NCBI GenBank assembly: GCA_964633995.1
Contig: CAZWKN010000003.1
Location: forward strand, 5,750-69,749
Source of the DNA: an uncultured Gammaproteobacteria bacterium
GTDB lineage: Bacteria; Patescibacteriota; Microgenomatia; CAZETR01; Amesbacteraceae
Direction of reading: 5' to 3'
DNA: 64,000 bases
Part shown: positions 1 to 64,000 of the stretch, piece after piece
Layout: the number at the start of each line of letters is the position of its first letter
Numbering within the stretch: position 1 is the first letter of the stretch
Translations under genes and position numbers: made by a program
Notes under the pieces: model-generated
The model's input: the letters and a program-made list of their open reading frames with translations, nothing else
Told to the model about the DNA's origin: nothing
Databases searched by the model: none

Positions 1-36
1 GCTTTGAAAGAAGCTGTTAAGACATATGTTGATTAG
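1..36 (+). CDS. rplD: 3-prime end of ribosomal protein uL4 (partial, runs in from upstream)
   Basis: Reading frame 1 gives ...ALKEAVKTYVD* ending at TAG 34-36, overlapping the L23 start; position immediately upstream of L23 is the canonical place of L4. Too short to verify by sequence alone. Confidence 0.3.
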   Translation, partial: ALKEAVKTYVD

Positions 37-316
37 GCCGATATTAACTGAAAAATCAGTGAGAGAAACTTCCAAACATCGATTTACTTTTGAGGTGGGA
101 ATCGACGACACAAAAACAAACATAAAGAAATTGGTAGAAAAAACTTTTGGGGTGAATGTAGTTAAGATACAAACTCTGGTAATGCCCGGAAAAGCTTATA
201 GAGCAGGAAAAAGATGGATCTTTAAGCAGTCGCCCGAATGGAAAAAGGCGGTAGTAACATTAAAACCCGGTCAGAAAATTGAATTATTTGGAATAGAAGC
301 CCAGGGGAATAAATAA
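26..316 (+). CDS. rplW: 50S ribosomal protein uL23
   Basis: 96 aa; sequence and position (before L2) typical of L23. Confidence 0.93.
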   Translation: MLIRPILTEKSVRETSKHRFTFEVGIDDTKTNIKKLVEKTFGVNVVKIQTLVMPGKAYRAGKRWIFKQSPEWKKAVVTLKPGQKIELFGIEAQGNK

Positions 317-317
317 T

Positions 318-1145
318 ATGGCACTCAAACTTTTTAGACCAATAACTCCAGGAATGAGATTTTCTTCGGGCCTTGATTATTCCGGGCTGGCGGTTAATTC
401 ACCAGAAAAAAGCCTCAAGAGTATTTTACCTAAACAATCCGGAAGAAATTCGACTGGGAAAGTGACAACAAGACATCAAGGGGGCCGAGAAAAGAGATTC
501 TACCGTGAAATTGACTGGAAGAGGGAAAAAATAGACATGAAAGCAAAAGTGGTTTCAATTGAATATGATCCAAACAGAACGGCAAACATTGCATTACTTC
601 AATACTCTGATGGAGTTAAAAGATATATATTAGCACCCGAAGGACTCAAGCTTGGACAGACAATAATAAACGGGCCTTCGGCTCCATTAACTATTGGTAA
701 CTGTCTACCCATGAAAGATATTCCCGTGGGGACACCTATTCATGGGCTTGAAATTTTTCCAGGAAAAGGCGCACAAATTGTGAGGGGTGCCGGGGGAGCT
801 GCTTTGATCATGGGTTTTGAAGAAAGCAATGCTTTGGTAAAATTGCCCTCAGCTGAGATCCGAAGGTTTCCTGTTTCCTGTAGGGCTATAATTGGTCAGC
901 TAGGAAACGTTGAGTGGAAAAACATAAACCTAGGTAAGGCCGGTCGGAAACGACACATGGGAATTCGACCCACGGTTCGTGGTACAGCTCAAAATCCCAG
1001 AAGCCATAGTCATGGAGGCGGCGAGGGTAGATCTGGCGAAGGTATGCATCCCAAGACACCGTGGGGTAAGTCGGCCAGAGGAACTCGAACCAGAAATAAG
1101 AAAAGATATTCTAATTACTTGATCGCCCAAAGGCGAAGAAAATAA
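318..1145 (+). CDS. rplB: 50S ribosomal protein uL2
   Basis: 275 aa, conserved L2 C-terminal motifs (GGGEG, HMGIRPTVRG..NP..HPHGGGEG). Confidence 0.97.
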   Translation: MALKLFRPITPGMRFSSGLDYSGLAVNSPEKSLKSILPKQSGRNSTGKVTTRHQGGREKRFYREIDWKREKIDMKAKVVSIEYDPNRTANIALLQYSDGVKRYILAPEGLKLGQTIINGPSAPLTIGNCLPMKDIPVGTPIHGLEIFPGKGAQIVRGAGGAALIMGFEESNALVKLPSAEIRRFPVSCRAIIGQLGNVEWKNINLGKAGRKRHMGIRPTVRGTAQNPRSHSHGGGEGRSGEGMHPKTPWGKSARGTRTRNKKRYSNYLIAQRRRK

Positions 1146-1148
1146 AAT

Positions 1149-1433
1149 ATGAGCAGAAGTGCCAAAAAAGGACCTTATATTGATCCAAACCTGATAAAAA
1201 AGGTGGCCAAAATGGTGGTTTTGGGGAAGAAATCGGCTATAAAAACATGGTCGCGGGCAAGTCAGATTTCCCCGGATTTTGTGGGGTACACTTTTTCGAT
1301 TCATAATGGCAATAAATTTATTGACGTATTTATCAGTGAAGCTATGGTAGGTCACCGATTGGGCGAGTTTGCACCTACCCGCACCTTCAAAGGACATGGC
1401 GCAATTGTTAAAAGAACAATGGATAAAACTTAA
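1149..1433 (+). CDS. rpsS: 30S ribosomal protein uS19
   Basis: 94 aa, [15 protein letters not shown]... hallmark S19 N-terminus. Confidence 0.96.
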
Positions 1434-1434
1434 T

Positions 1435-1782
1435 ATGAAACTTATTAAAGCCAAGGCCTCTTTTGTTAGGTTTAGTCCGAGAAAGCTTAAGCTGATTGCT
1501 GATGCAGTCAGAAAGATGAATCCAGTTGAGGCGATATCATATCTTAAGTTTTTTCCACATAAAGCGGCAGTGCCTGTTTTGAAAGTCTTCAAACAAGCAA
1601 TGGGAAACGCAAAGGATGTATCAATATCCCCCGCTGATCTGGCGGTTCGCACTTTGCAAATCCAAGGCGGGCCTAGGGGGGCAAAAAAAGCAGATGTTCA
1701 TTCTCATGGAGCCAGATTTGACCGAGGGGTTCGAAGAAAAAGACTATCACATATTATTTTAGAACTGTCCACAAATAAATAA
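1435..1782 (+). CDS. rplV: 50S ribosomal protein uL22
   Basis: ORF track starts at 1369 but that extension overlaps rpsS; in-frame ATG at 1435 (MKLIKAKASFVRFSPRKL...) directly follows rpsS stop TAA 1431-1433 in TAATATG junction. Confidence 0.93.
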   Translation: MKLIKAKASFVRFSPRKLKLIADAVRKMNPVEAISYLKFFPHKAAVPVLKVFKQAMGNAKDVSISPADLAVRTLQIQGGPRGAKKADVHSHGARFDRGVRRKRLSHIILELSTNK

Positions 1783-1784
1783 AT

Positions 1785-2444
1785 ATGGGCCAAAAAGTAA
1801 ATCCATTAGCTTACAGATTGCCACTATCGCCGTCAGAGACGTGGTCTTCCCGATGGTTTACAACCAGTCATAAGAAATACATTAGTTACCTCGCCCAAGA
1901 TATTAAACTGAGAAAGGCCCTTATGGCTAAGTTGGCCGCGGCTTCGGTGACCAGGATCGAAATTGAAAGATCCTTGCGAAGCATGCGGGTAGTTATTTTT
2001 GTAACTAGACCCGGCGTGGTGATAGGAAGAGGTGGATCCGGACTTGAAGACATCAAGAAGTATATTTACTCGACGATGGGAATAAAGTCGGGAGCGAAAA
2101 ATACCCCAAGGATAGACTTGCAAGTTGAAGAGGTCAAGGAACCAGACCTAAATGCATATCTGGTGGCAACAAGAATATCCGAGCAATTGGCAAAGAGGAT
2201 GCCTGCTCGAAGAGTGGTTAACAAGGCTATGGAGAGAACGATGCAATCGCGGGCAGGTGGAATAAAGGTATTGCTGTCGGGAAGAATTGCCGGGGCCGAG
2301 ATTTCCAGAAGAGAAGCGTACAGAATGGGCTCTGTGCCACTCCAGACGCTCCGCGCAGACGTGGATTACGCCCAGGTGCCGTCTTTAACCAGATCGGGAT
2401 ATATTGGAGTTAAGGTATGGATTTGTAAGGGAGAAAAAAATTAG
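1785..2444 (+). CDS. rpsC: 30S ribosomal protein uS3
   Basis: 219 aa, [12 protein letters not shown]... S3 N-terminus, KH domain. Confidence 0.96.
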
Positions 2445-2445
2445 T

Positions 2446-2853
2446 ATGTTACAACCTAAAAGACAAAAACACAGAAAGCAATTTAGAGGTCAGATGCCCG
2501 GTATGTCTACGAGGGGGGCGAAGGTATCATTTGGAGAGTTTGGACTTAAGGCCATGGACAGAGGGTGGCTTTCTTCCCGGCAGATTGAAGCTGCCAGGAA
2601 GGCCATTTCTAGACATGCACAGAGAGGTGGCAAGGTCTGGATTCGCGTGTTTCCCGATAAGCCAATTACAAAGAAGGCATTGGGCACCCGCATGGGATCG
2701 GGCAAGGGAGACATTCATGAGTACGTAGCGGTTATTACCCCGGGGAGAATCTTGTTTGAGATTGCGGGAGTTACCGAAGAAGTTGCTAAATTGGCATTTG
2801 AAAGAGCTTCGGCAAAATTGCCTTTCGATGTTAAAACCGTATCTAAGATATAA
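2446..2853 (+). CDS. rplP: 50S ribosomal protein uL16
   Basis: Trimmed to ATG 2446 ([15 protein letters not shown]...), the canonical L16 N-terminus, right after rpsC stop TAG 2442-2444. Confidence 0.94.
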
Positions 2854-2855
2854 AT

Positions 2856-3059
2856 ATGGCAAAAACTAAAGTAAAAATTTCGCTCAAAGATATGACAGCT
2901 TCCGAGCTGATGGTCGAGGCAAAAAGGCTAAATCGTGAAGTAGCTAAATTGCGACTTGAGAAATCAGTGGGTAAGTTAAAAAATTTGAAATCGGTATTTT
3001 TTGCACGAAAAAATCTTGCTAAAACTCTTACTGTTTTAAAAACAAAATTAATCGTATAA
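2856..3059 (+). CDS. rpmC: 50S ribosomal protein uL29
   Basis: 67 aa, coiled-coil, conserved position between L16 and S17. Confidence 0.88.
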   Translation: MAKTKVKISLKDMTASELMVEAKRLNREVAKLRLEKSVGKLKNLKSVFFARKNLAKTLTVLKTKLIV

Positions 3060-3071
3060 TAAGCCAATATT

Positions 3072-3296
3072 ATGAAAACCGTCTTAGGAAAAATAGTATC
3101 AGACAAAATGAAAAATGTGGTTGTTGTAGAAATGACCAGGCTTGTCGCACATCCGGAATACAGCAAGCGTGTACGACATACCAAGAAATTTCATGCTCAA
3201 AATGCTATTTCCGCCAAACTGGGCGATGTCGTCAAACTGGTTGAAACTAAACCAATTAGTAAAACTGTGAATTGGAAAGTTATTGAAATCATCTAA
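3072..3296 (+). CDS. rpsQ: 30S ribosomal protein uS17
   Basis: 74 aa, typical S17 OB-fold sequence and position. Confidence 0.92.
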
Positions 3297-3298
3297 AA

Positions 3299-3670
3299 AT
3301 GCTACAGTTAAGATCAGTTTTATCACTAGCGGATAATTGCGGAGCAAAAAAGCTCAAGCTTATTCATGTGGCTGGGGGGTCCAAAAGGACGTATGCATAT
3401 GTTGGGGATGTGGTGACGGCCGTAGTTGATCAAGCTGATCCCAATGGTGCTGTCAAAGACTCGGAAATTGTTAAGGCTGTAATAGTAAGAACGAGAAAAG
3501 AAACCAGGCGAAAAGATGGGAGTTATATACGTTTTGATGATAATGCCGCGGTGGTTATTGACCCCAAAACCGGCGAACCGAGAGGGACGAGGATATTCGG
3601 ACCTATCGCCAGAGAGGTGAAGGAGGCGGGTTACGCAAAGATTGCATCTTTGGCCCCTGAAGTATTATGA
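3299..3670 (+). CDS. rplN: 50S ribosomal protein uL14
   Basis: 123 aa, [18 protein letters not shown]... L14 hallmark. Confidence 0.95.
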
Positions 3671-3975
3671 AATTAAAAAAGAATGATTTAGTTATGGTGA
3701 CAACCGGGCGCGACAAAGGACGTCAGGGAAAAATTGAGAAAATCTTTTCTGACACAGAGTCGGTCTTGGTTTTGGGGATAAATCAGTATAAAAAACACCG
3801 TAAATCACAAGGTGAAGGAAAACCTGGTGATATCTTGACCCTAGACCGGCCAATAAAGACGTCTAAGGTGGCGATTATTTGCCCGAAATGTAAACAGCAG
3901 ACAAGAGTTGGCTTTACTTTATTAAATGACCAGAAGACCAGGGTTTGCCGTAAGTGCGACGAAAGGATAGATTGA
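3667..3975 (+). CDS. rplX: 50S ribosomal protein uL24 with C-terminal CxxC...CxxC zinc-ribbon-like tail
   Basis: KOW motif ([15 protein letters not shown]), position between L14 and L5; C-terminus [26 protein letters not shown] contains four Cys in two CxxC pairs. Confidence 0.9.
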
Positions 3976-3977
3976 TT

Positions 3978-4523
3978 ATGAATTTATTTGAACACTATCA
4001 ACAAAATGTAGCCTCTAAACTGGCTGAAGAATTTGGGATTGCCAACCCAATGGCTATTCCTAAATTAACAAAGGTGGTTGTGAATATTGGATTGAAAGAG
4101 GCCGCTCACGATAAAGGGGTTTTGGAAAAGGCATCTGCTCAACTTGGCGACATCACAGGACAAAAACCTAAAATTACACGAGCTAAAAAATCCATTGCCA
4201 ACTTTAAACTCAGGGAGGGCGACCCGGTTGGACTTACGGTAACACTTCGAGGCAAGAGAATGTACGATTTTCTAACCAAACTTTTCAATATCGTGTTGCC
4301 AAGAGTCAGGGATTTTCATGGCGTTTCTACGAAGGCCTTTGACCTTTCTGGCAACTATACATTAGGTCTTTCTGAGCAAATTGTTTTCCCAGAAATCGAC
4401 TACTCCAAGATAGATAAAATCAGAGGCTTGGAGATCACAATCGTAAGTTCGGCAGTGGATGGTAAAATGGCAAGACGCTTACTGGAACTATTAGGTTTGG
4501 TATTTGAAAAGGAAGGCAAATAA
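3978..4523 (+). CDS. rplE: 50S ribosomal protein uL5
   Basis: Trimmed to ATG 3978 ([11 protein letters not shown]...), directly after rplX stop TGA 3973-3975. Confidence 0.93.
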
Positions 4524-4527
4524 AAAT

Positions 4528-4716
4528 ATGGCAAAAACATCTAAAATTGTTAAACAAAACAACGGGACGCTGAAATATCCGACTCAGTATAGAAATCGGT
4601 GTCAAGTTTGCGGCCGACCCAGATCCTTTATGCGAATGTTTGGGTTGTGCAGATTGTGTTTTAGAGAGTTAGCAAATAAAGGCGAATTGCCGGGAGTGAA
4701 AAAAGCATCATGGTAA
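4528..4716 (+). CDS. rpsZ: 30S ribosomal protein uS14, zinc-binding short (type Z) form
   Basis: Trimmed to ATG 4528 ([10 protein letters not shown]...); 62 aa with CQVCGRP...CRLC zinc knuckle. Confidence 0.9.
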
Positions 4717-5090
4717 ACGACCATTTGTCAGATTTTATTACCAGAATTAGAAATGGCTATATGGCTGGGCGTAAGTCGGTGGATGCCCCAATGATTAAAA
4801 TCGTGGAAAAAGTAGCGCAAGTATTGGCTAAAGAGGGCTACGTAGAGGGGGTAAAAAGAGCAGATGGTCGGCTAGTTGTAGATTTGAAGTACGAAGATAA
4901 AAAACCAGTAATTATGGGAATAAAAAGAGTATCTAAGCCAGGAGCCAGGATTTATACATCTATACAAAAAATTGAAAGAGTCTGGGGAGGTTTAGGAAAA
5001 AATATTTTATCCACACCAAAAGGAATTATGAGCGATAAGGAAGCAAGAAAGTTAAAAACCGGTGGAGAAATTATTTGCCAGGTTTGGTAA
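4710..5090 (+). CDS. rpsH: 30S ribosomal protein uS8
   Basis: 126 aa, S8 sequence; 7-nt overlap with rpsZ. Confidence 0.94.
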
Positions 5091-5096
5091 ACGCTT

Positions 5097-5642
5097 ATGT
5101 CAAGAATCGGAAAAAATCCAATTAATTTACCCAGTGGAGTAACTATTAAGGTTGAGGGCGGCAAGGTGCTCGTCTTTGGACCTAAGGGCAATTTGCAAAT
5201 AAACATTCCTACAGGCGTGTCGGTTGATTTGGCGAACGAGCACGTTACGGTTAAAGGAGAAGGCGAGATTGGCTCTTTACTAGGGCTAACCAGGACTCTT
5301 GTTTCCAATATGGTAGTTGGGGTAACTGAAGGTTGGAGCAAGGTTTTGGAACTTTCGGGGACCGGATACAGAGCAAACACAACTGGTAACGAGCTAAATT
5401 TGGCTCTTGGTTTCTCTCACCCAGTGAAATTGGTGGCCCCTGCTGGCCTAACTTTTGAAGTAAAGGATAACAAAATAACCATTAGAGGGGCTGACAAGTC
5501 GCTTGTTGGGGAAATGGCTGCTAAAATAAGAGCCCTGAAGCCAGCTGACCCTTACAAAGCCAAGGGGTTTAAATATGAAGGTGAAGTTATTATTAGGAAA
5601 GCTGGGAAAGCGGCCAAGGCTGCCGGAACAGGAGGAAAATAA
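5097..5642 (+). CDS. rplF: 50S ribosomal protein uL6
   Basis: 181 aa, MSRIGKNPI... hallmark. Confidence 0.95.
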   Translation: MSRIGKNPINLPSGVTIKVEGGKVLVFGPKGNLQINIPTGVSVDLANEHVTVKGEGEIGSLLGLTRTLVSNMVVGVTEGWSKVLELSGTGYRANTTGNELNLALGFSHPVKLVAPAGLTFEVKDNKITIRGADKSLVGEMAAKIRALKPADPYKAKGFKYEGEVIIRKAGKAAKAAGTGGK

Positions 5643-5644
5643 AT

Positions 5645-5974
5645 ATGAGTAAATTAATCGTAAAAAGATATGCATCTAGGGCCGCAAGAAGACTAGCCAG
5701 GGTCAGGTCGGCAGTTTCTAAAAACCTGGAGGTTCCACGATTGTCGGTGTTTAAATCGAATAAATACCTTTACGCGCAGATTATCGATCAAAAGACTGGA
5801 AAATCCGTAGCTGGTGTAAGGTCCAAGACTGCCGACGAGGCAGGTAAAAGGATCACCGAAAAGGCGATGGCGACTGGGATTAAGAATGTAATTTTTGACC
5901 GGGGATCTTACAGATATCACGGTAAAGTCAAATTATTAGCTGAGAGCGCCAGAGAGGCGGGATTGGAGTTTTAA
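5645..5974 (+). CDS. rplR: 50S ribosomal protein uL18
   Basis: 109 aa, basic N-terminus, L18 position and sequence. Confidence 0.92.
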
Positions 5975-5975
5975 T

Positions 5976-6425
5976 ATGTGGCAGGCAGAACCAAAAGAAT
6001 ACGAAGAGAAAGTAGTCCAGGTTAATAGGGTCTCTAAAAAAACAAAGGGTGGTAATCGGGCGAGCTTCGCCGCCTTGGTGGTGGTGGGTAATAAGAAAGG
6101 GCGTGTCGGAGTGGGGCTTGGAAAGGCGCCTGACGTCGCATCTGCAATTAGAAAGGCTAGTAGCTACGCCCAAAAACGACTTATTGATGTGCCGATGAGA
6201 GGGACGACAATTCCTCACGAAATAAAAATTAAACTAGGCGCAGCCAGATTGATCTTAAAACCAGCCCCAGAGGGATCCGGAGTCATTGCTGGTGGTCCGG
6301 TAAGAGCAGTTGTAGAGGCCGCTGGGATTAGGGATATTGTGGCAAAGATTTTGGGAACAGCTAATAAAGCTAGTAATGTTTACGCGACGTTTGATGCGTT
6401 AAAAATGTTAAAGAAGAACAAATAA
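5976..6425 (+). CDS. rpsE: 30S ribosomal protein uS5
   Basis: 149 aa, dsRBD plus S5 C-terminal domain; followed directly by L15 with no L30 gene. Confidence 0.95.
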
Positions 6426-6426
6426 T

Positions 6427-6861
6427 ATGACTGAAATTAAGTTACCAAAATTAGTCGTTAGATCATCAAAAAGAGTGGGTAGGGGTATAGGTTCCGGAAA
6501 GGGCGGACATACAAGTGGACGGGGCAACAAGGGACAAAAGGCGAGAGGAAAGGTGGCAATAAACTTTGAGGGTACAAAGTTTAAGAAATCGCTAATTAAA
6601 AGGTTACCGTTATTACGAGGGAAGGGTAAGTTTAATTCATGGAATCAGCGAGTAACCCCTATAAAGTTGACTAGCCTTTCAAATTGGCCAGCTAAAGAAG
6701 TTGTCAGCCTTGAAAACCTGATTAAATTTGGAATGGTAAAGAGCGGGGAAATGGCAAAAATTGTCGCCGACGGGGAAATAAAGGTCGCTTTGACCATAGC
6801 TGTGCCTGCCTCTGCTTCTGCTTTATCCAAAATCACAAAAGCCGGCGGGAAAGTGGAATAA
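6427..6861 (+). CDS. rplO: 50S ribosomal protein uL15
   Basis: 144 aa, Gly/Arg-rich N-terminus typical of L15. Confidence 0.93.
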   Translation: MTEIKLPKLVVRSSKRVGRGIGSGKGGHTSGRGNKGQKARGKVAINFEGTKFKKSLIKRLPLLRGKGKFNSWNQRVTPIKLTSLSNWPAKEVVSLENLIKFGMVKSGEMAKIVADGEIKVALTIAVPASASALSKITKAGGKVE

Positions 6862-6865
6862 GTAA

Positions 6866-8155
6866 ATGAAAAAGATGACACAGATGTTGTCAATGGTATG
6901 GCGCTCGAAAGAGTTGCGAAACAAGCTGTTGTTTACGGTAGTAATCTTGTTTTTGTATAGATTATTGGCTCATATTCCAGTGGCTGGAGTGGACAGAAAT
7001 GCCCTCAAACAATTGTTCTCCGGGAGCCAAATATTGGGACTTTTGGATATCTTTTCCGGGGGAACTTTGGCTAATTTTTCATTAGTAGCACTAGGCCTTG
7101 GACCATATATTAACGCCTCTATTATCATGCAGTTGCTCTCAGTGATATTTCCAAAACTCGAAGAGATGCAAAAAGAGGGCGAGTATGGACGCGAGATCAT
7201 TAATCAGTACACAAGGATGTTGGCAGTCCCTATATCGTTATTACAAGGAATTGCAATGTATTTTCTGTTAAGGGGCCAGCAAATTATAGGTGATCTAAAT
7301 CCCCTTTCTATGATTGCGCTTTTGGCCACGTTGACGGCTGGAACGATGTTGACTGTGTGGCTGGGAGAACTAATCACAGAATACGGAATAGGAAATGGCA
7401 TTAGTTTGCTGATTTTTGCGGGAATAGTGGGACGACTACCAGTAACACTTGGGCAGACAGTAGCAACTCTTGAAACTATCAACTTCGGTAATTTATTGGT
7501 GTTTGTAGGGCTTAGTTTGGTGGTTGTTGCGGGCGTCGTCTTTATGAACGAAGCATCAAGAAACATATTGGTCCAATATGCAAAACGCATTAAGTCGGGA
7601 AAGTCATATGGTGGACAAGCCACACATCTTCCCCTCAGAGTTAATCAAGCCGGAGTAATCCCTATAATATTTGCGGTTTCTTTGGTGTTGCTTCCATCAA
7701 TGGTGGGTAAGTTTTTGGAGCAATCAGGGAACCAAGTGTTGGCGGGATCAGCAAGATGGCTAGCAGATGTTATGAGACCCGGAGGGTGGACGTACAATTT
7801 AGTATATTTTGCCCTGGTGGTGGGGTTCACTTATTTTTACACCGCCGTGGTGTTTAACCCTGAAAAAATTTCTGAGGATTTGAAAAAATACGGAGGCTTC
7901 ATCCCAGGAATCCGACCGGGGGTGGCCACGACAGAATATTTGAATCAGGTGTTAAACAGAATCACGTTTGCTGGTGCCTTGTTTTTGGGGACAATTGCAG
8001 TTTTACCATCTGTAATGCAAGAGGTGTTTAAGATTCCTACCTTATCCATGGGAGGAACAGGTATCTTGATCGTAGTATCAGTAGTCTTGGAGACCACAAA
8101 ATCGTTGCAATCCCAATTATTGGTGAAAAATTACGACGGTTTTTTGGGCGCGTGA
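6866..8155 (+). CDS. secY: Preprotein translocase subunit SecY
   Basis: 429 aa, 10 TM-like segments, conserved position after rplO. Confidence 0.95.
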
Positions 8156-8156
8156 T

Positions 8157-8798
8157 ATGAACATTGTTCTGACGGGACCGCAGGGATCGGGAAAAGGAAC
8201 TCAGGCAGAATTATTGGCAAATAAATATCATCTTATCTATTTGGAAATGGGAAAGATCCTTAGGAGCATATCTACATCTGACAACGAACACTCCAAGATC
8301 GTTTTTGATGCATTAAATTCCGGAAATCTAGTACCTGACGAATACGTGAGATTGATAGCCTGGGATTTTATAAACAAGCATCACGACACTCACAATGGTT
8401 TTATATTTGACGGTTACCCGCGCAGCGTTGAACAGTATGACCAGCTCGAGGATATTTTATGTAAGTTTGGAAAACAAATTGATCACGTAATTCTACTTGA
8501 TATCCCCCCAGAGGAGTCGGTAAGACGATTAACAGCTAGGAGAAATTGTGAGAAATGTGGGGCTATTTATAACTTAATTACCGAACCTCCCAAAAAGTTA
8601 GATGAGTGTGATAAATGTGGAGGAAAGTTGATTAGTCGATTAGATGACCAGCCAGACGCCATAAGAAGAAGACTTCAACTTTATAGGGAAAGCACAGCCG
8701 GCGTGTTGAAAAGGGCGGAACTAGAAAATAAATTGATAATAATAGATGGCAAAAAAAGTATAAATGATATTTTTAGCGACATTGTTTCCAAGCTGTAA
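8157..8798 (+). CDS. adk: Adenylate kinase (zinc-lid type)
   Basis: P-loop GPQGSGKGTQ; lid CEKCG...CDKCGG. Confidence 0.95.
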   Translation: MNIVLTGPQGSGKGTQAELLANKYHLIYLEMGKILRSISTSDNEHSKIVFDALNSGNLVPDEYVRLIAWDFINKHHDTHNGFIFDGYPRSVEQYDQLEDILCKFGKQIDHVILLDIPPEESVRRLTARRNCEKCGAIYNLITEPPKKLDECDKCGGKLISRLDDQPDAIRRRLQLYRESTAGVLKRAELENKLIIIDGKKSINDIFSDIVSKL

Positions 8799-9556
8799 TG
8801 AAGAAGTTTTCTATAAAATCACCTCAGGAAATTGAAATTATGACCCAGGGGGGGGCTATGCTTGCTAAGATAAAACGCCAACTAGCCGAGGCTGCGGATA
8901 TTGGCATGACTACACTGGAGCTAGACAGCCTAGCGGAAAAACTGATTGAGAAAACTGGAGGTGAGGCTGCATTTAAAAGGGTGCCGGGGTATAAACATGC
9001 AACGTGCATAAACATTAACGAGGAAGTGGTTCACGGGATTCCGGGAGAGCGAAGGATTAAAAACGGCGATTTGGTGGCGATTGACGTAGGTCTTTATTAT
9101 AAGGGATTTTATACTGACACTTCGGTATCCGTGGGGGTCGGAAAAATCAGTCCAAAAGTAAAACTTTTTTTAGAAGTGGGTAAAAAAGCGCTTTCGAAAG
9201 CAATTTTTGAAGCTAGACCCGGAAAACGAGTGATCGATATATCAACGGCCATGCAAAAAACCATCGAGAAAGCCGGATATTCCGTGGTTAGATCTTTAAC
9301 TGGCCATGGTGTGGGCAGAGAGCTACACGAAGAACCGGCGATTCCGTGTTTTAGGCTGGGCGAGTACCAACATTCCCCCAAGTTGGTTTCGGGCATGGTT
9401 ATTGCCGTCGAAGTTATGTATAACGAGGGTGGGTGGGAAGTGGTATATAAAAACGATGACGGTTGGACAATAGGCACGGCTGATGGTAAAATATCAGGAC
9501 TGTTTGAAGAAACTGTAGCCATAACTGCTAGTGGACCGGTGGTTCTTACAGACTAA
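8798..9556 (+). CDS. map: Methionine aminopeptidase type I
   Basis: 252 aa, pita-bread fold motifs (VHGIP, DLVAIDVG, metal ligand pattern). Confidence 0.92.
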   Translation: MKKFSIKSPQEIEIMTQGGAMLAKIKRQLAEAADIGMTTLELDSLAEKLIEKTGGEAAFKRVPGYKHATCININEEVVHGIPGERRIKNGDLVAIDVGLYYKGFYTDTSVSVGVGKISPKVKLFLEVGKKALSKAIFEARPGKRVIDISTAMQKTIEKAGYSVVRSLTGHGVGRELHEEPAIPCFRLGEYQHSPKLVSGMVIAVEVMYNEGGWEVVYKNDDGWTIGTADGKISGLFEETVAITASGPVVLTD

Positions 9557-9562
9557 AAAAAG

Positions 9563-9802
9563 ATGAGTAGCTCACAGGTTTTTTCGGTCGAAGGGGTCGT
9601 TTTGGAGAACTTACCCAATACGATGTTTCGCATCAAAATTACGGCCGCAAATAACTCGGAGTTGCTGGAAAAAACGATTTTGGCTCACCTGGCAGGCAAG
9701 ATGAGAGTTCACTTTGTTCGCCTGCTTCCGGGTGATAGAGTGCGATGCGAAATAAACGCACTGGACCTAACCAAAGGAAGGGTTGTAAGTAAACAAAGAT
9801 AA
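9563..9802 (+). CDS. infA: Translation initiation factor IF-1
   Basis: 79 aa S1-like OB fold, conserved position. Confidence 0.92.
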
Positions 9803-9809
9803 ACAAAAA

Positions 9810-9923
9810 ATGAAAGTGCAAGCCAGCATTACTACAAGGTGTCGCAATTGCAAGGTGATTAAACGCCGGGGTACGTTGTTTGTTATTTGTACAAATCCAA
9901 AACACAAACAAAGACAAGGTTAA
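9810..9923 (+). CDS. rpmJ: 50S ribosomal protein bL36 (zinc form) - not in supplied ORF track (below length cutoff)
   Basis: Manual translation ATG 9810: [37 protein letters not shown] (37 aa; C..C...C..H zinc ribbon), stop TAA 9921-9923, between infA and rpsM as in most bacteria. Confidence 0.85.
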
Positions 9924-9924
9924 T

Positions 9925-10332
9925 ATGCCAAGAATTGCAGGAGTTGATATTCCAGAAAAGAAACGAATTGACATAGCGTTGACATATGTCTACGGCCTGG
10001 GAAGGGTTAACGTCGTTGAAGTACTGAAAAAGGCTAATCTAATAGCTTCAAAAAGGACTTATGAACTGACGGCTGACGAGTTGTCTAGACTTCAAAAGAC
10101 TGTTGACGAGATGAAACTTGAGGGAGATTTACGAAAAGAAACATCGCAGAACATTTCAAGACTGAGAGAGATTGGCTCATACAGAGGCATCAGGCACTCC
10201 AGAGGACTACCAGTCCGCGGTCAACGAACAAGGACTAATGCCAGGACAAAGAGGGGCAAGAGGGTAACAATTGGGGCACTAAAGAAAGAGGTTTTGGCTC
10301 AAAAGACAGTTAAGGAGGAAACTAAAAAATAA
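9925..10332 (+). CDS. rpsM: 30S ribosomal protein uS13
   Basis: Trimmed to ATG 9925 (MPRIAGVDIP...) right after rpmJ stop (TAATATG junction). Confidence 0.94.
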   Translation: MPRIAGVDIPEKKRIDIALTYVYGLGRVNVVEVLKKANLIASKRTYELTADELSRLQKTVDEMKLEGDLRKETSQNISRLREIGSYRGIRHSRGLPVRGQRTRTNARTKRGKRVTIGALKKEVLAQKTVKEETKK

Positions 10333-10335
10333 AAT

Positions 10336-10677
10336 ATGAACGGAAAGGCTTTTATTACTGCTACATTCAATAATACCCTGGTAACGATTACTGATGGGTC
10401 TGGAAATGCGGTTTCTTGGGGCTCTTCTGGAGCGTCTGGGTTTAAGGGAACTCGAAAGTCTACCCCCTTTGCTGCAACTACAGCTGTAGAAGGAGCCGCG
10501 AGAAAAGCCATGGATAAAGGAGTGAAAGAGGTTGAAGTATACTTAAAGGGTCCGGGTAGCGGAAGAGATGCCGCCTTGAGGGCTCTTAAATCGGTGGGGA
10601 TGAAAATGACTCTAATAGCAGATGTAACCCCGATGGCACATAACGGGGCGAGACCTAAAAAGAGAAGGAGAGTATAA
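10336..10677 (+). CDS. rpsK: 30S ribosomal protein uS11
   Basis: 113 aa, S11 sequence; not followed by rpsD/rpoA/rplQ. Confidence 0.95.
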
Positions 10678-10678
10678 A

Positions 10679-11515
10679 ATGCTTACTCCACTTGGCTGGA
10701 GAGATTATGAGTTGATTGACACCGGGGATTACCAGAAGTTGGAAAGGTGGGGTCAATACGTTGCGTCCAGACCAGAACCTCGCGTTGTGTGGAAAAAAAA
10801 TAATCCTGATATCTGGAAATCGGCGGATGCAGTGTTTGAAAATGACCAATGGAATTTTAAAACTGAGCTACCCCAGTCGTGGGTTATTAATTACGGCCTG
10901 CTTAAATTTAAGCTTAAAGCAACAAGTTTTAAGCACACGGGGCTGTTTCCTGAACAGGCGGTAAATTGGGATTGGATTGCCGAAAAACTCAAAAACTCTA
11001 AAACTCAAAATATAAAGGTGTTGAATTTGTTTGCATATACAGGGGGGGCGACGCTGGCTGCTGCCGTAAAAGGAGCGCATGTCACCCACGTTGATTCATC
11101 GAAACCAGCCATGATGTGGGCATCGGAAAATGCCCAACTTTCCAACATTTCCAAAGACAAAATCAGATGGATTCAGGAGGACGCTGAAAAGTTTGTGCAA
11201 AGGGAGATCAGACGGGGGGCTAAATACGATGCGATCATTATGGATCCGCCCAGATTTGGGAGGGGACCCGGGGGCGAGGTGTGGAAACTTGAGGAAAATT
11301 TGCCGAGGTTTGTATGGGATTGTAAGCAAATACTATCTGAGGAACCAAAATTTTTCTTGATTAACGCTTACACGGCCGACCTATCTGCTGTAGCATTAAA
11401 AAACCTTCTCGAAGACGCATTAGAAAAAGAGGTCGAGAGTGGGGAAATAGGCCTCAAACAATCTTGTGGAACCAGGGAAATGCCGGCCGGAGTATTTGCC
11501 AGGTGGAATTGCTAG
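10679..11515 (+). CDS. Class I SAM-dependent rRNA methyltransferase, RlmI/YwbD-like (no PUA domain)
   Basis: Motifs LNLFAYTGG (SAM motif I), D-S-S, IMDPPRF (DPP motif IV); start ATG 10679 is 1 nt after rpsK stop TAA 10675-10677. Confidence 0.65.
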
Positions 11516-13386
11516 TTTACGACTTCGCCCTCTTCGGGTTTCTTATCATCGGTCTTTGGAGTTTCGGGAGCCTCTGCGGGTGTCTCTTCGGGCTTTTGAT
11601 ACATTGAGCTACCAATCTTTTGGATTGATTCCATGAGATCTTTGGACTTGGCCTCTAAATCCTCCTTGGTCCCGGTCTCTAAAATGTCCTTTAAGGCCTT
11701 AATTTTGGCCTCTACCTCTGTTTTTACATCGGCGGGGATCTTGTCCCCATTATCCTTAAGAGCTTTTTCAGCTGTAAAAATAAGCGAGTCCGCTTGGTTT
11801 CGACTTTCGATCTTGGCCCGTTTCTCTGCGTCTTCAGTAGCGTGTTTTTCGGCCTCTGCTCGCATTTTTTCAACCTCTTTTTCGTCAAGATTGGTCGAGT
11901 TGGTGATGGTGATATGCTGAACCTTATTGGTGGCCTTGTCCTTGGCGGATACTTTTAGAATGCCAGATGCATCAATATCAAAGGTGACTTCCACTTGAGG
12001 AACGCCCCTGGGTGCTGGAGGAATACCGTCTAGAATAAATCGGCCAAGTGTCTTATTGTCGGTAGCCATTGGCCGCTCTCCCTGAAGAACATGAATTTCC
12101 ACTGATGTTTGAGAGTCCGCAGCCGTTGAAAAGACCTGTGATTTAGACGTGGGAATAGTAGTGTTCCTATCGATTAGAGGAGTCATCACGCTTCCTAACG
12201 TCTCAAGTCCCAAAGTAAGCGGAGTTACATCTAGCAAGACAACATCCTTAACATCGCCAGTTAAGACACCCCCTTGAATTGCCGCCCCAACAGCAACTAC
12301 TTCATCAGGGTTGACACTACGATTGGGCTCTTTACCGAAAAATGTCTTTACGGTCTCAAAGACCTTGGGCATTCTGGTCATTCCTCCAACCAAAACAATC
12401 TCGTCTATTTTGGAAATGTCCATTTTTGCATCTTTTAGACAGGCCTTGACCGGAACAATGGTCTTTTGGATTAGATCGTCGACGATTGATTCGAGCTTTG
12501 CTCGGGAGAGTTTGAGATTTAGATGAAGAGGTTGGCCATCTTTCTGGGTAATATATGGTTGATTTATTTCCGCTTCCATGGCAGAACTTAACTCGATTTT
12601 GACCTTTTCGGCGGCGTCGCGGATGCGCTGAAGTGCCTGAGAATCCTTTTTTAGGTCGACACCGTTATCCTTTTTAAATTCATCCACAATCCAATCCATG
12701 ATCTGTTGATCAAAATCGTCCCCACCCAGGTGGGTATCACCATTAGTAGCCTTGACTTCAAAAACTCCATCTCCCAGCTCCAAAACCGACACATCAAACG
12801 TTCCACCACCCAGGTCGTAAACGACTACGGTATGGGCGTTTTTTTTGTCCAGTCCATAAGCCAAGGCGGCTGCGGTGGGCTCGTTGATAATTCTTTCCAC
12901 CTTAAGGCCGGCAATTTCCCCTGCTTGTTTTGTGGCTTGGCGCTGAGAATCATCGAAATATGCTGGAACCGTGATAACCGCTCGGTCAATAGTGGTTCCC
13001 AAATAGGCCTCAGCGTGTTTTTTCATAGTCTGAAGGGTAATAGCTGAAATTTCCTGAGGGGTATAAACTTTGCCGTCGATTTCGACGCACGCCATTTTGT
13101 CTTTTCCAGCAACTATTTTGTATGGAACCATATCCTGGGTTCGTTTGACTTCCGGGTCGGTCACTTTCCTACCCATAAGACGTTTGATACTATAAATGGT
13201 ATTTTTGGGATTAAGAATCATTTGCCGCTTGGCAACGTCTCCAACAAGATTTTTAAGCGGTTCAACAATAGAGGGAGTAACATTTCTACCAGTATCAGAG
13301 GCGTTAATTACTTTGGGTGCGCCGCCCTCCATAACTGCAACGCAACTATTGGTGGTTCCTAAATCAATTCCGATTATTTTGCTCAT
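11512..13386 (-). CDS. dnaK: Chaperone DnaK (Hsp70)
   Basis: 624 aa, [18 protein letters not shown], full Hsp70 architecture. Confidence 0.97.
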
Positions 13387-13413
13387 ATAAGTTATTATTG
13401 TAAATTAGCAGTC

Positions 13414-13851
13414 TTATTTGTCAAGTGCCAATTTGAATACCTTGACTTTGGCTGGACGAAGTACGAAATCCCCCATTTTGTAACCTGGCAAAATCACCTC
13501 CGCAATGGTGTCGTCCTGATCTCCGGGGACTGTTTCGCTGCAATCATGAATTGAGGCGTCAAAATGATCACCCTGAATAGGACTTATTTCCTCCAGGCCT
13601 TCTTCTTTTAGAGCTGCCTTAAACTGCTTGGCTGCCATTTCCATGCCCAAGTCCTTGGAGTGACTTGCGGAGAGATTAATAATATCGAGGGAGGGTAAAA
13701 GCCGGGCTATTAAATTTGCGTTGGCGAGTTTTGAATAGTCCTTTCGATCCTGTTCAGCACGACGTAGGAGATTTTGATAGTCAGCCAAAGATCTCTTCCA
13801 ATTTTCATCTAAAGACTTAACCTGGTGCTGAAGATCCGAGATTTTGGTCAT
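13414..13851 (-). CDS. grpE: Nucleotide exchange factor GrpE
   Basis: 145 aa, coiled-coil N-terminus plus GrpE C-terminal beta domain; between hrcA and dnaK. Confidence 0.88.
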   Translation of the reverse strand: MTKISDLQHQVKSLDENWKRSLADYQNLLRRAEQDRKDYSKLANANLIARLLPSLDIINLSASHSKDLGMEMAAKQFKAALKEEGLEEISPIQGDHFDASIHDCSETVPGDQDDTIAEVILPGYKMGDFVLRPAKVKVFKLALDK

Positions 13852-13852
13852 A

Positions 13853-14584
13853 TTACCAATTGTTGTTCATTTCAGAAATAAGATTTGACATATAACGAAG
13901 GGTGGGGACGACATAGGAGAAATTGAGACGACAAGGACCAATGACCGCGATGGAACCCTTGCGATTGTTACCCGCGGAAAAATGAGTAAACGCTACCCCT
14001 ACTGGCTCAAAATATGGCCAGCCCAGATCGGCTCCAAAAACAATGTGGACGGGATCTTCGCCATAGACCCGACCAAAAAATAGTTGGTTAATTCGAGCTT
14101 GTTGGTCTAAGAGTGAAAGGACCGTGCGCGTAACATCAATATCAAAAAACTCTGGCATGTCTAATATGTTTGCCACTCCAGAATAATAAATATCTCCAGC
14201 ATCAGTGGCTATAATTGACAAATTCTTGGTTCGTTCTGCTAAAACTAAACTGGCTTGACGCATTAAACGGTCGAAATCGAAACGTGAATCCCAAACCCTT
14301 TCTTTGGTAGACACCTCGTCTGCTACGCTGAGATTTTTTTTCTGCATCAAATGGTCGACGTAGTAATGGAGAGCCATGGGGGTTGGTACCCGACCGGCAG
14401 AAACATGGGGTTGGTTTAGAAACCCTTGATGGGTAAGCGTAGCCATTTCGTTTCTGATGGTGGCCGGAGAAATACCAAGATCATACTTTTTTTCTAGTTG
14501 CTCACTGGATACTGGCTCAGCCGTGGATATGTATTCTTCCACAATAGATTTAACCAGATGGGTTTGCCTGGGTGTTAGTTGCAT
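13853..14584 (-). CDS. hrcA: Heat-inducible transcription repressor HrcA
   Basis: 243 aa, N-terminal wHTH (PVSSEQLEKKYDLGISPATIRNEMATL), operon hrcA-grpE-dnaK, CIRCE upstream. Confidence 0.88.
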   Translation of the reverse strand: MQLTPRQTHLVKSIVEEYISTAEPVSSEQLEKKYDLGISPATIRNEMATLTHQGFLNQPHVSAGRVPTPMALHYYVDHLMQKKNLSVADEVSTKERVWDSRFDFDRLMRQASLVLAERTKNLSIIATDAGDIYYSGVANILDMPEFFDIDVTRTVLSLLDQQARINQLFFGRVYGEDPVHIVFGADLGWPYFEPVGVAFTHFSAGNNRKGSIAVIGPCRLNFSYVVPTLRYMSNLISEMNNNW

Positions 14585-14588
14585 GCTC

Positions 14589-14615
14589 TTAGCAGAAAGA
14601 TATCAGGAGTGCTAA
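14589..14615. promoter_or_regulatory. CIRCE-like operator (HrcA binding inverted repeat) TTAGCAGAA-N9-GAGTGCTAA
   Basis: Matches CIRCE consensus TTAGCACTC-N9-GAGTGCTAA in 15/18 arm positions with exact 9-nt spacer; lies 5-31 nt upstream of hrcA start codon. Confidence 0.6.
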
Positions 14616-14625
14616 TGGTTGTCAA
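14597..14625 (-). promoter_or_regulatory. Candidate sigma70-like promoter of hrcA operon (TTGACA-17 nt-TATCTT) overlapped by CIRCE
   Basis: On minus strand: TTGACA (14620-14625), 17-nt spacer, TATCTT (14597-14602), about 12 nt before hrcA ATG. Confidence 0.4.
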
Positions 14626-14653
14626 GGGGGTTTATTTAACTTAAAATGGACGG

Positions 14654-15991
14654 ATGAGACGCAATGATCAGTTTGTGTCGTTTGCGGGAGTAATTGCCTT
14701 AGCATTGACATTGCCATTAATCCTTCGCCTTACAAATTCAGTAGTTAAATTTTTTGTAGGAGCAGAGGGACGATTATCAGCCGTATCGATTGAAACTGAT
14801 CACGTACTCGGTCCCCTGCCCAGACCATGGTCAGGACTGGCTCAGGGAGCTGAAAATCTGAAAACATTTTTGGATGGAAATGAGGATAAGATTAGGCAAG
14901 TTGGGACTCAATATGTTCGAATCGATCATATTTTTGACCAATTTAATGTGGTTGATAGAGACACTAATGGATTAAAATTTGACTGGACTGAATTAGACAG
15001 TTTGGTGGCAAAGATGACTGCATCGGGAGCGACCCCCTTTTTCTCTTTGTCATACATGCCGAAGGCAATTTCATCCGGAGATGAGTTAAGTGAACCCCGA
15101 GATTGGGAAGAATGGGCTACTGTGGTACAAAAAACGATTGAACACTATTCCGGACAGCTGGGATTAAATAATGTTTATTATGAGGTTTGGAATGAGCCCG
15201 ATATGTTTGGAGGGTGGAAAATAGGAGGAAAGAAAGATTATCGATTGTTGTACTCTTTTGCATCCAGAGGAGCCATGAAGGCAAACACTGGTGGTAGAGC
15301 TTTTAAATTTGGGGGTCCGGCAACAACCGGGTTATATCAGAACTGGTTGGATAAATTTTTCCCGTATATACTCGAAAACAAGCTACGATTAGATTTTTTT
15401 TCTTGGCACAGATACGACCTAGCCCTGGAGCGATATTCCGACGATGTAACAAACGTGGATAGATGGATCGACCGGCATCCATATTTTGCACACGTAGAAA
15501 AAATCATAACCGAAATGGGCCCAAACAGCGAAAGCGGGAAGGAAAACATTAGCCGGGTGGGAGGGGCTCACTTGGTAGCGTCGACACGAGAGCTCTTGTT
15601 TAAAGTCAATATGGGCATGAATTTTTCCGTGAACGGGGGCTGGGGAGTGTTGGGTACACCCAGATACCAAGCTTTGGAGATGTTGGGCAAACTTGGAAAC
15701 CAACGGCTGGCCGTGACAGGCGAAGGAACTTGGGTGAGGGTAATTGGAGCGAAAAAAGGAAATACCTATCAGGCACTTTTAGTTAATTATGATCCAAAGC
15801 TTATTCATAGCGAAAACGTGCCAGTAACTTTTATAAATTTAAAAAGCAGAAATTTTGTAATTAAAAGAACGGTGATGGGGTCGGGTGAATTAAAACCGGT
15901 AGAAGTGGCCACCACGGAAGCGATACTGCAAGAAATTGTCCCCATGACAACCAATAGTGTTGTCTTGATTGAGTTGACTCCGAAAGATTAA
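14654..15991 (+). CDS. Secreted/membrane-anchored glycoside hydrolase, clan GH-A (GH39-like)
   Basis: N-terminal hydrophobic anchor; YEVWNEPD (acid/base NEP motif of clan GH-A, WNEP typical of GH39). Confidence 0.55.
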   Translation: MRRNDQFVSFAGVIALALTLPLILRLTNSVVKFFVGAEGRLSAVSIETDHVLGPLPRPWSGLAQGAENLKTFLDGNEDKIRQVGTQYVRIDHIFDQFNVVDRDTNGLKFDWTELDSLVAKMTASGATPFFSLSYMPKAISSGDELSEPRDWEEWATVVQKTIEHYSGQLGLNNVYYEVWNEPDMFGGWKIGGKKDYRLLYSFASRGAMKANTGGRAFKFGGPATTGLYQNWLDKFFPYILENKLRLDFFSWHRYDLALERYSDDVTNVDRWIDRHPYFAHVEKIITEMGPNSESGKENISRVGGAHLVASTRELLFKVNMGMNFSVNGGWGVLGTPRYQALEMLGKLGNQRLAVTGEGTWVRVIGAKKGNTYQALLVNYDPKLIHSENVPVTFINLKSRNFVIKRTVMGSGELKPVEVATTEAILQEIVPMTTNSVVLIELTPKD

Positions 15992-17760
15992 ATCTTAAGA
16001 ATAGACAAGAAGGCCTCCTGAGGGATATCGATCTTACCAACACGTTTCATGCGAGCCTTGCCTTTCTTTTGTTTTTTTAGCAGCTTGTCCTTTCTGGTTT
16101 GATCACCACCTGACATTTTTGCCAGGACATCTTTTCTAAAAGCCTTGACGTCTGATCTTGCTAATACTTTCCCCCCAACGGCCGCTTGAAGTGAAATTTC
16201 AAATTGTTGTCTGGGAATTATATCTTTTAATCTATTGACCAAATCTACGGCTATATGGGGAGATTGGTTCCTGGGAACAATTTGCGATAAGGCATCAATG
16301 CGCTCACCCGCAACCAAAATGTCGAGTTTCACCAAGTCGGATGGAGAATAACCAGTGAGTTCATAATCAAGTGTGGCAAAACCTTGAGAGACTGATTTTA
16401 TTTGATCGTAAAATTGCTTGATCAACTCTGAAAGCGGCATTGAATAGGACAGGTGCACCAATTGCCCCTTGTAAGACATGTCTTCCAGGTTTCCTCGATG
16501 AGATTGGCATAGTTCTATAACAGGACCGACAAAAGCATCCGGCACAAAAATGTGAAGTGAAATAATAGGCTCCCGAATTTCCTTAAGCGTTGTGGGGTCT
16601 GGTAAATCGACCGCTTTGGAAATTTTATAGGTGTCTCCAGAGTTGGTAAGTATTTCGTAGGAAACTGACGGAGCGGCTGCAATTAAACTGATGTTGAACT
16701 CCCTCTCCAGTCGTTCCTGAACAACGTCCGCGTGCAACAACCCCAGGAAACCAACCCTAAAACCATTACCCAGAGCAGGTGAAAATTCTGGAGTGTATTG
16801 CAAGGCGCCATCTTGGAGTTTTAACTTGCCCAAAGCGTCTCTTAATAGATGTATTTCTCCCCCATCGGTGGGGTAAAAACTTACAAAGACTACCGGTTTT
16901 ATTGGAGCATATCCGGGCAGAGAATCAGAAGCAGTCGTAGTAAGAGTGTCTCCCACTGTTAAAAGGGAAATGTCTTTTAGGTTGGTGACCACATAGCCAA
17001 CTTCTCCAGCTGAAAGGGTTGGACAGGGTTTTTTTTGCGGTGAAAAATAACCAACCTCGATAGCCTGAGTATGAATGGAATTACCCATTAATAAAAGTTT
17101 GTCGTGGGTAGATATTGCACCATCTACTAGTCGCACCCAGGCGACGACTCCCAAATGTGGATCGAAATTTGAATTAAATACCAAAGCCCTGGGTGGACCT
17201 GACGGTTCCCCTCTTGGTGGCGGTACTTTGGTTATTACGGAGCGAATTAACTCGGGAACACCAAGCCCAGTTTTACCGGAGATCTGAAGGATCTCGTAGT
17301 CAGAAAATCCGAGAACCTGTTGAATTTGAGAAATTGTACCTGGGACATCAGCAATGGTCACATCTACCTTATTTACCACCGGAATGATCGTCAAACCAAG
17401 TTTTTTAGCTTGGTTAAAATGAGCGAGAGTCTGAGCCTGGACACCCTGAGTTGCATCAACTAACAAGATAGCGCCTTCACAGGCAGCGAGAGACCTTGAA
17501 ACCTCATAGGAAAAATCGACATGTCCTGGGGTGTCAATTAAATTTAATTCATATTGCGTATTGCCTAGTGCATATAGCATGCGGACAGGCGCTAGTTTGA
17601 TGGTAATTCCTCTTTCGCGCTCTATGGGGTTGCTGTCGAGAAGTTGGGCCTGCATATCCCGCTTAGCGACTGTTCCGGTAATTTCCAACAGACGGTCTGC
17701 CAGAGTAGATTTACCATGGTCGATGTGGGCAATGATGGCGAAATTGCGAATGTTTTGCAT
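15988..17760 (-). CDS. lepA: Translation elongation factor 4 (LepA)
   Basis: 590 aa, IRNFAIIAHIDHGKSTLADR G-domain, LepA C-terminal domain. Confidence 0.95.
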   Translation of the reverse strand: MQNIRNFAIIAHIDHGKSTLADRLLEITGTVAKRDMQAQLLDSNPIERERGITIKLAPVRMLYALGNTQYELNLIDTPGHVDFSYEVSRSLAACEGAILLVDATQGVQAQTLAHFNQAKKLGLTIIPVVNKVDVTIADVPGTISQIQQVLGFSDYEILQISGKTGLGVPELIRSVITKVPPPRGEPSGPPRALVFNSNFDPHLGVVAWVRLVDGAISTHDKLLLMGNSIHTQAIEVGYFSPQKKPCPTLSAGEVGYVVTNLKDISLLTVGDTLTTTASDSLPGYAPIKPVVFVSFYPTDGGEIHLLRDALGKLKLQDGALQYTPEFSPALGNGFRVGFLGLLHADVVQERLEREFNISLIAAAPSVSYEILTNSGDTYKISKAVDLPDPTTLKEIREPIISLHIFVPDAFVGPVIELCQSHRGNLEDMSYKGQLVHLSYSMPLSELIKQFYDQIKSVSQGFATLDYELTGYSPSDLVKLDILVAGERIDALSQIVPRNQSPHIAVDLVNRLKDIIPRQQFEISLQAAVGGKVLARSDVKAFRKDVLAKMSGGDQTRKDKLLKKQKKGKARMKRVGKIDIPQEAFLSILKI

Positions 17761-19419
17761 TTAGTTTTGTTCGGGGACAGTGGTTTGAAGGTTTGAATTG
17801 ATTAGTTGGCGCCAATTGGTAATCTTTTTTATAACCGCAATATAAGCATAGAGTTCTGGGATGTCAAAAATGTAAGAAAGGAGCATGTAAACTCCAGCAC
17901 CAATAAAACCAGTTATGATAGTTAGAGCTAACAACGGAACCGTCCTGGTAGTATCGAAGACGAATTGATCGAGCAGATGCATTGGGATCCACAAACTAAT
18001 ACCGGTGATTAAACTAATAACCAACATTTTTACTAGTGGCCAAAAATGCGAAGATTTTACATTGTAGTCAACGCGTAAGAGGCGGATCAAAAGAAAATAT
18101 AAAATTAGTGTCTCTAGTATGGCGGTGGCGGCGATGGAACCGGCTAAACCCAATATGCCAAAATTAAACACCTTGACAGCAATAACCCCTAAAAAGGTAT
18201 CTAAAATGGCCGCAAGAAGCCCGATTATGAGTGGCGTTTTGGTGTCGTGGAGCGCATAAAATCCGCGAATGATTAGTTGCATGACTGCAGAAAAAGTTGC
18301 AGACAGCGCCAAAATTGCCAATGTCTTACCCGTTAAAATCGTGGCGGTCCAAGGAAAGGATCGGGAACCAAAGACTATTCTCACAATGGGAACACGCAGG
18401 ATAATAAAAAGTACGCTCATAGGAAGCGCCAAGAAAGCCACCTGCGTCAGAGTTTCCGTAAGGGTCTTTAGAAAAAGTGTTTTGTCCTTATCGTTCGACT
18501 GTTTTGAAAGCGTGGGCAAAGCCGCTTGGCCGATAGTTACTCCAAACAAGGACGCCGGAACTGAATATAAAAGCCTGGCTACGTTTAACAAAGAGAGGGA
18601 TCCTGGAGCAAGCAATGACGCCAGTATCACTGCCACTAATTGTTCTATTTGGTCTATGCCCAAAGCAAGTGCTCGAGGAGGCATTAGGCGGACGATTTCC
18701 CGTACCCCTGGATTGGAAATATCAAGTTTGGTAGAAAACCTAAACCCAAGGTGATATGCGGCGGGAATTTGAATTGCCATATGCAAAACAGCACCTATAA
18801 CTACACCCACTGCTGGACCCATAATTCCAATGACAGGTGAGAGAAACACAATGCCGATAATTATTCCCAGGTTGTAGACAATCGGAGCTAGGGCCGGAAC
18901 AAAAAACCTTTGGTGAGACTGGATCATACCAGTTAGAAACCCTGAAACCGAAAAAAAGAGTTGGGCTACAAGCATAACCCTTAACAGGCTCGCCATTATG
19001 GCAATCTGGCTGGAATCAAAACCCGGGGCAATTAGCTTGGAAAGTTGAGGGGCAAAAATAAATATCACCACTGATAAGGTTGTGAAGACGAGAAGTACCA
19101 AATTTAAGCTGCTGGCCGCCATATCCCAAGCTTGTTTTTCGTTTTGTTCGAGATTTTTGGTAAAAACCGGGATGAACGCCGCAGAAAGAGAGCCAATGAC
19201 TAGCAACTGGAATATGGTGTCAGGGACAACAAAAGCAGCATAATATACGTCCAACAGTTGGGAAGTGGCTCCAAAAAAATATGTTAAGAGCAAGCGGGTT
19301 TTTAGAAGACCTAGGATGTGAGACAGGCCAAAAGTGGTCATGATAACGAAGGCTGCCGAGAGAATAGTGCTTTGACGACGCAGAAGAAGCGCCTGGCCTG
19401 TTTTGAGAAGATCCCGCAT
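17761..19419 (-). CDS. murJ: Lipid II flippase MurJ/MviN
   Basis: 552 aa, 14 TM-like segments, MOP-superfamily pattern. Confidence 0.85.
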   Translation of the reverse strand: MRDLLKTGQALLLRRQSTILSAAFVIMTTFGLSHILGLLKTRLLLTYFFGATSQLLDVYYAAFVVPDTIFQLLVIGSLSAAFIPVFTKNLEQNEKQAWDMAASSLNLVLLVFTTLSVVIFIFAPQLSKLIAPGFDSSQIAIMASLLRVMLVAQLFFSVSGFLTGMIQSHQRFFVPALAPIVYNLGIIIGIVFLSPVIGIMGPAVGVVIGAVLHMAIQIPAAYHLGFRFSTKLDISNPGVREIVRLMPPRALALGIDQIEQLVAVILASLLAPGSLSLLNVARLLYSVPASLFGVTIGQAALPTLSKQSNDKDKTLFLKTLTETLTQVAFLALPMSVLFIILRVPIVRIVFGSRSFPWTATILTGKTLAILALSATFSAVMQLIIRGFYALHDTKTPLIIGLLAAILDTFLGVIAVKVFNFGILGLAGSIAATAILETLILYFLLIRLLRVDYNVKSSHFWPLVKMLVISLITGISLWIPMHLLDQFVFDTTRTVPLLALTIITGFIGAGVYMLLSYIFDIPELYAYIAVIKKITNWRQLINSNLQTTVPEQN

Positions 19420-19440
19420 GTGTGTTATTATATTGTGACT

Positions 19441-19674
19441 ATGCCGATAACAACAGGTGCAATTAGAACACTTAGGTCCAGCAAAAAAAAGGCCTTGGTG
19501 AATCTGAAAATCAAATCTGGATTAAGGGAAGCTGTGGCCAAGATGCGAAAGAAGCCGGGAAAGGCTGCGCTTTTGCAAGTATTTAAGCGGGCGGACTTGG
19601 CTGCTAAAAAGGGAGTCATTCACAAAAACAAGGCCGCTAGGCTGAAATCTAGACTTTCGAAGTTGGTGAAATAA
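19441..19674 (+). CDS. rpsT: 30S ribosomal protein bS20
   Basis: Trimmed to ATG 19441 (MPITTGAIRTLRSSKKK...GVIHKNKAARLKSRL), matching S20 C-terminal KGLIHKNKAARHK signature; ORF-track start 19318 overlaps murJ. Confidence 0.85.
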   Translation: MPITTGAIRTLRSSKKKALVNLKIKSGLREAVAKMRKKPGKAALLQVFKRADLAAKKGVIHKNKAARLKSRLSKLVK

Positions 19675-19690
19675 TTGGTATACTGGATAC

Positions 19691-20224
19691 ATGCCTGCCT
19701 GGGGACGTCCTATTAATTTGTTACCTCCCTCTGATTTTGAGTTGTCTTTTTGGGGAAAATTTTTAAAATGGGCGGTCACGGCGGGTAGATACATAATTAT
19801 TGTTACCGAAATGGTCGTGATTGTGGCTTTTTTGTCTAGATTTAAATTAGATAAGGAGATATCAGATTTAAACTCAGAAATTGAAGGAAAGAAGAATGTA
19901 CTTGAGGCTTATTGGCAGAAAGAACAGGAATTTTTAGCTGCTCAAAAAAAACTTGATGTTGTGTCGGGGTTACTAAGCCTTGAGATTCCCGTAGGCAAAA
20001 CTATTAACGAGCTGGCAGAAGCTATCCCCTCTGAAATTAAGATGAATAACATTGATTTCCAGCCGGGAATTATTACCATGAACGCTACAGCAATTTCAGA
20101 ATCGGGGATTGGTAAAACGATGGCCCGAATTGCTGAAAATACTAAATGGAAAACCGTAGAGCTCACTTCCGTAAGTGCTGATCCGTTAAAGGGAATTAAA
20201 TTCTCAGTTAAACTAAAACTCTAA
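19691..20224 (+). CDS. pilN: Type IV pilus assembly protein PilN
   Basis: N-terminal INLLP motif (PilM-binding signature), single TM, coiled-coil then alpha/beta domain. Confidence 0.65.
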   Translation: MPAWGRPINLLPPSDFELSFWGKFLKWAVTAGRYIIIVTEMVVIVAFLSRFKLDKEISDLNSEIEGKKNVLEAYWQKEQEFLAAQKKLDVVSGLLSLEIPVGKTINELAEAIPSEIKMNNIDFQPGIITMNATAISESGIGKTMARIAENTKWKTVELTSVSADPLKGIKFSVKLKL

Positions 20225-20847
20225 TGGCTCTTGATTATAAAAGCAGTTTAGTCAGATACCGGAGATATTTGCAGGTTGCTTCTGAAAAACCGTTGTGGCG
20301 AGCAAGTGCTTTTGTCATTTTTTCACTAGTATTGGCGATTGTTATGCTCGTTTCCGCTCTAAGACCTACTATGGTGACCATATCGGGGCTATTGGGTCAA
20401 ATTAAACAACAAAAAGAGATAGCCGCAAAACTTGATAAAAAGATTTTTCAAGTCCAAGAGGCTACTAGAGTGCTTGAAAGTTCGCGAGATAGACTGCAAC
20501 TATTAAGCCAGGCGGTTCCATCAACGTCTGATTGGAATTCTTTTTCGGACAGAGTTTTGATCGAAGCATCCAGAAGTGGCGTCGTGGTAAATTCGTTAGG
20601 CTTCGGAGTCTTTCCTGTCTTGGGTAAATACGATTTGCCAGTCGATGAAAAAAGGGTACTTCCGGCACAAACTAACCAAGTTGGATTTTCAGTTTCTGTT
20701 TTAGGACAATATTTCAATTTGATACAATTTGAAGAGGTTTTGGAAAACCTTAGGAGGATTGTGGTGATTACCGGAGTACAATTTAACAAGGACGAAAAAG
20801 GCGAGTTGAACATGACAATTAAAGGTTATCTGGGGTACTCACTATGA
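20224..20847 (+). CDS. pilO: Type IV pilus assembly protein PilO-like
   Basis: N-terminal TM, coiled-coil, C-terminal ferredoxin-like domain; ATGA overlap with pilN. Confidence 0.5.
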   Translation: MALDYKSSLVRYRRYLQVASEKPLWRASAFVIFSLVLAIVMLVSALRPTMVTISGLLGQIKQQKEIAAKLDKKIFQVQEATRVLESSRDRLQLLSQAVPSTSDWNSFSDRVLIEASRSGVVVNSLGFGVFPVLGKYDLPVDEKRVLPAQTNQVGFSVSVLGQYFNLIQFEEVLENLRRIVVITGVQFNKDEKGELNMTIKGYLGYSL

Positions 20848-21044
20848 AAAAAAGCAAAATAGACAGGGATGTTGTTTTTTTGCTTGTGTCTACATTGATA
20901 ACTATTGGCTCATGGGTCGGTTTTGAAGTATATCGTGCATACATAAAAGTAGGTTTGCCTAGTGGAATAGAAAAACATCTGGTTGAAATTATGCCAGTGT
21001 TAAAAACCGAAGTTTTAGATACAATAGAGAAGAGGGTTCCATGA
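20844..21044 (+). CDS. Small single-TM protein (hypothetical; possibly pilus-associated)
   Basis: 66 aa, one TM; overlaps pilO stop and next gene start (coupled). Confidence 0.35.
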   Translation: MKKSKIDRDVVFLLVSTLITIGSWVGFEVYRAYIKVGLPSGIEKHLVEIMPVLKTEVLDTIEKRVP

Positions 21045-22447
21045 AAAAAAAGGAGATTAGACTGCCCACCATCTTGGGATTAGTGGTCGCAATAGCTGGC
21101 CTGGTTACGGGAGTAGTTCTGCTTCGTTTACAATTAAAGACGGCCGCGTTGGCAGCCGCTGAAGAGACGCCAAATAAGGTGGCTGTATCAAACATATCCG
21201 ACTCCAGCTTTACGGTTTCATGGTCAACAGAAAGAGCTGCTCCCGGGTTTGTCCAATATAGCGAAAAGGCAACCGATCCCGATTTGGTTGTATCAGACGA
21301 AAGAGACCAGCTAAACGGGGCGGTGGGTAGTTATTTAACACACTTTGTCACAATTAAAGGGCTGAAGCCTTCGACCGAGTATGTTTTTAGATTGGGGTCG
21401 GGAAAGCATTTGTATGACCAGGGTAATGGGCTGTACACAGTGACAACCGGTGCACAGTTGGCCAATCCCCCGCCGGCTGATGTGGCCTATGGCCAAGTAA
21501 TGACTCAGAGCGGAGACCCGGGTGATGGCGCTGTTGTGTATTTACAAATTCCCGGGGCAAGCCTCCAATCTGCATTGGTCAAAAGCAGTGGATCATATGT
21601 TGTTCCCCTATCCACAATCAGAACCAACGACCTGAGTAAATTTATTACTTACGACAAGGAAAAAACAGCTATTAATGTTTCTGTCATGAGGGGTCCTTTG
21701 GAAGACACATTAGTAACGACCTCGACGGCAACTCACGCTCCCATTCCGGATATTATTCTTGGAAAAGGCGGTAGGCTGGAACAGTCGGGCTCAAATGTTG
21801 ATACGTCTGTTTCTAAATTTTCCAATAATATTTTGGGTCCGGCAATAGAAGCATCGGGAGGTGCAATATTGACCATCCTAACACCGAAATTTGGTGAGGA
21901 GGTAAATTCAGCAAGACCGGAAATTATTGGGCAAGCTCCGGCCAACACAGAGGTAACGGTAGAGGTTCATTCGACTCAAGTAGTAACAGGGACCACCAAA
22001 AGTGACCAAAATGGCAAGTTTACCTTTAGTGTCCCCAGTGATTTGTCTGCCGGCGAACATTCGGTGACAATATCAAGTGTCGTGGACGGGGTTGTAAAAA
22101 AGGTTACCAGAAATTTTGTTGTCTTGGCTGCGGGAGAAAGTTTTAATCCGGCATTTTCATCAAGTCCATCAGCAACGCTGGCCCCAACAATCAAGCCAAC
22201 CGCTACACCCAAGCCTAGTCCAACCAGACAACCGTCTCCCACTCCAACTCGAGGTCCGTCACCCCTACCTACCCCCACCGGTGTTAGACCTTCACCTACA
22301 GTAGTAGTTGCAACGCCCTCGCCCACACCCAAGCCTGTTGTTATTGAAATGCCGGCGTCAGGTAACGACGAACCCACGGTGTTGGTATTGGGAATCGGAA
22401 TCGGACTGATCATATCTGGGTTGTGGTGGTATAGATATTCTTTGTAG
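21041..22447 (+). CDS. Cell-surface protein: N-terminal signal anchor, FN3-like domain, Ig-like domain, Pro/Thr/Ser-rich stalk, C-terminal TM anchor
   Basis: SFTVSWST...TEYVFRL (FN3-like); VTVEVHSTQVVTGTTKSDQNGKFTFSV (Big-like); PTATPKPSPTRQPSPTPTRGPSPLPTPTGVRPSPT linker; C-terminal hydrophobic segment then YRYSL. Confidence 0.6.
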   Translation: MKKKEIRLPTILGLVVAIAGLVTGVVLLRLQLKTAALAAAEETPNKVAVSNISDSSFTVSWSTERAAPGFVQYSEKATDPDLVVSDERDQLNGAVGSYLTHFVTIKGLKPSTEYVFRLGSGKHLYDQGNGLYTVTTGAQLANPPPADVAYGQVMTQSGDPGDGAVVYLQIPGASLQSALVKSSGSYVVPLSTIRTNDLSKFITYDKEKTAINVSVMRGPLEDTLVTTSTATHAPIPDIILGKGGRLEQSGSNVDTSVSKFSNNILGPAIEASGGAILTILTPKFGEEVNSARPEIIGQAPANTEVTVEVHSTQVVTGTTKSDQNGKFTFSVPSDLSAGEHSVTISSVVDGVVKKVTRNFVVLAAGESFNPAFSSSPSATLAPTIKPTATPKPSPTRQPSPTPTRGPSPLPTPTGVRPSPTVVVATPSPTPKPVVIEMPASGNDEPTVLVLGIGIGLIISGLWWYRYSL

Positions 22448-22462
22448 GGTAGAATTGCCTTT

Positions 22463-23032
22463 ATGAGGCGGAAAATTAGGGTGGGGTTAGATTTTGACGG
22501 AGTGGTTGCATACAACCCATTCAGAATTATTAGGGCCCCGATTAAGTGGTTTAAAAGAGAGGTGTTGGGGATTAACAAACTAAGTTTTTTCGTTCCCAGG
22601 AACAAGCTGGAAAGACTTGCCTGGACGATAGTGCACGAGTCGAGCGTGTGGCCATCTAATGGGGTCGAGTTGCTAAAAGAGCTGGTTAACAATGAGAATA
22701 TCGAGGCTCATTTGGTAACTGCAAGGTTTAGTTTCTTGGAACAAAACTTGTTTGAATGGCTTAAAAAAAACAAACTTACTAAACTGTTTAAATCGATAAA
22801 CCTTAACAAGAAAAACGAGCAACCACACATATTTAAAGAGCGTGTAGTTAGTAAATTACACTTTGATTACTTTATTGAAGACAATTTGGATATCGTACTA
22901 CACCTGAACGGTAAGTCGAAGACAAAAATTTACTGGATTTATAATGTACTAGACAGGGGCAAGAACTATCCTTTTGGTTTTCCTTATCTGAAAAAGGCTT
23001 TGGAGGCAATAAGAAATGCGAGTGGGTTTTAG
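22463..23032 (+). CDS. HAD-superfamily hydrolase (5-prime-nucleotidase NT5C-like)
   Basis: HAD motif I VGLDFDGVVA near N-terminus; about 190 aa. Confidence 0.4.
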   Translation: MRRKIRVGLDFDGVVAYNPFRIIRAPIKWFKREVLGINKLSFFVPRNKLERLAWTIVHESSVWPSNGVELLKELVNNENIEAHLVTARFSFLEQNLFEWLKKNKLTKLFKSINLNKKNEQPHIFKERVVSKLHFDYFIEDNLDIVLHLNGKSKTKIYWIYNVLDRGKNYPFGFPYLKKALEAIRNASGF

Positions 23033-24146
23033 TTTAACCTACTATCGGCCCTATGTTTCTGGGCTGACAATAATTGTAGAGAGACTCGCAGAGGAGATGG
23101 CGAAATTGGAAGACTATGATGTCACTGTGGTGTGCATGAGACATGACCAAGGATCGGCAGAACGAGAGACAATAAATCAGGTAAGGGTAATAAGGGCAAA
23201 GCCTGACTTAAGAATTAGCAAAGGATTTTTTTCTTGGGATTGGATTGTAAAAAGTTGGGCCGTAGCCCGTGAATGCGATGTTGTATTTATCAATTTACCA
23301 CAACCAGAAGGAGTAGTGTTGGCCATATTTGCTAAATGTTTTGGTAAAAAAATAATTGCAAACTACCTGGCGGAAGTAAAGCTTCGAAGCGGGGTGGGAG
23401 TAATAGTCGAAAAGTTACTTTCGGCTACTAATAGATTAATTATGTTTTTAGCTACTAAAGTGGTTACCTATTCAACTGAGTACGCTAGATATGCCAAAGA
23501 ATTGAGAGGGTTCGAGAAAAAAACAACCTGGATATATCCACCGATTCCACAGACTACGGTTAACACTCTGGCGTTAAAAAAACTAAAGAAAAAAATTTTG
23601 GCGTTTCCCAATACAATAAAGGTTGGGGTACAAGCTAGACTGGCAGAGGACAAGGGTTTTGAGTATCTGTTTGAGGCAATACCGATGATTGAAAAACTTT
23701 CCGGAAACCCGACAAAAATAATAATAGCAGGTTCGTTGGATCCTGTTGGGGAAGTAGAGTACAAAAAAAAGATTTTGAACTTGGCAGACAAATTTATTGA
23801 CAAAATAGTCTTTTTAGGAGAATTAGCTCCAGAGGATATGGGTTCGTTTTACCAACTTATAGACGTATTGGTGTACCCATCGATTTTAGAATCATTCGGT
23901 TTGGGACAAGTCGAAGCCATGATGGTTGGAATACCAGTTGTGACAACCAACCTTCCCGGAGCAAGTGTACCAATTAAACGAACAGGAGGGGGAATTCTGG
24001 TACCCTCAAAAAATTCTACGCAACTGGCAAAGGCCATAGTAAAGGCGGTAAGCAACCCTACTGGCTATCAGAATGTGGAGAAAGCTAAACGTATATTTAA
24101 TATTAAAAAAACAATTAAATCTTATGTCGATCTATGTTTAGACTGA
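23016..24146 (+). CDS. Glycosyltransferase family 4 (GT-B, retaining)
   Basis: C-terminal E-x7-E region (ESFGLGQVEAMMVGIPVV) typical of GT4. Confidence 0.8.
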   Translation: MRVGFSLTYYRPYVSGLTIIVERLAEEMAKLEDYDVTVVCMRHDQGSAERETINQVRVIRAKPDLRISKGFFSWDWIVKSWAVARECDVVFINLPQPEGVVLAIFAKCFGKKIIANYLAEVKLRSGVGVIVEKLLSATNRLIMFLATKVVTYSTEYARYAKELRGFEKKTTWIYPPIPQTTVNTLALKKLKKKILAFPNTIKVGVQARLAEDKGFEYLFEAIPMIEKLSGNPTKIIIAGSLDPVGEVEYKKKILNLADKFIDKIVFLGELAPEDMGSFYQLIDVLVYPSILESFGLGQVEAMMVGIPVVTTNLPGASVPIKRTGGGILVPSKNSTQLAKAIVKAVSNPTGYQNVEKAKRIFNIKKTIKSYVDLCLD

Positions 24147-24778
24147 ATAGGATTGGATATTATATTGGATCGATGATCCTAATTCTGAATAAAACCAGAT
24201 TGAGTTATCCATTAAATTTTCGCGAGCTGGATCTGAAATTTTACGTTTGCAATATTAAGGATGTGTTGGTAATAAAAGAAGTACTAATTGATAAAGATTA
24301 TGAACAAAACAAAGTAAAACTTACTCCGCACGACAAGGTCGTAGTAGACATAGGAGGAGGGGTGGGAGATTTTGCAATTTATGCTGGAAAAAAATTACCG
24401 AGTAGTAAGATTTACACCTTCGAGCCTAATAGTAAATATTTTGAACTGATAGAAAAAAATAAAATGATTAATCGCATTCGGAATGTGGGTGTTTACAAGT
24501 TTCCGGTTGCCAAGATGGAAACGGTGTTTAATATCATTAAAAGAGATCGCATCGATTTTTTAAAAATTGATTGCGAAGGTTGTGAATATAAGTTGATTAC
24601 ACCACAAGCAGTTAAATATTTAAAAAGGGTAAACAAAATTGCATTGGAATATCATGACTTCGATGATCACACTGGCGACGAGCTGGTGAGGGTGCTTGTT
24701 AATTCTGGGTTCAAGATTGCCAAACGCAACAACAGGGGCGTTCCTAGAATCGGGATTATAACCGGGTTGAGAAAGTAG
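24134..24778 (+). CDS. FkbM-family SAM-dependent methyltransferase
   Basis: VVDIGGGVGDF ... FEPN ... LKIDCEGCEYKL pattern characteristic of FkbM domain. Confidence 0.65.
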   Translation: MFRLNRIGYYIGSMILILNKTRLSYPLNFRELDLKFYVCNIKDVLVIKEVLIDKDYEQNKVKLTPHDKVVVDIGGGVGDFAIYAGKKLPSSKIYTFEPNSKYFELIEKNKMINRIRNVGVYKFPVAKMETVFNIIKRDRIDFLKIDCEGCEYKLITPQAVKYLKRVNKIALEYHDFDDHTGDELVRVLVNSGFKIAKRNNRGVPRIGIITGLRK

Positions 24779-26402
24779 ATGTTTTTTTAAAGATAATAAC
24801 TTTGGGGTGGTCGTATACGGTAAAGGACTCGTCTGAATAGTCGTCTACGAAGCTGATACCTGATCCACAATACTGATTGTTGAAGGCGATTTTTCCGTAG
24901 TTTATAAACGGCGGCGTTAGGCAAAACGAAACACCAGGGATGGGTAAATTTGGACGAGAGGTAAATTCGGCTATTTTTGTAAAACCAAGCGACCCGTCAA
25001 ACAATGACTCGTAAAAATGAAGGGTTTGAGGATATTTTTCGGGGACGGTCATTATAGAACCATAAAGACGGTTACTGGACAGGATGATGTAGTCAACACG
25101 CGCTAGTTTAGCTGCAAAATCAGCCCATTTTATCGGACTTTCCGGATCGTAAGGGGCTAATTGAATAGAGTTAAAAGAATTAGGAACACCCACGGGAAGA
25201 CAGTCATCCCAATATTCGCACGATATAGTACTTCCTGGGGGTAAATTTTCAACCAACCATCGCGAAGCGGCAACACGGGAATGTGGATGAAGATAGATTT
25301 GCACGAAACTAATTGGCCAAACAGCAATCATCACAAGTAGTGGAAAAAGATATCTGATTTTTAGGTTTGCCGCAAAATCGGCTGCAAATATACATATGAT
25401 TGGATAGACTGGATAAAAATAACGCAAGGGCTTGGCAAATTGAAAACTTTCGATTCCGATAACAATAAGCAAGTTTGTCAACAGGGCCAAAACTGAAAAA
25501 CTGGGTTTCTTAAAAATAACAAGTGTTGTTCCAAGAATGGCAATGGCCGATAGGGGCAACCCCAAACCCCACAGAATTAGATTTTCCATGGGGAAAATAA
25601 ACGGGAGAGTTTTTATCCATTGGATACCTGGAGGGAAAAACCCATTGGGATTACTCAACGCCTCGAGTTGCTTTAGATTTGCAACCACCAAGGGATTTAT
25701 AGAAAACCCCTGAAACAAATAGGGGTCTGCAACCCGGAGAACGACTATGGCAAACAAGGCAAAGAGAAACATGGACTTTTTACGCAAACCGTGGCGGATG
25801 AGCAGAATTAATATTGAAGGAACTATAAAAATAGCGGTGATCTTGCAAGCCAATGCTAGTCCCAAAGCAATCCCGGACAAGACAAACTTATGTTTCAGCG
25901 AAAAGTAGAGACAGAGGGTCAGGAAAAAAACTAAAAAAGTATCTACAGCATAAAAATGCGAAAGTTGGATAGGCAACACAGCAAGACCGTAAAACAGCAT
26001 CGCCAAAAGGGATGATTTACGACTTGCAAACACTTCGAGCGATATCAAAGCAACTAGCAGTATGGTACCAACATCCATCACGGCAGAAACAATTCGACCA
26101 GCAATGGCTGTTTGGTCGTACGTAGAAGAAAATGCTTTTACAATGAACAATGGTAAGCGGCCGTATACAAAAAAGGCGTTGCCGGTATTGTGGGGGTTGA
26201 GTGGGGACGATTTGGTGTCAAAATATTGGGAGATATTTTTAGGCCAATGAACTGATAAAGTTACCATGGTAAGAAAGCGTTCGTCTGGATGAAGATGTTG
26301 GTTTTGGTCCCAATTGATGCCCAGTAATCGAAAGCTGGCTCCTAACACCAAAATAGCAGACAAGATTAATATGTATAGTTTGTTGCTCATAGTGAACGGC
26401 AA
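24756..26402 (-). CDS. GT-C fold membrane glycosyltransferase (ArnT/PMT-like)
   Basis: Multi-TM, HPDERF (DE motif) in first extracytoplasmic loop, about 550 aa. Confidence 0.55.
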   Translation of the reverse strand: MPFTMSNKLYILILSAILVLGASFRLLGINWDQNQHLHPDERFLTMVTLSVHWPKNISQYFDTKSSPLNPHNTGNAFFVYGRLPLFIVKAFSSTYDQTAIAGRIVSAVMDVGTILLVALISLEVFASRKSSLLAMLFYGLAVLPIQLSHFYAVDTFLVFFLTLCLYFSLKHKFVLSGIALGLALACKITAIFIVPSILILLIRHGLRKKSMFLFALFAIVVLRVADPYLFQGFSINPLVVANLKQLEALSNPNGFFPPGIQWIKTLPFIFPMENLILWGLGLPLSAIAILGTTLVIFKKPSFSVLALLTNLLIVIGIESFQFAKPLRYFYPVYPIICIFAADFAANLKIRYLFPLLVMIAVWPISFVQIYLHPHSRVAASRWLVENLPPGSTISCEYWDDCLPVGVPNSFNSIQLAPYDPESPIKWADFAAKLARVDYIILSSNRLYGSIMTVPEKYPQTLHFYESLFDGSLGFTKIAEFTSRPNLPIPGVSFCLTPPFINYGKIAFNNQYCGSGISFVDDYSDESFTVYDHPKVIIFKKTSTFSTRL

Positions 26403-27955
26403 TTATCGGATACTGAATAAATTGTAACCCCGGAATTATTGTTGCGATAAGCGGGAGTAAACTCTTTCCAAAGAGAAAGATTGGGTTTTATGAATGGCTC
26501 AGGGTGATCGTTGAGTTCGACAAACGATATATGGTTTTTTAGCAATAGCTCACAAACACCGTTTTTGTCCGAGTTTTCATAGATATCTAAGACAATTTTT
26601 TCTCGGGCCGCCTGATTATACCCAAACGACCAGGTAAAGTAGGTGTAGCCTGAAAATATTTTTCGGCCAGCAAGCGACGCGGGGTGATAAAACCAGGTAC
26701 TATTTAAGATAACATCGGAGGGTTTGGTGTTAGTTAAAAAAAATTTAGCGTCAGGGTTTGATATTAAATCCGAGACACGAAGGAATCGATCGTTTACTAC
26801 TGGAAAAAAGTCCACTAGTCCACCAAGTATAAAAATTGGGAATATAAATATCGTTATTAGTTTGGTCAGAATGTTTTTTCTTAACAGGGCAGAAAGTGCA
26901 TAAGCTGAATAACATTGGGCAAGTATCAAAAAAAAATTTATAAGCTTGTGATTGTTGATAATATCAGGGGAAAATTGAAAAAGATTAGAAATGACGAAAA
27001 TACAAACAATGGGAATAATTAATAATTTTGCCTTGGGGGGGGCCAATATAAACCCCAAGGGGATGAGCAAACAATGAAACCCAATATTGAGAAACCAATA
27101 ATACAAAACGCTGTCTGGGGTTAATCGGGAAGTCATTAAAAAACCAGGGTGGTAGCTTATGGAGGCTGGGGATTGTATTGTCAGTAGATACAAAATAAGC
27201 CACGGAAGAACCCATAGGCTTGAGATTAAAAGTTGACGGCGGCTTGACGGATAACAAATGAAAAACCAAACCATAAATAGCGCGATTACTGGAAATACCG
27301 CTTGGTTTATCATTAACAGGCTTCCTGCTAATAACCCCAAAAGCGTGGCGTGTTTTTTGTTTTGGCCTAGAAGCAACAAAATTATTCCCACACCTACGGC
27401 GAACGACAAACCCAGGTGACGCTGGTTGGTGTAGATATTGAGATTCCAAAACGCTGATATAAGACTGCCGTTCCATGGTCCGAACGAGGGAAACTGTGAC
27501 AAATTAGGCAAATCGACGAGAGGATGTCTGGACAAAAAATCTAGCCACGAAAACGAACCATTTAAGACGAGAAACAACACAGACAGAGCACTGGTTAATT
27601 TGCTTGAAAAGAGTTTGTAGGAAAGTCGCCAAACCATCACAAACAGAAGAAAAAAACCGATAGCGCTGGGAGTATTTAAGGCGAAATCAATTCTTAGGCC
27701 ACACATTTCTAAAAGTCCAACGATTGCGTAAAACAAAAAATGGTAACGAATAGGTTCGCCCGGAAACAGTGGGTGTTGAACAGGAAGGTTAAAGCCGCGA
27801 GAAAACGAACGAATCAGTGGAATACTTTGACCAAAGTCACTCCAAACCTTGGCAGAGATCAGTAGGTCGTTATGGGTTGGATCGTATGAAAATGTATGCC
27901 ACATTAACCAAAATGAAAACAAAAACGCCAGGAGCCAAAATAAGCGTGCGACCAT
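26387..27955 (-). CDS. DUF2298-like polytopic membrane protein (paralog of next gene)
   Basis: Start trimmed to Met 27955 (MVARLFWLL...) to remove overlap with divergent gene; FPGEPIRYHFLFYAIVGL motif shared with 27999..30044 (FSGEPINYYYFGHLILAVL). Confidence 0.5.
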   Translation of the reverse strand: MVARLFWLLAFLFSFWLMWHTFSYDPTHNDLLISAKVWSDFGQSIPLIRSFSRGFNLPVQHPLFPGEPIRYHFLFYAIVGLLEMCGLRIDFALNTPSAIGFFLLFVMVWRLSYKLFSSKLTSALSVLFLVLNGSFSWLDFLSRHPLVDLPNLSQFPSFGPWNGSLISAFWNLNIYTNQRHLGLSFAVGVGIILLLLGQNKKHATLLGLLAGSLLMINQAVFPVIALFMVWFFICYPSSRRQLLISSLWVLPWLILYLLTIQSPASISYHPGFLMTSRLTPDSVLYYWFLNIGFHCLLIPLGFILAPPKAKLLIIPIVCIFVISNLFQFSPDIINNHKLINFFLILAQCYSAYALSALLRKNILTKLITIFIFPIFILGGLVDFFPVVNDRFLRVSDLISNPDAKFFLTNTKPSDVILNSTWFYHPASLAGRKIFSGYTYFTWSFGYNQAAREKIVLDIYENSDKNGVCELLLKNHISFVELNDHPEPFIKPNLSLWKEFTPAYRNNNSGVTIYSVSDNCRSL

Positions 27956-27998
27956 GATAGTGATTATATATAATGTCGATGTGGGTAGCGACTGGATT

Positions 27999-30044
27999 AT
28001 GGTGTTTCGGTGGTGGCTGGCACTAATGGCTTTTGGATGGGCCGGCTGGCCGATTGCCTCCAAATTATTTCCAGACTGGGATGACCAAGGTTATTTCGCT
28101 GCAAAAATAGTCGGGGTAGCATTGGTCAGTTATTTAATTTGGGTTCTGGGAATTATTAAGTTGGCGCCGTTTACATGGTTAACCGTATTTGGACTCGTTC
28201 TGGGGATGATTATCCTTGGAAATTTTGGAAAAAATAAACATGGGCTAAAAAAGGAAGTGATTGGGCTGTTGGTGGTTCAAGAATTTATCTTTTTGGGATG
28301 TTTGTTTTTTTGGTCCTGGATCAAAGCACATGAACCATCAATAAACGGGCTAGAGAAGTTTATGGACTATGGGTTTACCAGGTCTATTTTACAAATTAAA
28401 TACTTTCCACCAGTGGACATGTGGTTTTCAGGGGAACCGATTAACTACTATTATTTTGGACATTTGATATTGGCCGTTCTTACTCGTTTTTCAGGCTTAA
28501 AATTAGCCGTAACATTTAACATCATGTTGGCCACCATATTTGCATGGTGCACTAGCATGAGTTTTGCCATAGGCAGAAGATTGTTAATAAATTTTAGAGG
28601 ACTGGTTAAATGGATTGGCGCCTTATTTATTGCAGTTTTAGTATCTCTATCGGGCAATTTACAAACAATTTATACTTTCACAAAAGGTTATAACGGAGAA
28701 GAAACACCTCCACCGTTTTGGAAGATATTGGCCCCATGGTCAATTGGTTCGAAGACGTACTGGTACCCCAACGCCACAAGATTTATTCCTTATACTATTC
28801 ATGAATTTCCAAGTTATTCTTTTGTCGTGTCGGATGTTCACGGCCACGTACTTGACATCCCCCTGGCTCTTTTAGCAATTGCGTTGTTAATAACTCTGTT
28901 TGGTAAAAAGCAAAGCCTTTCTGTTTGGCATGCTGTAACATTTGGGGTCTTGTCGGGAATGATGTTTATGACCAACGCGCTTGATGGCCCTGTTTATTTG
29001 GGACTATTCGGACTACTTGCTTTCATAAACAGAAGGTCCGTTTTAAGCATTTTGGCACAAGCGGCCGGTTTGATTGTCGCGTTTGGTATTACAATATTAC
29101 CTTTTGTAAGCACCTTTAAATCTTTTGTCTCCGGAGTGGGTGTTAATTGCCCACCAAGTTTCCTGGCAAACAGCAAATTGGGGCCGTTTCTGTTTGAAGG
29201 AGTAGAAAAATGCCAAAAGTCTCCTCTGTGGATGATGGCTGTGTTGTGGGGTTTTTTTGTGTTTGGGGCGATAATAGTGCAGGCGCTTCCTAAAAACGAA
29301 ACCGAGTTAAGGAGTAGACAGTTAATGCTGATTGTGTCTTTATATTGCTTGGGGTTAATAGTGTTTCCTGAATTTTTTTATTTTAAGGATATATATCCTA
29401 TGCACTTTCGAAGCAATACTATGTTTAAATTTGGATATCAAGTGTTCATAATGATGTCCTTGATTTCAGGATATGCACTAGTTAGTTGGGTTAGAGAAAA
29501 AGTAAGTATAAAAAAATTACTAATTTTGTCACTTAGTTTCCCAATGGTGGTGTTGGTCTTGGTGTATCCTTTTTTCTCTGTCAGATCATACTTTGGCAAC
29601 TTGACGAAGTACGAGGGGCTGTATGGATTGGAATGGATAAAACTCCGTCGTCCGGACGACGCACGAGCGATAGATTGGTTTGAAAGAAACGTTAATTGGG
29701 GAGAACAACCAGTTGTGCTCGAAGCCAATGGGGATAGTTATACCGAATACGAAAGGATTTCCGCTTTTACGGGCCTTCCGACTGTGGCCGGATGGACCGT
29801 ACACGAATGGCTTTGGAGGGGTGGCTACGGCCCAATTTCACAAAGGGCTGAGGAGGTAAGAACGATTTACGAAAGTGGGGATGTGGGAGTTGTTAAATCG
29901 TTGCTAAAAAAATATGGAGTAGTGTACATAATAATTGGCGATTTGGAACGACAAAAATACACCAGAATCACAGAGAGCGTGTTACAAAGCTTGGGCAACA
30001 CCGAGGCTGTTTTTGGAAATACAACTATTTTAAAAGTGATGTAA
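27999..30044 (+). CDS. DUF2298 / YYY-motif (Chlor_Arch_YYY-like) large membrane protein, putative glycosyl/oligosaccharyl transferase
   Basis: Start trimmed to ATG 27999 (MVFRWW...); GEPINYYYFGH motif; >12 TM segments plus large C-terminal soluble domain. Confidence 0.5.
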   Translation: MVFRWWLALMAFGWAGWPIASKLFPDWDDQGYFAAKIVGVALVSYLIWVLGIIKLAPFTWLTVFGLVLGMIILGNFGKNKHGLKKEVIGLLVVQEFIFLGCLFFWSWIKAHEPSINGLEKFMDYGFTRSILQIKYFPPVDMWFSGEPINYYYFGHLILAVLTRFSGLKLAVTFNIMLATIFAWCTSMSFAIGRRLLINFRGLVKWIGALFIAVLVSLSGNLQTIYTFTKGYNGEETPPPFWKILAPWSIGSKTYWYPNATRFIPYTIHEFPSYSFVVSDVHGHVLDIPLALLAIALLITLFGKKQSLSVWHAVTFGVLSGMMFMTNALDGPVYLGLFGLLAFINRRSVLSILAQAAGLIVAFGITILPFVSTFKSFVSGVGVNCPPSFLANSKLGPFLFEGVEKCQKSPLWMMAVLWGFFVFGAIIVQALPKNETELRSRQLMLIVSLYCLGLIVFPEFFYFKDIYPMHFRSNTMFKFGYQVFIMMSLISGYALVSWVREKVSIKKLLILSLSFPMVVLVLVYPFFSVRSYFGNLTKYEGLYGLEWIKLRRPDDARAIDWFERNVNWGEQPVVLEANGDSYTEYERISAFTGLPTVAGWTVHEWLWRGGYGPISQRAEEVRTIYESGDVGVVKSLLKKYGVVYIIIGDLERQKYTRITESVLQSLGNTEAVFGNTTILKVM

Positions 30045-31086
30045 CGAAGTCAAAAACGACACGGGGGTCGTTGTTTTTGGGAAGGAGGACCCAAGAAAAA
30101 TCATAGTCTTGAACGTAGTCTGGTTGGTATAGTTGGTCCGGCTCAGACAATGAATAAGTTGAGATGTTTTGTTTTTTCATTTTGATTGCAATCTTTGACA
30201 AAGAAAGATAGTTCTCTGGCTTTATGTCCGTGATGACGTTTTCCCTAACAAGACCGAGAAGTTGTTTGTATGTTTGAATATTTTGGGAAAATAGTTTGCT
30301 TTTAAAGGCAGCTATTACTTTTTCTTGCCTTTTTGACCTTGCGAAATCGGTACCCTCAGCGGGATCGGTCGAATGCCTTGATCTGGCAAATTTGAGGGCA
30401 GTAATGCCGTCCATGTGGGTAAGACCTTTGGAAAACGTGACCGTCTCATACCGGCAAAGAAACTGAGGGTCGCCACCACAATTGTCGTTTTCTTTTCCGG
30501 GGATGGGATACTGTGTGTCGACAAAAGAATTTTGAATGTTGACATCAATTCCTCCCAACAGATCAATGGCTTGCTTAAAGGTCGAAAAATCGACCACAAT
30601 TGCAAAATCAATGGGTTGATTTATAAATTGGGAGACAACTGATTTTGAAAGAGCCAGCCCCCCTGCTGTCCCGGCTTTTTCCGACCCAAAATGAAAAGCC
30701 GTGTTAATTTTGGCTCTAATCGAAGAAATCCAAACGTCTCTGGGAATCGATAAGAAGACAGCATTGCCATTAGCTGAATCTATCGACATAAAGATAATGG
30801 TGTCGGTTAAATCTGGCCCTTCGTGATCACCGCCACCTATTCCTAATAGTAAAAAGTTTATTCTTCCTGCGTGGAGGGGTACAGAATTTTTGGTGTACTC
30901 CGCTATTTGAGTCAAAAACCCACGAGAAAGGCTGTTGACAAGAAGTACGCTACCACAAACCAGAAGAATTATTGTGCAAACGATGATGGTTCGAGCTAAA
31001 AACACCCGAGACAAAAGTCGTCTTTTGAATCGGTTGTATAAGGAATTCATTCTGGTATGCTGCATATGTGGAACTGTTAAAAACAC
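30025..31086 (-). CDS. LytR-CpsA-Psr (LCP) family cell-wall glycopolymer ligase
   Basis: N-terminal TM; RINFLLLGIGG ... DTIIFMSID ... SIPRD LCP signature. Confidence 0.85.
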   Translation of the reverse strand: MFLTVPHMQHTRMNSLYNRFKRRLLSRVFLARTIIVCTIILLVCGSVLLVNSLSRGFLTQIAEYTKNSVPLHAGRINFLLLGIGGGDHEGPDLTDTIIFMSIDSANGNAVFLSIPRDVWISSIRAKINTAFHFGSEKAGTAGGLALSKSVVSQFINQPIDFAIVVDFSTFKQAIDLLGGIDVNIQNSFVDTQYPIPGKENDNCGGDPQFLCRYETVTFSKGLTHMDGITALKFARSRHSTDPAEGTDFARSKRQEKVIAAFKSKLFSQNIQTYKQLLGLVRENVITDIKPENYLSLSKIAIKMKKQNISTYSLSEPDQLYQPDYVQDYDFSWVLLPKNNDPRVVFDFVTSLLK

Positions 31087-32915
31087 TTAATCCCGAACAA
31101 CTCCAAGCCGTGATCCACGATGGTGGGCCTTTGTTGGTCCTGGCGGGCGCTGGCAGTGGGAAAACGAAAGTTCTGACACATCGAGCTGCATGGTTGGTCA
31201 CCGCAAAAGGGGTGTCTCCAGCTGAAATATTATTGCTTACTTTTACGAATAAAGCCAGTGAGGAAATGCTTAGGAAGGTGGGAGTACTACTTTCGTCTGG
31301 ATTTGCGGGTCAGGGTGGAACTTTTCATAGTTTTAGTGCAAAAATTCTTCGGAGATATGCTAATGAAGCTGGGTTAAGTACCAATTTTGTAATATATGAT
31401 TCCGCTGATCAAATTGACGTAGTAAAAGAAGCAATGGCCAAAATTGGGGTTGACGTAAAGTCTGTTAAACCAAACTCGGTGCTGGCTGCTATTTCCGAGG
31501 CCAAAAACGAACTAATCGCAGCGTCAAGCTATGAAGGTTTTGCGAGGGGGAGTTGGACACAAATGGTAGCCAAGGTGTATTTAACATATCAACAGTTGCT
31601 GAAAAGATATCAGGCTTTGGATTTTGATGATTTGTTATTTGAAACTGTAAACTTGTTGAAAAAAAACCCAGAGATAAGATCAAAAACAAGGAACTCTTTT
31701 AAACATGTTTTGATTGACGAGTATCAAGATACCAATAAAGCTCAGTATGAAATGACCAAACTTCTCACAGGAGATTCCGAAAACTTAACAGTTGTCGGAG
31801 ACGCGTCACAAGCAATTTATTCCTGGAGAGGGGCTGATTATAGGAATTTATTACTACTGAAACAGGATTTTGTTAATTTGACAATAATTAATTTGGAACA
31901 AAATTATCGATCTACGCAAATCATTCTATCGGCGGCAAATGAAGTAATTAGGAAAAATAAAAACCATCCAATACTTAATTTGTGGACGAGTCGGGGCGCC
32001 GGTGAAAAGATAACTGTTTATGAAGCTGAAAGCGAAATAGACGAAGCAAGCTTCGTAGTAGCACAGTTATCCAGTTTTCCAGATACAAAACTTTCTGATT
32101 TTGCGGTGTTGTATAGGACAAACGCCCAGTCGCGTGTATTTGAAGAGGCCATGTTACATGCCGGAATACCCTATGCACTGGTGGGGGGGGTAAGGTTTTA
32201 TGAACGCAAGGAAATAAAAGACGTATTAGCGTATTTAAAAATATATATCAACCCTGCAGATGAAGTATCCAGGAAAAGGGCAGAAAAATTGGGCAAGGGA
32301 AAGTTGTCAAGGTTTGAGAGTTCAATTGACAAGGACGCCGACCTAACATCCTTACAAATTCTGGATCTGACCCTTAAGTTAACGGGTTACCTGGACGGGC
32401 TTGATCCTGCCGACGAAGAAGACGCCGGAAGAATGGAGAATCTTAAGGAGTTGAGGTCCGTTGCTGATCTTTTTCCTAACTTGAATGACTTTTTACAGAA
32501 TATTGCATTGACTGAAAAGGAAAGTAAAAAAACAGGTGAACTCAGAAATGGAGCAGTGACATTAATGACCATGCACTCAGCTAAGGGTTTGGAGTTCAGG
32601 ATTGTATTTATTGTTGGGATGGAGGAGGGACTATTCCCCCACAGCCGCTCACTATTGGACCCGGACCAGATGGAAGAAGAGAGACGGTTGGCGTACGTAG
32701 GAATTACTAGGGCCATGGATAAGTTGTATATAACCTACGCTAAAAGACGTTTGTATTTCGGACAACGAAACACTAACCCCGTGTCCAGATTTTTGGCAGA
32801 AATTCCGGAGATTTTGATCGACACAAACAATAATATTAGGGTCTTTAAAACTATAAAGGCCGAGGAACAATGGGGCTTTGATGATAGCGGAAACTGGAAG
32901 TGGAAACCAGACTAA
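31068..32915 (+). CDS. pcrA: ATP-dependent DNA helicase UvrD/PcrA family
   Basis: LNPEQLQAV, AGAGSGKT Walker A, DEYQDTN, later SF1 motifs; 615 aa. Confidence 0.9.
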   Translation: MELLKTLNPEQLQAVIHDGGPLLVLAGAGSGKTKVLTHRAAWLVTAKGVSPAEILLLTFTNKASEEMLRKVGVLLSSGFAGQGGTFHSFSAKILRRYANEAGLSTNFVIYDSADQIDVVKEAMAKIGVDVKSVKPNSVLAAISEAKNELIAASSYEGFARGSWTQMVAKVYLTYQQLLKRYQALDFDDLLFETVNLLKKNPEIRSKTRNSFKHVLIDEYQDTNKAQYEMTKLLTGDSENLTVVGDASQAIYSWRGADYRNLLLLKQDFVNLTIINLEQNYRSTQIILSAANEVIRKNKNHPILNLWTSRGAGEKITVYEAESEIDEASFVVAQLSSFPDTKLSDFAVLYRTNAQSRVFEEAMLHAGIPYALVGGVRFYERKEIKDVLAYLKIYINPADEVSRKRAEKLGKGKLSRFESSIDKDADLTSLQILDLTLKLTGYLDGLDPADEEDAGRMENLKELRSVADLFPNLNDFLQNIALTEKESKKTGELRNGAVTLMTMHSAKGLEFRIVFIVGMEEGLFPHSRSLLDPDQMEEERRLAYVGITRAMDKLYITYAKRRLYFGQRNTNPVSRFLAEIPEILIDTNNNIRVFKTIKAEEQWGFDDSGNWKWKPD

Positions 32916-33566
32916 CTAGCCATTTAGTAGTTTTGACAAAAGGGCGAGAGTCTTGGGGGATGTGAGTATTCGGGCGTGGCCGTAGACTGGCACACAAATA
33001 TTTATGGCTTGGGGTATAAGTAAATTTTTGTTGGGGATTACGTGGTTATCTTTAGCCGCATAGATATTAATTATCCGCGAGAGATCGAGATGGTTTTTTA
33101 TGTTGGCAATTACTGGCGACCCAGGAAGGAGTTCTTCTAAAAAATAGGTTTTTAGATAACCTAACAGTGATCCTTGCCATGGTGTACAAATGGAGATAAT
33201 TTTGGCGATGTTTTGTGGATGTTTTTTCAATACTCCTGCGGCAACTAACCCGCCTTTACTGTGCGTAAGTATTATTACTTTTTTTAAATTGTTTTTTATT
33301 ATGTAATCCGAAACCACAGTAGAAGCTTGATCCAAAGGAAGAATATTTTTTCCTAAATCGTTAATCACATGAACACGGAAACCAAGCATGTTGACGTGGT
33401 CGCCTATGATCTTTAGAAACCGCCACGAACTGTTCCAACCCTGGATCAACACCACGTTCCCGTTTTTCCCCAATTTCCATTGGCTAGGCGGTTGCGCCAG
33501 TTTGGTTGATAGACGAATATTTAAAATGGTTAGATATTCCGAAATTAGCCAGAAAGGATCAAACAT
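32916..33566 (-). CDS. Alpha/beta-fold hydrolase (lipase/esterase-like)
   Basis: GxSxG nucleophile elbow THSKGG; about 216 aa. Confidence 0.5.
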   Translation of the reverse strand: MFDPFWLISEYLTILNIRLSTKLAQPPSQWKLGKNGNVVLIQGWNSSWRFLKIIGDHVNMLGFRVHVINDLGKNILPLDQASTVVSDYIIKNNLKKVIILTHSKGGLVAAGVLKKHPQNIAKIISICTPWQGSLLGYLKTYFLEELLPGSPVIANIKNHLDLSRIINIYAAKDNHVIPNKNLLIPQAINICVPVYGHARILTSPKTLALLSKLLNG

Positions 33567-33582
33567 GGGATAATTCTATATC

Positions 33583-34443
33583 ATGGAGGCTGTAAAATGG
33601 GATTCGCACGTTGACCACCCAATGCAATCTTGGGAGTGGGGTGAGTTTAGGAGGAAGATGGAAAACAAGGTGACGCAGGTTGGACGATTACAGATAATTT
33701 GGAGTAAGTTACCCTTGGGAATGTGGTTTGGATATTGCCCGATGAGTCAAATGCCGAGCGAGGAAGAGCTAAAAAAAATTGAGGGTGGCATTGGCGTCCG
33801 ATTTGAGCCGAACGAGAGAAGTGGCGCAAAAATTACAAAGGGGTTGGTCCGGGGGAGACATTTGTTTAAGCCGAAGACATATTGGATAAACTTGACACTT
33901 TCCGAAGATGAATTATTAAAAAAAATGACGAGCAAGTGCAGATATAACATTCGACTGGCGCAAAGGCATGGAGTATTAATTGAAGAAGGCGACGTGGAAA
34001 GCTACCTGAAGCTAATGAAAAAAACCACAAAAAGACAGAAAATATATGCACATTCGGAAAGATATCATCAGGAAATGGCCAAGTTGAGGTTTGTGAAGCA
34101 GTTTAAGGCAAAATACGATGGAAAAACTATTGCGAGCTGGATGATATTTGCATGGAAAGATTTTATGTATTACGCGTATGGAGCTTTTGACGATGAATAC
34201 AAAAATATTATGGCACCAGTACTTGGGTTGTGGGAAATTATGAAATGGGGAAAGGCCAATGGATATAAAACTCTTGATTTGTGGGGGGCGGAAGAAGGGA
34301 GAGGGTTTTCCAGATTTAAGGAACAGTTTGGGCCGGAGCTGGTCGAGCTGGTCGGCACATTCGATTTGCCACTGAGTTTGTGGTATTGGCCATTTAGATT
34401 TGCGGAGGAGGTCAGGTGGAAGATACTAAGATTAATTGCTTAA
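33583..34443 (+). CDS. FemAB/BioF2-like GNAT-fold acyl/aminoacyl-transferase (putative peptidoglycan side-chain modification)
   Basis: Overall resemblance of C-terminal half (YAYGAFDDEY...LGLWEIMKWGKANGYKTLDLWG) to FemAB-family proteins; shorter than canonical FemX. Confidence 0.45.
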   Translation: MEAVKWDSHVDHPMQSWEWGEFRRKMENKVTQVGRLQIIWSKLPLGMWFGYCPMSQMPSEEELKKIEGGIGVRFEPNERSGAKITKGLVRGRHLFKPKTYWINLTLSEDELLKKMTSKCRYNIRLAQRHGVLIEEGDVESYLKLMKKTTKRQKIYAHSERYHQEMAKLRFVKQFKAKYDGKTIASWMIFAWKDFMYYAYGAFDDEYKNIMAPVLGLWEIMKWGKANGYKTLDLWGAEEGRGFSRFKEQFGPELVELVGTFDLPLSLWYWPFRFAEEVRWKILRLIA

Positions 34444-34778
34444 AACAGGTATTCCACTTTCTTAAACATCATAACAATCATCATTTGTGCGGCGATAAAA
34501 AATAACATTCCCAATATTGCGGTACCTATTGGACCGTTGTAGCTTTTGATGTAACCTCTAGATTTTAATGCCTGGCTAAGCTTGGCGTTTCCAGAAATTA
34601 CTGTGAAGGTGAACAAGGGGTTGGCAGGAACAAGAAGTATGGTGGCACCAGACGTGACAGTTTTGAGAAATTTTAAAGAAATTACGGCAAAGTAGGCGCC
34701 CGTGGTAACCATGAAGATTGATCGAGGCCAATGTTCCAGCGGGGATACTGTGGGAATATCAATTGCGATTGGCTGCAT
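34440..34778 (-). CDS. Hypothetical small membrane protein
   Basis: 112 aa, 2-3 hydrophobic segments; no recognisable motif. Confidence 0.3.
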   Translation of the reverse strand: MQPIAIDIPTVSPLEHWPRSIFMVTTGAYFAVISLKFLKTVTSGATILLVPANPLFTFTVISGNAKLSQALKSRGYIKSYNGPIGTAILGMLFFIAAQMMIVMMFKKVEYLF

Positions 34779-34799
34779 TGTGTAAAGTATATGGCAACA

Positions 34800-37622
34800 C
34801 TAGTGGGACCTGTCAACCACAAGCCTGCACAGTTTGGAATAGTCACACTTGCCCTCCTGGCAAATCTTGGGGTGAGAACAACCAAATTCCGACGATTCTA
34901 TTTGCAATTTGATTGACTTGATTTTCTCGACCGCCTCATCAAGCTGTTCTTGGGTTTTTGTGATACTAATCCTGTCTCCAGAATCTAAATACACCAAAAC
35001 CAGCTCAAGTTCCGGCTTGTCTACCATTTTTGCAGCAGCCAGTGCATAAAAAGACAACTGCAAGTCGGTCTGGGCTTCTTTGAGCGAAAGCTGATTATTG
35101 GGGCTGCTGGTTTTGTAATCAAAAATAGTTACTTTATTGCCGACAATATCAACCCTATCAATTTTCCCTCCAATGGTAAGGTCTGGAGTCAATAGAAATT
35201 TGAACCCATGTTCAAGTAGGGTGGGATTTTGAGGAAGGGTCGTTATGGCCCTTTTTACCATATCCTGACCACGTTTAAAAAATAATTGCTCTCTTTTTTT
35301 ATTCTCGTAACCCCGATTGTCCCAGTTCACCTCAAGCAGTTTTACGACATCGGGACTTTCCCCTCGGATAAGTTGTTCATAGTAATTCTTGAGTGTTTTA
35401 TGAATGGTGTTGCCAAAACTTGACGAGGCAGACGGTGGCGTCTTGAGGCCCAAGTCATATTTTGCTCGGTAGTGAAGAGGGCAATCTAAAAATGTTTCTA
35501 TCCGCGAGGAATCTAGGTATGTGACGGTGGTGGAGGTGGATATTTGGACTGGTGGGGTGTGGATAGGGACTGGGGGTTGGAGGACAGGGACTGGAGTGGT
35601 CAAATCTATGTCCGATAGGGCCTCTGACACAAACTGGGAGATTTTTTTGGGTCTCTTACCATCTCCATAATAATCGGCACCGGTGAGAATTAGTTGGCTT
35701 TTTGCCCGAGTCATGGCCACATAAAACAATCGACGTTCTTCCTGGAGATGAGTGTCTGCTTGCGGAAGAGTTTCCTTGATAAACACGTCCGGAATAGGGA
35801 TTGCCTCTGAGCGATTAATTGACGGGAATCTGGCCGAGACTAAGCTGCAGATAAACACAACTGGAAACTCTAATCCCTTGGCTGAATGAACAGTGATGAT
35901 TTTGACGGTATCCTCACCTTCCCAGTCCAATTCTGCGGCTTGGGGCGATTCCCCTATTTGCTCCAATGTCTCTATCCAGGCCAATACGGCGGGAATGGAA
36001 GTGTCGTTCGAACGGGATTCGAATGATTTGATGCGATTGAATAATTTTACAATGTTTAGTGCGACCGACTCTTCCTCTTGTGTATGATAGTCTGTCAGGT
36101 GATGAATCCAATTGGTTTTTGAAAGCAGGTCATACAGAACTTCTCCGGCTGATAATTTAGCTAACAACAATTGATGCTCTTCAATTAACGCCAGAAAATT
36201 TGCTACTTTTTTGTTCGAAGATTTTTTAACGACCTCAATTAGCGGAATTCTATCTTGCTTGCTTTCGGAAACTAATCTGGAGATTTCAATGGGAGGGATA
36301 TCGAACCAAGGCGAACACAATACCTGAAATAGAGCGATTTGATTGAGTGGATTTTGTACTACATCCAAATACGAAACCAGGTTTCTGATTTCAGGACGTT
36401 GAAAAAGTGTCGAGGGCCCTAGAAAACGACAAGGGATGTTGTTCCTCTCCAGGCAGGACACGATTGGTTGGGCGTGTGAGTTGGCCCGGACGAGAACAGC
36501 AAAGTCGGACCAGGCAAGAGAATTGTCTGATTTAATTTTTTGAATTTGGCTCGTGACAGTTTCGGCCTCCGATTCGGAGTTTTGAAGATGGAAAAACTTA
36601 ACTGGTTGCGGATTTGGTATTGGCGAAACACTGATGAGTTTTTTGTCTACCCCCTCCTGAACCTCTAACCTGTCGGGGTTGTTGTGGGTGATTAAGCGGT
36701 ACGCACAATCAAGAATTTCTTTGGTCGAGCGAAAGTTTTGATTTAATATGATTTTTTTTACGTTTGGATAGTGTTTGGAAAAAGAGATTAAGTTGCTAGT
36801 CGAAGCTCCTCGCCATTTATAAATTGATTGATCGTCATCGCCAACCACGGTTAGGTTTGGATTGTCACCCGCTAGTAGTTTAATTAGTTCTGTTTGAGAA
36901 TAATTGGTGTCCTGATATTCGTCTACCAATATCCAGGGCCATTTTTTCCGGTAGTCTGATAGTACATTCGGCCTGTTTACAAAAAGTTTTAAGGAGACCG
37001 AAATTAAGTCTGAGAAGGAAAAAACGTTCTCTTTAAGTTTTAGGGCTTGGTAAAATCTATAAAAACTTGCCAGTTCACGATATTTGTCAGACTCGAGCTT
37101 GCTTTCTGAGGTATCCCGTTTTAGCGAACTTGCCCATTTTTCATAGTCCTCCACCGTCACGTTTTCATCCTGCAGCCTGTCGACGTGAGTGAGCAGAGCA
37201 GATATAAATTTATCCGGATTTCCCAATGGGCGAAAATATTCTAATGGAGATTCCCAAAGATGGGATTTTATTAGTGTGAACAATTCGATTTCCGATCCCA
37301 GGGTATAGTTTTGCGGATAACCTATTTGAAAAGCGTCATCCCGTAAAACCTGGTCGCATAAACCGTGAAAGGTGTGGACGGAAACCTGAAAACCTAAGGG
37401 CAGCAACTCGTCTAACCTGGATTCCATTTCATGAGCTGCTTTTTCAGTGAAAGTGATGGCCAAAATTTGGTCGGGGGTGGCTAGATTGGAATCTATTAGA
37501 TGCTTGATACGGTGGGTGACTACTGTCGTTTTGCCAGTGCCAGCTCCGGCAATAATCATGAGAGGGCCATGCCCGTGTGCGACGGCCTCGAGTTGCTGCT
37601 TATTAAGAGTTTTTTCTTCCAT
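34800..37622 (-). CDS. UvrD-family SF1 helicase fused to C-terminal PD-(D/E)xK (RecB/Cas4-like) nuclease with Cys cluster
   Basis: N-terminus LNKQQLEAV, AGAGTGKT, DEYQDTN; C-terminus IDRVD ... FDYKTS ... QLSFYALA nuclease motifs and C-x(n)-CSHPKICQEGKCDYSKLC Fe-S-type cysteines. Confidence 0.85.
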   Translation of the reverse strand: MEEKTLNKQQLEAVAHGHGPLMIIAGAGTGKTTVVTHRIKHLIDSNLATPDQILAITFTEKAAHEMESRLDELLPLGFQVSVHTFHGLCDQVLRDDAFQIGYPQNYTLGSEIELFTLIKSHLWESPLEYFRPLGNPDKFISALLTHVDRLQDENVTVEDYEKWASSLKRDTSESKLESDKYRELASFYRFYQALKLKENVFSFSDLISVSLKLFVNRPNVLSDYRKKWPWILVDEYQDTNYSQTELIKLLAGDNPNLTVVGDDDQSIYKWRGASTSNLISFSKHYPNVKKIILNQNFRSTKEILDCAYRLITHNNPDRLEVQEGVDKKLISVSPIPNPQPVKFFHLQNSESEAETVTSQIQKIKSDNSLAWSDFAVLVRANSHAQPIVSCLERNNIPCRFLGPSTLFQRPEIRNLVSYLDVVQNPLNQIALFQVLCSPWFDIPPIEISRLVSESKQDRIPLIEVVKKSSNKKVANFLALIEEHQLLLAKLSAGEVLYDLLSKTNWIHHLTDYHTQEEESVALNIVKLFNRIKSFESRSNDTSIPAVLAWIETLEQIGESPQAAELDWEGEDTVKIITVHSAKGLEFPVVFICSLVSARFPSINRSEAIPIPDVFIKETLPQADTHLQEERRLFYVAMTRAKSQLILTGADYYGDGKRPKKISQFVSEALSDIDLTTPVPVLQPPVPIHTPPVQISTSTTVTYLDSSRIETFLDCPLHYRAKYDLGLKTPPSASSSFGNTIHKTLKNYYEQLIRGESPDVVKLLEVNWDNRGYENKKREQLFFKRGQDMVKRAITTLPQNPTLLEHGFKFLLTPDLTIGGKIDRVDIVGNKVTIFDYKTSSPNNQLSLKEAQTDLQLSFYALAAAKMVDKPELELVLVYLDSGDRISITKTQEQLDEAVEKIKSIKLQIESSEFGCSHPKICQEGKCDYSKLCRLVVDRSH

Positions 37623-37672
37623 GGACTAAATTGTATCACCCGAACGTCTCGCAAAACCTCACCCCTTTAACT

Positions 37673-37698
37673 CCCCTCTCCTGAATTCAGGAGAGGGG
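37673..37698. repeat. Perfect 26-nt palindrome CCCCTCTCCTGAATTCAGGAGAGGGG in divergent intergenic region
   Basis: Read directly; 13-nt arms, centred on GAATTC, between helicase-nuclease gene (minus, start 37622) and rnhB (plus, start 37723). Confidence 0.6.
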
Positions 37699-37722
37699 TA
37701 AGAGGAGAGGTAAAATATAATT

Positions 37723-38301
37723 ATGAGAACATGTGGGATGGATGAGGTGGGAAGAGGAGCCTTCGCCGGACCATTGACCGCTGCGGCGGTAATATTAAAT
37801 CCTAAATCTAAAATTCTAAGTTCTAAATTAAAAGACTCTAAAAAACTAAGTTCAAAACAAAGAAACCGACTTTATAAAAAAATTATTAAATACGCGGACT
37901 TGATAGAAATTGAAATAATCTCTGTGAGACTAATAAATAATAGAGGGATTGGGTGGGCAAATAAACAGATTTTTCGCAATTTAATTAAACGAATTGAGGC
38001 GGACAAATTTATTATTGATGGTAATTTGAAAATAAGAAAAGCGGTAAGCGTCGTTAAGGCGGACACTAAAATTCCGGAGGTGATGGCTGCGTCGATAATT
38101 GCTAAGGTGACGCGGGATGAGTACATGATAAAACTGCACGAGGAACACGAGGTGTATGGTTGGAAATCTAATAAGGGATATGGGACGAAATATCATATTA
38201 ATGCGCTACGGGAACATGGAATGACAAGGCATCATAGGAGTGTGTTTGTAACAACGGCACTGAAAAATAGTTACGAAGTCAAGGTTCTAGATAATTGGTG
38301 A
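37723..38301 (+). CDS. rnhB: Ribonuclease HII
   Basis: GMDEVGRGAFAGPLTAAAV catalytic N-terminus; 192 aa; contains a Lys/Ser-rich low-complexity insert. Confidence 0.9.
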   Translation: MRTCGMDEVGRGAFAGPLTAAAVILNPKSKILSSKLKDSKKLSSKQRNRLYKKIIKYADLIEIEIISVRLINNRGIGWANKQIFRNLIKRIEADKFIIDGNLKIRKAVSVVKADTKIPEVMAASIIAKVTRDEYMIKLHEEHEVYGWKSNKGYGTKYHINALREHGMTRHHRSVFVTTALKNSYEVKVLDNW

Positions 38302-39328
38302 GCTTCATTGATGGATCAAAATCAGGATAAAAATTGCGCTCCCAAACATGGTTTTTAAGCTCTGTCATGAGCTTTTGGGAAAGTTTATAACCGTCTGAAA
38401 TTGCTGCGTTCGCGATGACATTGCCCACCTTACGCGTTCCAGGAATAACTGAGGAAATTTCATCAAAGGACAAAATGTAACGAAGAGCTAATTCTGGTAT
38501 GGATTGAGCCTCGGTCCCTAATAATTTTGTTAAGGTGTTGATTCTGGGGATAAATTCTTTTAAATGCTCCTGGTTAAAATACAACGATCTCATTTGGTCA
38601 TCAAAATGTGTATCTGGCGTTAATTTTCCAGTTAGTCCCCCTTCGTCCAAAGGAACACGGGCTATTAAACCAATGTTGTTTTTGGCGGCGTATGGCAACA
38701 ACTTTTCAGTGGGTTTTTGATGAAAGATGTTAAAAATAAACTGAACTGAGGCGATTAAACCAGTGTCTAAAGTTTTTAGGGCATTGCTGGGTTGATAATC
38801 GTTAATCGAAATTCCCCAATGTTTGACTTTGCCGGTCCGGCTAATATTTTGAATGGTGTTTTTCCAACCGTCTTCTTTTACAAAATCGTCCTGCCAGACG
38901 TGGAATTGCATCAGATCTATTGAGTCTAGACCAAGGCTTGTTAAAGAAGCGTCTACCATTTCTTTGATATATTTATCAGGGAATACTTCGGAAACAGGAA
39001 TACCTTGCCTCGCTGGCCAATAACGATTTTTGGGCGGAATTTTGGTAGCTACAATGACTTTATTTTTATTTCCAGACTCTTTGAGAAATTTCCCGATTAG
39101 TTCTTCCGATGTGTGGCTACCCACCTCCTCACCCGGCTCATCGGCGCGACCATAGACGTAAGCAGTATCAATAAAGTTTCCCCCAAGTTCGACAAATTTA
39201 TATAAGCTTCGCAAGCTTTCCTGTTCGTCTGGCGCGTCCCAACCCCAAGGCTTACCTGCTAATTGCCATGTCCCCATGCCGACTTCAGAAATGTTCAAGC
39301 CTGTTTTGCCAAGAGTACGATATTGCAT
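38279..39328 (-). CDS. Aldo/keto reductase family oxidoreductase
   Basis: Trimmed to Met 39328 (MQYRTLGKTGLNISEVGMGTWQL...); AKR motifs; ORF-track upstream extension to 39718 is non-protein-like and overlaps a better plus-strand ORF. Confidence 0.85.
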   Translation of the reverse strand: MQYRTLGKTGLNISEVGMGTWQLAGKPWGWDAPDEQESLRSLYKFVELGGNFIDTAYVYGRADEPGEEVGSHTSEELIGKFLKESGNKNKVIVATKIPPKNRYWPARQGIPVSEVFPDKYIKEMVDASLTSLGLDSIDLMQFHVWQDDFVKEDGWKNTIQNISRTGKVKHWGISINDYQPSNALKTLDTGLIASVQFIFNIFHQKPTEKLLPYAAKNNIGLIARVPLDEGGLTGKLTPDTHFDDQMRSLYFNQEHLKEFIPRINTLTKLLGTEAQSIPELALRYILSFDEISSVIPGTRKVGNVIANAAISDGYKLSQKLMTELKNHVWERNFYPDFDPSMKLTNYLEP

Positions 39329-39356
39329 TTTTCGATTATAACTCTTTGATATACTG

Positions 39357-39947
39357 TTGGAAGTGTTAAATCCTAACTTTGCCATATTGGGAGCGGCTGT
39401 CCAATTTTTTGGAGGTTGGGGATATTTTATTGATACCCTAAAGGGGAAAGTAAAACCAAATAAGGTTAGCTGGTTATTGTGGTCTATTGCACCGTTAATA
39501 GCTGCCTTTGCACAAATAAAGCAAGGCGTGGGAATTTTGTTTATAACCACGTTTGTAGTTGGTTTTTTGCCTGTGATAATTTTTATCGCCTCTTTTGTGA
39601 ATAAAGACGCCAAGTGGAAAATTACAAAATTTGATTTAACCTGTGGACTGTTGTCTCTGATCGGTTTGGTATTATGGTTGATTACCAAGGTGGGGAATGT
39701 GGCTATTTTCTTTAGCATCGTCGCAGACGGCCTAGCGTCAGTGCCGACAATATTAAAATCCTATTCTGACCCAGAATCAGAAAATGATTCGGTGTATTGG
39801 TTTGGGACGGTTAATGCAGCTCTTGGTTTATTAACTATTTCTACTTGGAAATTTGAATTTTGGGGTTTTCCGCTTTACTTGTTGTTTTGCAGTTTGGGTA
39901 TTGCGATATTGATTAGGTTTAAGATTGGAAAACGATTTTCCCGTTGA
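39357..39947 (+). CDS. Polytopic membrane protein with two PQ-loop/MtN3-like repeats (SWEET-like, tentative)
   Basis: 196 aa, about 6-7 TM; two internally similar segments (IDTLKGKVKPNKVSWLLW / VPTILKSYSDPESENDSVYWF) resembling PQ-loop motifs. Confidence 0.35.
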   Translation: MEVLNPNFAILGAAVQFFGGWGYFIDTLKGKVKPNKVSWLLWSIAPLIAAFAQIKQGVGILFITTFVVGFLPVIIFIASFVNKDAKWKITKFDLTCGLLSLIGLVLWLITKVGNVAIFFSIVADGLASVPTILKSYSDPESENDSVYWFGTVNAALGLLTISTWKFEFWGFPLYLLFCSLGIAILIRFKIGKRFSR

Positions 39948-40623
39948 GGTATTTTTGACGGATGGGTTCTGGGAAACGCTCGATGGAATAACGGAGCATG
40001 GTGCGGGGCATTACTTTGTAATGTTTATCCAAGAAATCGGTGAGATATTCTTGGCTGCAGCGCTTGCCCACTTCGCGCAGCATCCAGCCCACTGCTTTGT
40101 GAATTAAATCCTCTTTGTCTTCTAACAACATTTCGGATATTTTGAGTGCCGGCCTGGGATCACCTTTGTAAATAAAGGCGAAGGTGGCCAGGATGGCTAT
40201 GCGGCGTTCCCATAATGATTTTGACTTGGCTAATTTGAATAAAATATCTTTTGGTTTGTCTTGTAAATATTCACCGATAATTTTAGGGGCAGTCAGATCG
40301 ACGAGATCCCAGTTGTTAATATATTTTACGGATTTGAGGTATAAGTCATAAATATTTTTTGGGTCTTTGGGAAATTTATGGACTAAAATTAGTAACGCGA
40401 TTAGACGTTCTTCGTGAAGCCGGGAACGCAGAAGTTCTGTAGCGTCTAAAAGAGATAAATCTTTGTATTTGCGAACGAGAGTGCGGCACTGGGGAACTGT
40501 CAGGCCCAAGAACTTGTCCCCTTCTCCGTATTCTCCCGAGCCGGTTTTGAAAAATCGCAGTGAATGCCTCGCTCGAACCGGATCAGAAAGATTTTGAATA
40601 TCGATACGAAGTGAATCAAGCAC
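39919..40623 (-). CDS. DNA alkylation repair protein (AlkC/AlkD-like HEAT-repeat glycosylase)
   Basis: 234 aa all-helical; HEAT-like repeats resembling AlkD family (e.g. segments WDLVD and WERRIAILATF). Confidence 0.8.
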   Translation of the reverse strand: MLDSLRIDIQNLSDPVRARHSLRFFKTGSGEYGEGDKFLGLTVPQCRTLVRKYKDLSLLDATELLRSRLHEERLIALLILVHKFPKDPKNIYDLYLKSVKYINNWDLVDLTAPKIIGEYLQDKPKDILFKLAKSKSLWERRIAILATFAFIYKGDPRPALKISEMLLEDKEDLIHKAVGWMLREVGKRCSQEYLTDFLDKHYKVMPRTMLRYSIERFPEPIRQKYLNGKIVFQS

Positions 40624-40690
40624 TTTTGTAGTTTATGATAAAAACGAGGGCATTGAAAGTAAAAGACAAATATTTAGTGCCGGGGAGAGG

Positions 40691-41530
40691 TCAAGACTCT
40701 GGCTCGGTGAGCTCAGGAGTACGGGTCAATTTTTGTCCTAGTATGGTGAAGGACGAAGAAACATTACTCATTTGATTGAAGGCGTTGGTCAGGTGGCGAT
40801 TTAAGACGTCGAGGTTGCCGGAGAGTTTGGCATAGTCTTTTTGGGCAGCACGAAGAGATTGTAGAATTGACCGGGTTTTGGCTTCCAATTCTTTGCCCTG
40901 TAATGATTGCAATAAAACCTGGAGATGGGCATAAAGAGTGTTGGGAGAGACGGGATAAACACGCATGGATCGGGAATAGTTGGTCAGTTCACGGTTGGTA
41001 ACGACTTCGTAGTAGACAGATTCTGAAGGGATATACATGAGGGCAAAGTCCATGGTGCCTTCTTCAGGAAGGATGTATTTTCCGGCTATGTCTGAAATGT
41101 GTTTTTTGATGTCTGATACGTTAAATTCCTGAGTGGGGAACTTGGAATCTATACACAACAATCCGGCGTCTGTTTTTAGAACCGCATCTACTTTTACTCC
41201 AGATTTAAAGGAATACTGAAGATGAAAGGCGTTTTTGGGAAATGTCGCACCAATCATTTGGGATAAAATTTCTTCTCCCAACCCACCCCGAAGTTTTGGG
41301 GAGGCCAAAAAGTCTTGTAAAGAGCTTATTCCTCGGCCTATTTCGGACATCTCTCCCAAACTTTTTTGGACATCGGCCATAAGTCTGGCCGAGTTATCCA
41401 GTGATGACTGGACCGAGCCAAGCCAAGCAGTTAGGGTTGGGTCCTTGGTGTTTTGGTGACTAATCAGCCAAATCAAAACAGCAAAGCCGATGATAATAGT
41501 TGCTAAAATAGGATAGATGAACATCGGCAT
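40691..41530 (-). CDS. rmuC: DNA recombination protein RmuC
   Basis: Start trimmed to Met 41530 (MPMFIYPILATIIIGF... TM); central coiled coil; C-terminal CIDSKFP...ALMYIPSESVYYE RmuC nuclease-like motifs. Confidence 0.72.
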   Translation of the reverse strand: MPMFIYPILATIIIGFAVLIWLISHQNTKDPTLTAWLGSVQSSLDNSARLMADVQKSLGEMSEIGRGISSLQDFLASPKLRGGLGEEILSQMIGATFPKNAFHLQYSFKSGVKVDAVLKTDAGLLCIDSKFPTQEFNVSDIKKHISDIAGKYILPEEGTMDFALMYIPSESVYYEVVTNRELTNYSRSMRVYPVSPNTLYAHLQVLLQSLQGKELEAKTRSILQSLRAAQKDYAKLSGNLDVLNRHLTNAFNQMSNVSSSFTILGQKLTRTPELTEPES

Positions 41531-41846
41531 GGTAAAAAAAGTATACACCCACAGGGAGGTCAAACGTCCGAGGGTAGGAATGGTTTTGGGATTGCTGGCT
41601 ATTGTGGGGTGTTTTGCGATGATTCTGTTTACTGCGCCAACGGCATGGACGGAGGTGGCGGCTATAGGATTGATGATGCAGGGATTGTGGATGGTCTTGG
41701 CGTGGGTGACTGGATCAAAAAAATACAGTTTAATTTTCAGTATTTGGATCACAGGAATCGTGATTATGAGAAGGTTTGGAGTTTTGGATTGGATGTTGGT
41801 GGGTTTGTGGATGGCAATATTGGGATTGATTAGTTTAATTGGTTAA
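41517..41846 (+). CDS. Hypothetical small membrane protein (Trp-rich, 3 TM)
   Basis: Hydrophobic periodicity; start uncertain (41517/41529/41580). Confidence 0.3.
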   Translation: MNIGMVKKVYTHREVKRPRVGMVLGLLAIVGCFAMILFTAPTAWTEVAAIGLMMQGLWMVLAWVTGSKKYSLIFSIWITGIVIMRRFGVLDWMLVGLWMAILGLISLIG

Positions 41847-41861
41847 AGTAGGATATGGACC

Positions 41862-42227
41862 ATGCAAATATCAAAAAGAAGAGTGAATCACTTGTTGGAC
41901 AAACAAATTTTAGACATGTGGTATCAGTTGATTGTAGATATCAAGACAAAGGACGAAGCCAGGTTGATAATGGACTGTCTGTTATCTAAAACCGAATCCG
42001 TAGCTGTCACCAAAAGATTAGCCGTAGGATACTGGTTGTCCAAGAAGCGCAGCTATGGAAATATTAAGGAAAATATTAAAGTATCTTCGGCAACAATTGC
42101 GGGGGTGGCTGATATGATCAGTTCTTTGGGATGGAAATCGATCATAAAAAGGGTGACGGCAGAAGAATGGGCGACTCGCATGAATGATAAAATTAAGTCA
42201 TTAGTTGGCATGCGTAGTCATTCTTAG
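41862..42227 (+). CDS. YerC/YecD (TrpR-like) family small DNA-binding protein
   Basis: LLSKTESVAVTKRLAVGYWLSKKRSYGNIKENIKVSSATIAGV matches the TrpR-like YerC pattern (LLT..E...L..R..I...L..G.SY..I.....VS.ATI). Confidence 0.5.
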   Translation: MQISKRRVNHLLDKQILDMWYQLIVDIKTKDEARLIMDCLLSKTESVAVTKRLAVGYWLSKKRSYGNIKENIKVSSATIAGVADMISSLGWKSIIKRVTAEEWATRMNDKIKSLVGMRSHS

Positions 42228-42235
42228 TCATACGG

Positions 42236-43699
42236 TTGTATATGGTATTTTCAGAAGACAAAAACATACAAGAGTTGGTGAAAATTTCTAATGAGCTTTC
42301 GGATTTGGGCTCTGTATTGGGACTTCTTAGTTGGGACCAGGAAACACAAATGCCAGAAAAAGGGGCCGGAGTAAGGGCATGTCAACTGGCGACCATGGCG
42401 GGAATTTATCATGAAAAGTTGATCGGTTCTCCAGTTGCACAGTTGATCAGTAGAGCTACGCTGAAAAACATATATGATAAAGCCTTGATTAGAGAAATGG
42501 GGCGGGAATGCGAGAAGGCAATGAAAATCCCCAAGAAGCTAGTTGAAGAACTGAGTGAGGCGACGAGCCGAGCGTTTGAGAGCTGGCAAACGGCCAAGAA
42601 AAACAATGATTTTTCTTCATTCGCACCATATTTGGAAAAGGTGGTGGAACTGGAAGTGAAAGCGGCAACGCTTATGAAAGAGCCTGAGCAAAGCATTTAT
42701 GATGTGATGTTGGACAACCACGAAGAAGGATTGACAGAGAGTGAGGTAGAAAAAGTGTTTTCACAAGTAACAAATAAATTAAGTAATTTAGCGATTAGGC
42801 TAAATACATTGACGGGGGGCGCGGATAAAAAATTAAATGAAATTAAATTCGATGAGAAAAAAGTGAAAGAGTACGCAAGAGAGATAGTCACGGAAATGGG
42901 ATACGACTGGGCGGCCGGGAGACAAGACGAATCGACACACCCGTTTGAAATTAGTTTTGGAACCGGGGATGTGCGAATGACGACTTGGAAAAAATGCGGT
43001 AGTGTCCAGGAAGCGGTAATGGTAGTGATGCATGAAACCGGACACGCGTTGTATGAGCTGGGAATAAACCCTGAGCTTGATAGAACTCATTTGGGCGGCG
43101 GACAAGGACTAGTACTTCACGAGTCACAATCTAGATTGTGGGAAAATATGATTGGGAGAAGTGCTGAGTTTTGGACCAATAGGCAATTGCCTATTGAAAT
43201 GGATAGAAATGAATTTGTGAGAGCTATAAATACAGTTAAGCCGAGTTTGGTACGAGTAGAAGCGGATGAAGTTACTTACGGATTGCATATTATGGCCAGA
43301 TTTGAAATCGAGCGAGACTTGATAGCCGGAAAAATAAAGGTTAAAGACTTGCCGCGGGTTTGGAATAGTAAATATAAAGAGTTGTTGGGGGTAACTCCTG
43401 AAAACGATAGGGAAGGGGTATTGCAGGACGTGCATTGGGCCCATGGAAGTTTTGGTTACTTTCCTACTTATTTACTGGGGACCATGACTTCCGCACAGAT
43501 TTTTAAAACGGCGCAAAATGAAATTGATGTGTTTGATTTAAAAGCTTTGAGGGAGTGGCTTGGGGAAAAGATTCACAGACACGGAAAGGTGTATACATCT
43601 AAGGAGCTAATAAAGTCGGTCACTGGAGAAGATTTAAATCCGAAATATTTTATTGATTATCTGGAAAAGAAGTTTGAAAGGTTGTATGGAATTATCTAA
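42236..43699 (+). CDS. Carboxypeptidase Taq (M32 family metallocarboxypeptidase)
   Basis: HETGHALYE (HExxH), DVHWAHGSFGYFPTYLLG M32 signature; 487 aa. Confidence 0.9.
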   Translation: MYMVFSEDKNIQELVKISNELSDLGSVLGLLSWDQETQMPEKGAGVRACQLATMAGIYHEKLIGSPVAQLISRATLKNIYDKALIREMGRECEKAMKIPKKLVEELSEATSRAFESWQTAKKNNDFSSFAPYLEKVVELEVKAATLMKEPEQSIYDVMLDNHEEGLTESEVEKVFSQVTNKLSNLAIRLNTLTGGADKKLNEIKFDEKKVKEYAREIVTEMGYDWAAGRQDESTHPFEISFGTGDVRMTTWKKCGSVQEAVMVVMHETGHALYELGINPELDRTHLGGGQGLVLHESQSRLWENMIGRSAEFWTNRQLPIEMDRNEFVRAINTVKPSLVRVEADEVTYGLHIMARFEIERDLIAGKIKVKDLPRVWNSKYKELLGVTPENDREGVLQDVHWAHGSFGYFPTYLLGTMTSAQIFKTAQNEIDVFDLKALREWLGEKIHRHGKVYTSKELIKSVTGEDLNPKYFIDYLEKKFERLYGII

Positions 43700-43883
43700 G
43701 AAGGATATATTGACTCTTGTTGGCACTTTTATAGGGGTGGCATTAATTGGAACAGGAGTCTCGTTTGTGATAGGAGAGCCAGAAATGTTAAAAAACATTC
43801 CACTCCGAGAGTTGGCGGGGTTCGGTTTGATCGGCATTGGGGTAGCCATCGCAGCCGTGGCTAATGTAAAGGGCATGGAGTGA
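43653..43883 (+). CDS. Hypothetical small membrane protein
   Basis: 76 aa (possibly starting at MELSKK, 43686); two Gly-rich TM segments. Confidence 0.35.
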   Translation: MIIWKRSLKGCMELSKKDILTLVGTFIGVALIGTGVSFVIGEPEMLKNIPLRELAGFGLIGIGVAIAAVANVKGME

Positions 43884-44020
43884 TATATAATGTAACACAA
43901 CATGACGGTAACTGAATTATTAAACCGAAAAAATTTGTTGATAGCGGGTGGCGGGCTGGGGTTGGCAAGAATGATGTTTTCGATTGACTCCAGCGACGAC
44001 GAACATTTGATAAAGGGGCA

Positions 44021-45493
44021 ATGAGCGACAAGTTTTATATCACTACGGCAATCCCTTATGTAAACGGGAAACCGCATATTGGACATGCACTAGAGTATTT
44101 TCAGGCCGACGTTTTGAGAAGATATCACCAAATGCTTGGCGAGGAAACGCTGTTGCTGTCCGGGGCAGATGAAAATGCCTTGAAAAATGTCCAGGCGGCA
44201 GAAAAAGAAGGAGTTCCCGTTAAGGATTTTTTAGACAGAAATTCTAAAGTCTTTAGGGACTCCTATGAATTTCTGGGGGTGCATTTGGATGTGTTTCAAA
44301 GAGGGTCTGATCAGGAAAAACACTGGCCGGGGGTGCAAAAATTGTGGAACCTATGTATGGCAAGCGGGGATATATATAAAAAAACATATGAGGGACTTTA
44401 TTGTGTAGGGTGTGAAAGCTTTAAGACGGAAAAAGAACTAATAAACGGCGAATGCCCAGATCACAATAAAAAACCAGAAGTAGTAAAAGAAGAGAATTAT
44501 TTTTTTAAACTGTCAAAGTATCAGAACAAATTACTTGAGCTGATAGAGACGGGGGCCTTTAAAATTGCCCCTGAAAATAAAAGAGCGGAGATAGTATCGT
44601 TTATTAGATCCGGGCTTGAAGACTTCAGTGTGTCTAGATCAAAAGAAAGGGCCAGGGGGGTTGGAGTACCTGTTCCTGACGATGAAAATCAGGTGATTTA
44701 TGTTTGGTTTGATGCTTTGGATATTTATATGACCGGGGTGGGATTTGGGTGGGATGAAGAAACATGGAAAAAATGGTGGCCCGCCGATATGCACGTAATT
44801 GGCAAGGATATTAATAGATTCCATACCGTGTATTGGCCGGCTATGTTGCTGTCTGCCGGAATAGACTTGCCCAAACAGGTGCTGGTGCATAGTTTTGTAA
44901 CCTCTAAGGGGCAAAAAATGAGCAAGTCCATAGGAAATGTTATTGATCCATACGAAATGGTGAATAAGTATGGACTGGAGGCGGTGAGATATTACATGTT
45001 ATCTAGAATCCCATTAACTGACGATGGTGATTTTACAGAGGAAAAATTTGTGGAAGTGTATAACGCCGATTTGGCAAATGGATTGGGGAATTTGACCTCA
45101 CGGGTAGCAAAACTTTGCGAGAATGCACAAATAACAATGGATGTCGTTTCAAGAACAACTGCTGGAGTAATAAATAAATTCGTACTTTGGATTCCTGATC
45201 CTGGTCTGGAGAATGAATACCTTAAAGGTCTAGAAAGCTATAGATTTAACGAGACATTGGGACTAATTTGGCAAAAAATTTCTGAACTAGACAGGAAAAT
45301 TGAAGAGATTAAACCCTGGGAACAAAAAATCGATGATGATGCAAAATTTTTGAAAGATATTGCTGTGTTGTGGATCAGAGATATTGCCAGATTGTTGGGG
45401 CCGTTTTTGCCGGAAACTGCGGAGAAGATTTTGAAGCAATTTGCTGGACCGAAAATTAAGTCAGCCCCTCCTTTGTTTCCGAGAATAAAGTAA
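44021..45493 (+). CDS. metG: Methionyl-tRNA synthetase (short form)
   Basis: HIGH motif (KPHIGHA), zinc knuckle CVGCESF...CPDH, KMSKS motif. Confidence 0.95.
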   Translation: MSDKFYITTAIPYVNGKPHIGHALEYFQADVLRRYHQMLGEETLLLSGADENALKNVQAAEKEGVPVKDFLDRNSKVFRDSYEFLGVHLDVFQRGSDQEKHWPGVQKLWNLCMASGDIYKKTYEGLYCVGCESFKTEKELINGECPDHNKKPEVVKEENYFFKLSKYQNKLLELIETGAFKIAPENKRAEIVSFIRSGLEDFSVSRSKERARGVGVPVPDDENQVIYVWFDALDIYMTGVGFGWDEETWKKWWPADMHVIGKDINRFHTVYWPAMLLSAGIDLPKQVLVHSFVTSKGQKMSKSIGNVIDPYEMVNKYGLEAVRYYMLSRIPLTDDGDFTEEKFVEVYNADLANGLGNLTSRVAKLCENAQITMDVVSRTTAGVINKFVLWIPDPGLENEYLKGLESYRFNETLGLIWQKISELDRKIEEIKPWEQKIDDDAKFLKDIAVLWIRDIARLLGPFLPETAEKILKQFAGPKIKSAPPLFPRIK

Positions 45494-45503
45494 AATACTA
45501 AAA

Positions 45504-46247
45504 GTGATTGATGCACATTGTCATTTGTATGAGTTGCCGGAGGAGGAATGGGTAAATAATGGGTTGGAGGCGATGATTTGCGCTGGATCTGATTTGGAAA
45601 GTAGTAGGAGGGCTATAGAATTGGCAGAGAACTATCCAAACGTCTACGCAACTGTTGGAATGCATCCGGAAGCAATAAGTGAGTTTCACAGTTTGACAGT
45701 TGCTCAGTTGCGCAGTGAAGTTAAAAAATTAATTAGTCGTAAGAAAGTTGTGGCGGTGGGAGAATGCGGACTGGATACTGGGAGTGAGGAAGAGGTTGAA
45801 CTGTTTAAGTTTAATATTAATTTGGCAAAAGAAACTGGATTGCCACTAGTAGTGCATTGCAGAAACATGTTCGGGAAGGTGTTTGAGATTTTGGATTATG
45901 ACCGGGTGCAAATGCATTGTTTTACGGGAAATGAGGAAGAGATGCGAGAGTGTGTGGGGAGGGGGTGGTATATTAGTTTTGGGGGAATATTAACGTTTAA
46001 AAAAAGCGGGGAACTGAGAAGAATAGCCAGTTTGGTGCCTGAGAACAAGTTGCTGGTTGAGACCGATAGCCCATATTTGGCTCCCGAACCGGTCAGAGGA
46101 AGCAGAAATTTCCCAAAAAATGTAAAATACGTTGTGGATTGCCTGGCTGAAGCCAGGGGTATGGAACCTGAGCGAATTGAGGCAGTAACCAACGAGAACG
46201 CTAAAAAACTATTTAATTTAGGATATGACCAAAAAACGAATTATTGA
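45504..46247 (+). CDS. tatD: TatD-family metal-dependent DNase/hydrolase
   Basis: MIDAHCHL start, GMHPE, VVAVGECGLD motifs; conserved metG-tatD adjacency. Confidence 0.9.
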   Translation: MIDAHCHLYELPEEEWVNNGLEAMICAGSDLESSRRAIELAENYPNVYATVGMHPEAISEFHSLTVAQLRSEVKKLISRKKVVAVGECGLDTGSEEEVELFKFNINLAKETGLPLVVHCRNMFGKVFEILDYDRVQMHCFTGNEEEMRECVGRGWYISFGGILTFKKSGELRRIASLVPENKLLVETDSPYLAPEPVRGSRNFPKNVKYVVDCLAEARGMEPERIEAVTNENAKKLFNLGYDQKTNY

Positions 46248-47688
46248 AATCGCCATCGGGTTTACGAGCTGGAACTTAATATTATTTTTGGTGTGGGGAG
46301 GATACTTTTTTCCAACCCTGACTGCATATTTCATATTGGCGTTTGTAGTCTTTTGGTTATATAGAGGATTCAATTGGACTATGGCTTCTTTGCTTGCTCA
46401 TTTTCAGGTTAAGGCCGCGGAGAGATTGGATTGGATGAAGGAGGTTGAGGGTTTTGGAGACTGGAAAGAAATAAAACACATCATTTTGATTTTGATTGCC
46501 AATGAGCCAAAAGAAACCTATGAGCGCACACTTGAGGCATTGGCTAAACAAACATTTCTTTTGAAAAACATTGTTCCCGTCCTGGCAACAGAGGAAAGGT
46601 ATCCCGATGGAGAAAAAAACTGTAAGGAATTGAGGGCAAAGTGGAAAGATGTTTTTGGGGAAATACTGATCACTGTTCATCCAAAGGACATAGTAGGAGA
46701 GATCAAAGGAAAGTCATCTAATGAAAACTGGGCTGCACGTGAAGCCAAAAGAATCCTGGTGGACGAAAAGGGATGGAATATTAAAAATATCACCATCACA
46801 TCTAATGACGCCGACTCGATTTTGCATCGTCAATATTTGGCTTGCCTGACATACAAATTTCTTGACAACCCACATCGATATGAAAGATTTTGGCAACCAG
46901 CAGTGGTTTTTTATAACAACATATGGCGATTGCCAGCGGCGACGCGCGTGGTTAATGTTATCGGGAGCGTGTTGCAAATCGGATTGTTGGCGAGAAGAGA
47001 TCGGCTAGTAAACTTTTCAAACTACACCTCTTCTCTTTCAATGATTGACCAGATTGGATACTGGGACACGGACGTGATCCCGGAGGATTATAGGATTTTT
47101 TTTAAAGCTTTCTTTAAACTACAAGGGCGAGTTGAGGTAGAACCGGTGTTTCTGGCTTCTTCTGCTGATGCCGCGGAGTCTACCACCACTTGGAAGACCT
47201 TGGTAAATGATTATCAACAAAAAAAACGTTGGGCTTGGGGGGTTTCAGACATTCCTTTGTTTATTGAATTATTTATGAAGGATCCCTCCAGGTCTTTTGT
47301 AAATAAATTTTTAAGAGTAGCGAGAGTAACTGAGGACCATGTGCTTTGGCCAGTAAATTGGTTTATTATCACGACGGGGGTAACCATATCTACTTTTGTG
47401 AACCCCAACTTTCAACGGACAAGCATTGGCTTTTTGCTTCCTAAAATAACTTCCACATTATTGTCTGTTTCTTTGATTTTTTTGGTTGTCTTGTTATGGA
47501 TTGATTTTTCCCAGAGACCCCCAAAGCCCGCAGAAGTACCAAAATGGAAAGTCTGGCTGGCGCCGTTTGAGTTTGTGCTTCTGCCTATAGTTGGATTTTT
47601 CTTTATGGCCTTGCCCGGATTAGATGCTCACACCAGACTGATGCTTGGAAAATATATGGAATACAGAATTACAGAAAAGGTAAAATAG
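46225..47688 (+). CDS. Family 2 glycosyltransferase, membrane-embedded processive type (cellulose/chitin-synthase-like)
   Basis: N-terminal TM pair; TSNDADS (DxD), QQKKRWAWG (QxxRW processivity motif); C-terminal TM bundle. Confidence 0.75.
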   Translation: MTKKRIIEIAIGFTSWNLILFLVWGGYFFPTLTAYFILAFVVFWLYRGFNWTMASLLAHFQVKAAERLDWMKEVEGFGDWKEIKHIILILIANEPKETYERTLEALAKQTFLLKNIVPVLATEERYPDGEKNCKELRAKWKDVFGEILITVHPKDIVGEIKGKSSNENWAAREAKRILVDEKGWNIKNITITSNDADSILHRQYLACLTYKFLDNPHRYERFWQPAVVFYNNIWRLPAATRVVNVIGSVLQIGLLARRDRLVNFSNYTSSLSMIDQIGYWDTDVIPEDYRIFFKAFFKLQGRVEVEPVFLASSADAAESTTTWKTLVNDYQQKKRWAWGVSDIPLFIELFMKDPSRSFVNKFLRVARVTEDHVLWPVNWFIITTGVTISTFVNPNFQRTSIGFLLPKITSTLLSVSLIFLVVLLWIDFSQRPPKPAEVPKWKVWLAPFEFVLLPIVGFFFMALPGLDAHTRLMLGKYMEYRITEKVK

Positions 47689-47703
47689 GTTTACAATTGT
47701 TGT

Positions 47704-49152
47704 ATGTGGGTAAGGTTTGAAAAATGGGTTCATCGTTGGGAGGGGTTGCTAATAATTTTGGCTCTAGTTTCGTTTTTGAGAATACCGTCTCTTTTTGAAC
47801 CATACTGGTACGGAGATGAAGGAATATATTTGACTTTGGGACAGGCAGTCAATCGCGGAGAGGTGCTGTATAAACAGATTCACGACAACAAGCCTCCCAT
47901 GATTTACTGGACAGCAGCGCTGGCTTTGGGAAATTTGTTTTGGTTTAAATTTTTGGCTTGGTGGACCGGGATGGTGGGGACGATAGTAATGTACCTGATG
48001 TGCGAAAAGGTGCTGGGAGAAAAGTCTAAGGGGGTTTTTTGGACAACGACTTTGTTTGCTCTGTTAACCACAATTCCGCTACTAGAAGGTAACATCGCTA
48101 ATGCCGAGTTGTTTTTTATACCATTTACCGTGGGAGCGACTTATCTGGTGTGGGATAAGGAAGCTGGGTGGATAAGGGTGTTTTTGGCGGGAATCCTTTT
48201 TGGATTGGGAGGACTGTTTAAGATTCCAGCATTGTTTGAGGCGGGAGTTTGGCCGATAGTGTGGATAGTAGAAAAGGACAAGTTGTGGTTTAAAAAATGT
48301 CTTGTATTATCGCTGGGAGCGTTGCTGCCAATAGTGGGAAGCGGTGTTTATTTCGCAGGTTTGGGGGCATTGAAAGAATACCTTGTTGCTGCCTGGGCAC
48401 AAAACATTCCATATTTGTCTTCCTGGAGGTCCGGAGGGGGTGAGTCAGGGATATTTTCTCTTAAAGGAAGATTGGTTGTTTTGTTTATTTGGTTGGGGGC
48501 AATAACCGGTCTTGGGAAACGGTGGGGAAGGACGGGATTGATAGTGGGGGTTTGGGGTGGAATAAGTTTGTTTGCGGCGCTTTTGTCAGGACGACCATAC
48601 CCACACTATTTGATACAGGTCGGTGGAATCATAGCACTGTGCGTCGGGATAATAGTTTGGGGGGAGAAAAGGTGGACATGGCCATCCGCAGGAATCATCT
48701 CCATGGTGTTAGCGTCGGTTATGGTGTTTAAATTTTGGATGTATCCTGTGGGAGGGTATTATTTAAATTTCAGCAGGTGGGCGTTCCGCACTATTGACAC
48801 AAGTGAATACAGAAAGTGGTTTAACCCCAAAATTGAAGTTGATTATGAAATCGCTGAAATAATAATGGCAGGAAGCAAACCAGAAGACCGGTTGTTTGTA
48901 TGGGGAGACGCACCGATCTTATACGCCTTGACCAAGGTGCCCCCAGTAGGAAAATATACGGCCAGATATCACATCTCGGACTTTTCTGCACAAGCCGAAA
49001 CTTTGCAGGTCCTAACTGACACTCCACCCAAATACATTGTTGACTATGGTGAGGCAGATAAATTGCCTGGGCTTGAGTCGTTGTTAAGATCAAAATATAT
49101 AGTGATCAAAAAATTTGGCGATACGGCTGTCTACAGGCTAATTAAGGTATAA
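47704..49152 (+). CDS. GT-C fold membrane glycosyltransferase (ArnT/PMT/arabinosyltransferase-like)
   Basis: YWYGDEGIY DE motif in first loop, about 11 TM then C-terminal soluble domain. Confidence 0.6.
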   Translation: MWVRFEKWVHRWEGLLIILALVSFLRIPSLFEPYWYGDEGIYLTLGQAVNRGEVLYKQIHDNKPPMIYWTAALALGNLFWFKFLAWWTGMVGTIVMYLMCEKVLGEKSKGVFWTTTLFALLTTIPLLEGNIANAELFFIPFTVGATYLVWDKEAGWIRVFLAGILFGLGGLFKIPALFEAGVWPIVWIVEKDKLWFKKCLVLSLGALLPIVGSGVYFAGLGALKEYLVAAWAQNIPYLSSWRSGGGESGIFSLKGRLVVLFIWLGAITGLGKRWGRTGLIVGVWGGISLFAALLSGRPYPHYLIQVGGIIALCVGIIVWGEKRWTWPSAGIISMVLASVMVFKFWMYPVGGYYLNFSRWAFRTIDTSEYRKWFNPKIEVDYEIAEIIMAGSKPEDRLFVWGDAPILYALTKVPPVGKYTARYHISDFSAQAETLQVLTDTPPKYIVDYGEADKLPGLESLLRSKYIVIKKFGDTAVYRLIKV

Positions 49153-49160
49153 TTATTGGT

Positions 49161-49496
49161 GTGAATACTACCTGGGAACGACTAAAGCTCTGGAATATTA
49201 TTATGTGCGCCGGTGTTGGGACTGTGGCTTTTGGCATATGGATGGCTTTTGGGACCAGAATGCCTCCACAGGTGCCTGTTTTTTTTAGTAGACCATGGGG
49301 CGAAACTCAACTTGCTAGTCCATCAACGCTTTTGATTATTCCAGGCATGTCGGTGGTGCTGGGCATTACCACCTCGATTGTATTGTTTAAAGCTAAGACC
49401 GAATCGGTGTTACTGGGAATAATTGCTGCAACTAGCATTGTGGGGCAGATAATATTGGGCACCGCCTTGTTGCGTATTGTTAGCATGATAATTTAA
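49161..49496 (+). CDS. Small 3-4 TM membrane protein (possible GtrA/SMR-like lipid-linked sugar flippase; hypothetical)
   Basis: 111 aa, hydrophobic; embedded between GT-C and WecA-like genes with 4-9 nt gaps. Confidence 0.35.
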   Translation: MNTTWERLKLWNIIMCAGVGTVAFGIWMAFGTRMPPQVPVFFSRPWGETQLASPSTLLIIPGMSVVLGITTSIVLFKAKTESVLLGIIAATSIVGQIILGTALLRIVSMII

Positions 49497-49500
49497 CAAA

Positions 49501-50592
49501 ATGCAGAATTGGACAGGTTGGATGTTTTTGTTGCCAGGAATTGTGGGGGCTATTGTGTCGTACCTTACGACCGGATGGGTAGTAAAAAAGGGGGAAAGTT
49601 GGGGAATTATTGATGATCCTAACAAACACCGCATGCCCAAGGTTGTACACGATAAACCGGTTCCACGAGGGGGTGGAATTCCTATATTTGTAGCTGGTAT
49701 TGTGGGAATAATATTATTCTTGCCAAAAAATTTACATAGTTTAGGGCTAATCGGAGCAATGTTTGTTTTGGCAGTAACGGGGGTACTAGATGATAGGTTT
49801 GAGGAAATGATTTCACCTTATGTTCGGTTGGTTATAAATATCGGAGCGGCACTATTAGTGATAGGGGCTGGAATTGGAATTGCTTATATTACAAACCCAT
49901 TTGGGGGAATTATTAATCTGGATCAACCAAGGTGGTGTTTGGGAAATCATTGTATATGGGTGCTGGCGGACCTATTCGCCTTAATTTGGTTGGTAGGGCT
50001 GCAAAATATAATTGGATGGAGCAGTGGGGTTGACGGACAATTGCCCGGGTTTGTAATAATCGCCGCCGTCACCATTGGGGTATTGGCTATGCAAACCGGA
50101 ACGGATTTGAATCAGTGGCCGGTAATTGGCCTGGCGGGAATCACAGCAGGAGCGTATTTGGGATTTTTGCCTTGGAATTGGTGGCCACAAAAAATTATGC
50201 CTGGATATGGGGGTAAAAGCTTGGCGGGGTTGCTTTTGGGGGTATTGGCTATCATGTCAACGGCAAAGGTAGGAACTCTGGTTTTGGTATTGGGAGTTCC
50301 AATTATCGACGCAGCTTTGGTTATTATTAAGAGAATAAGTGAGGGTAGATCTCCGGTTTTTGGCGGAAGAGAACATCTACACCATTATTTGCTCGACAGG
50401 GGATGGGGCAAGAGGAGAATAGCCCTTTTTTATTGGGCCGTGTCTGGAATTTTGGCGGTTGTAGCCTGGCAATTGCATCCACCTATTAAGTTATATACAA
50501 TGGCGACAGTTGTTTTAGTTTTACTAGGAGGAATATTGTGGTTAAGAAATTGGTCGGATTACTCAAAACGGCAAGGCCCAGGCAGTGGGTAA
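49501..50592 (+). CDS. Polyprenyl-phosphate N-acetylhexosamine-1-phosphate transferase (MraY/WecA family)
   Basis: 10-11 TM; TGVLDDRFE (DD motif), NIIGWSSGVDGQLPG (cf. NxxNxxDGxDGL), HHYLLDRG. Confidence 0.72.
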   Translation: MQNWTGWMFLLPGIVGAIVSYLTTGWVVKKGESWGIIDDPNKHRMPKVVHDKPVPRGGGIPIFVAGIVGIILFLPKNLHSLGLIGAMFVLAVTGVLDDRFEEMISPYVRLVINIGAALLVIGAGIGIAYITNPFGGIINLDQPRWCLGNHCIWVLADLFALIWLVGLQNIIGWSSGVDGQLPGFVIIAAVTIGVLAMQTGTDLNQWPVIGLAGITAGAYLGFLPWNWWPQKIMPGYGGKSLAGLLLGVLAIMSTAKVGTLVLVLGVPIIDAALVIIKRISEGRSPVFGGREHLHHYLLDRGWGKRRIALFYWAVSGILAVVAWQLHPPIKLYTMATVVLVLLGGILWLRNWSDYSKRQGPGSG

Positions 50593-51488
50593 AAAACTTA
50601 ACTTTGTATGCGGCGTTGCTATTTACAGGTAATCTATACACATCTGAAATTTGGGTTAGGGATTTTTGGGTAGTAACCAGGGGAATTGCGGCATTTACAA
50701 TGGTGGCGTCGGCAATTTATTTTTTGAACGACTTGGTGGATACCAAAGCCGACCTTGCACATCCATTTAAAAAGAAAAGGCCCATTGCCTCGGGGCAAAT
50801 TTCCTCCTTAGTGGCAAAAATTGCAATTGTGTTATTGCTAACGGTTGGCTTATGGTGGGCGAAGACACTAAGCCCTCTATTTGGATTAGCAGTGTTGGGG
50901 TATGTAACGATGCAGGTTCTATATAGTTTTTGGTTGAAAAATATTGAGGTCGTGGATGTATTTATCATTGCCTTGGGCTTTTTTCTAAGGGTGGTGGCAG
51001 GAGCTTTAATTATTAATGCCCATTTATCTATCTGGTTTTTACTGTGTGTAGTTTCGACATCCCTGTTTCTTGCAGTGGGCAAACGAAGGGCTGAGCTGTC
51101 AATATTGTCAGAACAAATTGACGCAATAAAACATCGTAAGGTTATGGGGAAATATAGTGTGGGAATATTGGATTCATACTTAACAATGTTTGCCACGGCC
51201 GCATTTTTGTCCTGGGCATTGTTTACGTTTAATTTTTACGACCAGGCTGGACCAATAAACACACCCACTAGTCTTGTGCTTATATCCAGGACGCTAACCA
51301 TAAACAAGTGGCTGATGGCAACAATTCCGGTAGTGATATTTGGGATTATGAGATACATACGGATTATCTATGATGGGTCGAGGGCAGAAAGCCCGGAAAG
51401 AGTGATTTTAAGCGACTTACCTCTTTTGTTGAGTGTGGGGGTATGGGGAATTATTGTAATAGTGGTCCTGTACGCTGGTCAAGGATAA
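50538..51488 (+). CDS. UbiA-family prenyl-phosphate phosphoribosyltransferase (decaprenyl-phosphate 5-phosphoribosyltransferase/DPPR-like)
   Basis: N-terminus ARPRQWVKNL, NDLVDTKAD (NDxxDxxxD), second Asp-rich region, 8-9 TM; overlaps upstream gene by 55 nt. Confidence 0.7.
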   Translation: MVKKLVGLLKTARPRQWVKNLTLYAALLFTGNLYTSEIWVRDFWVVTRGIAAFTMVASAIYFLNDLVDTKADLAHPFKKKRPIASGQISSLVAKIAIVLLLTVGLWWAKTLSPLFGLAVLGYVTMQVLYSFWLKNIEVVDVFIIALGFFLRVVAGALIINAHLSIWFLLCVVSTSLFLAVGKRRAELSILSEQIDAIKHRKVMGKYSVGILDSYLTMFATAAFLSWALFTFNFYDQAGPINTPTSLVLISRTLTINKWLMATIPVVIFGIMRYIRIIYDGSRAESPERVILSDLPLLLSVGVWGIIVIVVLYAGQG

Positions 51489-52342
51489 AGAGTGGCATAG
51501 GTTTTTGATATCCACCCCGAAGAAGTAGCTTCTAACTCAGCTTGAATTAAATACCAATCGTCTTGCTGGGATAGGAAAGGATATAGTTCTTTCGGTTTGA
51601 GGCTTCCAATTTTGTCACCAGACGGTGACGGTTTGGATCTAACATTTAGAAAGCCTGTTGGAGTGTCTTTGATAATCACATACGGCCTGACTGGTGTTGG
51701 ACTGGGGGCGGTGGTCGTATTGGCAAGCACTGGAGTTGGCTCTACTGGACCCCCAGATAGTTTAACCAGGAGGTTTAATTTGTATCCATCTATCGCTTTT
51801 ATGTTGATAGTCCGACTAGCAAAGCCGGGGGCTGTAAAAGTAACTTGATGATCACCCGCAGGTACGGTGGCCAAAAGTGGGGTAAATCCCTGGGGTTGAC
51901 CGTCTAAGACGACTGAGGCAAGCTCTGATCCGGCTGAAACGGCGGTGATACTGGCAGCCTTGCCGGGCTGAGGCTGGAGACTAACAATGTCGCCAGAAGA
52001 TTCGGCTTCGGAGCCCGCAAAATCTCTTCTGACGATGGTAAACGTCTGGTCGGTTAACCTAACTTTGGTTTGATAGGCTGTTAAGGCAGATGAGGATGAG
52101 TTTGGAATTAGTTTTAATAAAATTTCTCCTGGGGGAAAAATTTTGTCTATGGGAGTTGAACCAATTTGAATATTATCTACAAACACCAAGGATTCGGGGT
52201 TGGTTTCAATTTTTAATCCGGCCGTCGACTTGCGTGATTTTACAACCCCAATAAGTACAAATCCTACTACAACTCCAAATCCTGCAAAAATCATAGTAAG
52301 GGCAAACAATTTTTTGTTGGGCACGAGCAGAAGTATACACAA
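51479..52342 (-). CDS. Membrane-anchored PEGA-domain protein with C-terminal SH3b domain
   Basis: TM (likely start MIFAGFG at 52294); two PEGA-like repeats (IGSTP...PPGEILLKL; GFTPL..VPAGDHQVTF); C-terminal YVIIKDTPTGFLNVRSKPS...WYLIQ SH3b-like. Confidence 0.6.
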   Translation of the reverse strand: MCILLLVPNKKLFALTMIFAGFGVVVGFVLIGVVKSRKSTAGLKIETNPESLVFVDNIQIGSTPIDKIFPPGEILLKLIPNSSSSALTAYQTKVRLTDQTFTIVRRDFAGSEAESSGDIVSLQPQPGKAASITAVSAGSELASVVLDGQPQGFTPLLATVPAGDHQVTFTAPGFASRTINIKAIDGYKLNLLVKLSGGPVEPTPVLANTTTAPSPTPVRPYVIIKDTPTGFLNVRSKPSPSGDKIGSLKPKELYPFLSQQDDWYLIQAELEATSSGWISKTYATLYP

Positions 52343-52364
52343 TTAGGCTATAATTGGCTACGCT

Positions 52365-52437
52365 GATCCGGTGGTGAAGTAGCTAACACAGCGGTCTGCA
52401 AAACCGCCATTCATGGGTGCAAGTCCCATCCGGATCT
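52365..52437 (+). tRNA. tRNA-Cys (anticodon GCA)
   Basis: Manual fold: acceptor GATCCGG/CCGGATC (7 bp), U8, 3-bp D stem GTG/CAC, anticodon stem GCGGT/ACCGC with loop CTGCAAA, 5-bp T stem ATGGG/CCCAT with 7-nt loop, discriminator U73 (Cys identity element); CCA not encoded (followed by CA TTTTT). Confidence 0.65.
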
Positions 52438-52488
52438 CATTTTTACAGATTCGCATTTTCTTCGGTTTGAGTTGACTTTTGGGGATTT

Positions 52489-53220
52489 TTGGATTATACT
52501 GCAAGGCAGTTCTGCGCGATTATCGAGCAGGATTTTTTTATGCTAAAAGACTGGAAAAGCATGGTCTTGGCAAAAGCAGAGGTGTGGTTGTCGCGGCACC
52601 AGACTCCCCTGCTGTTAAAGGAATTGGGATGGAATGGAATCAGGTTTGTAATAAAGTGTGGCAAAAGCAACCCAATTAGCTTTGCACTGCGCCCCCTGGC
52701 TTTAAATAAGCACTTAAGGGCTGTAATAGGCTTTAATTTGGTAGTTTTGGTCCTGGCCGTGGCGTTGTGGAGCCCAACACCGCTTTTGGCTGAAAATACC
52801 GGTGGAGTGGAAACCTTGGCGATTGCGACTGGCGGAGAGATAAAAATGAGCACGCTTCAAGCTATAAAAATGCCGTTGACCAACTACACTATGTCTCAAA
52901 AGTTTTGGCTACTGCATTCTGGAATAGACATGGCCGCTGTGGTGGGTGAACCAATACACCCAATTTCAGACGGCAAGGTGGTATTTGTAGAAAAGGGATG
53001 GTTTGGATATGGAAATCACGTGATAGTTAGACATAGTGCGGATTACGAATCGTTGTATGCCCACATGTCTAAAGTGCTTGTAAAAGAGGGACAAGAGGTT
53101 AACACTAATACAATACTTGGCGAAGTGGGATCTACTGGTCACTCAACAGGGCCTCATTTGCATCTGGAAATCCGTCAAAATGGTCAAGTAATCAATCCCG
53201 CCCCTATTTTGGGTATTTAA
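52489..53220 (+). CDS. M23 family metallopeptidase (LytM-like) with N-terminal membrane anchor
   Basis: HSGIDMAA (HxxxD), GSTGHSTGPHLHLEIR (HxH) motifs; true start may be 52540 or 52561. Confidence 0.85.
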   Translation: MDYTARQFCAIIEQDFFMLKDWKSMVLAKAEVWLSRHQTPLLLKELGWNGIRFVIKCGKSNPISFALRPLALNKHLRAVIGFNLVVLVLAVALWSPTPLLAENTGGVETLAIATGGEIKMSTLQAIKMPLTNYTMSQKFWLLHSGIDMAAVVGEPIHPISDGKVVFVEKGWFGYGNHVIVRHSADYESLYAHMSKVLVKEGQEVNTNTILGEVGSTGHSTGPHLHLEIRQNGQVINPAPILGI

Positions 53221-53770
53221 TAAGTTCTTTTAGTTTGTTCTCTACCTGTTCTGCGTCTTGATCGTTTGTTATTTCATAAAAATAATCCGCCTCATCAGGA
53301 GCGGCATCTTCAAAAAAGCTATGCTGGCGCGTTAATTCTTCTGCGAAATTGCGGGTGTGCAGCACTGACGTAGATCTGTTGGTACTTTGAATTCTGTTTT
53401 CAAGAACGCTTATAGGTAGATTGAAAAATATCAGGATGAATATTGCGTCGTGTTTTTTTGCAATATCTTTTTGTTGGCGACGAATTTCTCTTCTGGAATG
53501 ACTGGCTGTCAAAATTGTGTTATAGCCATTCCTGAGACTATAATCGTATATCAGCTGAGGAATAAGTAGTCTTAGGTCTGGATTGGTCGGTGTTCGACTG
53601 GAAAGAATGTCGGAGTCGTTGTGAATTTCATGAAATTCCTTATTTAGAAACCCGGCAACAACGTCGTGGTCAATAAGAACTGTCTTTGGAAGAAGGGGTA
53701 GTAGTTTTTTACCGAAGGTTGTCTTTCCAGAGTGAGTTTTGCCACACATGGCAATCACGATTTTACTCAT
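53204..53770 (-). CDS. Small P-loop NTPase/kinase (AAA_33/zeta-toxin/PNK-like fold)
   Basis: Start trimmed to Met 53770 (MSKIVIAMCGKTHSGKTTFGKKL Walker A); immediately downstream of groEL on same strand. Confidence 0.5.
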   Translation of the reverse strand: MSKIVIAMCGKTHSGKTTFGKKLLPLLPKTVLIDHDVVAGFLNKEFHEIHNDSDILSSRTPTNPDLRLLIPQLIYDYSLRNGYNTILTASHSRREIRRQQKDIAKKHDAIFILIFFNLPISVLENRIQSTNRSTSVLHTRNFAEELTRQHSFFEDAAPDEADYFYEITNDQDAEQVENKLKELIKYPK

Positions 53771-53780
53771 ACAAGAAAGG

Positions 53781-55738
<1,958 letters not shown>

Positions 55739-55753
55739 AGTTTGCTAGGAGAT

Positions 55754-55783
55754 TATATACCAAATTCAAACAACTTGTGTCAA
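55754..55783 (-). promoter_or_regulatory. Candidate sigma70-like promoter for groESL (TTGACA-18 nt-TATATA), no CIRCE
   Basis: Minus-strand reading: TTGACA (55778-55783), 18-nt spacer, TATATA (55754-55759), 15 nt before groES ATG. Confidence 0.3.
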
Positions 55784-56194
55784 GAGGTCTCTTTGGCCTA
55801 AATGAATCTTCTCTAGGGCCTCCGGAAGCAAAAACCAACCTGCCCGGTCGATTTCTGGATACTCTTTGTTTCCCAATCTGAAGAAATTACTTTTTAGTTT
55901 GTTGGGGTCAAAATCGCCTTCATGGGCCCAAGCGTAAATAGTTTTTTTGGATTTGAGGATTTGAGGAACAAGGGGGGTGAACTCACCAGATAATTCTAAA
56001 CCTGTTTCCTCAAAGAACTCACGCTTGGCTGCTGTTAATGGCTCTTCGGGATACGAAAACTCGCCTTTGGGAATGGACCAACTTCCTAAATCTTTTTTGG
56101 CCCAGAATGGGCCGCCCGGATGAACTAACAAAAATTCAAGCTGTGGGCGCCTTCGATACAAGAGAATTCCCGCGCTTTGGATGGAAGAAGGCAT
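55766..56194 (-). CDS. NUDIX hydrolase
   Basis: NUDIX box GEFSYPEEPLTAAKREFFEETGL. Confidence 0.85.
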   Translation of the reverse strand: MPSSIQSAGILLYRRRPQLEFLLVHPGGPFWAKKDLGSWSIPKGEFSYPEEPLTAAKREFFEETGLELSGEFTPLVPQILKSKKTIYAWAHEGDFDPNKLKSNFFRLGNKEYPEIDRAGWFLLPEALEKIHLGQRDLLTQVV

Positions 56195-56975
56195 AGCCTA
56201 ATGATACACGTTCGGTGGTCATGCTGGGGAGCATGTAGAGATACTGCAGCCAGAATAATAATAAATTCACTGGGTAAAGAAAATTGCTTATTGCATATTT
56301 CTTATTGCATATAAGTTTCTTTGAGATTTTTTTAAGAGATTCGCGATAAGCAATAGGTAAGTAGTTTTTAACCCAGGAATTGGACTCTAGAAATCGACGA
56401 TGAACTCCACTGCGATCGAAGATACATTTGGCTTGCAAAATTTCGTGCGCGGTATATAAATTTTTATTATTTATTTTCAAATTGTTAGTATCTAAATATA
56501 AATTGTCGCAAATTTTGTCACTGACTTTGGGTGACGAATGTTCGGGTAGTTGTTTGGGGCGACGTGATTTGTTTAACAAAACAATCACCAGCAGCCTGGT
56601 CAGCCAAAGGGTGTTGGGCGATGTAATAATCATAAAATCAATGTCGTCATGCTTTGGAGAGTTGTCCATAGAGAGTGCTCCGGTAACAAAAATTGCTTCT
56701 ATGGTGGGAATCTTTTTTAATAACGATGCCGTTTTTTGAGCGATGACCCACTTGGTTTTACTAAATTGGGTGTTGGCTAGACGTAAGTCGACAATTTTTC
56801 TACGACCAGTGAGAAAGTAATAGCCACGATACGAAGAGTATCCGAGGCGGGACAACCCAGAGGCAATCTGTATCTTTGACTTGCACGACCTGATCTGCCA
56901 AAACCAAAGTTCGTCAAGATTGAGAGGAAAATTAAACGTGTCCGAGTAATTAAGGGGCGATTGCACTGAGGCCAT
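56136..56975 (-). CDS. Hypothetical protein, possible nucleotidyltransferase fold
   Basis: TGALSMDNSPKHDDIDFMIIT resembles Pol-beta-type NTase GS...D.D motif; weak. Confidence 0.3.
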   Translation of the reverse strand: MASVQSPLNYSDTFNFPLNLDELWFWQIRSCKSKIQIASGLSRLGYSSYRGYYFLTGRRKIVDLRLANTQFSKTKWVIAQKTASLLKKIPTIEAIFVTGALSMDNSPKHDDIDFMIITSPNTLWLTRLLVIVLLNKSRRPKQLPEHSSPKVSDKICDNLYLDTNNLKINNKNLYTAHEILQAKCIFDRSGVHRRFLESNSWVKNYLPIAYRESLKKISKKLICNKKYAISNFLYPVNLLLFWLQYLYMLPSMTTERVSLGYAFFHPKRGNSLVSKAPTA

Positions 56976-58365
56976 ACTGAGATAATATCTGATTTATCTC
57001 AGAAACCAAGCTTTGTTCGACTGGATCATGATTTATGGCGTGGGCGAAGGCGGCTGATAGTCTGGTATTAAGACCACTTGGACCGTCTTGGGTTGCCGAG
57101 GCCATATACCAGCTTCTACCAAACGGAGCCTGAGACAGCACTACTGCCAAGACCGGGTTGGTCTTTGCCCCTTCGGCCATATCTACCCGACTAAAGGGTT
57201 CCCCAAAGTCTCTCCCTAACGAAACTTCAGAATCAAACATTTTCTGAAGTGATGTCTGTGAAGATAAAAACTTGAGAAAATCTAGGGCCTCCTCTGAATG
57301 TGAGCTCTTTTTATTGACGCCTTCTACCCAAAAACTAGCCCAGGTGACGGGTTTTTCTTGTCGATCCGGATCAAGCGGGAGCTGAGGAAGAGGGTAAACT
57401 GAAAATTTAAGATTGGGATTTAGGGATTTTATATCAAACACTCTCCATGATGGACCAAAATAAATTCCCACCTTGCCTGCTGCGAATTGATTAGTAGAGG
57501 AAGGTAGGGTGGAATCCCAAACACCAAAATAACGAGAAAAGTTGGAATAGTATTCAATTGCATCATCGGCAGATTTTCCGGAAGGAGCTGCTAAGTTGAC
57601 GTTGTTTTGCAGCATGAGAATAGAAATAATATCTTGCCAATGATCAACGTTGTTTGTGGTCCCCAAAGCCGCGCCAGAAACTAATATTCGAGAACCCGGT
57701 CTACACCCGCCATCGGTAGTATCACACCGGGAAATGGCTAAGGCGGTATTTTTTAAGTCTTCCCAATTTTGCGGCGCCGGGAGGCCTGCTGACTGCAAAA
57801 GGCTGTCGTTGACAAACATTACCAGTCCGTCATACATAAGAGGAACTGCAACATAATTATTTCCAACTCTTAGGGTGTCCTTAACGGCTGGATAAAACGT
57901 GGATTCAAAAACTCCGGCATCAAAAACTTTAGGAGGAAGAGGGGCTAGGTCGCCTTTAAACATGGGTGTCCAAGAGTTGTGGAGACGAAAAATGTCTGGT
58001 CCGTTGCCTTGGCCAAAGGCCGATTGAAGTCTTTCCCTGTATTCTGTAAGAAGTTGTTGTTTGTAAACAATTTTTATTTTTGGGTGAGTAGATTGGTACT
58101 CATCTATTAGAGGTTTCATCACCGATTCCGGCTCCCAAAGCCCCCAATAGGTTAGGGTTACGGCTTGGTTTTTACCAAGTGATTTAAACAAGAAACTGGC
58201 GGCGAAAACTATACCAAACAACAAAAAGATCCCCAATACGATAAAGATAAGTTGTTTGGGTAACTTGGACTTTGACTGAATAACGTTGACCGGAGCCGGG
58301 GAAGGCGCTTGCGCTACCGGTGCCGGAGGGGGTGGGGGTGGTGGTTGTGATGTAGGAATATCCAT
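56950..58365 (-). CDS. ABC transporter extracellular solute-binding protein (family 1, sugar-type), membrane-anchored
   Basis: Poly-Pro N-terminus plus TM anchor, then SBP_bac_1-like domain; no adjacent permease/ATPase. Confidence 0.75.
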   Translation of the reverse strand: MDIPTSQPPPPPPPAPVAQAPSPAPVNVIQSKSKLPKQLIFIVLGIFLLFGIVFAASFLFKSLGKNQAVTLTYWGLWEPESVMKPLIDEYQSTHPKIKIVYKQQLLTEYRERLQSAFGQGNGPDIFRLHNSWTPMFKGDLAPLPPKVFDAGVFESTFYPAVKDTLRVGNNYVAVPLMYDGLVMFVNDSLLQSAGLPAPQNWEDLKNTALAISRCDTTDGGCRPGSRILVSGAALGTTNNVDHWQDIISILMLQNNVNLAAPSGKSADDAIEYYSNFSRYFGVWDSTLPSSTNQFAAGKVGIYFGPSWRVFDIKSLNPNLKFSVYPLPQLPLDPDRQEKPVTWASFWVEGVNKKSSHSEEALDFLKFLSSQTSLQKMFDSEVSLGRDFGEPFSRVDMAEGAKTNPVLAVVLSQAPFGRSWYMASATQDGPSGLNTRLSAAFAHAINHDPVEQSLVSEINQILSQYGLSAIAP

Positions 58366-58421
58366 CTGGTGTTAAGTATATATTCCCCACTTTAGAATGT
58401 AAATCAATATATAATTGGCGT

Positions 58422-60173
58422 ATGAACAAAAGATTGTTGGGCTTTGTAGTTGTGGTTGTGGGAGGGCTTTTGGGCGGAGTAATGATAGTAAGTATCGTCC
58501 TGGAGGCCTGGTTATGGGGGAGGGTTTACCCTAATGTCGTTGTCTCCAACATTGACGTGGGGGGGCTGACTAAGGATGAAGCAGTAAAAAAAATTCAAAG
58601 TCAGAGCGAAACCCGAGGCAATTTTGTCATGAGTTGGGGAACCAGCCAGTGGCTGATTGACCCTAAAGCGATTGGGCTGGAGTATTACCCGGCATTGACC
58701 GCCGAAGAGGCGCTTCGCGTGGGCAGGAGCGGAAATGTTGGTGCTGATGTTAATGTAAAATTTCAACTTGCGCGTAAAAAAATTGTTGTCGATCCAGTAT
58801 TTTCGCTTGACGAAAACAAACTAAACGAAGAGTTGTTGGCTATAACGAGTCAAATAAATATTCCGGCAGCGGAGCCCGAAATTAAAATTGCTTCGGATGA
58901 AAGAATTGCGGTGTCTCCAGGTGAGAACGGTCAGGCTGTAGACGAAACACTGCTAAAGCAGCGTATCAGAAGTATGGCTAAAACATTTACTTTGAAAAAT
59001 ATTGAAGTGCCCGTTTTACAATTACGACCGAAGCTATCGGAGTTGCAAATTACCGACGCGAGAGGCAGGGCACAACGCTTGGTTGGTAAGAAACTTACCA
59101 TTACTGCACAAGCGGCTACAAAAGAGTGGGTTGTAACTCCTGATTTATTGGTGAGCTGGATTAATGCTCAAAATTTAGGCTGGAAAACTGAAGAAATTGA
59201 ATCATGGCTGGCTGGGCTTTCGGAAACAATCGACAAACCTGCTCAAAATGCAAGTTTTAGATTTGTCACATCAGGTAAGGTTGAGGAGTTTAAGCCGGCT
59301 AAAAACGGATTTAGGGTAATTCAAAACACCTCTTTGAACCATCTGGTGTCGGTATTAAATACAATGGTCGACAAATCTGGCTCTGAATTTACCATGGATT
59401 TGGACATCGACATACTTCAACCAAACATCCAAACCGGAGACGTGAACAATCTTGGCATAAAGGAACTGCTTGCCCGGGGAGAGTCTTGGTTTAGTGGATC
59501 GATAGACAATAGAATATTTAACATTAGATTGGCAGCTGGAAGGCTAAATGGTATTTTGGTACCTCCTGGAGAAACTTTTTCCTTTAACAAATATCTCGGT
59601 GAGGTAACTGCGGCAACTGGATTTAAACAAGCATATGTAATTGATAAAGGCAAAACCGTGCTTGGAGATGGTGGCGGGGTGTGTCAGGTATCAAGCACTC
59701 TGTTTAGGGCGGTGCTTCGAGCTGGGCTACCTGTTGATGAACGAATAGCCCATGCCTACAGGGTACATTATTATGAAGAAAAGAGCGAGCCGGGGTTTGA
59801 CGCTACTGTGTTCTCCCCTACCCCAGACTTTAAATTTACCAACGACACTCCTGCTTATATTTTGATCCAAACAGAATTTAATGAGAAGGAAAAATTTTTG
59901 GCATTTGATTTGTATGGAACCAGTGACGGCAGAAAAGCTGAGGTGTCTAAAGCAAGGGTATGGGATGTGGCAGCGCCACCACCTGATTTGTATCAGGACG
60001 ATCCAGCTTTACTTGTAGGAGTAGTCAAACAAACAGAACATGCTACGTGGGGGGCGAAAGTGGCGTTTGATTGGAAAGTAACTAGAAACGGAGAGGTTGT
60101 TCAAGAACGGACATTTTTTTCCAACTACAAACCCTGGCAAGCGGTGTATTTGAGAGGAACTAAAGTAAACTAG
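58422..60173 (+). CDS. VanW-family protein with N-terminal TM anchor
   Basis: C-terminal GGGVCQVSSTLFRAVLRAGLPVDERIAHAYRVHYY VanW domain. Confidence 0.85.
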   Translation: MNKRLLGFVVVVVGGLLGGVMIVSIVLEAWLWGRVYPNVVVSNIDVGGLTKDEAVKKIQSQSETRGNFVMSWGTSQWLIDPKAIGLEYYPALTAEEALRVGRSGNVGADVNVKFQLARKKIVVDPVFSLDENKLNEELLAITSQINIPAAEPEIKIASDERIAVSPGENGQAVDETLLKQRIRSMAKTFTLKNIEVPVLQLRPKLSELQITDARGRAQRLVGKKLTITAQAATKEWVVTPDLLVSWINAQNLGWKTEEIESWLAGLSETIDKPAQNASFRFVTSGKVEEFKPAKNGFRVIQNTSLNHLVSVLNTMVDKSGSEFTMDLDIDILQPNIQTGDVNNLGIKELLARGESWFSGSIDNRIFNIRLAAGRLNGILVPPGETFSFNKYLGEVTAATGFKQAYVIDKGKTVLGDGGGVCQVSSTLFRAVLRAGLPVDERIAHAYRVHYYEEKSEPGFDATVFSPTPDFKFTNDTPAYILIQTEFNEKEKFLAFDLYGTSDGRKAEVSKARVWDVAAPPPDLYQDDPALLVGVVKQTEHATWGAKVAFDWKVTRNGEVVQERTFFSNYKPWQAVYLRGTKVN

Positions 60174-60190
60174 TCGGTCAGTTTTCAGTT

Positions 60191-60742
60191 TCACAGTTGC
60201 TCAGTTGTAAACTTGAAAGTGGAAAGAATCTTTTTTATTTCCAGCGTTAAACTGGTCACTTCGATTTTGTACTCCGAATCGTTTAAATAGCCTCGATAGA
60301 AATTTGGTTCAGTATTGGTTACAGATAGAGGGCCAAATTGTGTCATCGTTCCGTTGGGAAGTTCTTGTAATTGAGAGGGGGTGGAACATACAATAACAAT
60401 CGCTTGGCCAGAAACAACAGTGGAGGCTGGAATCATTAAATCACCTTGGAAATCAGGGCTTTTGATAAACGTGATGTTTCCAATATAAGGATCTGTGGAT
60501 TTTTCTTTTTTCCACCCTGAAGGAATTGATACATCAAAATTGCAATTTCTACTTGTAATCGGTGGACAGACTAAAATCGGATTACATGGGGCGCGGACAC
60601 ATTGGACCTGCTGGTAATAACAACCGGCTGTGGGGGTTGGAGAATATGGGTTGGGGGATGGAGGTCTGGAAAAAATAATTAAAAAGGTAGTTACAATAAT
60701 CAAAACTGAGGCAAGGAAAGAAACTGGGAGTGGTTTGGACAC
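60191..60742 (-). CDS. Hypothetical membrane-anchored Cys-rich secreted protein
   Basis: N-terminal TM, Pro-rich linker, 9 Cys in 60 aa (CYYQQVQCVRAPCNPILVCPP...). Confidence 0.35.
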   Translation of the reverse strand: MSKPLPVSFLASVLIIVTTFLIIFSRPPSPNPYSPTPTAGCYYQQVQCVRAPCNPILVCPPITSRNCNFDVSIPSGWKKEKSTDPYIGNITFIKSPDFQGDLMIPASTVVSGQAIVIVCSTPSQLQELPNGTMTQFGPLSVTNTEPNFYRGYLNDSEYKIEVTSLTLEIKKILSTFKFTTEQL

Positions 60743-60763
60743 TAGATTTAGTATAATTGGTTA

Positions 60764-61786
60764 ATGAAGATTGTCAAGGAAAAGGGCGCCAACATGGCAG
60801 AAATTATACAAACGCTTACCGACGGTGGCATCGTTGTGTTGCCAACTGAAACAGCTTACTTAACCGCCATTGACGCCACAAACCCCAAAGCAGTACAGAA
60901 ATTGTGTGAGTATAAAAAACGGCCTTTGGGTAAACCTTTTTCGGTTGCAGTCTCCGATATGGCCATGGCCGAAGAATATGTAGAGCTAAACAAACAAGCA
61001 ATAAAACTGTATAACACTTTTTTGCCTGGACCAGTAACTGTTGTGTCAAAAGGGAAACACAAGACGGCACCCGGGATAGAGTCGGAGCTAGGTACTTTGG
61101 GAATAAGAATCCCTGATTATCAATTGGTTATTGACGTTGTTAAACAATTCGGAAAACCTGTGACGGCAACATCGGCTAATAAGAGCTATGAAAAGCGACC
61201 TTATAAAATCGCCGATCTGGATATTGAAAAGTTTGATTTAATAATCGATGCCGGAGAGCTCCCGCACAACGAACCGTCCACGGTTATTGACACCACAATG
61301 GACGATTTGGTGGTGCTAAGACAGGGGGAAGTAGTTATCAGTAATCAGTTGTCAGTTGTCAGTTATAACGAAGAAATGACTAAAAATACTGGGAAGGAAC
61401 TGTGGCAGAAGTACGAGAAGTTTGCAGGACACAGGGCTATTGTATTTGCTTTGGAGGGCGAAATGGGAGCCGGAAAAACTGTTTTTACAAAAGGATTGGC
61501 AAGGGCTATGGGAATAGACGAAGTGATAACTTCGCCTACTTTTAATATTGAGCTTGTATACAAAAACTTACATCATATTGATGCGTGGAGAATGCAAAAC
61601 GGAGACGAGCTGGAACAATTGGGGCTGGCTGGAACAATACACGACAAATCAGTCCTGGTTATCGAATGGGCAGATAGGGTGGCGGATACGATAAGAAAAT
61701 ATAACGACGAAGCAGTAATTATTTGGGTAAAAATACTCTATGGAAAAGCTGATAACGAGAGGTTAATTAGCTGGGGAACATTGTAA
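60764..61786 (+). CDS. tsaC-tsaE: Fusion protein: L-threonylcarbamoyladenylate synthase TsaC (YrdC domain) + t6A ATPase TsaE (YjeE domain)
   Basis: N-terminal half: VLPTETAY...RPLGKPFSVAV...LPGPVTVV (YrdC/Sua5); C-terminal half: GEMGAGKTVFTKGLARAMG...ITSPTFNIE...HIDAWRM...VIEWADRV (TsaE signature). Confidence 0.8.
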   Translation: MKIVKEKGANMAEIIQTLTDGGIVVLPTETAYLTAIDATNPKAVQKLCEYKKRPLGKPFSVAVSDMAMAEEYVELNKQAIKLYNTFLPGPVTVVSKGKHKTAPGIESELGTLGIRIPDYQLVIDVVKQFGKPVTATSANKSYEKRPYKIADLDIEKFDLIIDAGELPHNEPSTVIDTTMDDLVVLRQGEVVISNQLSVVSYNEEMTKNTGKELWQKYEKFAGHRAIVFALEGEMGAGKTVFTKGLARAMGIDEVITSPTFNIELVYKNLHHIDAWRMQNGDELEQLGLAGTIHDKSVLVIEWADRVADTIRKYNDEAVIIWVKILYGKADNERLISWGTL

Positions 61787-61823
61787 ATTTCTAATTTCTA
61801 AACCCTAATTCCTAAACAATTAT

Positions 61824-62906
61824 ATGCAAAAAAATAGCAATCTTAAGATCTTGGCCATTGATACCTCGTGTGACGAGACGGCGGCGGCGGTAACCGAGGG
61901 TACAAAAATTTTGTCTAATGTAATTTGGTCACAGGCCAGTTTGCATGCCAAATATGGAGGCGTTCTCCCCTCTTTGGCTCAAAGAATGCACGAAGAAAGG
62001 ATTGATTGGGTTGTAAACAAAGCACTTCGACAAGCTCAGTGTAAACTAAACAAAATTGAATCAGTTGCGGTTACTTGTGGTCCGGGATTGGCGATTGCTT
62101 TGGGAGTAGGAATTAAAAAAGCAAAAGATGTGGCCCGAGAAATTGGTGTTCCAATCATTGGAGTGAATCATACAGAGGGGCACGTTTTATCGCCACTGGC
62201 GGAAGCAATAACCAAAAACCAAAATCCAAGAAACAAAATTTGTTTTCCGGCGTTGGGGTTGGTGGTAAGTGGGGCGAACACACAGCTAGTTCTAATTAGA
62301 AAAATCGGCGATTATCAGGTGTTGGCTGAGAAGGTAGACGATGCGCTGGGGGAGGCGTTGGACAAAGCAGCCCGCATGTTGGATCTTGGGTATCCGGGCG
62401 GAGCGGTATTGGAAAAATTGGCAAAATCTGGAAACCCAAAAGCTTATTCTCTACCATTGCCAATGGCAGGAAAGGAAGACAGAAATGAATTTAGTTATTC
62501 TGGCCTTAAGACTGCTTTTTGGAGACTAACTAATAACAAAACTTTTAGCAAGCAACAGATTTGCGATTTGGCGGCGAGTTTTCAAAACCGGGCGTTCGAA
62601 CACTTAACAAGAGTGTCGGAAAAGAGTATTAGAGCGGGAGAGTGTAAGAGTATAAGAACTTTGCTAGTTGGGGGTGGGGTGGGGGCAAATGTGGAATTGA
62701 GGAAGAGATTGAGAAAAGTGGCGAAGGATTTGGGCATGGAAACCAGATTCCCCTACTCTGCCAAGCTGTATGGAGACAATGCAGCCATGATTGGGGTCGT
62801 GGCGGGTTTTAAAGCAGCGAGAGGAGAGTTTTCAGATCCGGAAAAAATTGATAGGTTGCCAAGATGGAGTGTGGATGAAAAAATGGCACAAGAAGCTGTA
62901 AAATGA
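61824..62906 (+). CDS. tsaD: tRNA N6-adenosine threonylcarbamoyltransferase TsaD (Kae1/YgjD)
   Basis: ILAIDTSCDETAAAV...VNHTEGHVLSP metal-binding HxxH motif; 360 aa. Confidence 0.93.
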   Translation: MQKNSNLKILAIDTSCDETAAAVTEGTKILSNVIWSQASLHAKYGGVLPSLAQRMHEERIDWVVNKALRQAQCKLNKIESVAVTCGPGLAIALGVGIKKAKDVAREIGVPIIGVNHTEGHVLSPLAEAITKNQNPRNKICFPALGLVVSGANTQLVLIRKIGDYQVLAEKVDDALGEALDKAARMLDLGYPGGAVLEKLAKSGNPKAYSLPLPMAGKEDRNEFSYSGLKTAFWRLTNNKTFSKQQICDLAASFQNRAFEHLTRVSEKSIRAGECKSIRTLLVGGGVGANVELRKRLRKVAKDLGMETRFPYSAKLYGDNAAMIGVVAGFKAARGEFSDPEKIDRLPRWSVDEKMAQEAVK

Positions 62907-62909
62907 GGT

Positions 62910-64000
62910 ATGGATAAAGCGTTTGACCATAAAGTGTTTGAGTCTGAAATATATAAATCCTGGGAGGAGGGTGGGTATTTTAAAGCCAAAAAAACAGGTG
63001 TTCCTTATACAATATTAATGCCGCCGCCGAACGCGAACGCATCATTGCACGCTGGACACGCAATGTATTCTATTGACGATATAATGATCCGCTGGAAAAG
63101 AATGCAGGGTTTTTCCGCTGTGTGGATACCCGGGACCGACCATGCAGGATTTGAAACTCAGTTTGTCTATGAAAAACAGCTTGCCAAAGCTGGTAAGTCA
63201 AGAATGGACTTCGACAGACAAACGCTGTATGACAACGTGTATCAATTTGTAAAAGACAACTCAGGACTTATTAATAGTCAGTTTAGAAGGTTGGGTTTCT
63301 CTGCTGACTGGTCAAAATCGGTGTTTACGTTGGACCCCAACGTCATTGAACAGGTCGTAGCCACTTTTAAAAAAATGGAGACGGAAGGCAAGATTTATAG
63401 GGATGAATACATGGTTAATTATTGTACGCACTGCGGCACTTCATTGGCTGAACTGGAAGTTGACCACGAAGAGAGAGTTGATCCTTTGTATTACATGAAG
63501 TATGGCCCGTTTGTACTTGCGACTGTCAGACCGGAAACCAAGTTTGGAGACACTGCAGTCGCGGTACACCCCGACGACGAAAGGTATAAACATTGGATAG
63601 GCAAAGACATAGAAGTCGATGGTGTGATTGGCAAGTTTAAGGTGCGGGTGATTGCTGATGAGTTGGTCGACCCAAAGTTTGGCACCGGGGTGGTTAAGGT
63701 AACCCCCGCGCACGACCCCAACGATTTTGAGATGGGGAAGAGACATAATTTGGAAATTAAACAGGTTATTGGACTGGACGGAAGACTAAATGATAAGTGT
63801 GGAAAATATCGAGGTTTAAAAGTAAACGAGGCAAGGACCGCCGTGGTGGCAGATATGCAAGAGATGGGGCTTATCGACAGGATTGATGAACAATACATCC
63901 ATTCTGTAGGTGTTTGTTATAAATGCAAACGCGTGTTGGAACCAATGGTGATTTTGAATTGGTTCATTAAGGTCGCTGAATTGAAAAAACCTGTTATAGA
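62910..64000 (+). CDS. valS: Valyl-tRNA synthetase (5-prime partial, continues beyond window)
   Basis: ATG 62910 (MDKAFDHKVFE...), PPPNANASLHAGHA HIGH motif; no stop in window. Confidence 0.93.
   Translation, partial: MDKAFDHKVFESEIYKSWEEGGYFKAKKTGVPYTILMPPPNANASLHAGHAMYSIDDIMIRWKRMQGFSAVWIPGTDHAGFETQFVYEKQLAKAGKSRMDFDRQTLYDNVYQFVKDNSGLINSQFRRLGFSADWSKSVFTLDPNVIEQVVATFKKMETEGKIYRDEYMVNYCTHCGTSLAELEVDHEERVDPLYYMKYGPFVLATVRPETKFGDTAVAVHPDDERYKHWIGKDIEVDGVIGKFKVRVIADELVDPKFGTGVVKVTPAHDPNDFEMGKRHNLEIKQVIGLDGRLNDKCGKYRGLKVNEARTAVVADMQEMGLIDRIDEQYIHSVGVCYKCKRVLEPMVILNWFIKVAELKKPVI

Follow-up and report, generated by a model that had tools for sequence, protein, structure and literature searches.

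A Microgenomates gene cluster for a putative lipid-linked cell-surface glycan with a possible pentofuranose-donor branch

Five adjacent genes (A–E) in the 64-kb stretch of DNA analysed here (the window), which comes from an uncultured bacterium of the Microgenomates (CPR), very probably build a lipid-linked cell-surface sugar polymer. We see about an even chance that they form a conserved Microgenomates module for lipid-linked glycan assembly at the outer face of the cytoplasmic membrane, together with a pentofuranose-donor branch. Our view is just as evenly balanced on whether the cluster represents a CPR version of three-component pentofuranose glycosylation added to a lineage-specific A-B-C-D core. 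The arabinogalactan pathway proposed in the first-pass annotation is only partly supported.

All five genes lie on the plus strand. Gene A (46225..47688, 487 aa) encodes a membrane GT2 of the cellulose/hyaluronan-synthase type, B (47704..49152, 482 aa) a GT-C fold glycosyltransferase of the ArnT/PMT_2 type, C (49161..49496, 111 aa) a small membrane protein with three TM helices, D (49501..50592, 363 aa) a divergent MraY/WecA-superfamily enzyme and E (50538..51488, 316 aa) a putative polyprenyl-phosphate 5-phosphoribosyltransferase of the DPPR/PPPRS type within the UbiA superfamily. The five packed ORFs of 46225-51488 are present exactly as the first-pass annotation claimed, all five classes it had named from raw sequence are right, and the motifs it quoted for A, B, D and E are real and conserved across 44–76 homologs. 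Homolog searches gave 3787 matches for A, 3059 for B and 4195 for E; for C, 399 representative clusters emerged from an exhaustive search. A–E are thus real genes and not chance ORFs. By ORF coordinates the gaps measure 15 nt (A/B), 8 nt (B/C) and 4 nt (C/D), and the last 55 nt of D are shared with the start of E. This spacing is not discriminating, since the housekeeping genes upstream lie just as close together (gap of 10 nt between MetRS and TatD, overlap of 23 nt between TatD and A); what carries weight is the conservation of gene order.

Judged by its sequence, E is a polyprenyl-phosphate phosphoribosyltransferase of the DPPR/PPPRS type. It matches PF01040; the top NCBIfam models are DPPR (199, 189.5 and 146 bits), the generic UbiA model NF006088 scores 146 bits, and specific non-DPPR prenyltransferase models reach 44 bits at most. 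The assignment follows from this DPPR lead of about 150 bits or more over the specific non-DPPR subfamilies, from the best PDB match, M. tuberculosis Rv3806c (8j8j, E 2.1e-34), and from the conservation of all contact residues; as had been proposed, E sides with DPPR and not with quinone/heme prenyltransferases. Of the Rv3806c residues contacting PRPP, Mg and the 5-phosphate (PMC10994848), R22, K28, Y70, N73, D77, D81, K87, R90, Q135, Y138, K143, Y157 (F in E) and K208 all have an identical or equivalent counterpart in E. Twelve contact residues were counted across homologs, and 10 of them are invariant in 44 homologs. The motifs RPRQWVKN and NDLVDTKAD are likewise conserved. Because the D/E overlap encodes R13 and K19 of E, the long start of this gene is real. 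The overlap of about 55 nt, including catalytic residues of E, is conserved across loci, which indicates co-translation of D and E.

Gene A matches PF13632 (Glyco_trans_2_3, E 3.6e-8) and encodes two N-terminal TM helices, a GT-A domain and a C-terminal TM bundle. It carries the D, DxD, ED, QxxRW signature, and its motifs DAD, IPEDY and QQKKRWAWG are conserved across homologs; the QxxRW motif is a true one. In fold and TM-GT-TM topology A resembles hyaluronan synthase, BcsA/CesA, chitin synthase, PgaC and PcManGT, and it shares DxD, ED and Q(Q/R)xRW motifs with membrane-embedded processive GT2 synthases and the minimal cellulose-synthase-like PcManGT. By fold it matches hyaluronan and cellulose synthases best, and the longest and best structural alignments also include chitin synthases. 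In the predicted model the TM region has low confidence, which leaves processive chain-making and export by A as possibilities.

The predicted structure of B (pLDDT 92.7) has a GT-C fold with a C-terminal extracytoplasmic alpha/beta domain. The DE loop motif that had been pointed out is real (YGDE, with D38 and E39 invariant among homologs), and the nearest structures are PIG-M and ArnT, not Emb/Aft. All nearest structures use polyprenyl-monophosphate-sugar donors. The genome also encodes other GT-Cs, one at 24756-26402 and one of the DUF2298 family at 27849-30044, and E's product could be used by these rather than by B.

In nearly every locus the place between B and D is taken by an ORF of 105-135 aa. 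In this window it is C, which carries the loop motif LPPQVPLFYSRPWGEEQL after TM1. Among 150 of the 399 clusters of C homologs, those listed, all are standalone proteins of 75-150 aa. No match to GtrA, SMR/EamA or DUF2304 was found in 31 members (E<=1), five of which gave a faint DUF1648 signal, and C has no PDB match. The likening of C to Rv3789-type small flippases is thus not supported, GtrA being the Rv3789 family.

On sequence grounds D is a divergent member of the PNPT (MraY/WecA) superfamily. It matches PF00953 (E 3e-18), scores 68.9 bits on the WecA model (cut-off 326) and 51 bits on the MraY model (cut-off 192), and its family profile matches MraY structures over the full length (5jnq, E 1.2e-22) and human GPT in part. 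The motifs VLDD and GVDGQ are conserved among homologs, and D97-D98, N169, H292, H294 and H295 are invariant. With residue roles taken from PMC5039524, homologs have S/T/K or A in place of the first DGxDG Asp, and at the Mg site 76/76 carry Y or F where AaMraY has D265. The enzyme described as WecA-like thus lacks two canonical catalytic aspartates, so that its priming activity is uncertain.

About 77 Microgenomates genomes retain the order A-B-C-D plus a convergent gene for a PEGA-SH3 protein, at 35-70% identity, so that the synteny expected in related genomes is borne out. A-B-C-D-PEGA was found in two unrelated genomic contexts; the clade with the second context has wholly different neighbouring genes (class A PBPs, glycolysis genes, CapA), so that collinearity alone does not account for the linkage. 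B-C-D is uninterrupted in every locus having adequate flank. In other lineages the A/B junction gains an ABC exporter of the PglK/MsbA type, a GalE-like SDR and extra GT-C genes, as expected for a locus of extracytoplasmic glycan elaboration; some relatives carry several GT-Cs in tandem. Sixty loci carry E; another 17, which form a monophyletic group, keep A-B-C-D but lack it. Since a whole clade does without E, the pentose branch would be accessory and not core, and B is not strictly dependent on E's product and may use another donor.

The PEGA-SH3 gene (51479..52342, minus strand; PF08308, E 1.7e-12; PF08239, E 2.3e-8) encodes an extracytoplasmic protein and lies directly downstream of and convergent to the cluster in 54 of the 60 E-containing and 16 of the 17 E-less loci. 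Its products are anchored by an N-terminal TM helix or lipobox, and an S/T/P-rich linker is present in this window and in 23/69 homologs. The LCP gene reported earlier (30025-31086, minus strand) was confirmed (PF03816, E 4.4e-28); it is located 15 kb from A–E, beside another group of glycan genes. PilN/PilO genes are also present in the window.

The 64-kb window contains no DprE1/DprE2-type epimerase, no Rv3807c-type (PAP2) or HAD phosphoribose phosphatase, no Glf or GlfT and no recognisable flippase gene. The genes called up to 10 kb from the cluster in four relatives likewise include no DprE1/E2, phosphoribose phosphatase, Glf or GlfT.

Across diverse bacteria, three-component systems consisting of a PPPRS, a flippase and an ArnT-like GT-C decorate glycans with Ribf, Xylf or Araf; examples are ORF15-ORF14-ORF12 of Citrobacter youngae O1/O2 and the arabinosylation of pilin in P. 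aeruginosa (Kelly et al. PNAS 2024, PMC11127046). By comparison, we regard them as a closer precedent than arabinogalactan. As in these systems, a PRPP-using phosphoribosyltransferase of the UbiA superfamily (E) is linked to an ArnT-like GT-C (B), Ribf would be the default donor where no epimerase is linked, and glycosylation would be extracytoplasmic. In contrast to them, the cluster has neither a fused HAD phosphatase domain nor a separate phosphatase, a lineage-specific 3-TM protein replaces the MATE or SMR/GtrA flippase, and the operon around these genes also includes a divergent PNPT and a synthase-type GT2. Moreover, the host is a monoderm-like CPR bacterium, and E is dispensable in one clade.

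We considered four other explanations. A hexose system like Gtr (GtrB-GtrA-GtrC) or Arn (ArnC-ArnE/F-ArnT) is unlikely, though the best placed of them. Here A would act as polyprenyl-phosphate sugar synthase in the role of GtrB/ArnC/DPMS, C would help or flip, B would transfer outside, and E would be an add-on feeding a different GT-C or a second donor. The persistence of A-B-C-D without E fits this, as does the combination of a GT2, a small TM protein and a PMT_2-type GT-C, which is the Arn and Gtr architecture (PMC11127046). However, A matches PF13632 and not the GtrB/DPMS-type PF00535, its QxxRW and ED motifs, N-terminal TM helices and best structural alignments are those of synthases, C with its three TM helices is not similar to ArnE/F, GtrA or SMR proteins, and a PNPT and a PPPRS are present in addition.

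Somewhat less probable still is protein O-glycosylation of the PMT or Pseudomonas TfpW-like kind, in which B would modify surface proteins with a polyprenyl-P-sugar (pentofuranose where E is present), the targets being type IV pilins or the PEGA-SH3 protein that is inherited along with the module. B is PMT_2-type, P. aeruginosa arabinosylates pilin by means of a PPPRS and a GT-C (PMC11127046), and the linker of the near-constant PEGA-SH3 neighbour and the PilN/PilO genes also speak for it. Against this, the linker is not universal, no pilin gene is adjacent, and the PNPT and synthase-type GT2 are left without a role.

The mycobacterial and corynebacterial arabinan pathway comprises Rv3806c (DPPR), Rv3807c, DprE1/E2, Rv3789, the Emb/Aft GT-Cs, WecA, GlfT1/2 and Lcp1. 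In the arabinogalactan-type model, WecA-like GlcNAc-1-P priming of decaprenyl- or undecaprenyl-P, a galactan-like backbone made by the GT2 and an arabinan made by the GT-C from polyprenyl-P-arabinofuranose would be combined with donor synthesis by DPPR and epimerases, export by an Rv3789-like flippase and LCP-mediated attachment to peptidoglycan. We consider this improbable. The enzyme classes are right: E is a clear Rv3806c homolog with all substrate-binding residues kept, PNPT, GT2, GT-C and LCP are all encoded in the window, and the tandem arrangement of GT-Cs in some relatives recalls that of the Aft/Emb enzymes. Yet the epimerases, PAP2 phosphatase, Glf and GlfT are missing from the 64 kb and the flanks of four relatives, A is a TM synthase-type GT2 and not GlfT-like, B shares only the fold with Emb/Aft, C is not GtrA-like, D lacks two aspartates, E is dispensable in one clade and the LCP gene is unlinked. 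That the genes are neighbours only through the compact, collinear genomes of small CPR bacteria is very improbable: the surroundings (MetRS, TatD, M23, GroEL) are also collinear across Amesbacteria-like genomes and the upstream housekeeping genes are as tightly packed, but A-B-C-D-PEGA survived relocation, B-C-D is not interrupted in loci with adequate flank, all products are membrane glycan enzymes and the A/B-junction insertions are again glycan genes.

In the preferred reading, the pentofuranose-donor branch on an A-B-C-D core, E would move ribose-5-phosphate from PRPP onto polyprenyl phosphate at the cytoplasmic face, and a phosphatase would strip the 5-phosphate to give polyprenyl-P-ribofuranose. 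Ribofuranose is the default sugar as no epimerase is linked; Araf or Xylf would need an unlinked one. The donor would then be flipped across the membrane, for which C is a candidate by position. B, in line with its fold, would use a polyprenyl-monophosphate donor to add one sugar to an acceptor on the extracytoplasmic side; operon linkage and the published three-component systems suggest that this donor is E's product. The acceptor glycan would be made by D and A, with D probably priming polyprenyl-P with a sugar-1-phosphate and A extending and possibly exporting a beta-linked chain. More speculatively, the PEGA-SH3 surface protein may bind or carry the product. For the family, the chances seem equal either way that a polyprenyl-phospho-pentofuranose donor branch extends the module in most lineages, this one included.

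ORF mapping confirmed the five plus-strand reading frames that the first-pass annotation had placed at 46225-51488. In order they encode a membrane GT2 glycosyltransferase (A, 46225-47688, 487 aa), a putative GT-C glycosyltransferase (B, 47704-49152, 482 aa), a small protein with three transmembrane (TM) helices (C, 49161-49496, 111 aa), a predicted PNPT (MraY/WecA) superfamily protein (D, 49501-50592, 363 aa) and a predicted DPPR/PPPRS-type enzyme of the UbiA superfamily (E, 50538-51488, 316 aa). Spacers of 15, 8 and 4 nt separate A-B, B-C and C-D, respectively; between D and E there is an overlap of 55 nt. Spacing alone is weak evidence for a cluster, because the genes upstream, MetRS (44021-45493) and TatD (45504-46247), are packed equally tightly, the latter overlapping the long start of A at 46225 by 23 nt. 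The idea that TatD belongs to the cluster, or might act as a phosphatase, was considered and rejected, as many loci with the module lack it in front of A. Downstream, a convergent PEGA-SH3 gene (51479-52342, minus strand) meets E tail to tail with a 10-nt overlap, and tRNA-Cys lies at 52365-52438. No RNA genes were found within the cluster. Consensus scans for promoters and terminators over 43.5-53.5 kb returned the same counts as in shuffled sequence, so that operon boundaries cannot be set from them.

The window represents a compact genome of ~43% GC and carries a ribosomal-protein/SecY block, DnaK/GrpE/HrcA, MurJ, PilN/O, FemAB, GroEL/ES and a Sua5-TsaE fusion. This Sua5/TsaC-TsaE fusion (PF01300 + PF02367) lies at 60764-61786 with TsaD next to it (61824-62906). 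An aldo/keto reductase (38279-39718, minus strand) has an extra N-terminal region of ~145 aa, its Pfam match starting at residue 145; the version found in relatives has 347 aa. The closest relatives of all cluster proteins are found in Amesbacteria and other Microgenomates MAGs, and the genome had been described correctly as CPR-like.

Protein E matches the UbiA family (PF01040, E 3.5e-20). NCBIfam DPPR models score it at 199 (NF008977, E 1e-58), 189.5 (NF008978, E 7e-56) and 146 bits, the first two falling short of the cut-offs curated for equivalogs (234 and 207). It likewise gets 146 bits from NF006088, a generic UbiA model, and models specific for other prenyltransferases (heme O synthase, UbiA, MenA-like, chlorophyll synthase, EboC, GGGP-type) reach at most 44 bits. 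The top solved structure is Rv3806c of M. tuberculosis (8j8j, E 2.1e-34). Cryo-EM of Rv3806c named the residues that hold Mg2+ and the pyrophosphate, ribose and 5-phosphate of PRPP, namely R22, K28, Y70, N73, D77, K87, R90, Q135, Y138, K143, Y157 (in some mycobacteria a Phe) and K208; ordinary UbiA enzymes do not conserve this phosphoribose site (PMC10994848). In a pairwise alignment all of them have identical or equivalent counterparts in E: R13, K19, Y61, N64, D68, K78, R81, Q126, Y129, K134, F148 and a Lys near 201, the last being assigned to K208 from this single alignment. R13, K19, Y61, N64, D68, D72, K78, R81, Y129 and K134 are invariant in 44/44 CPR homologs, position 126 is Q in 37 of the 44 and position 148 is F or Y. 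Judged by its PRPP-site residues and the DPPR profiles, E is predicted to be a genuine polyprenyl-phosphate phosphoribosyltransferase.

Since R13 and K19 are encoded within the 55-nt D/E overlap, the long start of E is real and its translation coupled to that of D; an overlap of this length (~55 nt) recurs in most E-containing loci. Public records label E homologs "UbiA prenyltransferase" or "4-hydroxybenzoate polyprenyltransferase", with DPPR named in 2/120 among the matches listed. The second label is a common JGI annotation of CPR DPPR-type homologs and is probably wrong, because the PRPP-binding residues are conserved in them.

B has no sequence match in Pfam, NCBIfam or PDB. For PMT_2 (PF13231), 14/31 homologs match (best E 3e-8) and B of the window itself does not at E<=0.01. 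An AlphaFold model computed from 31 homologs (pLDDT 92.7, pTM 0.90) displays the multi-TM fold of GT-C enzymes; its first extracytoplasmic loop holds an acidic motif, EPYWYGDE, whose D38 and E39 are invariant, as are K63-P64-P65. All structures nearest to it use polyprenyl-monophosphate monosaccharide donors. The model thus places B among GT-C glycosyltransferases of the ArnT/PMT type. The GT-C fold and acidic loop motif proposed earlier were borne out; the kinship with mycobacterial Emb/Aft arabinofuranosyltransferases holds at fold level only, and B does not qualify as one of them.

A matches PF13632 (E 3.6e-8) and, weakly, PgaC. Its GT-A domain contains the D, DxD, (T)ED and Q(Q/R)xRW motifs of processive GT2 synthases (BcsA/HAS/Chs/PgaC). 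D195xD197, E287-D288 (IPEDY) and Q332-x-x-R335 followed by A337-W338-G339 are conserved to at least 95% in 74 homologs, so the earlier reading of a processive-GT2 QxxRW motif was correct; W336 is invariant in 25 Amesbacteria-type homologs and conserved to less than 80% in the wider set. The structure model of A is moderate (pLDDT 67; 75-92 in the GT-A core, low in the TM parts). It aligns with hyaluronan synthase over 359 residues including TM parts, and with GlfT2 over 238 residues of the GT-A core only; GtrB, DPMS and ArnC score 12.5-13.3. We class A as a synthase-type membrane GT2. Of the five proteins it is conserved best (61-71% identity within Amesbacteria-type homologs). NCBI and Logan call the gene at 435 aa (89% coverage, P0121); the 487-aa form is supported by homologs of 485-490 aa, in which the N-terminal TM helices are conserved. 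PDB sequence and profile searches with A, B and C gave nothing meaningful, a RuBisCO match of A being dismissed as a weak, short chance match.

D matches PF00953 (E 3e-18). A profile of 30 sequences aligned end to end with MraY structures (5jnq, E 1.2e-22) and partially with human GPT (E 2e-6). D97, D98, N169, H292, H294 and H295 are invariant, the two Asp and three His residues being present in 76/76 homologs, and the DD motif and HxHH loop of the PNPT superfamily are kept. The catalytic Asp residues of DGxDG and GDxGS are not. In MraY of B. subtilis the essential D174 is the first Asp of NxxNxxDGxDGL, and the Mg2+-site Asp of GDxGS is AaMraY D265, equivalent to EcMraY D267 and BsMraY D231 (PMC5039524). 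At the former position the 76 D homologs carry Ser, Thr, Lys or Ala instead of Asp; at the latter we found Tyr in 61, Phe in 15 and an acidic residue in none. D scores 69, 57 and 51 bits on the WecA, archaeal MraY-like and MraY models, respectively, against cut-offs of 326, 450 and 192. D belongs to the PNPT (MraY/WecA) superfamily, but is an atypical member. Because both catalytic positions deviate, the label of a WecA-like GlcNAc-1-P transferase is a reasonable guess at superfamily level only, and D may differ in substrate and even in mechanism.

Nearly every locus has an ORF of 105-135 aa between B and D. Common to the C homologs (n=73) are three TM helices and a loop, LPPQVPLFYSRPWGEEQL, that is strongly conserved. 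Searches of 31 family members at E<=1 gave no match to GtrA, SMR/EamA or DUF2304. Five of the 31 resemble DUF1648 faintly (best E 0.01), and C has no match in PDB. The small protein had been compared to Rv3789; with three TM helices and no GtrA match it is unlike that GtrA-family protein in every comparison made. The family is unannotated; in an exhaustive search it came to 399 representative clusters, and each of the 150 that were listed is a protein on its own, 75-150 aa long. C is thus both real and conserved. Its start is placed at Met15 (97 aa) by gene callers, while homologs favour ~111 aa. An apparent C-D fusion ORF in one locus (L037) proved to be an artefact, the C-like match lying in another reading frame.

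A pattern search built on the B alignment yielded 521 genomic loci, of which the best 80 are described. All 80 belong to Microgenomates-type CPR (Amesbacteria, Woesebacteria, Shapirobacteria, Blackburnbacteria, Collierbacteria, Cerribacteria). Many MAG records with the cluster (L014, L018, L021, L022, L025-L028, L036 and others) go under titles such as "uncultured Gammaproteobacteria", "Pseudomonadales", "Nevskiaceae", "Clostridia" and "Alphaproteobacteria". Their taxonomy is probably mislabelled, because gene content and 35-50% identity to Amesbacteria/Woesebacteria proteins indicate Microgenomates. tblastn and ORF mapping showed that the order A-B-C-D is kept wherever the contig permits, with the PEGA-SH3 gene convergent downstream. 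E was counted in 77 informative loci, with seven loci outside the count: it lies behind D in 60, giving a linkage of E to B of 60/77, and is absent from 17, where D adjoins the PEGA gene directly. These E-less loci form a single clade on the D tree and essentially a single one on the A tree. E is an accessory component, gained or lost once. The E-less clade has two class A PBPs, an aldolase and PfkB upstream and CapA, GAPDH and PGK downstream; MetRS, TatD, M23 and GroEL were not found near these loci. As A-B-C-D-PEGA is kept in this wholly different context, it represents a unit that survives relocation.

The A/B junction contains inserts of 1.3-5.7 kb in ~18 loci (L017, L019, L026, L028, L031, L034-L036, L042, L048, L050-L054, L066, L069, L073, L078). 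A second GT-C family, PMT_2/EpsG-like, is encoded in 15 of these loci, an ABC exporter of the PglK/MsbA type in 4, a PTPS_related membrane protein in 3, a tandem paralog of B in L017 and L019, and a GalE-like SDR in L054 and L069. The junction is a hotspot for the insertion of glycan genes. The pentose epimerase ORF13 of C. youngae is a GalE-like SDR (PMC11127046). Those of L054 and L069 may act on pentofuranose too, or may simply epimerise UDP-sugars; the window itself has no GalE-like SDR.

The closest published precedent is the three-component pentofuranose system (PMC11127046). There, Und-P-Ribf arises from PRPP through a PPPRS and a dephosphorylation and is exported by a flippase; outside the membrane, a GT-C resembling ArnT attaches the sugar to a finished glycan. 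Optional epimerases turn Ribf into Xylf or Araf. Such PPPRS and GT-C systems are known and described as widespread; literature searches gave no report of them in CPR, nor anything relevant on arabinofuranose or DPPR from CPR/Patescibacteria. Of the three components, two are matched by E and B. PPPRS and GT-C are encoded together in the known systems, as are E and B in one co-directional cluster, and the GT-C ORF12 was reported to be ArnT-like (PMC11127046), which B is by fold likewise. In contrast to the known systems, which have a phosphoribose 5-phosphatase (HAD PRP, PAP2 or equivalent) and a dedicated flippase (MATE or SMR/GtrA), the cluster contains no such flippase, and no PAP2 or HAD phosphatase was found among the ORFs scanned across the 64-kb window. 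E, with 316 aa and no extra domain, has no fused phosphatase domain either, and the phosphatase could be encoded elsewhere in the genome. Also unlike the three-component systems, the system here is fused to A-B-C-D, a lineage-specific core (synthase-type GT2, GT-C, small protein, divergent PNPT) able to exist without E.

Starting from these enzyme classes and their linkage, we favour with moderate confidence a model in which D and A would make a lipid-primed beta-glycan. E would supply polyprenyl-P-ribofuranose, and B would move this sugar, or another polyprenyl-P-sugar in E-less lineages, onto the glycan outside. The PEGA-SH3 protein, which has a TM anchor in the window and a lipobox-like N-terminus in other clades, would be associated with the product. 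The enzyme classes and their linkage are established, and we infer which donor serves which acceptor, the identity of the sugar and the part played by C.

Among the alternatives, a Gtr/Arn-like hexose system has A making the donor of B. The persistence of A-B-C-D without E speaks for it, the synthase motifs of A and its alignment with hyaluronan synthase into the TM parts speak against it, and we consider this system unlikely. Rather doubtful is protein O-glycosylation, of the PEGA-SH3 protein or of pilins, as the purpose of the cluster. The PEGA-SH3 gene accompanies A-B-C-D throughout and B is of the ArnT/PMT type; the S/T/P-rich linker of the PEGA-SH3 protein was rejected as a universal target, being present in only 23/69 homologs.

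An arabinogalactan-type lipid-linked glycan pathway, as the first-pass annotation proposed, we regard as very unlikely. The likeness of E to Rv3806c speaks for it. The mycobacterial pathway, however, epimerises with DprE1 and DprE2 and builds galactan with Glf and GlfT1/GlfT2. The 64-kb window contains no DprE1-type FAD oxidase (FAD_binding_4/ALO), no DprE2-type SDR (adh_short) and no Glf, GlfT, GtrA or MATE protein. Four related genomes (L003-L006) gave the same picture: their called genes up to 10 kb from the cluster include no DprE1/E2, PAP2/HAD phosphatase, Glf, GlfT, GtrA or MATE protein. MurJ is present in the window (17761-19419) and unlinked to the cluster. The LCP gene at 30025-31086 (minus strand), cited in support of the pathway, is real; it ends a separate glycan-gene group at 23016-31086 and is linked there, not to the A-E cluster. 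This group further comprises a GT4-family GT-B glycosyltransferase (23016-24146), an FkbM methyltransferase (24134-24778), a PMT_2 GT-C (24756-26402, minus strand), a 558-aa membrane protein with no Pfam match (26387-28063, minus strand) and DUF2298 (27849-30044, plus strand). The PMT_2 GT-C and the 558-aa protein were considered as B paralogs and show no detectable relation to B. Two other proteins with a possible envelope role are unlinked to the cluster: a GH39-like glycoside hydrolase (14654-15991), possibly glycan-processing, and a surface protein with purple-acid-phosphatase N-terminal/fn3 and Ig-like domains (21041-22447), for which a glycan role is also possible. Finally, mere collinearity, which tight packing by itself would allow, is hardly credible given that A-B-C-D-PEGA persists after relocation to a different context.

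No described system joins PPPRS and GT-C to a GT2 of the synthase type, a PNPT with an altered active site and a new family of small membrane proteins. At its most speculative, and we think this improbable as a whole, most Microgenomates may make a so far undescribed glycopolymer, anchored in wall or membrane and either decorated with pentofuranose or extended by it, through a hybrid route that has no parallel elsewhere. The altered PNPT would prime it, the GT2 would polymerise and perhaps export it on the PNPT's lipid primer, the ArnT-like GT-C would add pentofuranose from the polyprenyl-P donor of the DPPR-type enzyme, and C would be a new flippase or assembly subunit. The pentofuranose would be ribofuranose, or arabino- or xylofuranose if an unlinked epimerase exists.

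The envelope composition of CPR/Patescibacteria is essentially unknown because almost all are uncultured. The cluster allows a prediction that is concrete and can be tested: in a large class of CPR, PRPP would be turned into a polyprenyl-phospho-pentofuranose donor, which an ArnT-like GT-C would then use on a glycan of the surface. This would extend the three-component pentofuranose concept to CPR. It also corrects the public annotation of E homologs, whose PPPRS identity has mostly been missed, and flags two uncharacterised families, C and the altered PNPT subfamily, as constant companions of a synthase-type GT2 and a GT-C. The cluster is not an arabinogalactan analogue; it is a solid, testable lead on the CPR envelope.

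Follow-up and report, generated by a model that had tools for sequence, protein, structure and literature searches.

How the labile intermediate threonylcarbamoyl-AMP (TC-AMP) travels from TsaC, which makes it, to the transferase TsaD is an open question in the t6A pathway, and the answer offered so far is proximity via transient interactions (PMC10484737). A second open question is which role, if any, TsaC plays in the reset step driven by TsaE, and whether TsaC binds ahead of the tRNA or after it (PMC6614819). TC-AMP is unstable (PMC7913687), proximity between TsaC and TsaD has been proposed as a way past diffusion-limited delivery (PMC10484737), and TsaE and tRNA were reported to use one shared site on TsaBD (PMC6614819). 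These issues are raised by a locus in a 64-kb stretch of DNA (hereafter, the window) from an uncultivated bacterium with a small genome, in which the original prediction had recognised a complete TsaC and a complete TsaE in a single 340-aa ORF, here designated tsaCE, followed by tsaD. The features of this region are as follows:

58422..60173, plus strand: VanW / PG_binding_4 protein (Pfam matches)
60191..60742, minus strand: hypothetical ORF of 183 aa, between vanW and tsaCE
60764..61786, plus strand: tsaCE, TsaC-TsaE fusion, one ATG ORF of 340 aa (stop codon included in the coordinates)
60812..61327, plus strand: TsaC (YrdC-type) domain, putative TC-AMP synthase, aa 17-188 (PF01300, TIGR00057)
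61328..61360, plus strand: inter-domain connector, aa 189-199, EVVISNQLSVV
61361..61783, plus strand: TsaE domain (YjeE-type), putative P-loop ATPase, aa 200-340 (PF02367, TIGR00150)
61787..61823, plus strand: tsaCE-tsaD spacer, 37 nt
61824..62906, plus strand: tsaD, threonylcarbamoyl transferase, ATG ORF of 360 aa (PF00814, TIGR03723)
62910..64000, plus strand: class I aminoacyl-tRNA synthetase of the Val/Leu/Ile type (PF00133, 1.3e-51), running past the end of the window

Pfam and NCBIfam models recovered both domains of the single ORF well over their cut-offs, and the reading frame is unbroken over the proposed junction at 61328-61360 in the window sequence. The Pfam model PF01300 (Sua5_yciO_yrdC) aligned with aa 17-188 over positions 2-178 of its 178 (E 5.4e-45; 153.5 bits for a cut-off of 25.1), and the NCBIfam equivalog TIGR00057 scored 156.6 bits for a curated cut-off of 123.2. 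The assignment of the C-terminal domain to TsaE held as well, with PF02367 matching aa 202-312 (E 9.4e-28; 97.2 bits for a cut-off of 26.6) and the equivalog TIGR00150 scoring 85.4 bits for a curated cut-off of 60.1. Scores fell far short of the cut-offs of NF007919 and NF007931, two equivalog models of the E. coli type, and the two domains can therefore be regarded as divergent versions found in the Candidate Phyla Radiation (CPR). The start at 60764, giving 340 aa, is backed by homologues opening with MxIxK. The database gene call for an identical sequence (P0001) begins at M11, which gives 330 aa.

Both domains carry intact catalytic motifs. The KRSN tetrad (K-x-R ... S-x-N), which separates TsaC/Sua5 from the paralogue YciO (PMC4615747), occupies K51, R53, S137, and N139, and was kept in 284-286 out of 286 close sequences and 12-23 out of 23 distant sequences; together with the TIGR00057 score, it rules out a YciO-type paralogue. 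The TsaC domain ends in LRQG (R186, G188), and the TsaE domain begins with an S-x-x-E-E-x-T stretch (T206). All the TsaE motifs quoted in the original prediction were found, namely GAGKT at 235-239, within the Walker A motif GxxGxGKT (G232-T239), SPTF at 257-260, the switch I motif with the family form SPT[FY], and IEWADR at 300-305, which contains the E-W motif (E301-W302). Switch II reads H271-x-D273-x-W275-R276 (family form H-x-D-x-[WY]-R), with Trp at the Tyr position in 285 of 286 close fusions and Tyr in 5 of 23 distant ones, and R333 was also noted. Across 309 distinct fusion sequences, the Walker A, switch I, switch II, and EW motifs show little or no variation, and the catalytic residues of both the TsaC and the TsaE domains are near-invariant. 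In T. maritima, mutagenesis showed that these TsaE switch residues drive the reset step (PMC6614819). The TsaC domain would synthesise TC-AMP from threonine, bicarbonate, and ATP, and the TsaE domain is a putative ATPase that would bind TsaB-TsaD in an ATP-dependent manner and allow multiple turnovers, the support for this role being the adjacency of tsaD.

The next question is whether a join of this kind could be spurious, adjacent tsaC and tsaE genes having been run together by a frameshift in sequencing or assembly, or by the loss of a stop codon. For the organism itself, the evidence is a single window assembly. However, both domains occur in one frame in all 86 related ORFs, drawn from 90 independently assembled loci of many samples (ca. 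1 Mb in total), and the preservation of a single ORF in these relatives excludes an assembly error. The same architecture was found in thousands of database proteins originating from NCBI, JGI, ENA, and Logan, a protein from another assembly (P0001) is 100% identical to that of the window, and the junction between the domains aligns gap-free among relatives. An artefact thus has a negligible chance of being the explanation, and a frameshift is ruled out by the one ORF in 86/86 loci. The join is real, conserved in hundreds of relatives, and under selection.

The survey of relatives suggested by the original prediction revealed how far the fusion extends. A database of 5.8 billion proteins was searched twice, and each time the best 120 matches all carried PF01300 together with PF02367, one of these searches having returned 2890 matches; a metagenome scan using an alignment of close relatives yielded at least 515 loci with the fusion. 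Of the 150 cluster representatives (clustering at 50% identity) closest to the TsaE domain, 24 were full-length fusions, down to 34-46% identity. Named carriers are CPR bacteria of the Microgenomates (Woesebacteria, Collierbacteria), and the taxon labels recovered were Woesebacteria, Collierbacteria, 'Candidatus Microgenomates', and 'Patescibacteria group'. The view of the fusion as unusual thus stands against characterised bacteria but not within Microgenomates-type CPR, where, from the best 120 of 2890 matches and the 515 or more metagenome loci, the architecture is common. A description of a TsaC-TsaE fusion was not found in the t6A literature searched, in which subscription-journal papers were thinly represented. 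Stand-alone TsaE proteins of 144-149 aa also occur directly upstream of tsaD in close relatives, one of which (L090) has it in the place that the fusion holds here, with VanW likewise upstream, and TsaC is a stand-alone protein in other Patescibacteria. The t6A pathway can, therefore, do without the fusion.

With respect to known systems, a first comparison is with canonical TsaC (YrdC), TsaE (YjeE), and TsaB-TsaD of E. coli, T. maritima, and B. subtilis. The catalytic domains, motifs, and folds are the same, the TsaD partner is shared and encoded next door, and the chemistry and the ATP-driven reset are presumably the same. In contrast to these systems, in which TsaC and TsaE are separate, TsaCE combines them in a single chain, joined by a short connector whose length is fixed, and no TsaB is encoded nearby. 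Other natural fusions, such as TobZ, HypF, and Pandoravirus TsaN, likewise tie a YrdC-type adenylate former to the machinery consuming the adenylate, and in TobZ and HypF the fusion forms a channel for the intermediate (PMC10484737). Yet these proteins join the YrdC-like producer to a Kae1/TsaD-like transferase, whereas TsaCE joins it to the ATPase regulator of the transferase. No PF00814 match was detected in TsaCE with Pfam, TsaD being a separate ORF 37 nt downstream; with YrdC-like and Kae1/TsaD-like domains absent from a common chain, membership of the TobZ/HypF/TsaN type was ruled out. A further parallel is the archaeal Kae1-Bud32 (for example, MJ1130 and HVO_1895), a t6A fusion that also involves an accessory ATPase/kinase regulating the transferase. 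Of 53 archaea, 25 have the fusion and 13 have the two genes side by side (PMC4615747), which makes this pair, like TsaCE, a 'Rosetta stone' pointing to a functional association. Kae1-Bud32 joins the transferase to its regulator and TsaCE the TC-AMP synthase to the regulator, and the Bud32 and TsaE folds are unrelated. Bacterial t6A fusions have been reported as well, including YeaZ-YgjD-RimI, YjeE-Alr, and hydrolase-YeaZ (PMC3571937), and TsaC-HemK in M. genitalium (PMC4615747); like TsaCE, they illustrate how readily t6A genes fuse with neighbours, but none links TsaC to TsaE. In the survey of PMC3571937, no protein-protein interaction was reported that would link RimN (TsaC) with the YgjD complex, and complete four-gene t6A clusters were found in two organisms only.

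The connector bears on how the two domains may be coupled. R186 and the Walker A residue G232 lie 46 aa apart in 204 of 205 close members and 42-54 aa (mode 46) apart in distant ones. This constancy is not shared by the connector sequence, which varies (mean column conservation 0.61, as compared with 0.71-0.78 in the TsaC and TsaE domains), and indels are present elsewhere in the fusion proteins. With an alignment of 121 sequences, AF2 predicted a compact two-domain model of TsaCE with no disordered linker (pLDDT 92, pTM 0.78); with a shallower alignment, pTM was 0.54 and the linker was of low confidence. In Foldseek comparisons, the modelled TsaC domain resembled E. coli YrdC (1hru; TMt 0.79, rmsd 2.5-3.0 Å), and the TsaE domain resembled B. 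subtilis YdiB (5np9; TMt 0.72-0.73), HI0065 (1htw; TMt 0.77), and T. maritima TsaE (6n9a_E; TMt 0.70). The fixed connector and the compact AF2 model indirectly support the idea, put forward in the original prediction, that the fusion would hold both halves of the pathway physically together, and such a coupling may reasonably be inferred.

A simpler account is that the fusion serves stoichiometry or co-expression in a reduced genome, the domains acting as separate proteins and TC-AMP diffusing between them with no kinetic or mechanistic consequence. Fusions between pathway partners are frequent, t6A examples including YeaZ-RimI, YjeE-Alr, Kae1-Bud32, and TsaC-HemK, and unfused TsaE occurs in close relatives with the same synteny. 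In a star-like neighbour-joining tree built from the TsaE domains of 111 representatives, fused and unfused forms, some of them contig-truncated fragments, were interspersed without resolution, which favoured neither one nor several origins of the fusion. However, the length of a passive tether should drift, and the connector is constant in 204/205 close members and changes by only a few residues below 50% identity, which argues for a constrained geometry, as does the compact AF2 model. A fusion of mere convenience is, accordingly, a possible but rather unlikely reading.

The overall layout of TsaCE also recalls Sua5/TsaC2, which has the same N-terminal YrdC-type TC-AMP synthase domain, a similar length (ca. 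340 aa), and a two-domain arrangement, with a C-terminal SUA5 domain (PF03481) where TsaCE has TsaE; annotation pipelines also assign both proteins one and the same name. Sua5 structures were the top whole-chain Foldseek matches. It could thus be imagined that TsaE has replaced the SUA5 domain and that its ATPase cycle gates the synthesis or release of TC-AMP by TsaC, rather than acting on TsaD. Against this, whole-chain superposition on Sua5 was poor (rmsd 10-15 Å, TMq ca. 0.53), so that the second domain of TsaCE has neither the SUA5 fold nor its placement, the switch residues through which TsaE communicates with TsaD are conserved, and tsaD is the invariant neighbour of the fusion. Such gating in cis is, on balance, very improbable. 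Pfam (E<=0.01) returned PF01300 and PF02367 only, with no match to PF03481; lacking a SUA5 domain and having a second domain that does not superpose, TsaCE was ruled out as a member of Sua5/TsaC2.

The gene after tsaCE is indeed tsaD, as had been predicted: the ORF starting 37 nt downstream matched PF00814 (E 1e-75) and the equivalog TIGR03723 (337.2 bits for a cut-off of 296.1), and its translation contains the metal-binding motif HxxxH (H116/H120) as well as GGGVGAN and DNAAMI. No terminator-like site was detected by a terminator scan of the 37-nt spacer (61787..61823), and the frame of the class I aminoacyl-tRNA synthetase opens 3 nt past the tsaD stop. Among related loci, tsaD lies downstream and on the same strand as the fusion in 79 of the 80 informative ones, with the start of the TsaD core less than 100 nt from the fusion stop in 70 of these 79; a class I aminoacyl-tRNA synthetase homologue was found downstream in 50 loci and a VanW homologue upstream, on the same strand, in 62. 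The succession VanW, tsaCE, tsaD, and class I aminoacyl-tRNA synthetase is thus a conserved block. Outside this conserved module is the 183-aa ORF (60191..60742), a lineage-specific insertion for which Pfam gave no match and no homologue was found near the fusion in any related locus. Rfam and tRNA scans returned nothing relevant near the tsaCE locus.

One component expected of the pathway is missing from this picture, namely TsaB (YeaZ, TIGR03725), which in known systems contributes half of the site where TsaE docks. Its absence from the window, also noted in the original prediction, was borne out by phmmer searches with the window TsaD and E. coli YeaZ (a query 100% identical to PDB 4wq4_C) and by a search for GPGSFTG-type motifs, but is uninformative alone. 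With phmmer and a motif regex, no TsaB was found within 10 kb of any of the fusion loci (90 loci, ca. 1 Mb), the 60 matches obtained with E. coli YeaZ being all TsaD proteins, nor was tsaB found in the contexts of the relatives with a stand-alone TsaE (P0124, P0128, and P0137). The window covers 64 kb of a genome of roughly 0.7-0.85 Mb, and in most bacterial phyla there is no linkage between tsaB and tsaD (PMC3571937), so that the absence of tsaB from the window or from 20-kb neighbourhoods says little. TsaB is probably encoded elsewhere in the genome.

It might also be proposed that no TsaB is needed, TsaD forming a homodimer in the manner of mitochondrial Qri7 on which the TsaC-TsaE protein docks, which would leave t6A in the hands of two genes. 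Genome reduction is strong in CPR, and the lack of a TsaB-like ORF in the window and around the 90 fusion loci would agree with such a system. In operons of the Gram-positive type, a tsaB-rimI pair sits between tsaE and tsaD, whereas here tsaE and tsaD are directly adjacent. The diversity of t6A gene operons has been described in PMC3571937, and the frequent unlinking of tsaB makes its absence from a neighbourhood a weak argument. Moreover, TsaE touches both TsaB and TsaD in known structures, the sole bacteria reported without TsaB are also devoid of TsaE (PMC4615747), and TsaE is retained in the fusion with every ATPase motif intact. A TsaB-less machinery is, for these reasons, improbable. 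There is likewise only a slim prospect that Microgenomates-type CPR make t6A with two genes and no TsaB, the fusion docking on a TsaD homodimer and the ATP-driven TsaE reset being the same step as the loading of TC-AMP into TsaD by the tethered TsaC. If true, this would be the first bacterial lineage with TsaE but without TsaB, and a natural minimal system fixing the order of events in the t6A cycle.

The reading that we favour, and consider reasonably probable, is that TsaCE is a bifunctional t6A protein bringing TC-AMP synthesis to TsaD at each docking of TsaE. The gene would be co-transcribed with tsaD and the class I aminoacyl-tRNA synthetase, and the TsaE domain would act as a P-loop ATPase docking on the TsaD-containing transfer complex and resetting it after every turnover. 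With a fixed-length connector of about 10 residues, the TsaC and TsaE domains are predicted to pack as a single compact body; because the connector is short and the packing compact, TsaC would reach the entrance of the TsaD active site at every TsaE docking. The cycle may then involve (i) the docking of ATP-bound TsaE, during which the tethered TsaC would supply the labile TC-AMP, (ii) ATP hydrolysis followed by the departure of TsaCE, and (iii) the binding of tRNA and the transfer of the threonylcarbamoyl group to A37. Delivery of TC-AMP by the tethered TsaC during TsaE binding is not evident, and the two activities, the docking geometry, and any hand-off of TC-AMP are proposals; the domain identities, the intact motifs, the conserved fusion, the gene order, and the fixed connector are what was observed.

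TsaCE does not represent a new kind of system, as the two domains and the pathway were already known, and so was the tendency of t6A genes to undergo fusion; it is a variation on the well-known universal tRNA t6A modification pathway. In databases, the fusion is named only 'L-threonylcarbamoyladenylate synthase' or 'hypothetical protein', so that tsaE would be recorded as absent when the metabolism of the CPR genomes bearing the fusion is reconstructed. With 340 aa and a predicted compact structure, TsaCE lends itself as it stands to testing channelling by structural and kinetic means. As a widespread and strongly conserved natural covalent link between TsaC and TsaE, it offers 'Rosetta stone' evidence for TsaC working at the TsaE docking site, and suggests that, in these bacteria, the unstable TC-AMP is made right where it is used.

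A TsaC (YrdC-type) domain and a TsaE domain had been proposed to share one 340-aa ORF immediately ahead of tsaD, and this TsaC-TsaE fusion, hereafter tsaCE, is confirmed. The genes concerned lie in the window in the following order:

58422-60173, + strand, VanW/PG_binding_4 gene
60191-60742, - strand, 183-aa ORF, cysteine-rich and hydrophobic at its N-terminus, between vanW and tsaCE
60764-61786, + strand, tsaCE, ATG start, 340 aa
37-nt spacer between tsaCE and tsaD
61824-62906, + strand, tsaD, 360 aa
62910-64000, + strand, class I aminoacyl-tRNA synthetase, starting 3 nt past the tsaD stop

In the profile alignment suggested as a check, Pfam assigns residues 17-188 of tsaCE to Sua5_yciO_yrdC (PF01300; profile positions 2-178 of 178, E 5e-45) and residues 202-312 to the TsaE domain (PF02367; E 9e-28), and the reading frame is uninterrupted across the proposed junction. 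Both halves exceed the NCBIfam equivalog cut-offs, with 156.6 bits against TIGR00057 (threonylcarbamoyl-AMP (TC-AMP) synthase; cut-off 123.2) and 85.4 bits against TIGR00150 (TsaE; cut-off 60.1). The ORF at 61824-62906 is TsaD, as predicted (Pfam, E 1e-75; TIGR03723, 337.2 bits, cut-off 296.1), and carries the metal-site motifs HxxxH (H116/H120) and DNAAMI.

A survey of relatives, proposed with the original prediction, found the same fusion repeatedly. Searching about 5.8 billion proteins revealed 2890 matches at E<=1e-5, the best 120 of which, drawn from NCBI, JGI, ENA and Logan assemblies, all combine PF01300 and PF02367 (58-68% identity); a further profile search gave 2359 matches at E<=1e-10, the best 120 again all being fused. 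At least 515 loci encoding a relative were detected by scanning JGI metagenome contigs, and 80 of these were retained which, with loci retrieved earlier and the window, formed a comparative set of 90 sequences (about 1.0 Mb). All 86 ORFs matched by both domain queries in this set carry the two domains in one frame. Only four loci gave single-domain ORFs: L002 has a contig-truncated copy, L003 and L004 each carry a stand-alone TsaC and belong to more distant Patescibacteria, and the L005 ORF encodes a multidomain protein that is unrelated. The 86 in-frame ORFs and the two-domain architecture of the best 120 matches exclude an artefact of assembly or frameshifting, and we judge this comparative evidence stronger than read mapping on this point.

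Both domains retain their catalytic signatures. The KRSN tetrad that separates true TsaC/Sua5 from the paralogue YciO (PMC4615747) is present as K51, R53, S137 and N139, and the TsaE domain displays Walker A (G232-T239), switch I (SPTF, 257-260), switch II (H271-x-D273-x-W275-R276) and the EW pair (E301-W302). Across 309 distinct aligned fusion sequences, little or no variation is seen at these positions; the two substitutions that occur, Phe/Tyr in switch I and Trp/Tyr in switch II, are conservative. Residues of both switches correspond to Thr63/Phe64 and Tyr82/Arg83 of T. maritima, mutation of which uncouples ATP hydrolysis from reset of the transfer complex (PMC6614819). AlphaFold2 models matched E. 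coli YrdC with a TMt of 0.79 and gave TMt values of 0.70-0.77 against three TsaE structures, among them the TsaE chain of T. maritima TsaB2D2E2; a PDB search found no chain with both domains. In profile scores, motif content and predicted fold, the fusion qualifies as both a TsaC and a TsaE on every feature tested. A 7-residue stretch (consensus ILxNISxKQK) at residues ~152-158 (nt ~61217-61237) is missing from the TsaC domain of the window protein and of a minority of homologues (e.g., P0024, P0041, P0081), a small indel polymorphism in an otherwise conserved domain.

The fusion lies in a conserved block, VanW - tsaCE - tsaD - class I aminoacyl-tRNA synthetase. Of the related loci, 62 have the VanW/PG_binding_4 gene upstream in the same orientation and 50 have the synthetase after tsaD; tsaD itself lies downstream of the fusion, again in the same orientation, in 79 of the 80 informative loci (its core starting within 100 nt in 70 of them). 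The 183-aa ORF has no Pfam match, none of the related loci carries a homologue of it near the fusion, and it is a lineage-specific insertion. In one relative (L006), a DHDPS-family gene separates tsaCE from tsaD and a LAGLIDADG-like ORF lies beside groEL (11194-12096 and 2004-3032, coordinates given jointly for the two). Around the tsaCE start (60750-60777), the first codons are overlapped by a - strand sequence that strongly resembles a sigma-70 promoter (TTGACA-16-TATACT, 11/12), and a + strand TATAAT (60752-60757) ends 6 nt ahead of the ATG, which could yield a leaderless mRNA. Over the whole window (1-64000), almost all 2-kb bins show positive GC skew and cumulative skew climbs steadily; a tRNA-Cys (52365-52438) is the single tRNA gene, with no other Rfam family.

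Named carriers include Candidatus Woesebacteria, Candidatus Collierbacteria, "Candidatus Microgenomates bacterium" and unclassified Patescibacteria, several on contigs of 0.67-0.84 Mb that are probably near-complete genomes. Contig names point mostly to metagenomes sampled from groundwater, aquifers, sediment and peat. An exhaustive HMMER search queried with only the TsaE domain identified 18,216 relatives at E<=1e-3; the best 150 representatives of 50%-identity clusters comprise 24 full-length fusions (34-46% identity to the window protein over its full length) and four N-terminally truncated fragments retaining the end of the TsaC domain. Some near relatives do without the fusion: P0124 and P0128 are complete stand-alone TsaE proteins (144-149 aa) encoded directly 5' of tsaD, and L090 (1-1171; JGI Ga0063356_101044518) has a 149-aa TsaE between an immediately 5' VanW gene and tsaD, that is, the window synteny without the TsaC domain. 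In more distant Patescibacteria, TsaC is stand-alone. Read most simply, the clade had the tsaE-tsaD arrangement first and tsaC later joined the 5' end of tsaE; the converse, a clean loss of the TsaC part, is a less simple alternative. A neighbour-joining tree of TsaE domains gave no resolution. One cluster representative, P0195 (233 aa), has about 70 N-terminal TsaD residues (ILAIDTSCDET...GGVVPHLAKRAH) joined directly to a TsaE domain; it may be a chimera left by a deletion, a misassembly or a genuine fusion in truncated form.

The YrdC domain closes at an invariant L-R186-x-G188, and the TsaE fold opens with a strand and a helix bearing the conserved S-x-S-E-E-x-T206 found at the N-terminus of stand-alone TsaE relatives (e.g., P0124), so the true connector comprises only about 10 residues (189-199). 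Its sequence is variable (mean column conservation 0.61 versus 0.71-0.78 in the domains) and its length constrained: R186 and the first Walker A glycine are exactly 46 residues apart in 120/120 database homologues and 84/85 locus ORFs, and 42-54 apart in representatives below 50% identity (46 in 12/21). Indels do occur elsewhere, with one of 7 residues in the TsaC domain and variable inserts separating the TsaE switches. An AlphaFold2 model built from 57 sequences reached a pTM of 0.54, with low confidence at 180-194; one built from 121 more diverse sequences reached a mean pLDDT of 92 and a pTM of 0.78 and had no segment below 50. The fixed connector length, the occurrence of indels in other regions and the latter model favour a compact body in which the two domains have a defined arrangement, over domains strung loosely on a flexible linker. 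The fixed connector and the compact model also weaken the main rival, a neutral fusion reflecting co-expression or stoichiometry, which the existence of unfused close relatives supports. In distant fusions (P0171, P0192 and P0209; 409-436 aa), low-complexity inserts of ~40-60 aa within TsaE separate switch I (SPT[FY]) from switch II (H-x-D-x-W-R), the connector being near its usual length. Five homologues (P0028, P0289, P0302, P0321, P0325) have an extra precomputed PF07693 (KAP-family P-loop) match between the two domains, most likely a cross-hit of the TsaE P-loop and not a third domain.

It is established that TsaD, with TsaB, moves the threonylcarbamoyl group to A37, and that after one turnover the complex is reset by hydrolysis of TsaE-bound ATP. 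TC-AMP, the TsaC product, is unstable (PMC7913687). TsaE and tRNA share one cavity where TsaB meets TsaD, at the mouth of the transfer site (PMC6614819; PMC10484737), and others have proposed that TsaC must work close to TsaD, delivery by diffusion being limiting (PMC10484737). If TsaC-TsaE is rigid, TsaC would arrive with TsaE while tRNA is absent and depart with it; we accordingly propose that in these organisms TC-AMP is synthesised at TsaD and enters it while TsaE is bound for the reset, with tRNA binding afterwards. The analysis shows which domains are present, that their motifs are conserved, the operon and the constraint on the connector, while we infer the docking geometry, the loading order and any kinetic benefit of the fusion.

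As originally noted, no TsaB was detected in the window, nor within 10 kb of any of the 90 loci. All 60 phmmer matches to E. coli YeaZ (TsaB; query 100% identical to PDB 4wq4 chain C) were TsaD proteins, and TsaD-query and GPGSFTG-type motif searches of the window and loci revealed nothing further. This shows that tsaB is not part of the fusion module. Neighbourhoods free of tsaB are not genomes free of tsaB, and in most phyla tsaB lies scattered (PMC3571937). Reported lack of TsaB is confined to Mycoplasma haemofelis and M. suis, both of which also lack TsaE (PMC4615747), whereas the fusion TsaE keeps every ATPase and switch motif; we therefore consider TsaB encoded elsewhere in the genome much more likely than a TsaB-less t6A system in fusion carriers, the most novel of the readings and an unlikely one.

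The fusion shares its length and database name with Sua5/TsaC2 but has no SUA5 domain in Pfam, which rules out that identity; TobZ/HypF/TsaN-type YrdC-Kae1 fusions are likewise ruled out, TsaD here being a separate protein. Recorded t6A gene fusions comprise Kae1-Bud32, YeaZ-RimI(-YgjD), YjeE-Alr and TsaC-HemK (PMC3571937; PMC4615747). A TsaC-TsaE fusion is not mentioned in the 2009 YrdC paper, the 2013 synteny survey, the 2015 and 2022 t6A reviews or the 2023 TsaN paper, which sought TsaC fusions with TsaD specifically, and "TsaE" is absent from a 2025 sequence-similarity-network study of 54,820 PF01300 proteins of 150-350 aa. Full-text searches under several spellings did not find it either, in a scope outside which most subscription-journal papers lie. 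Since the PF01300 and PF02367 combination already exists in the protein database as precomputed Pfam annotations, the claim is limited to a fusion not described in the searchable literature, yet recorded in databases. Within the bacterial t6A machinery it is a genuine variant, conserved throughout the clade, whose domain architecture is new although its parts are known. The fusion corrects an annotation that hides tsaE in these genomes, and offers genomic evidence and an experimental handle for the coupling of TC-AMP synthesis to the TsaE cycle; its importance would grow substantially should complete genomes prove to be without tsaB.
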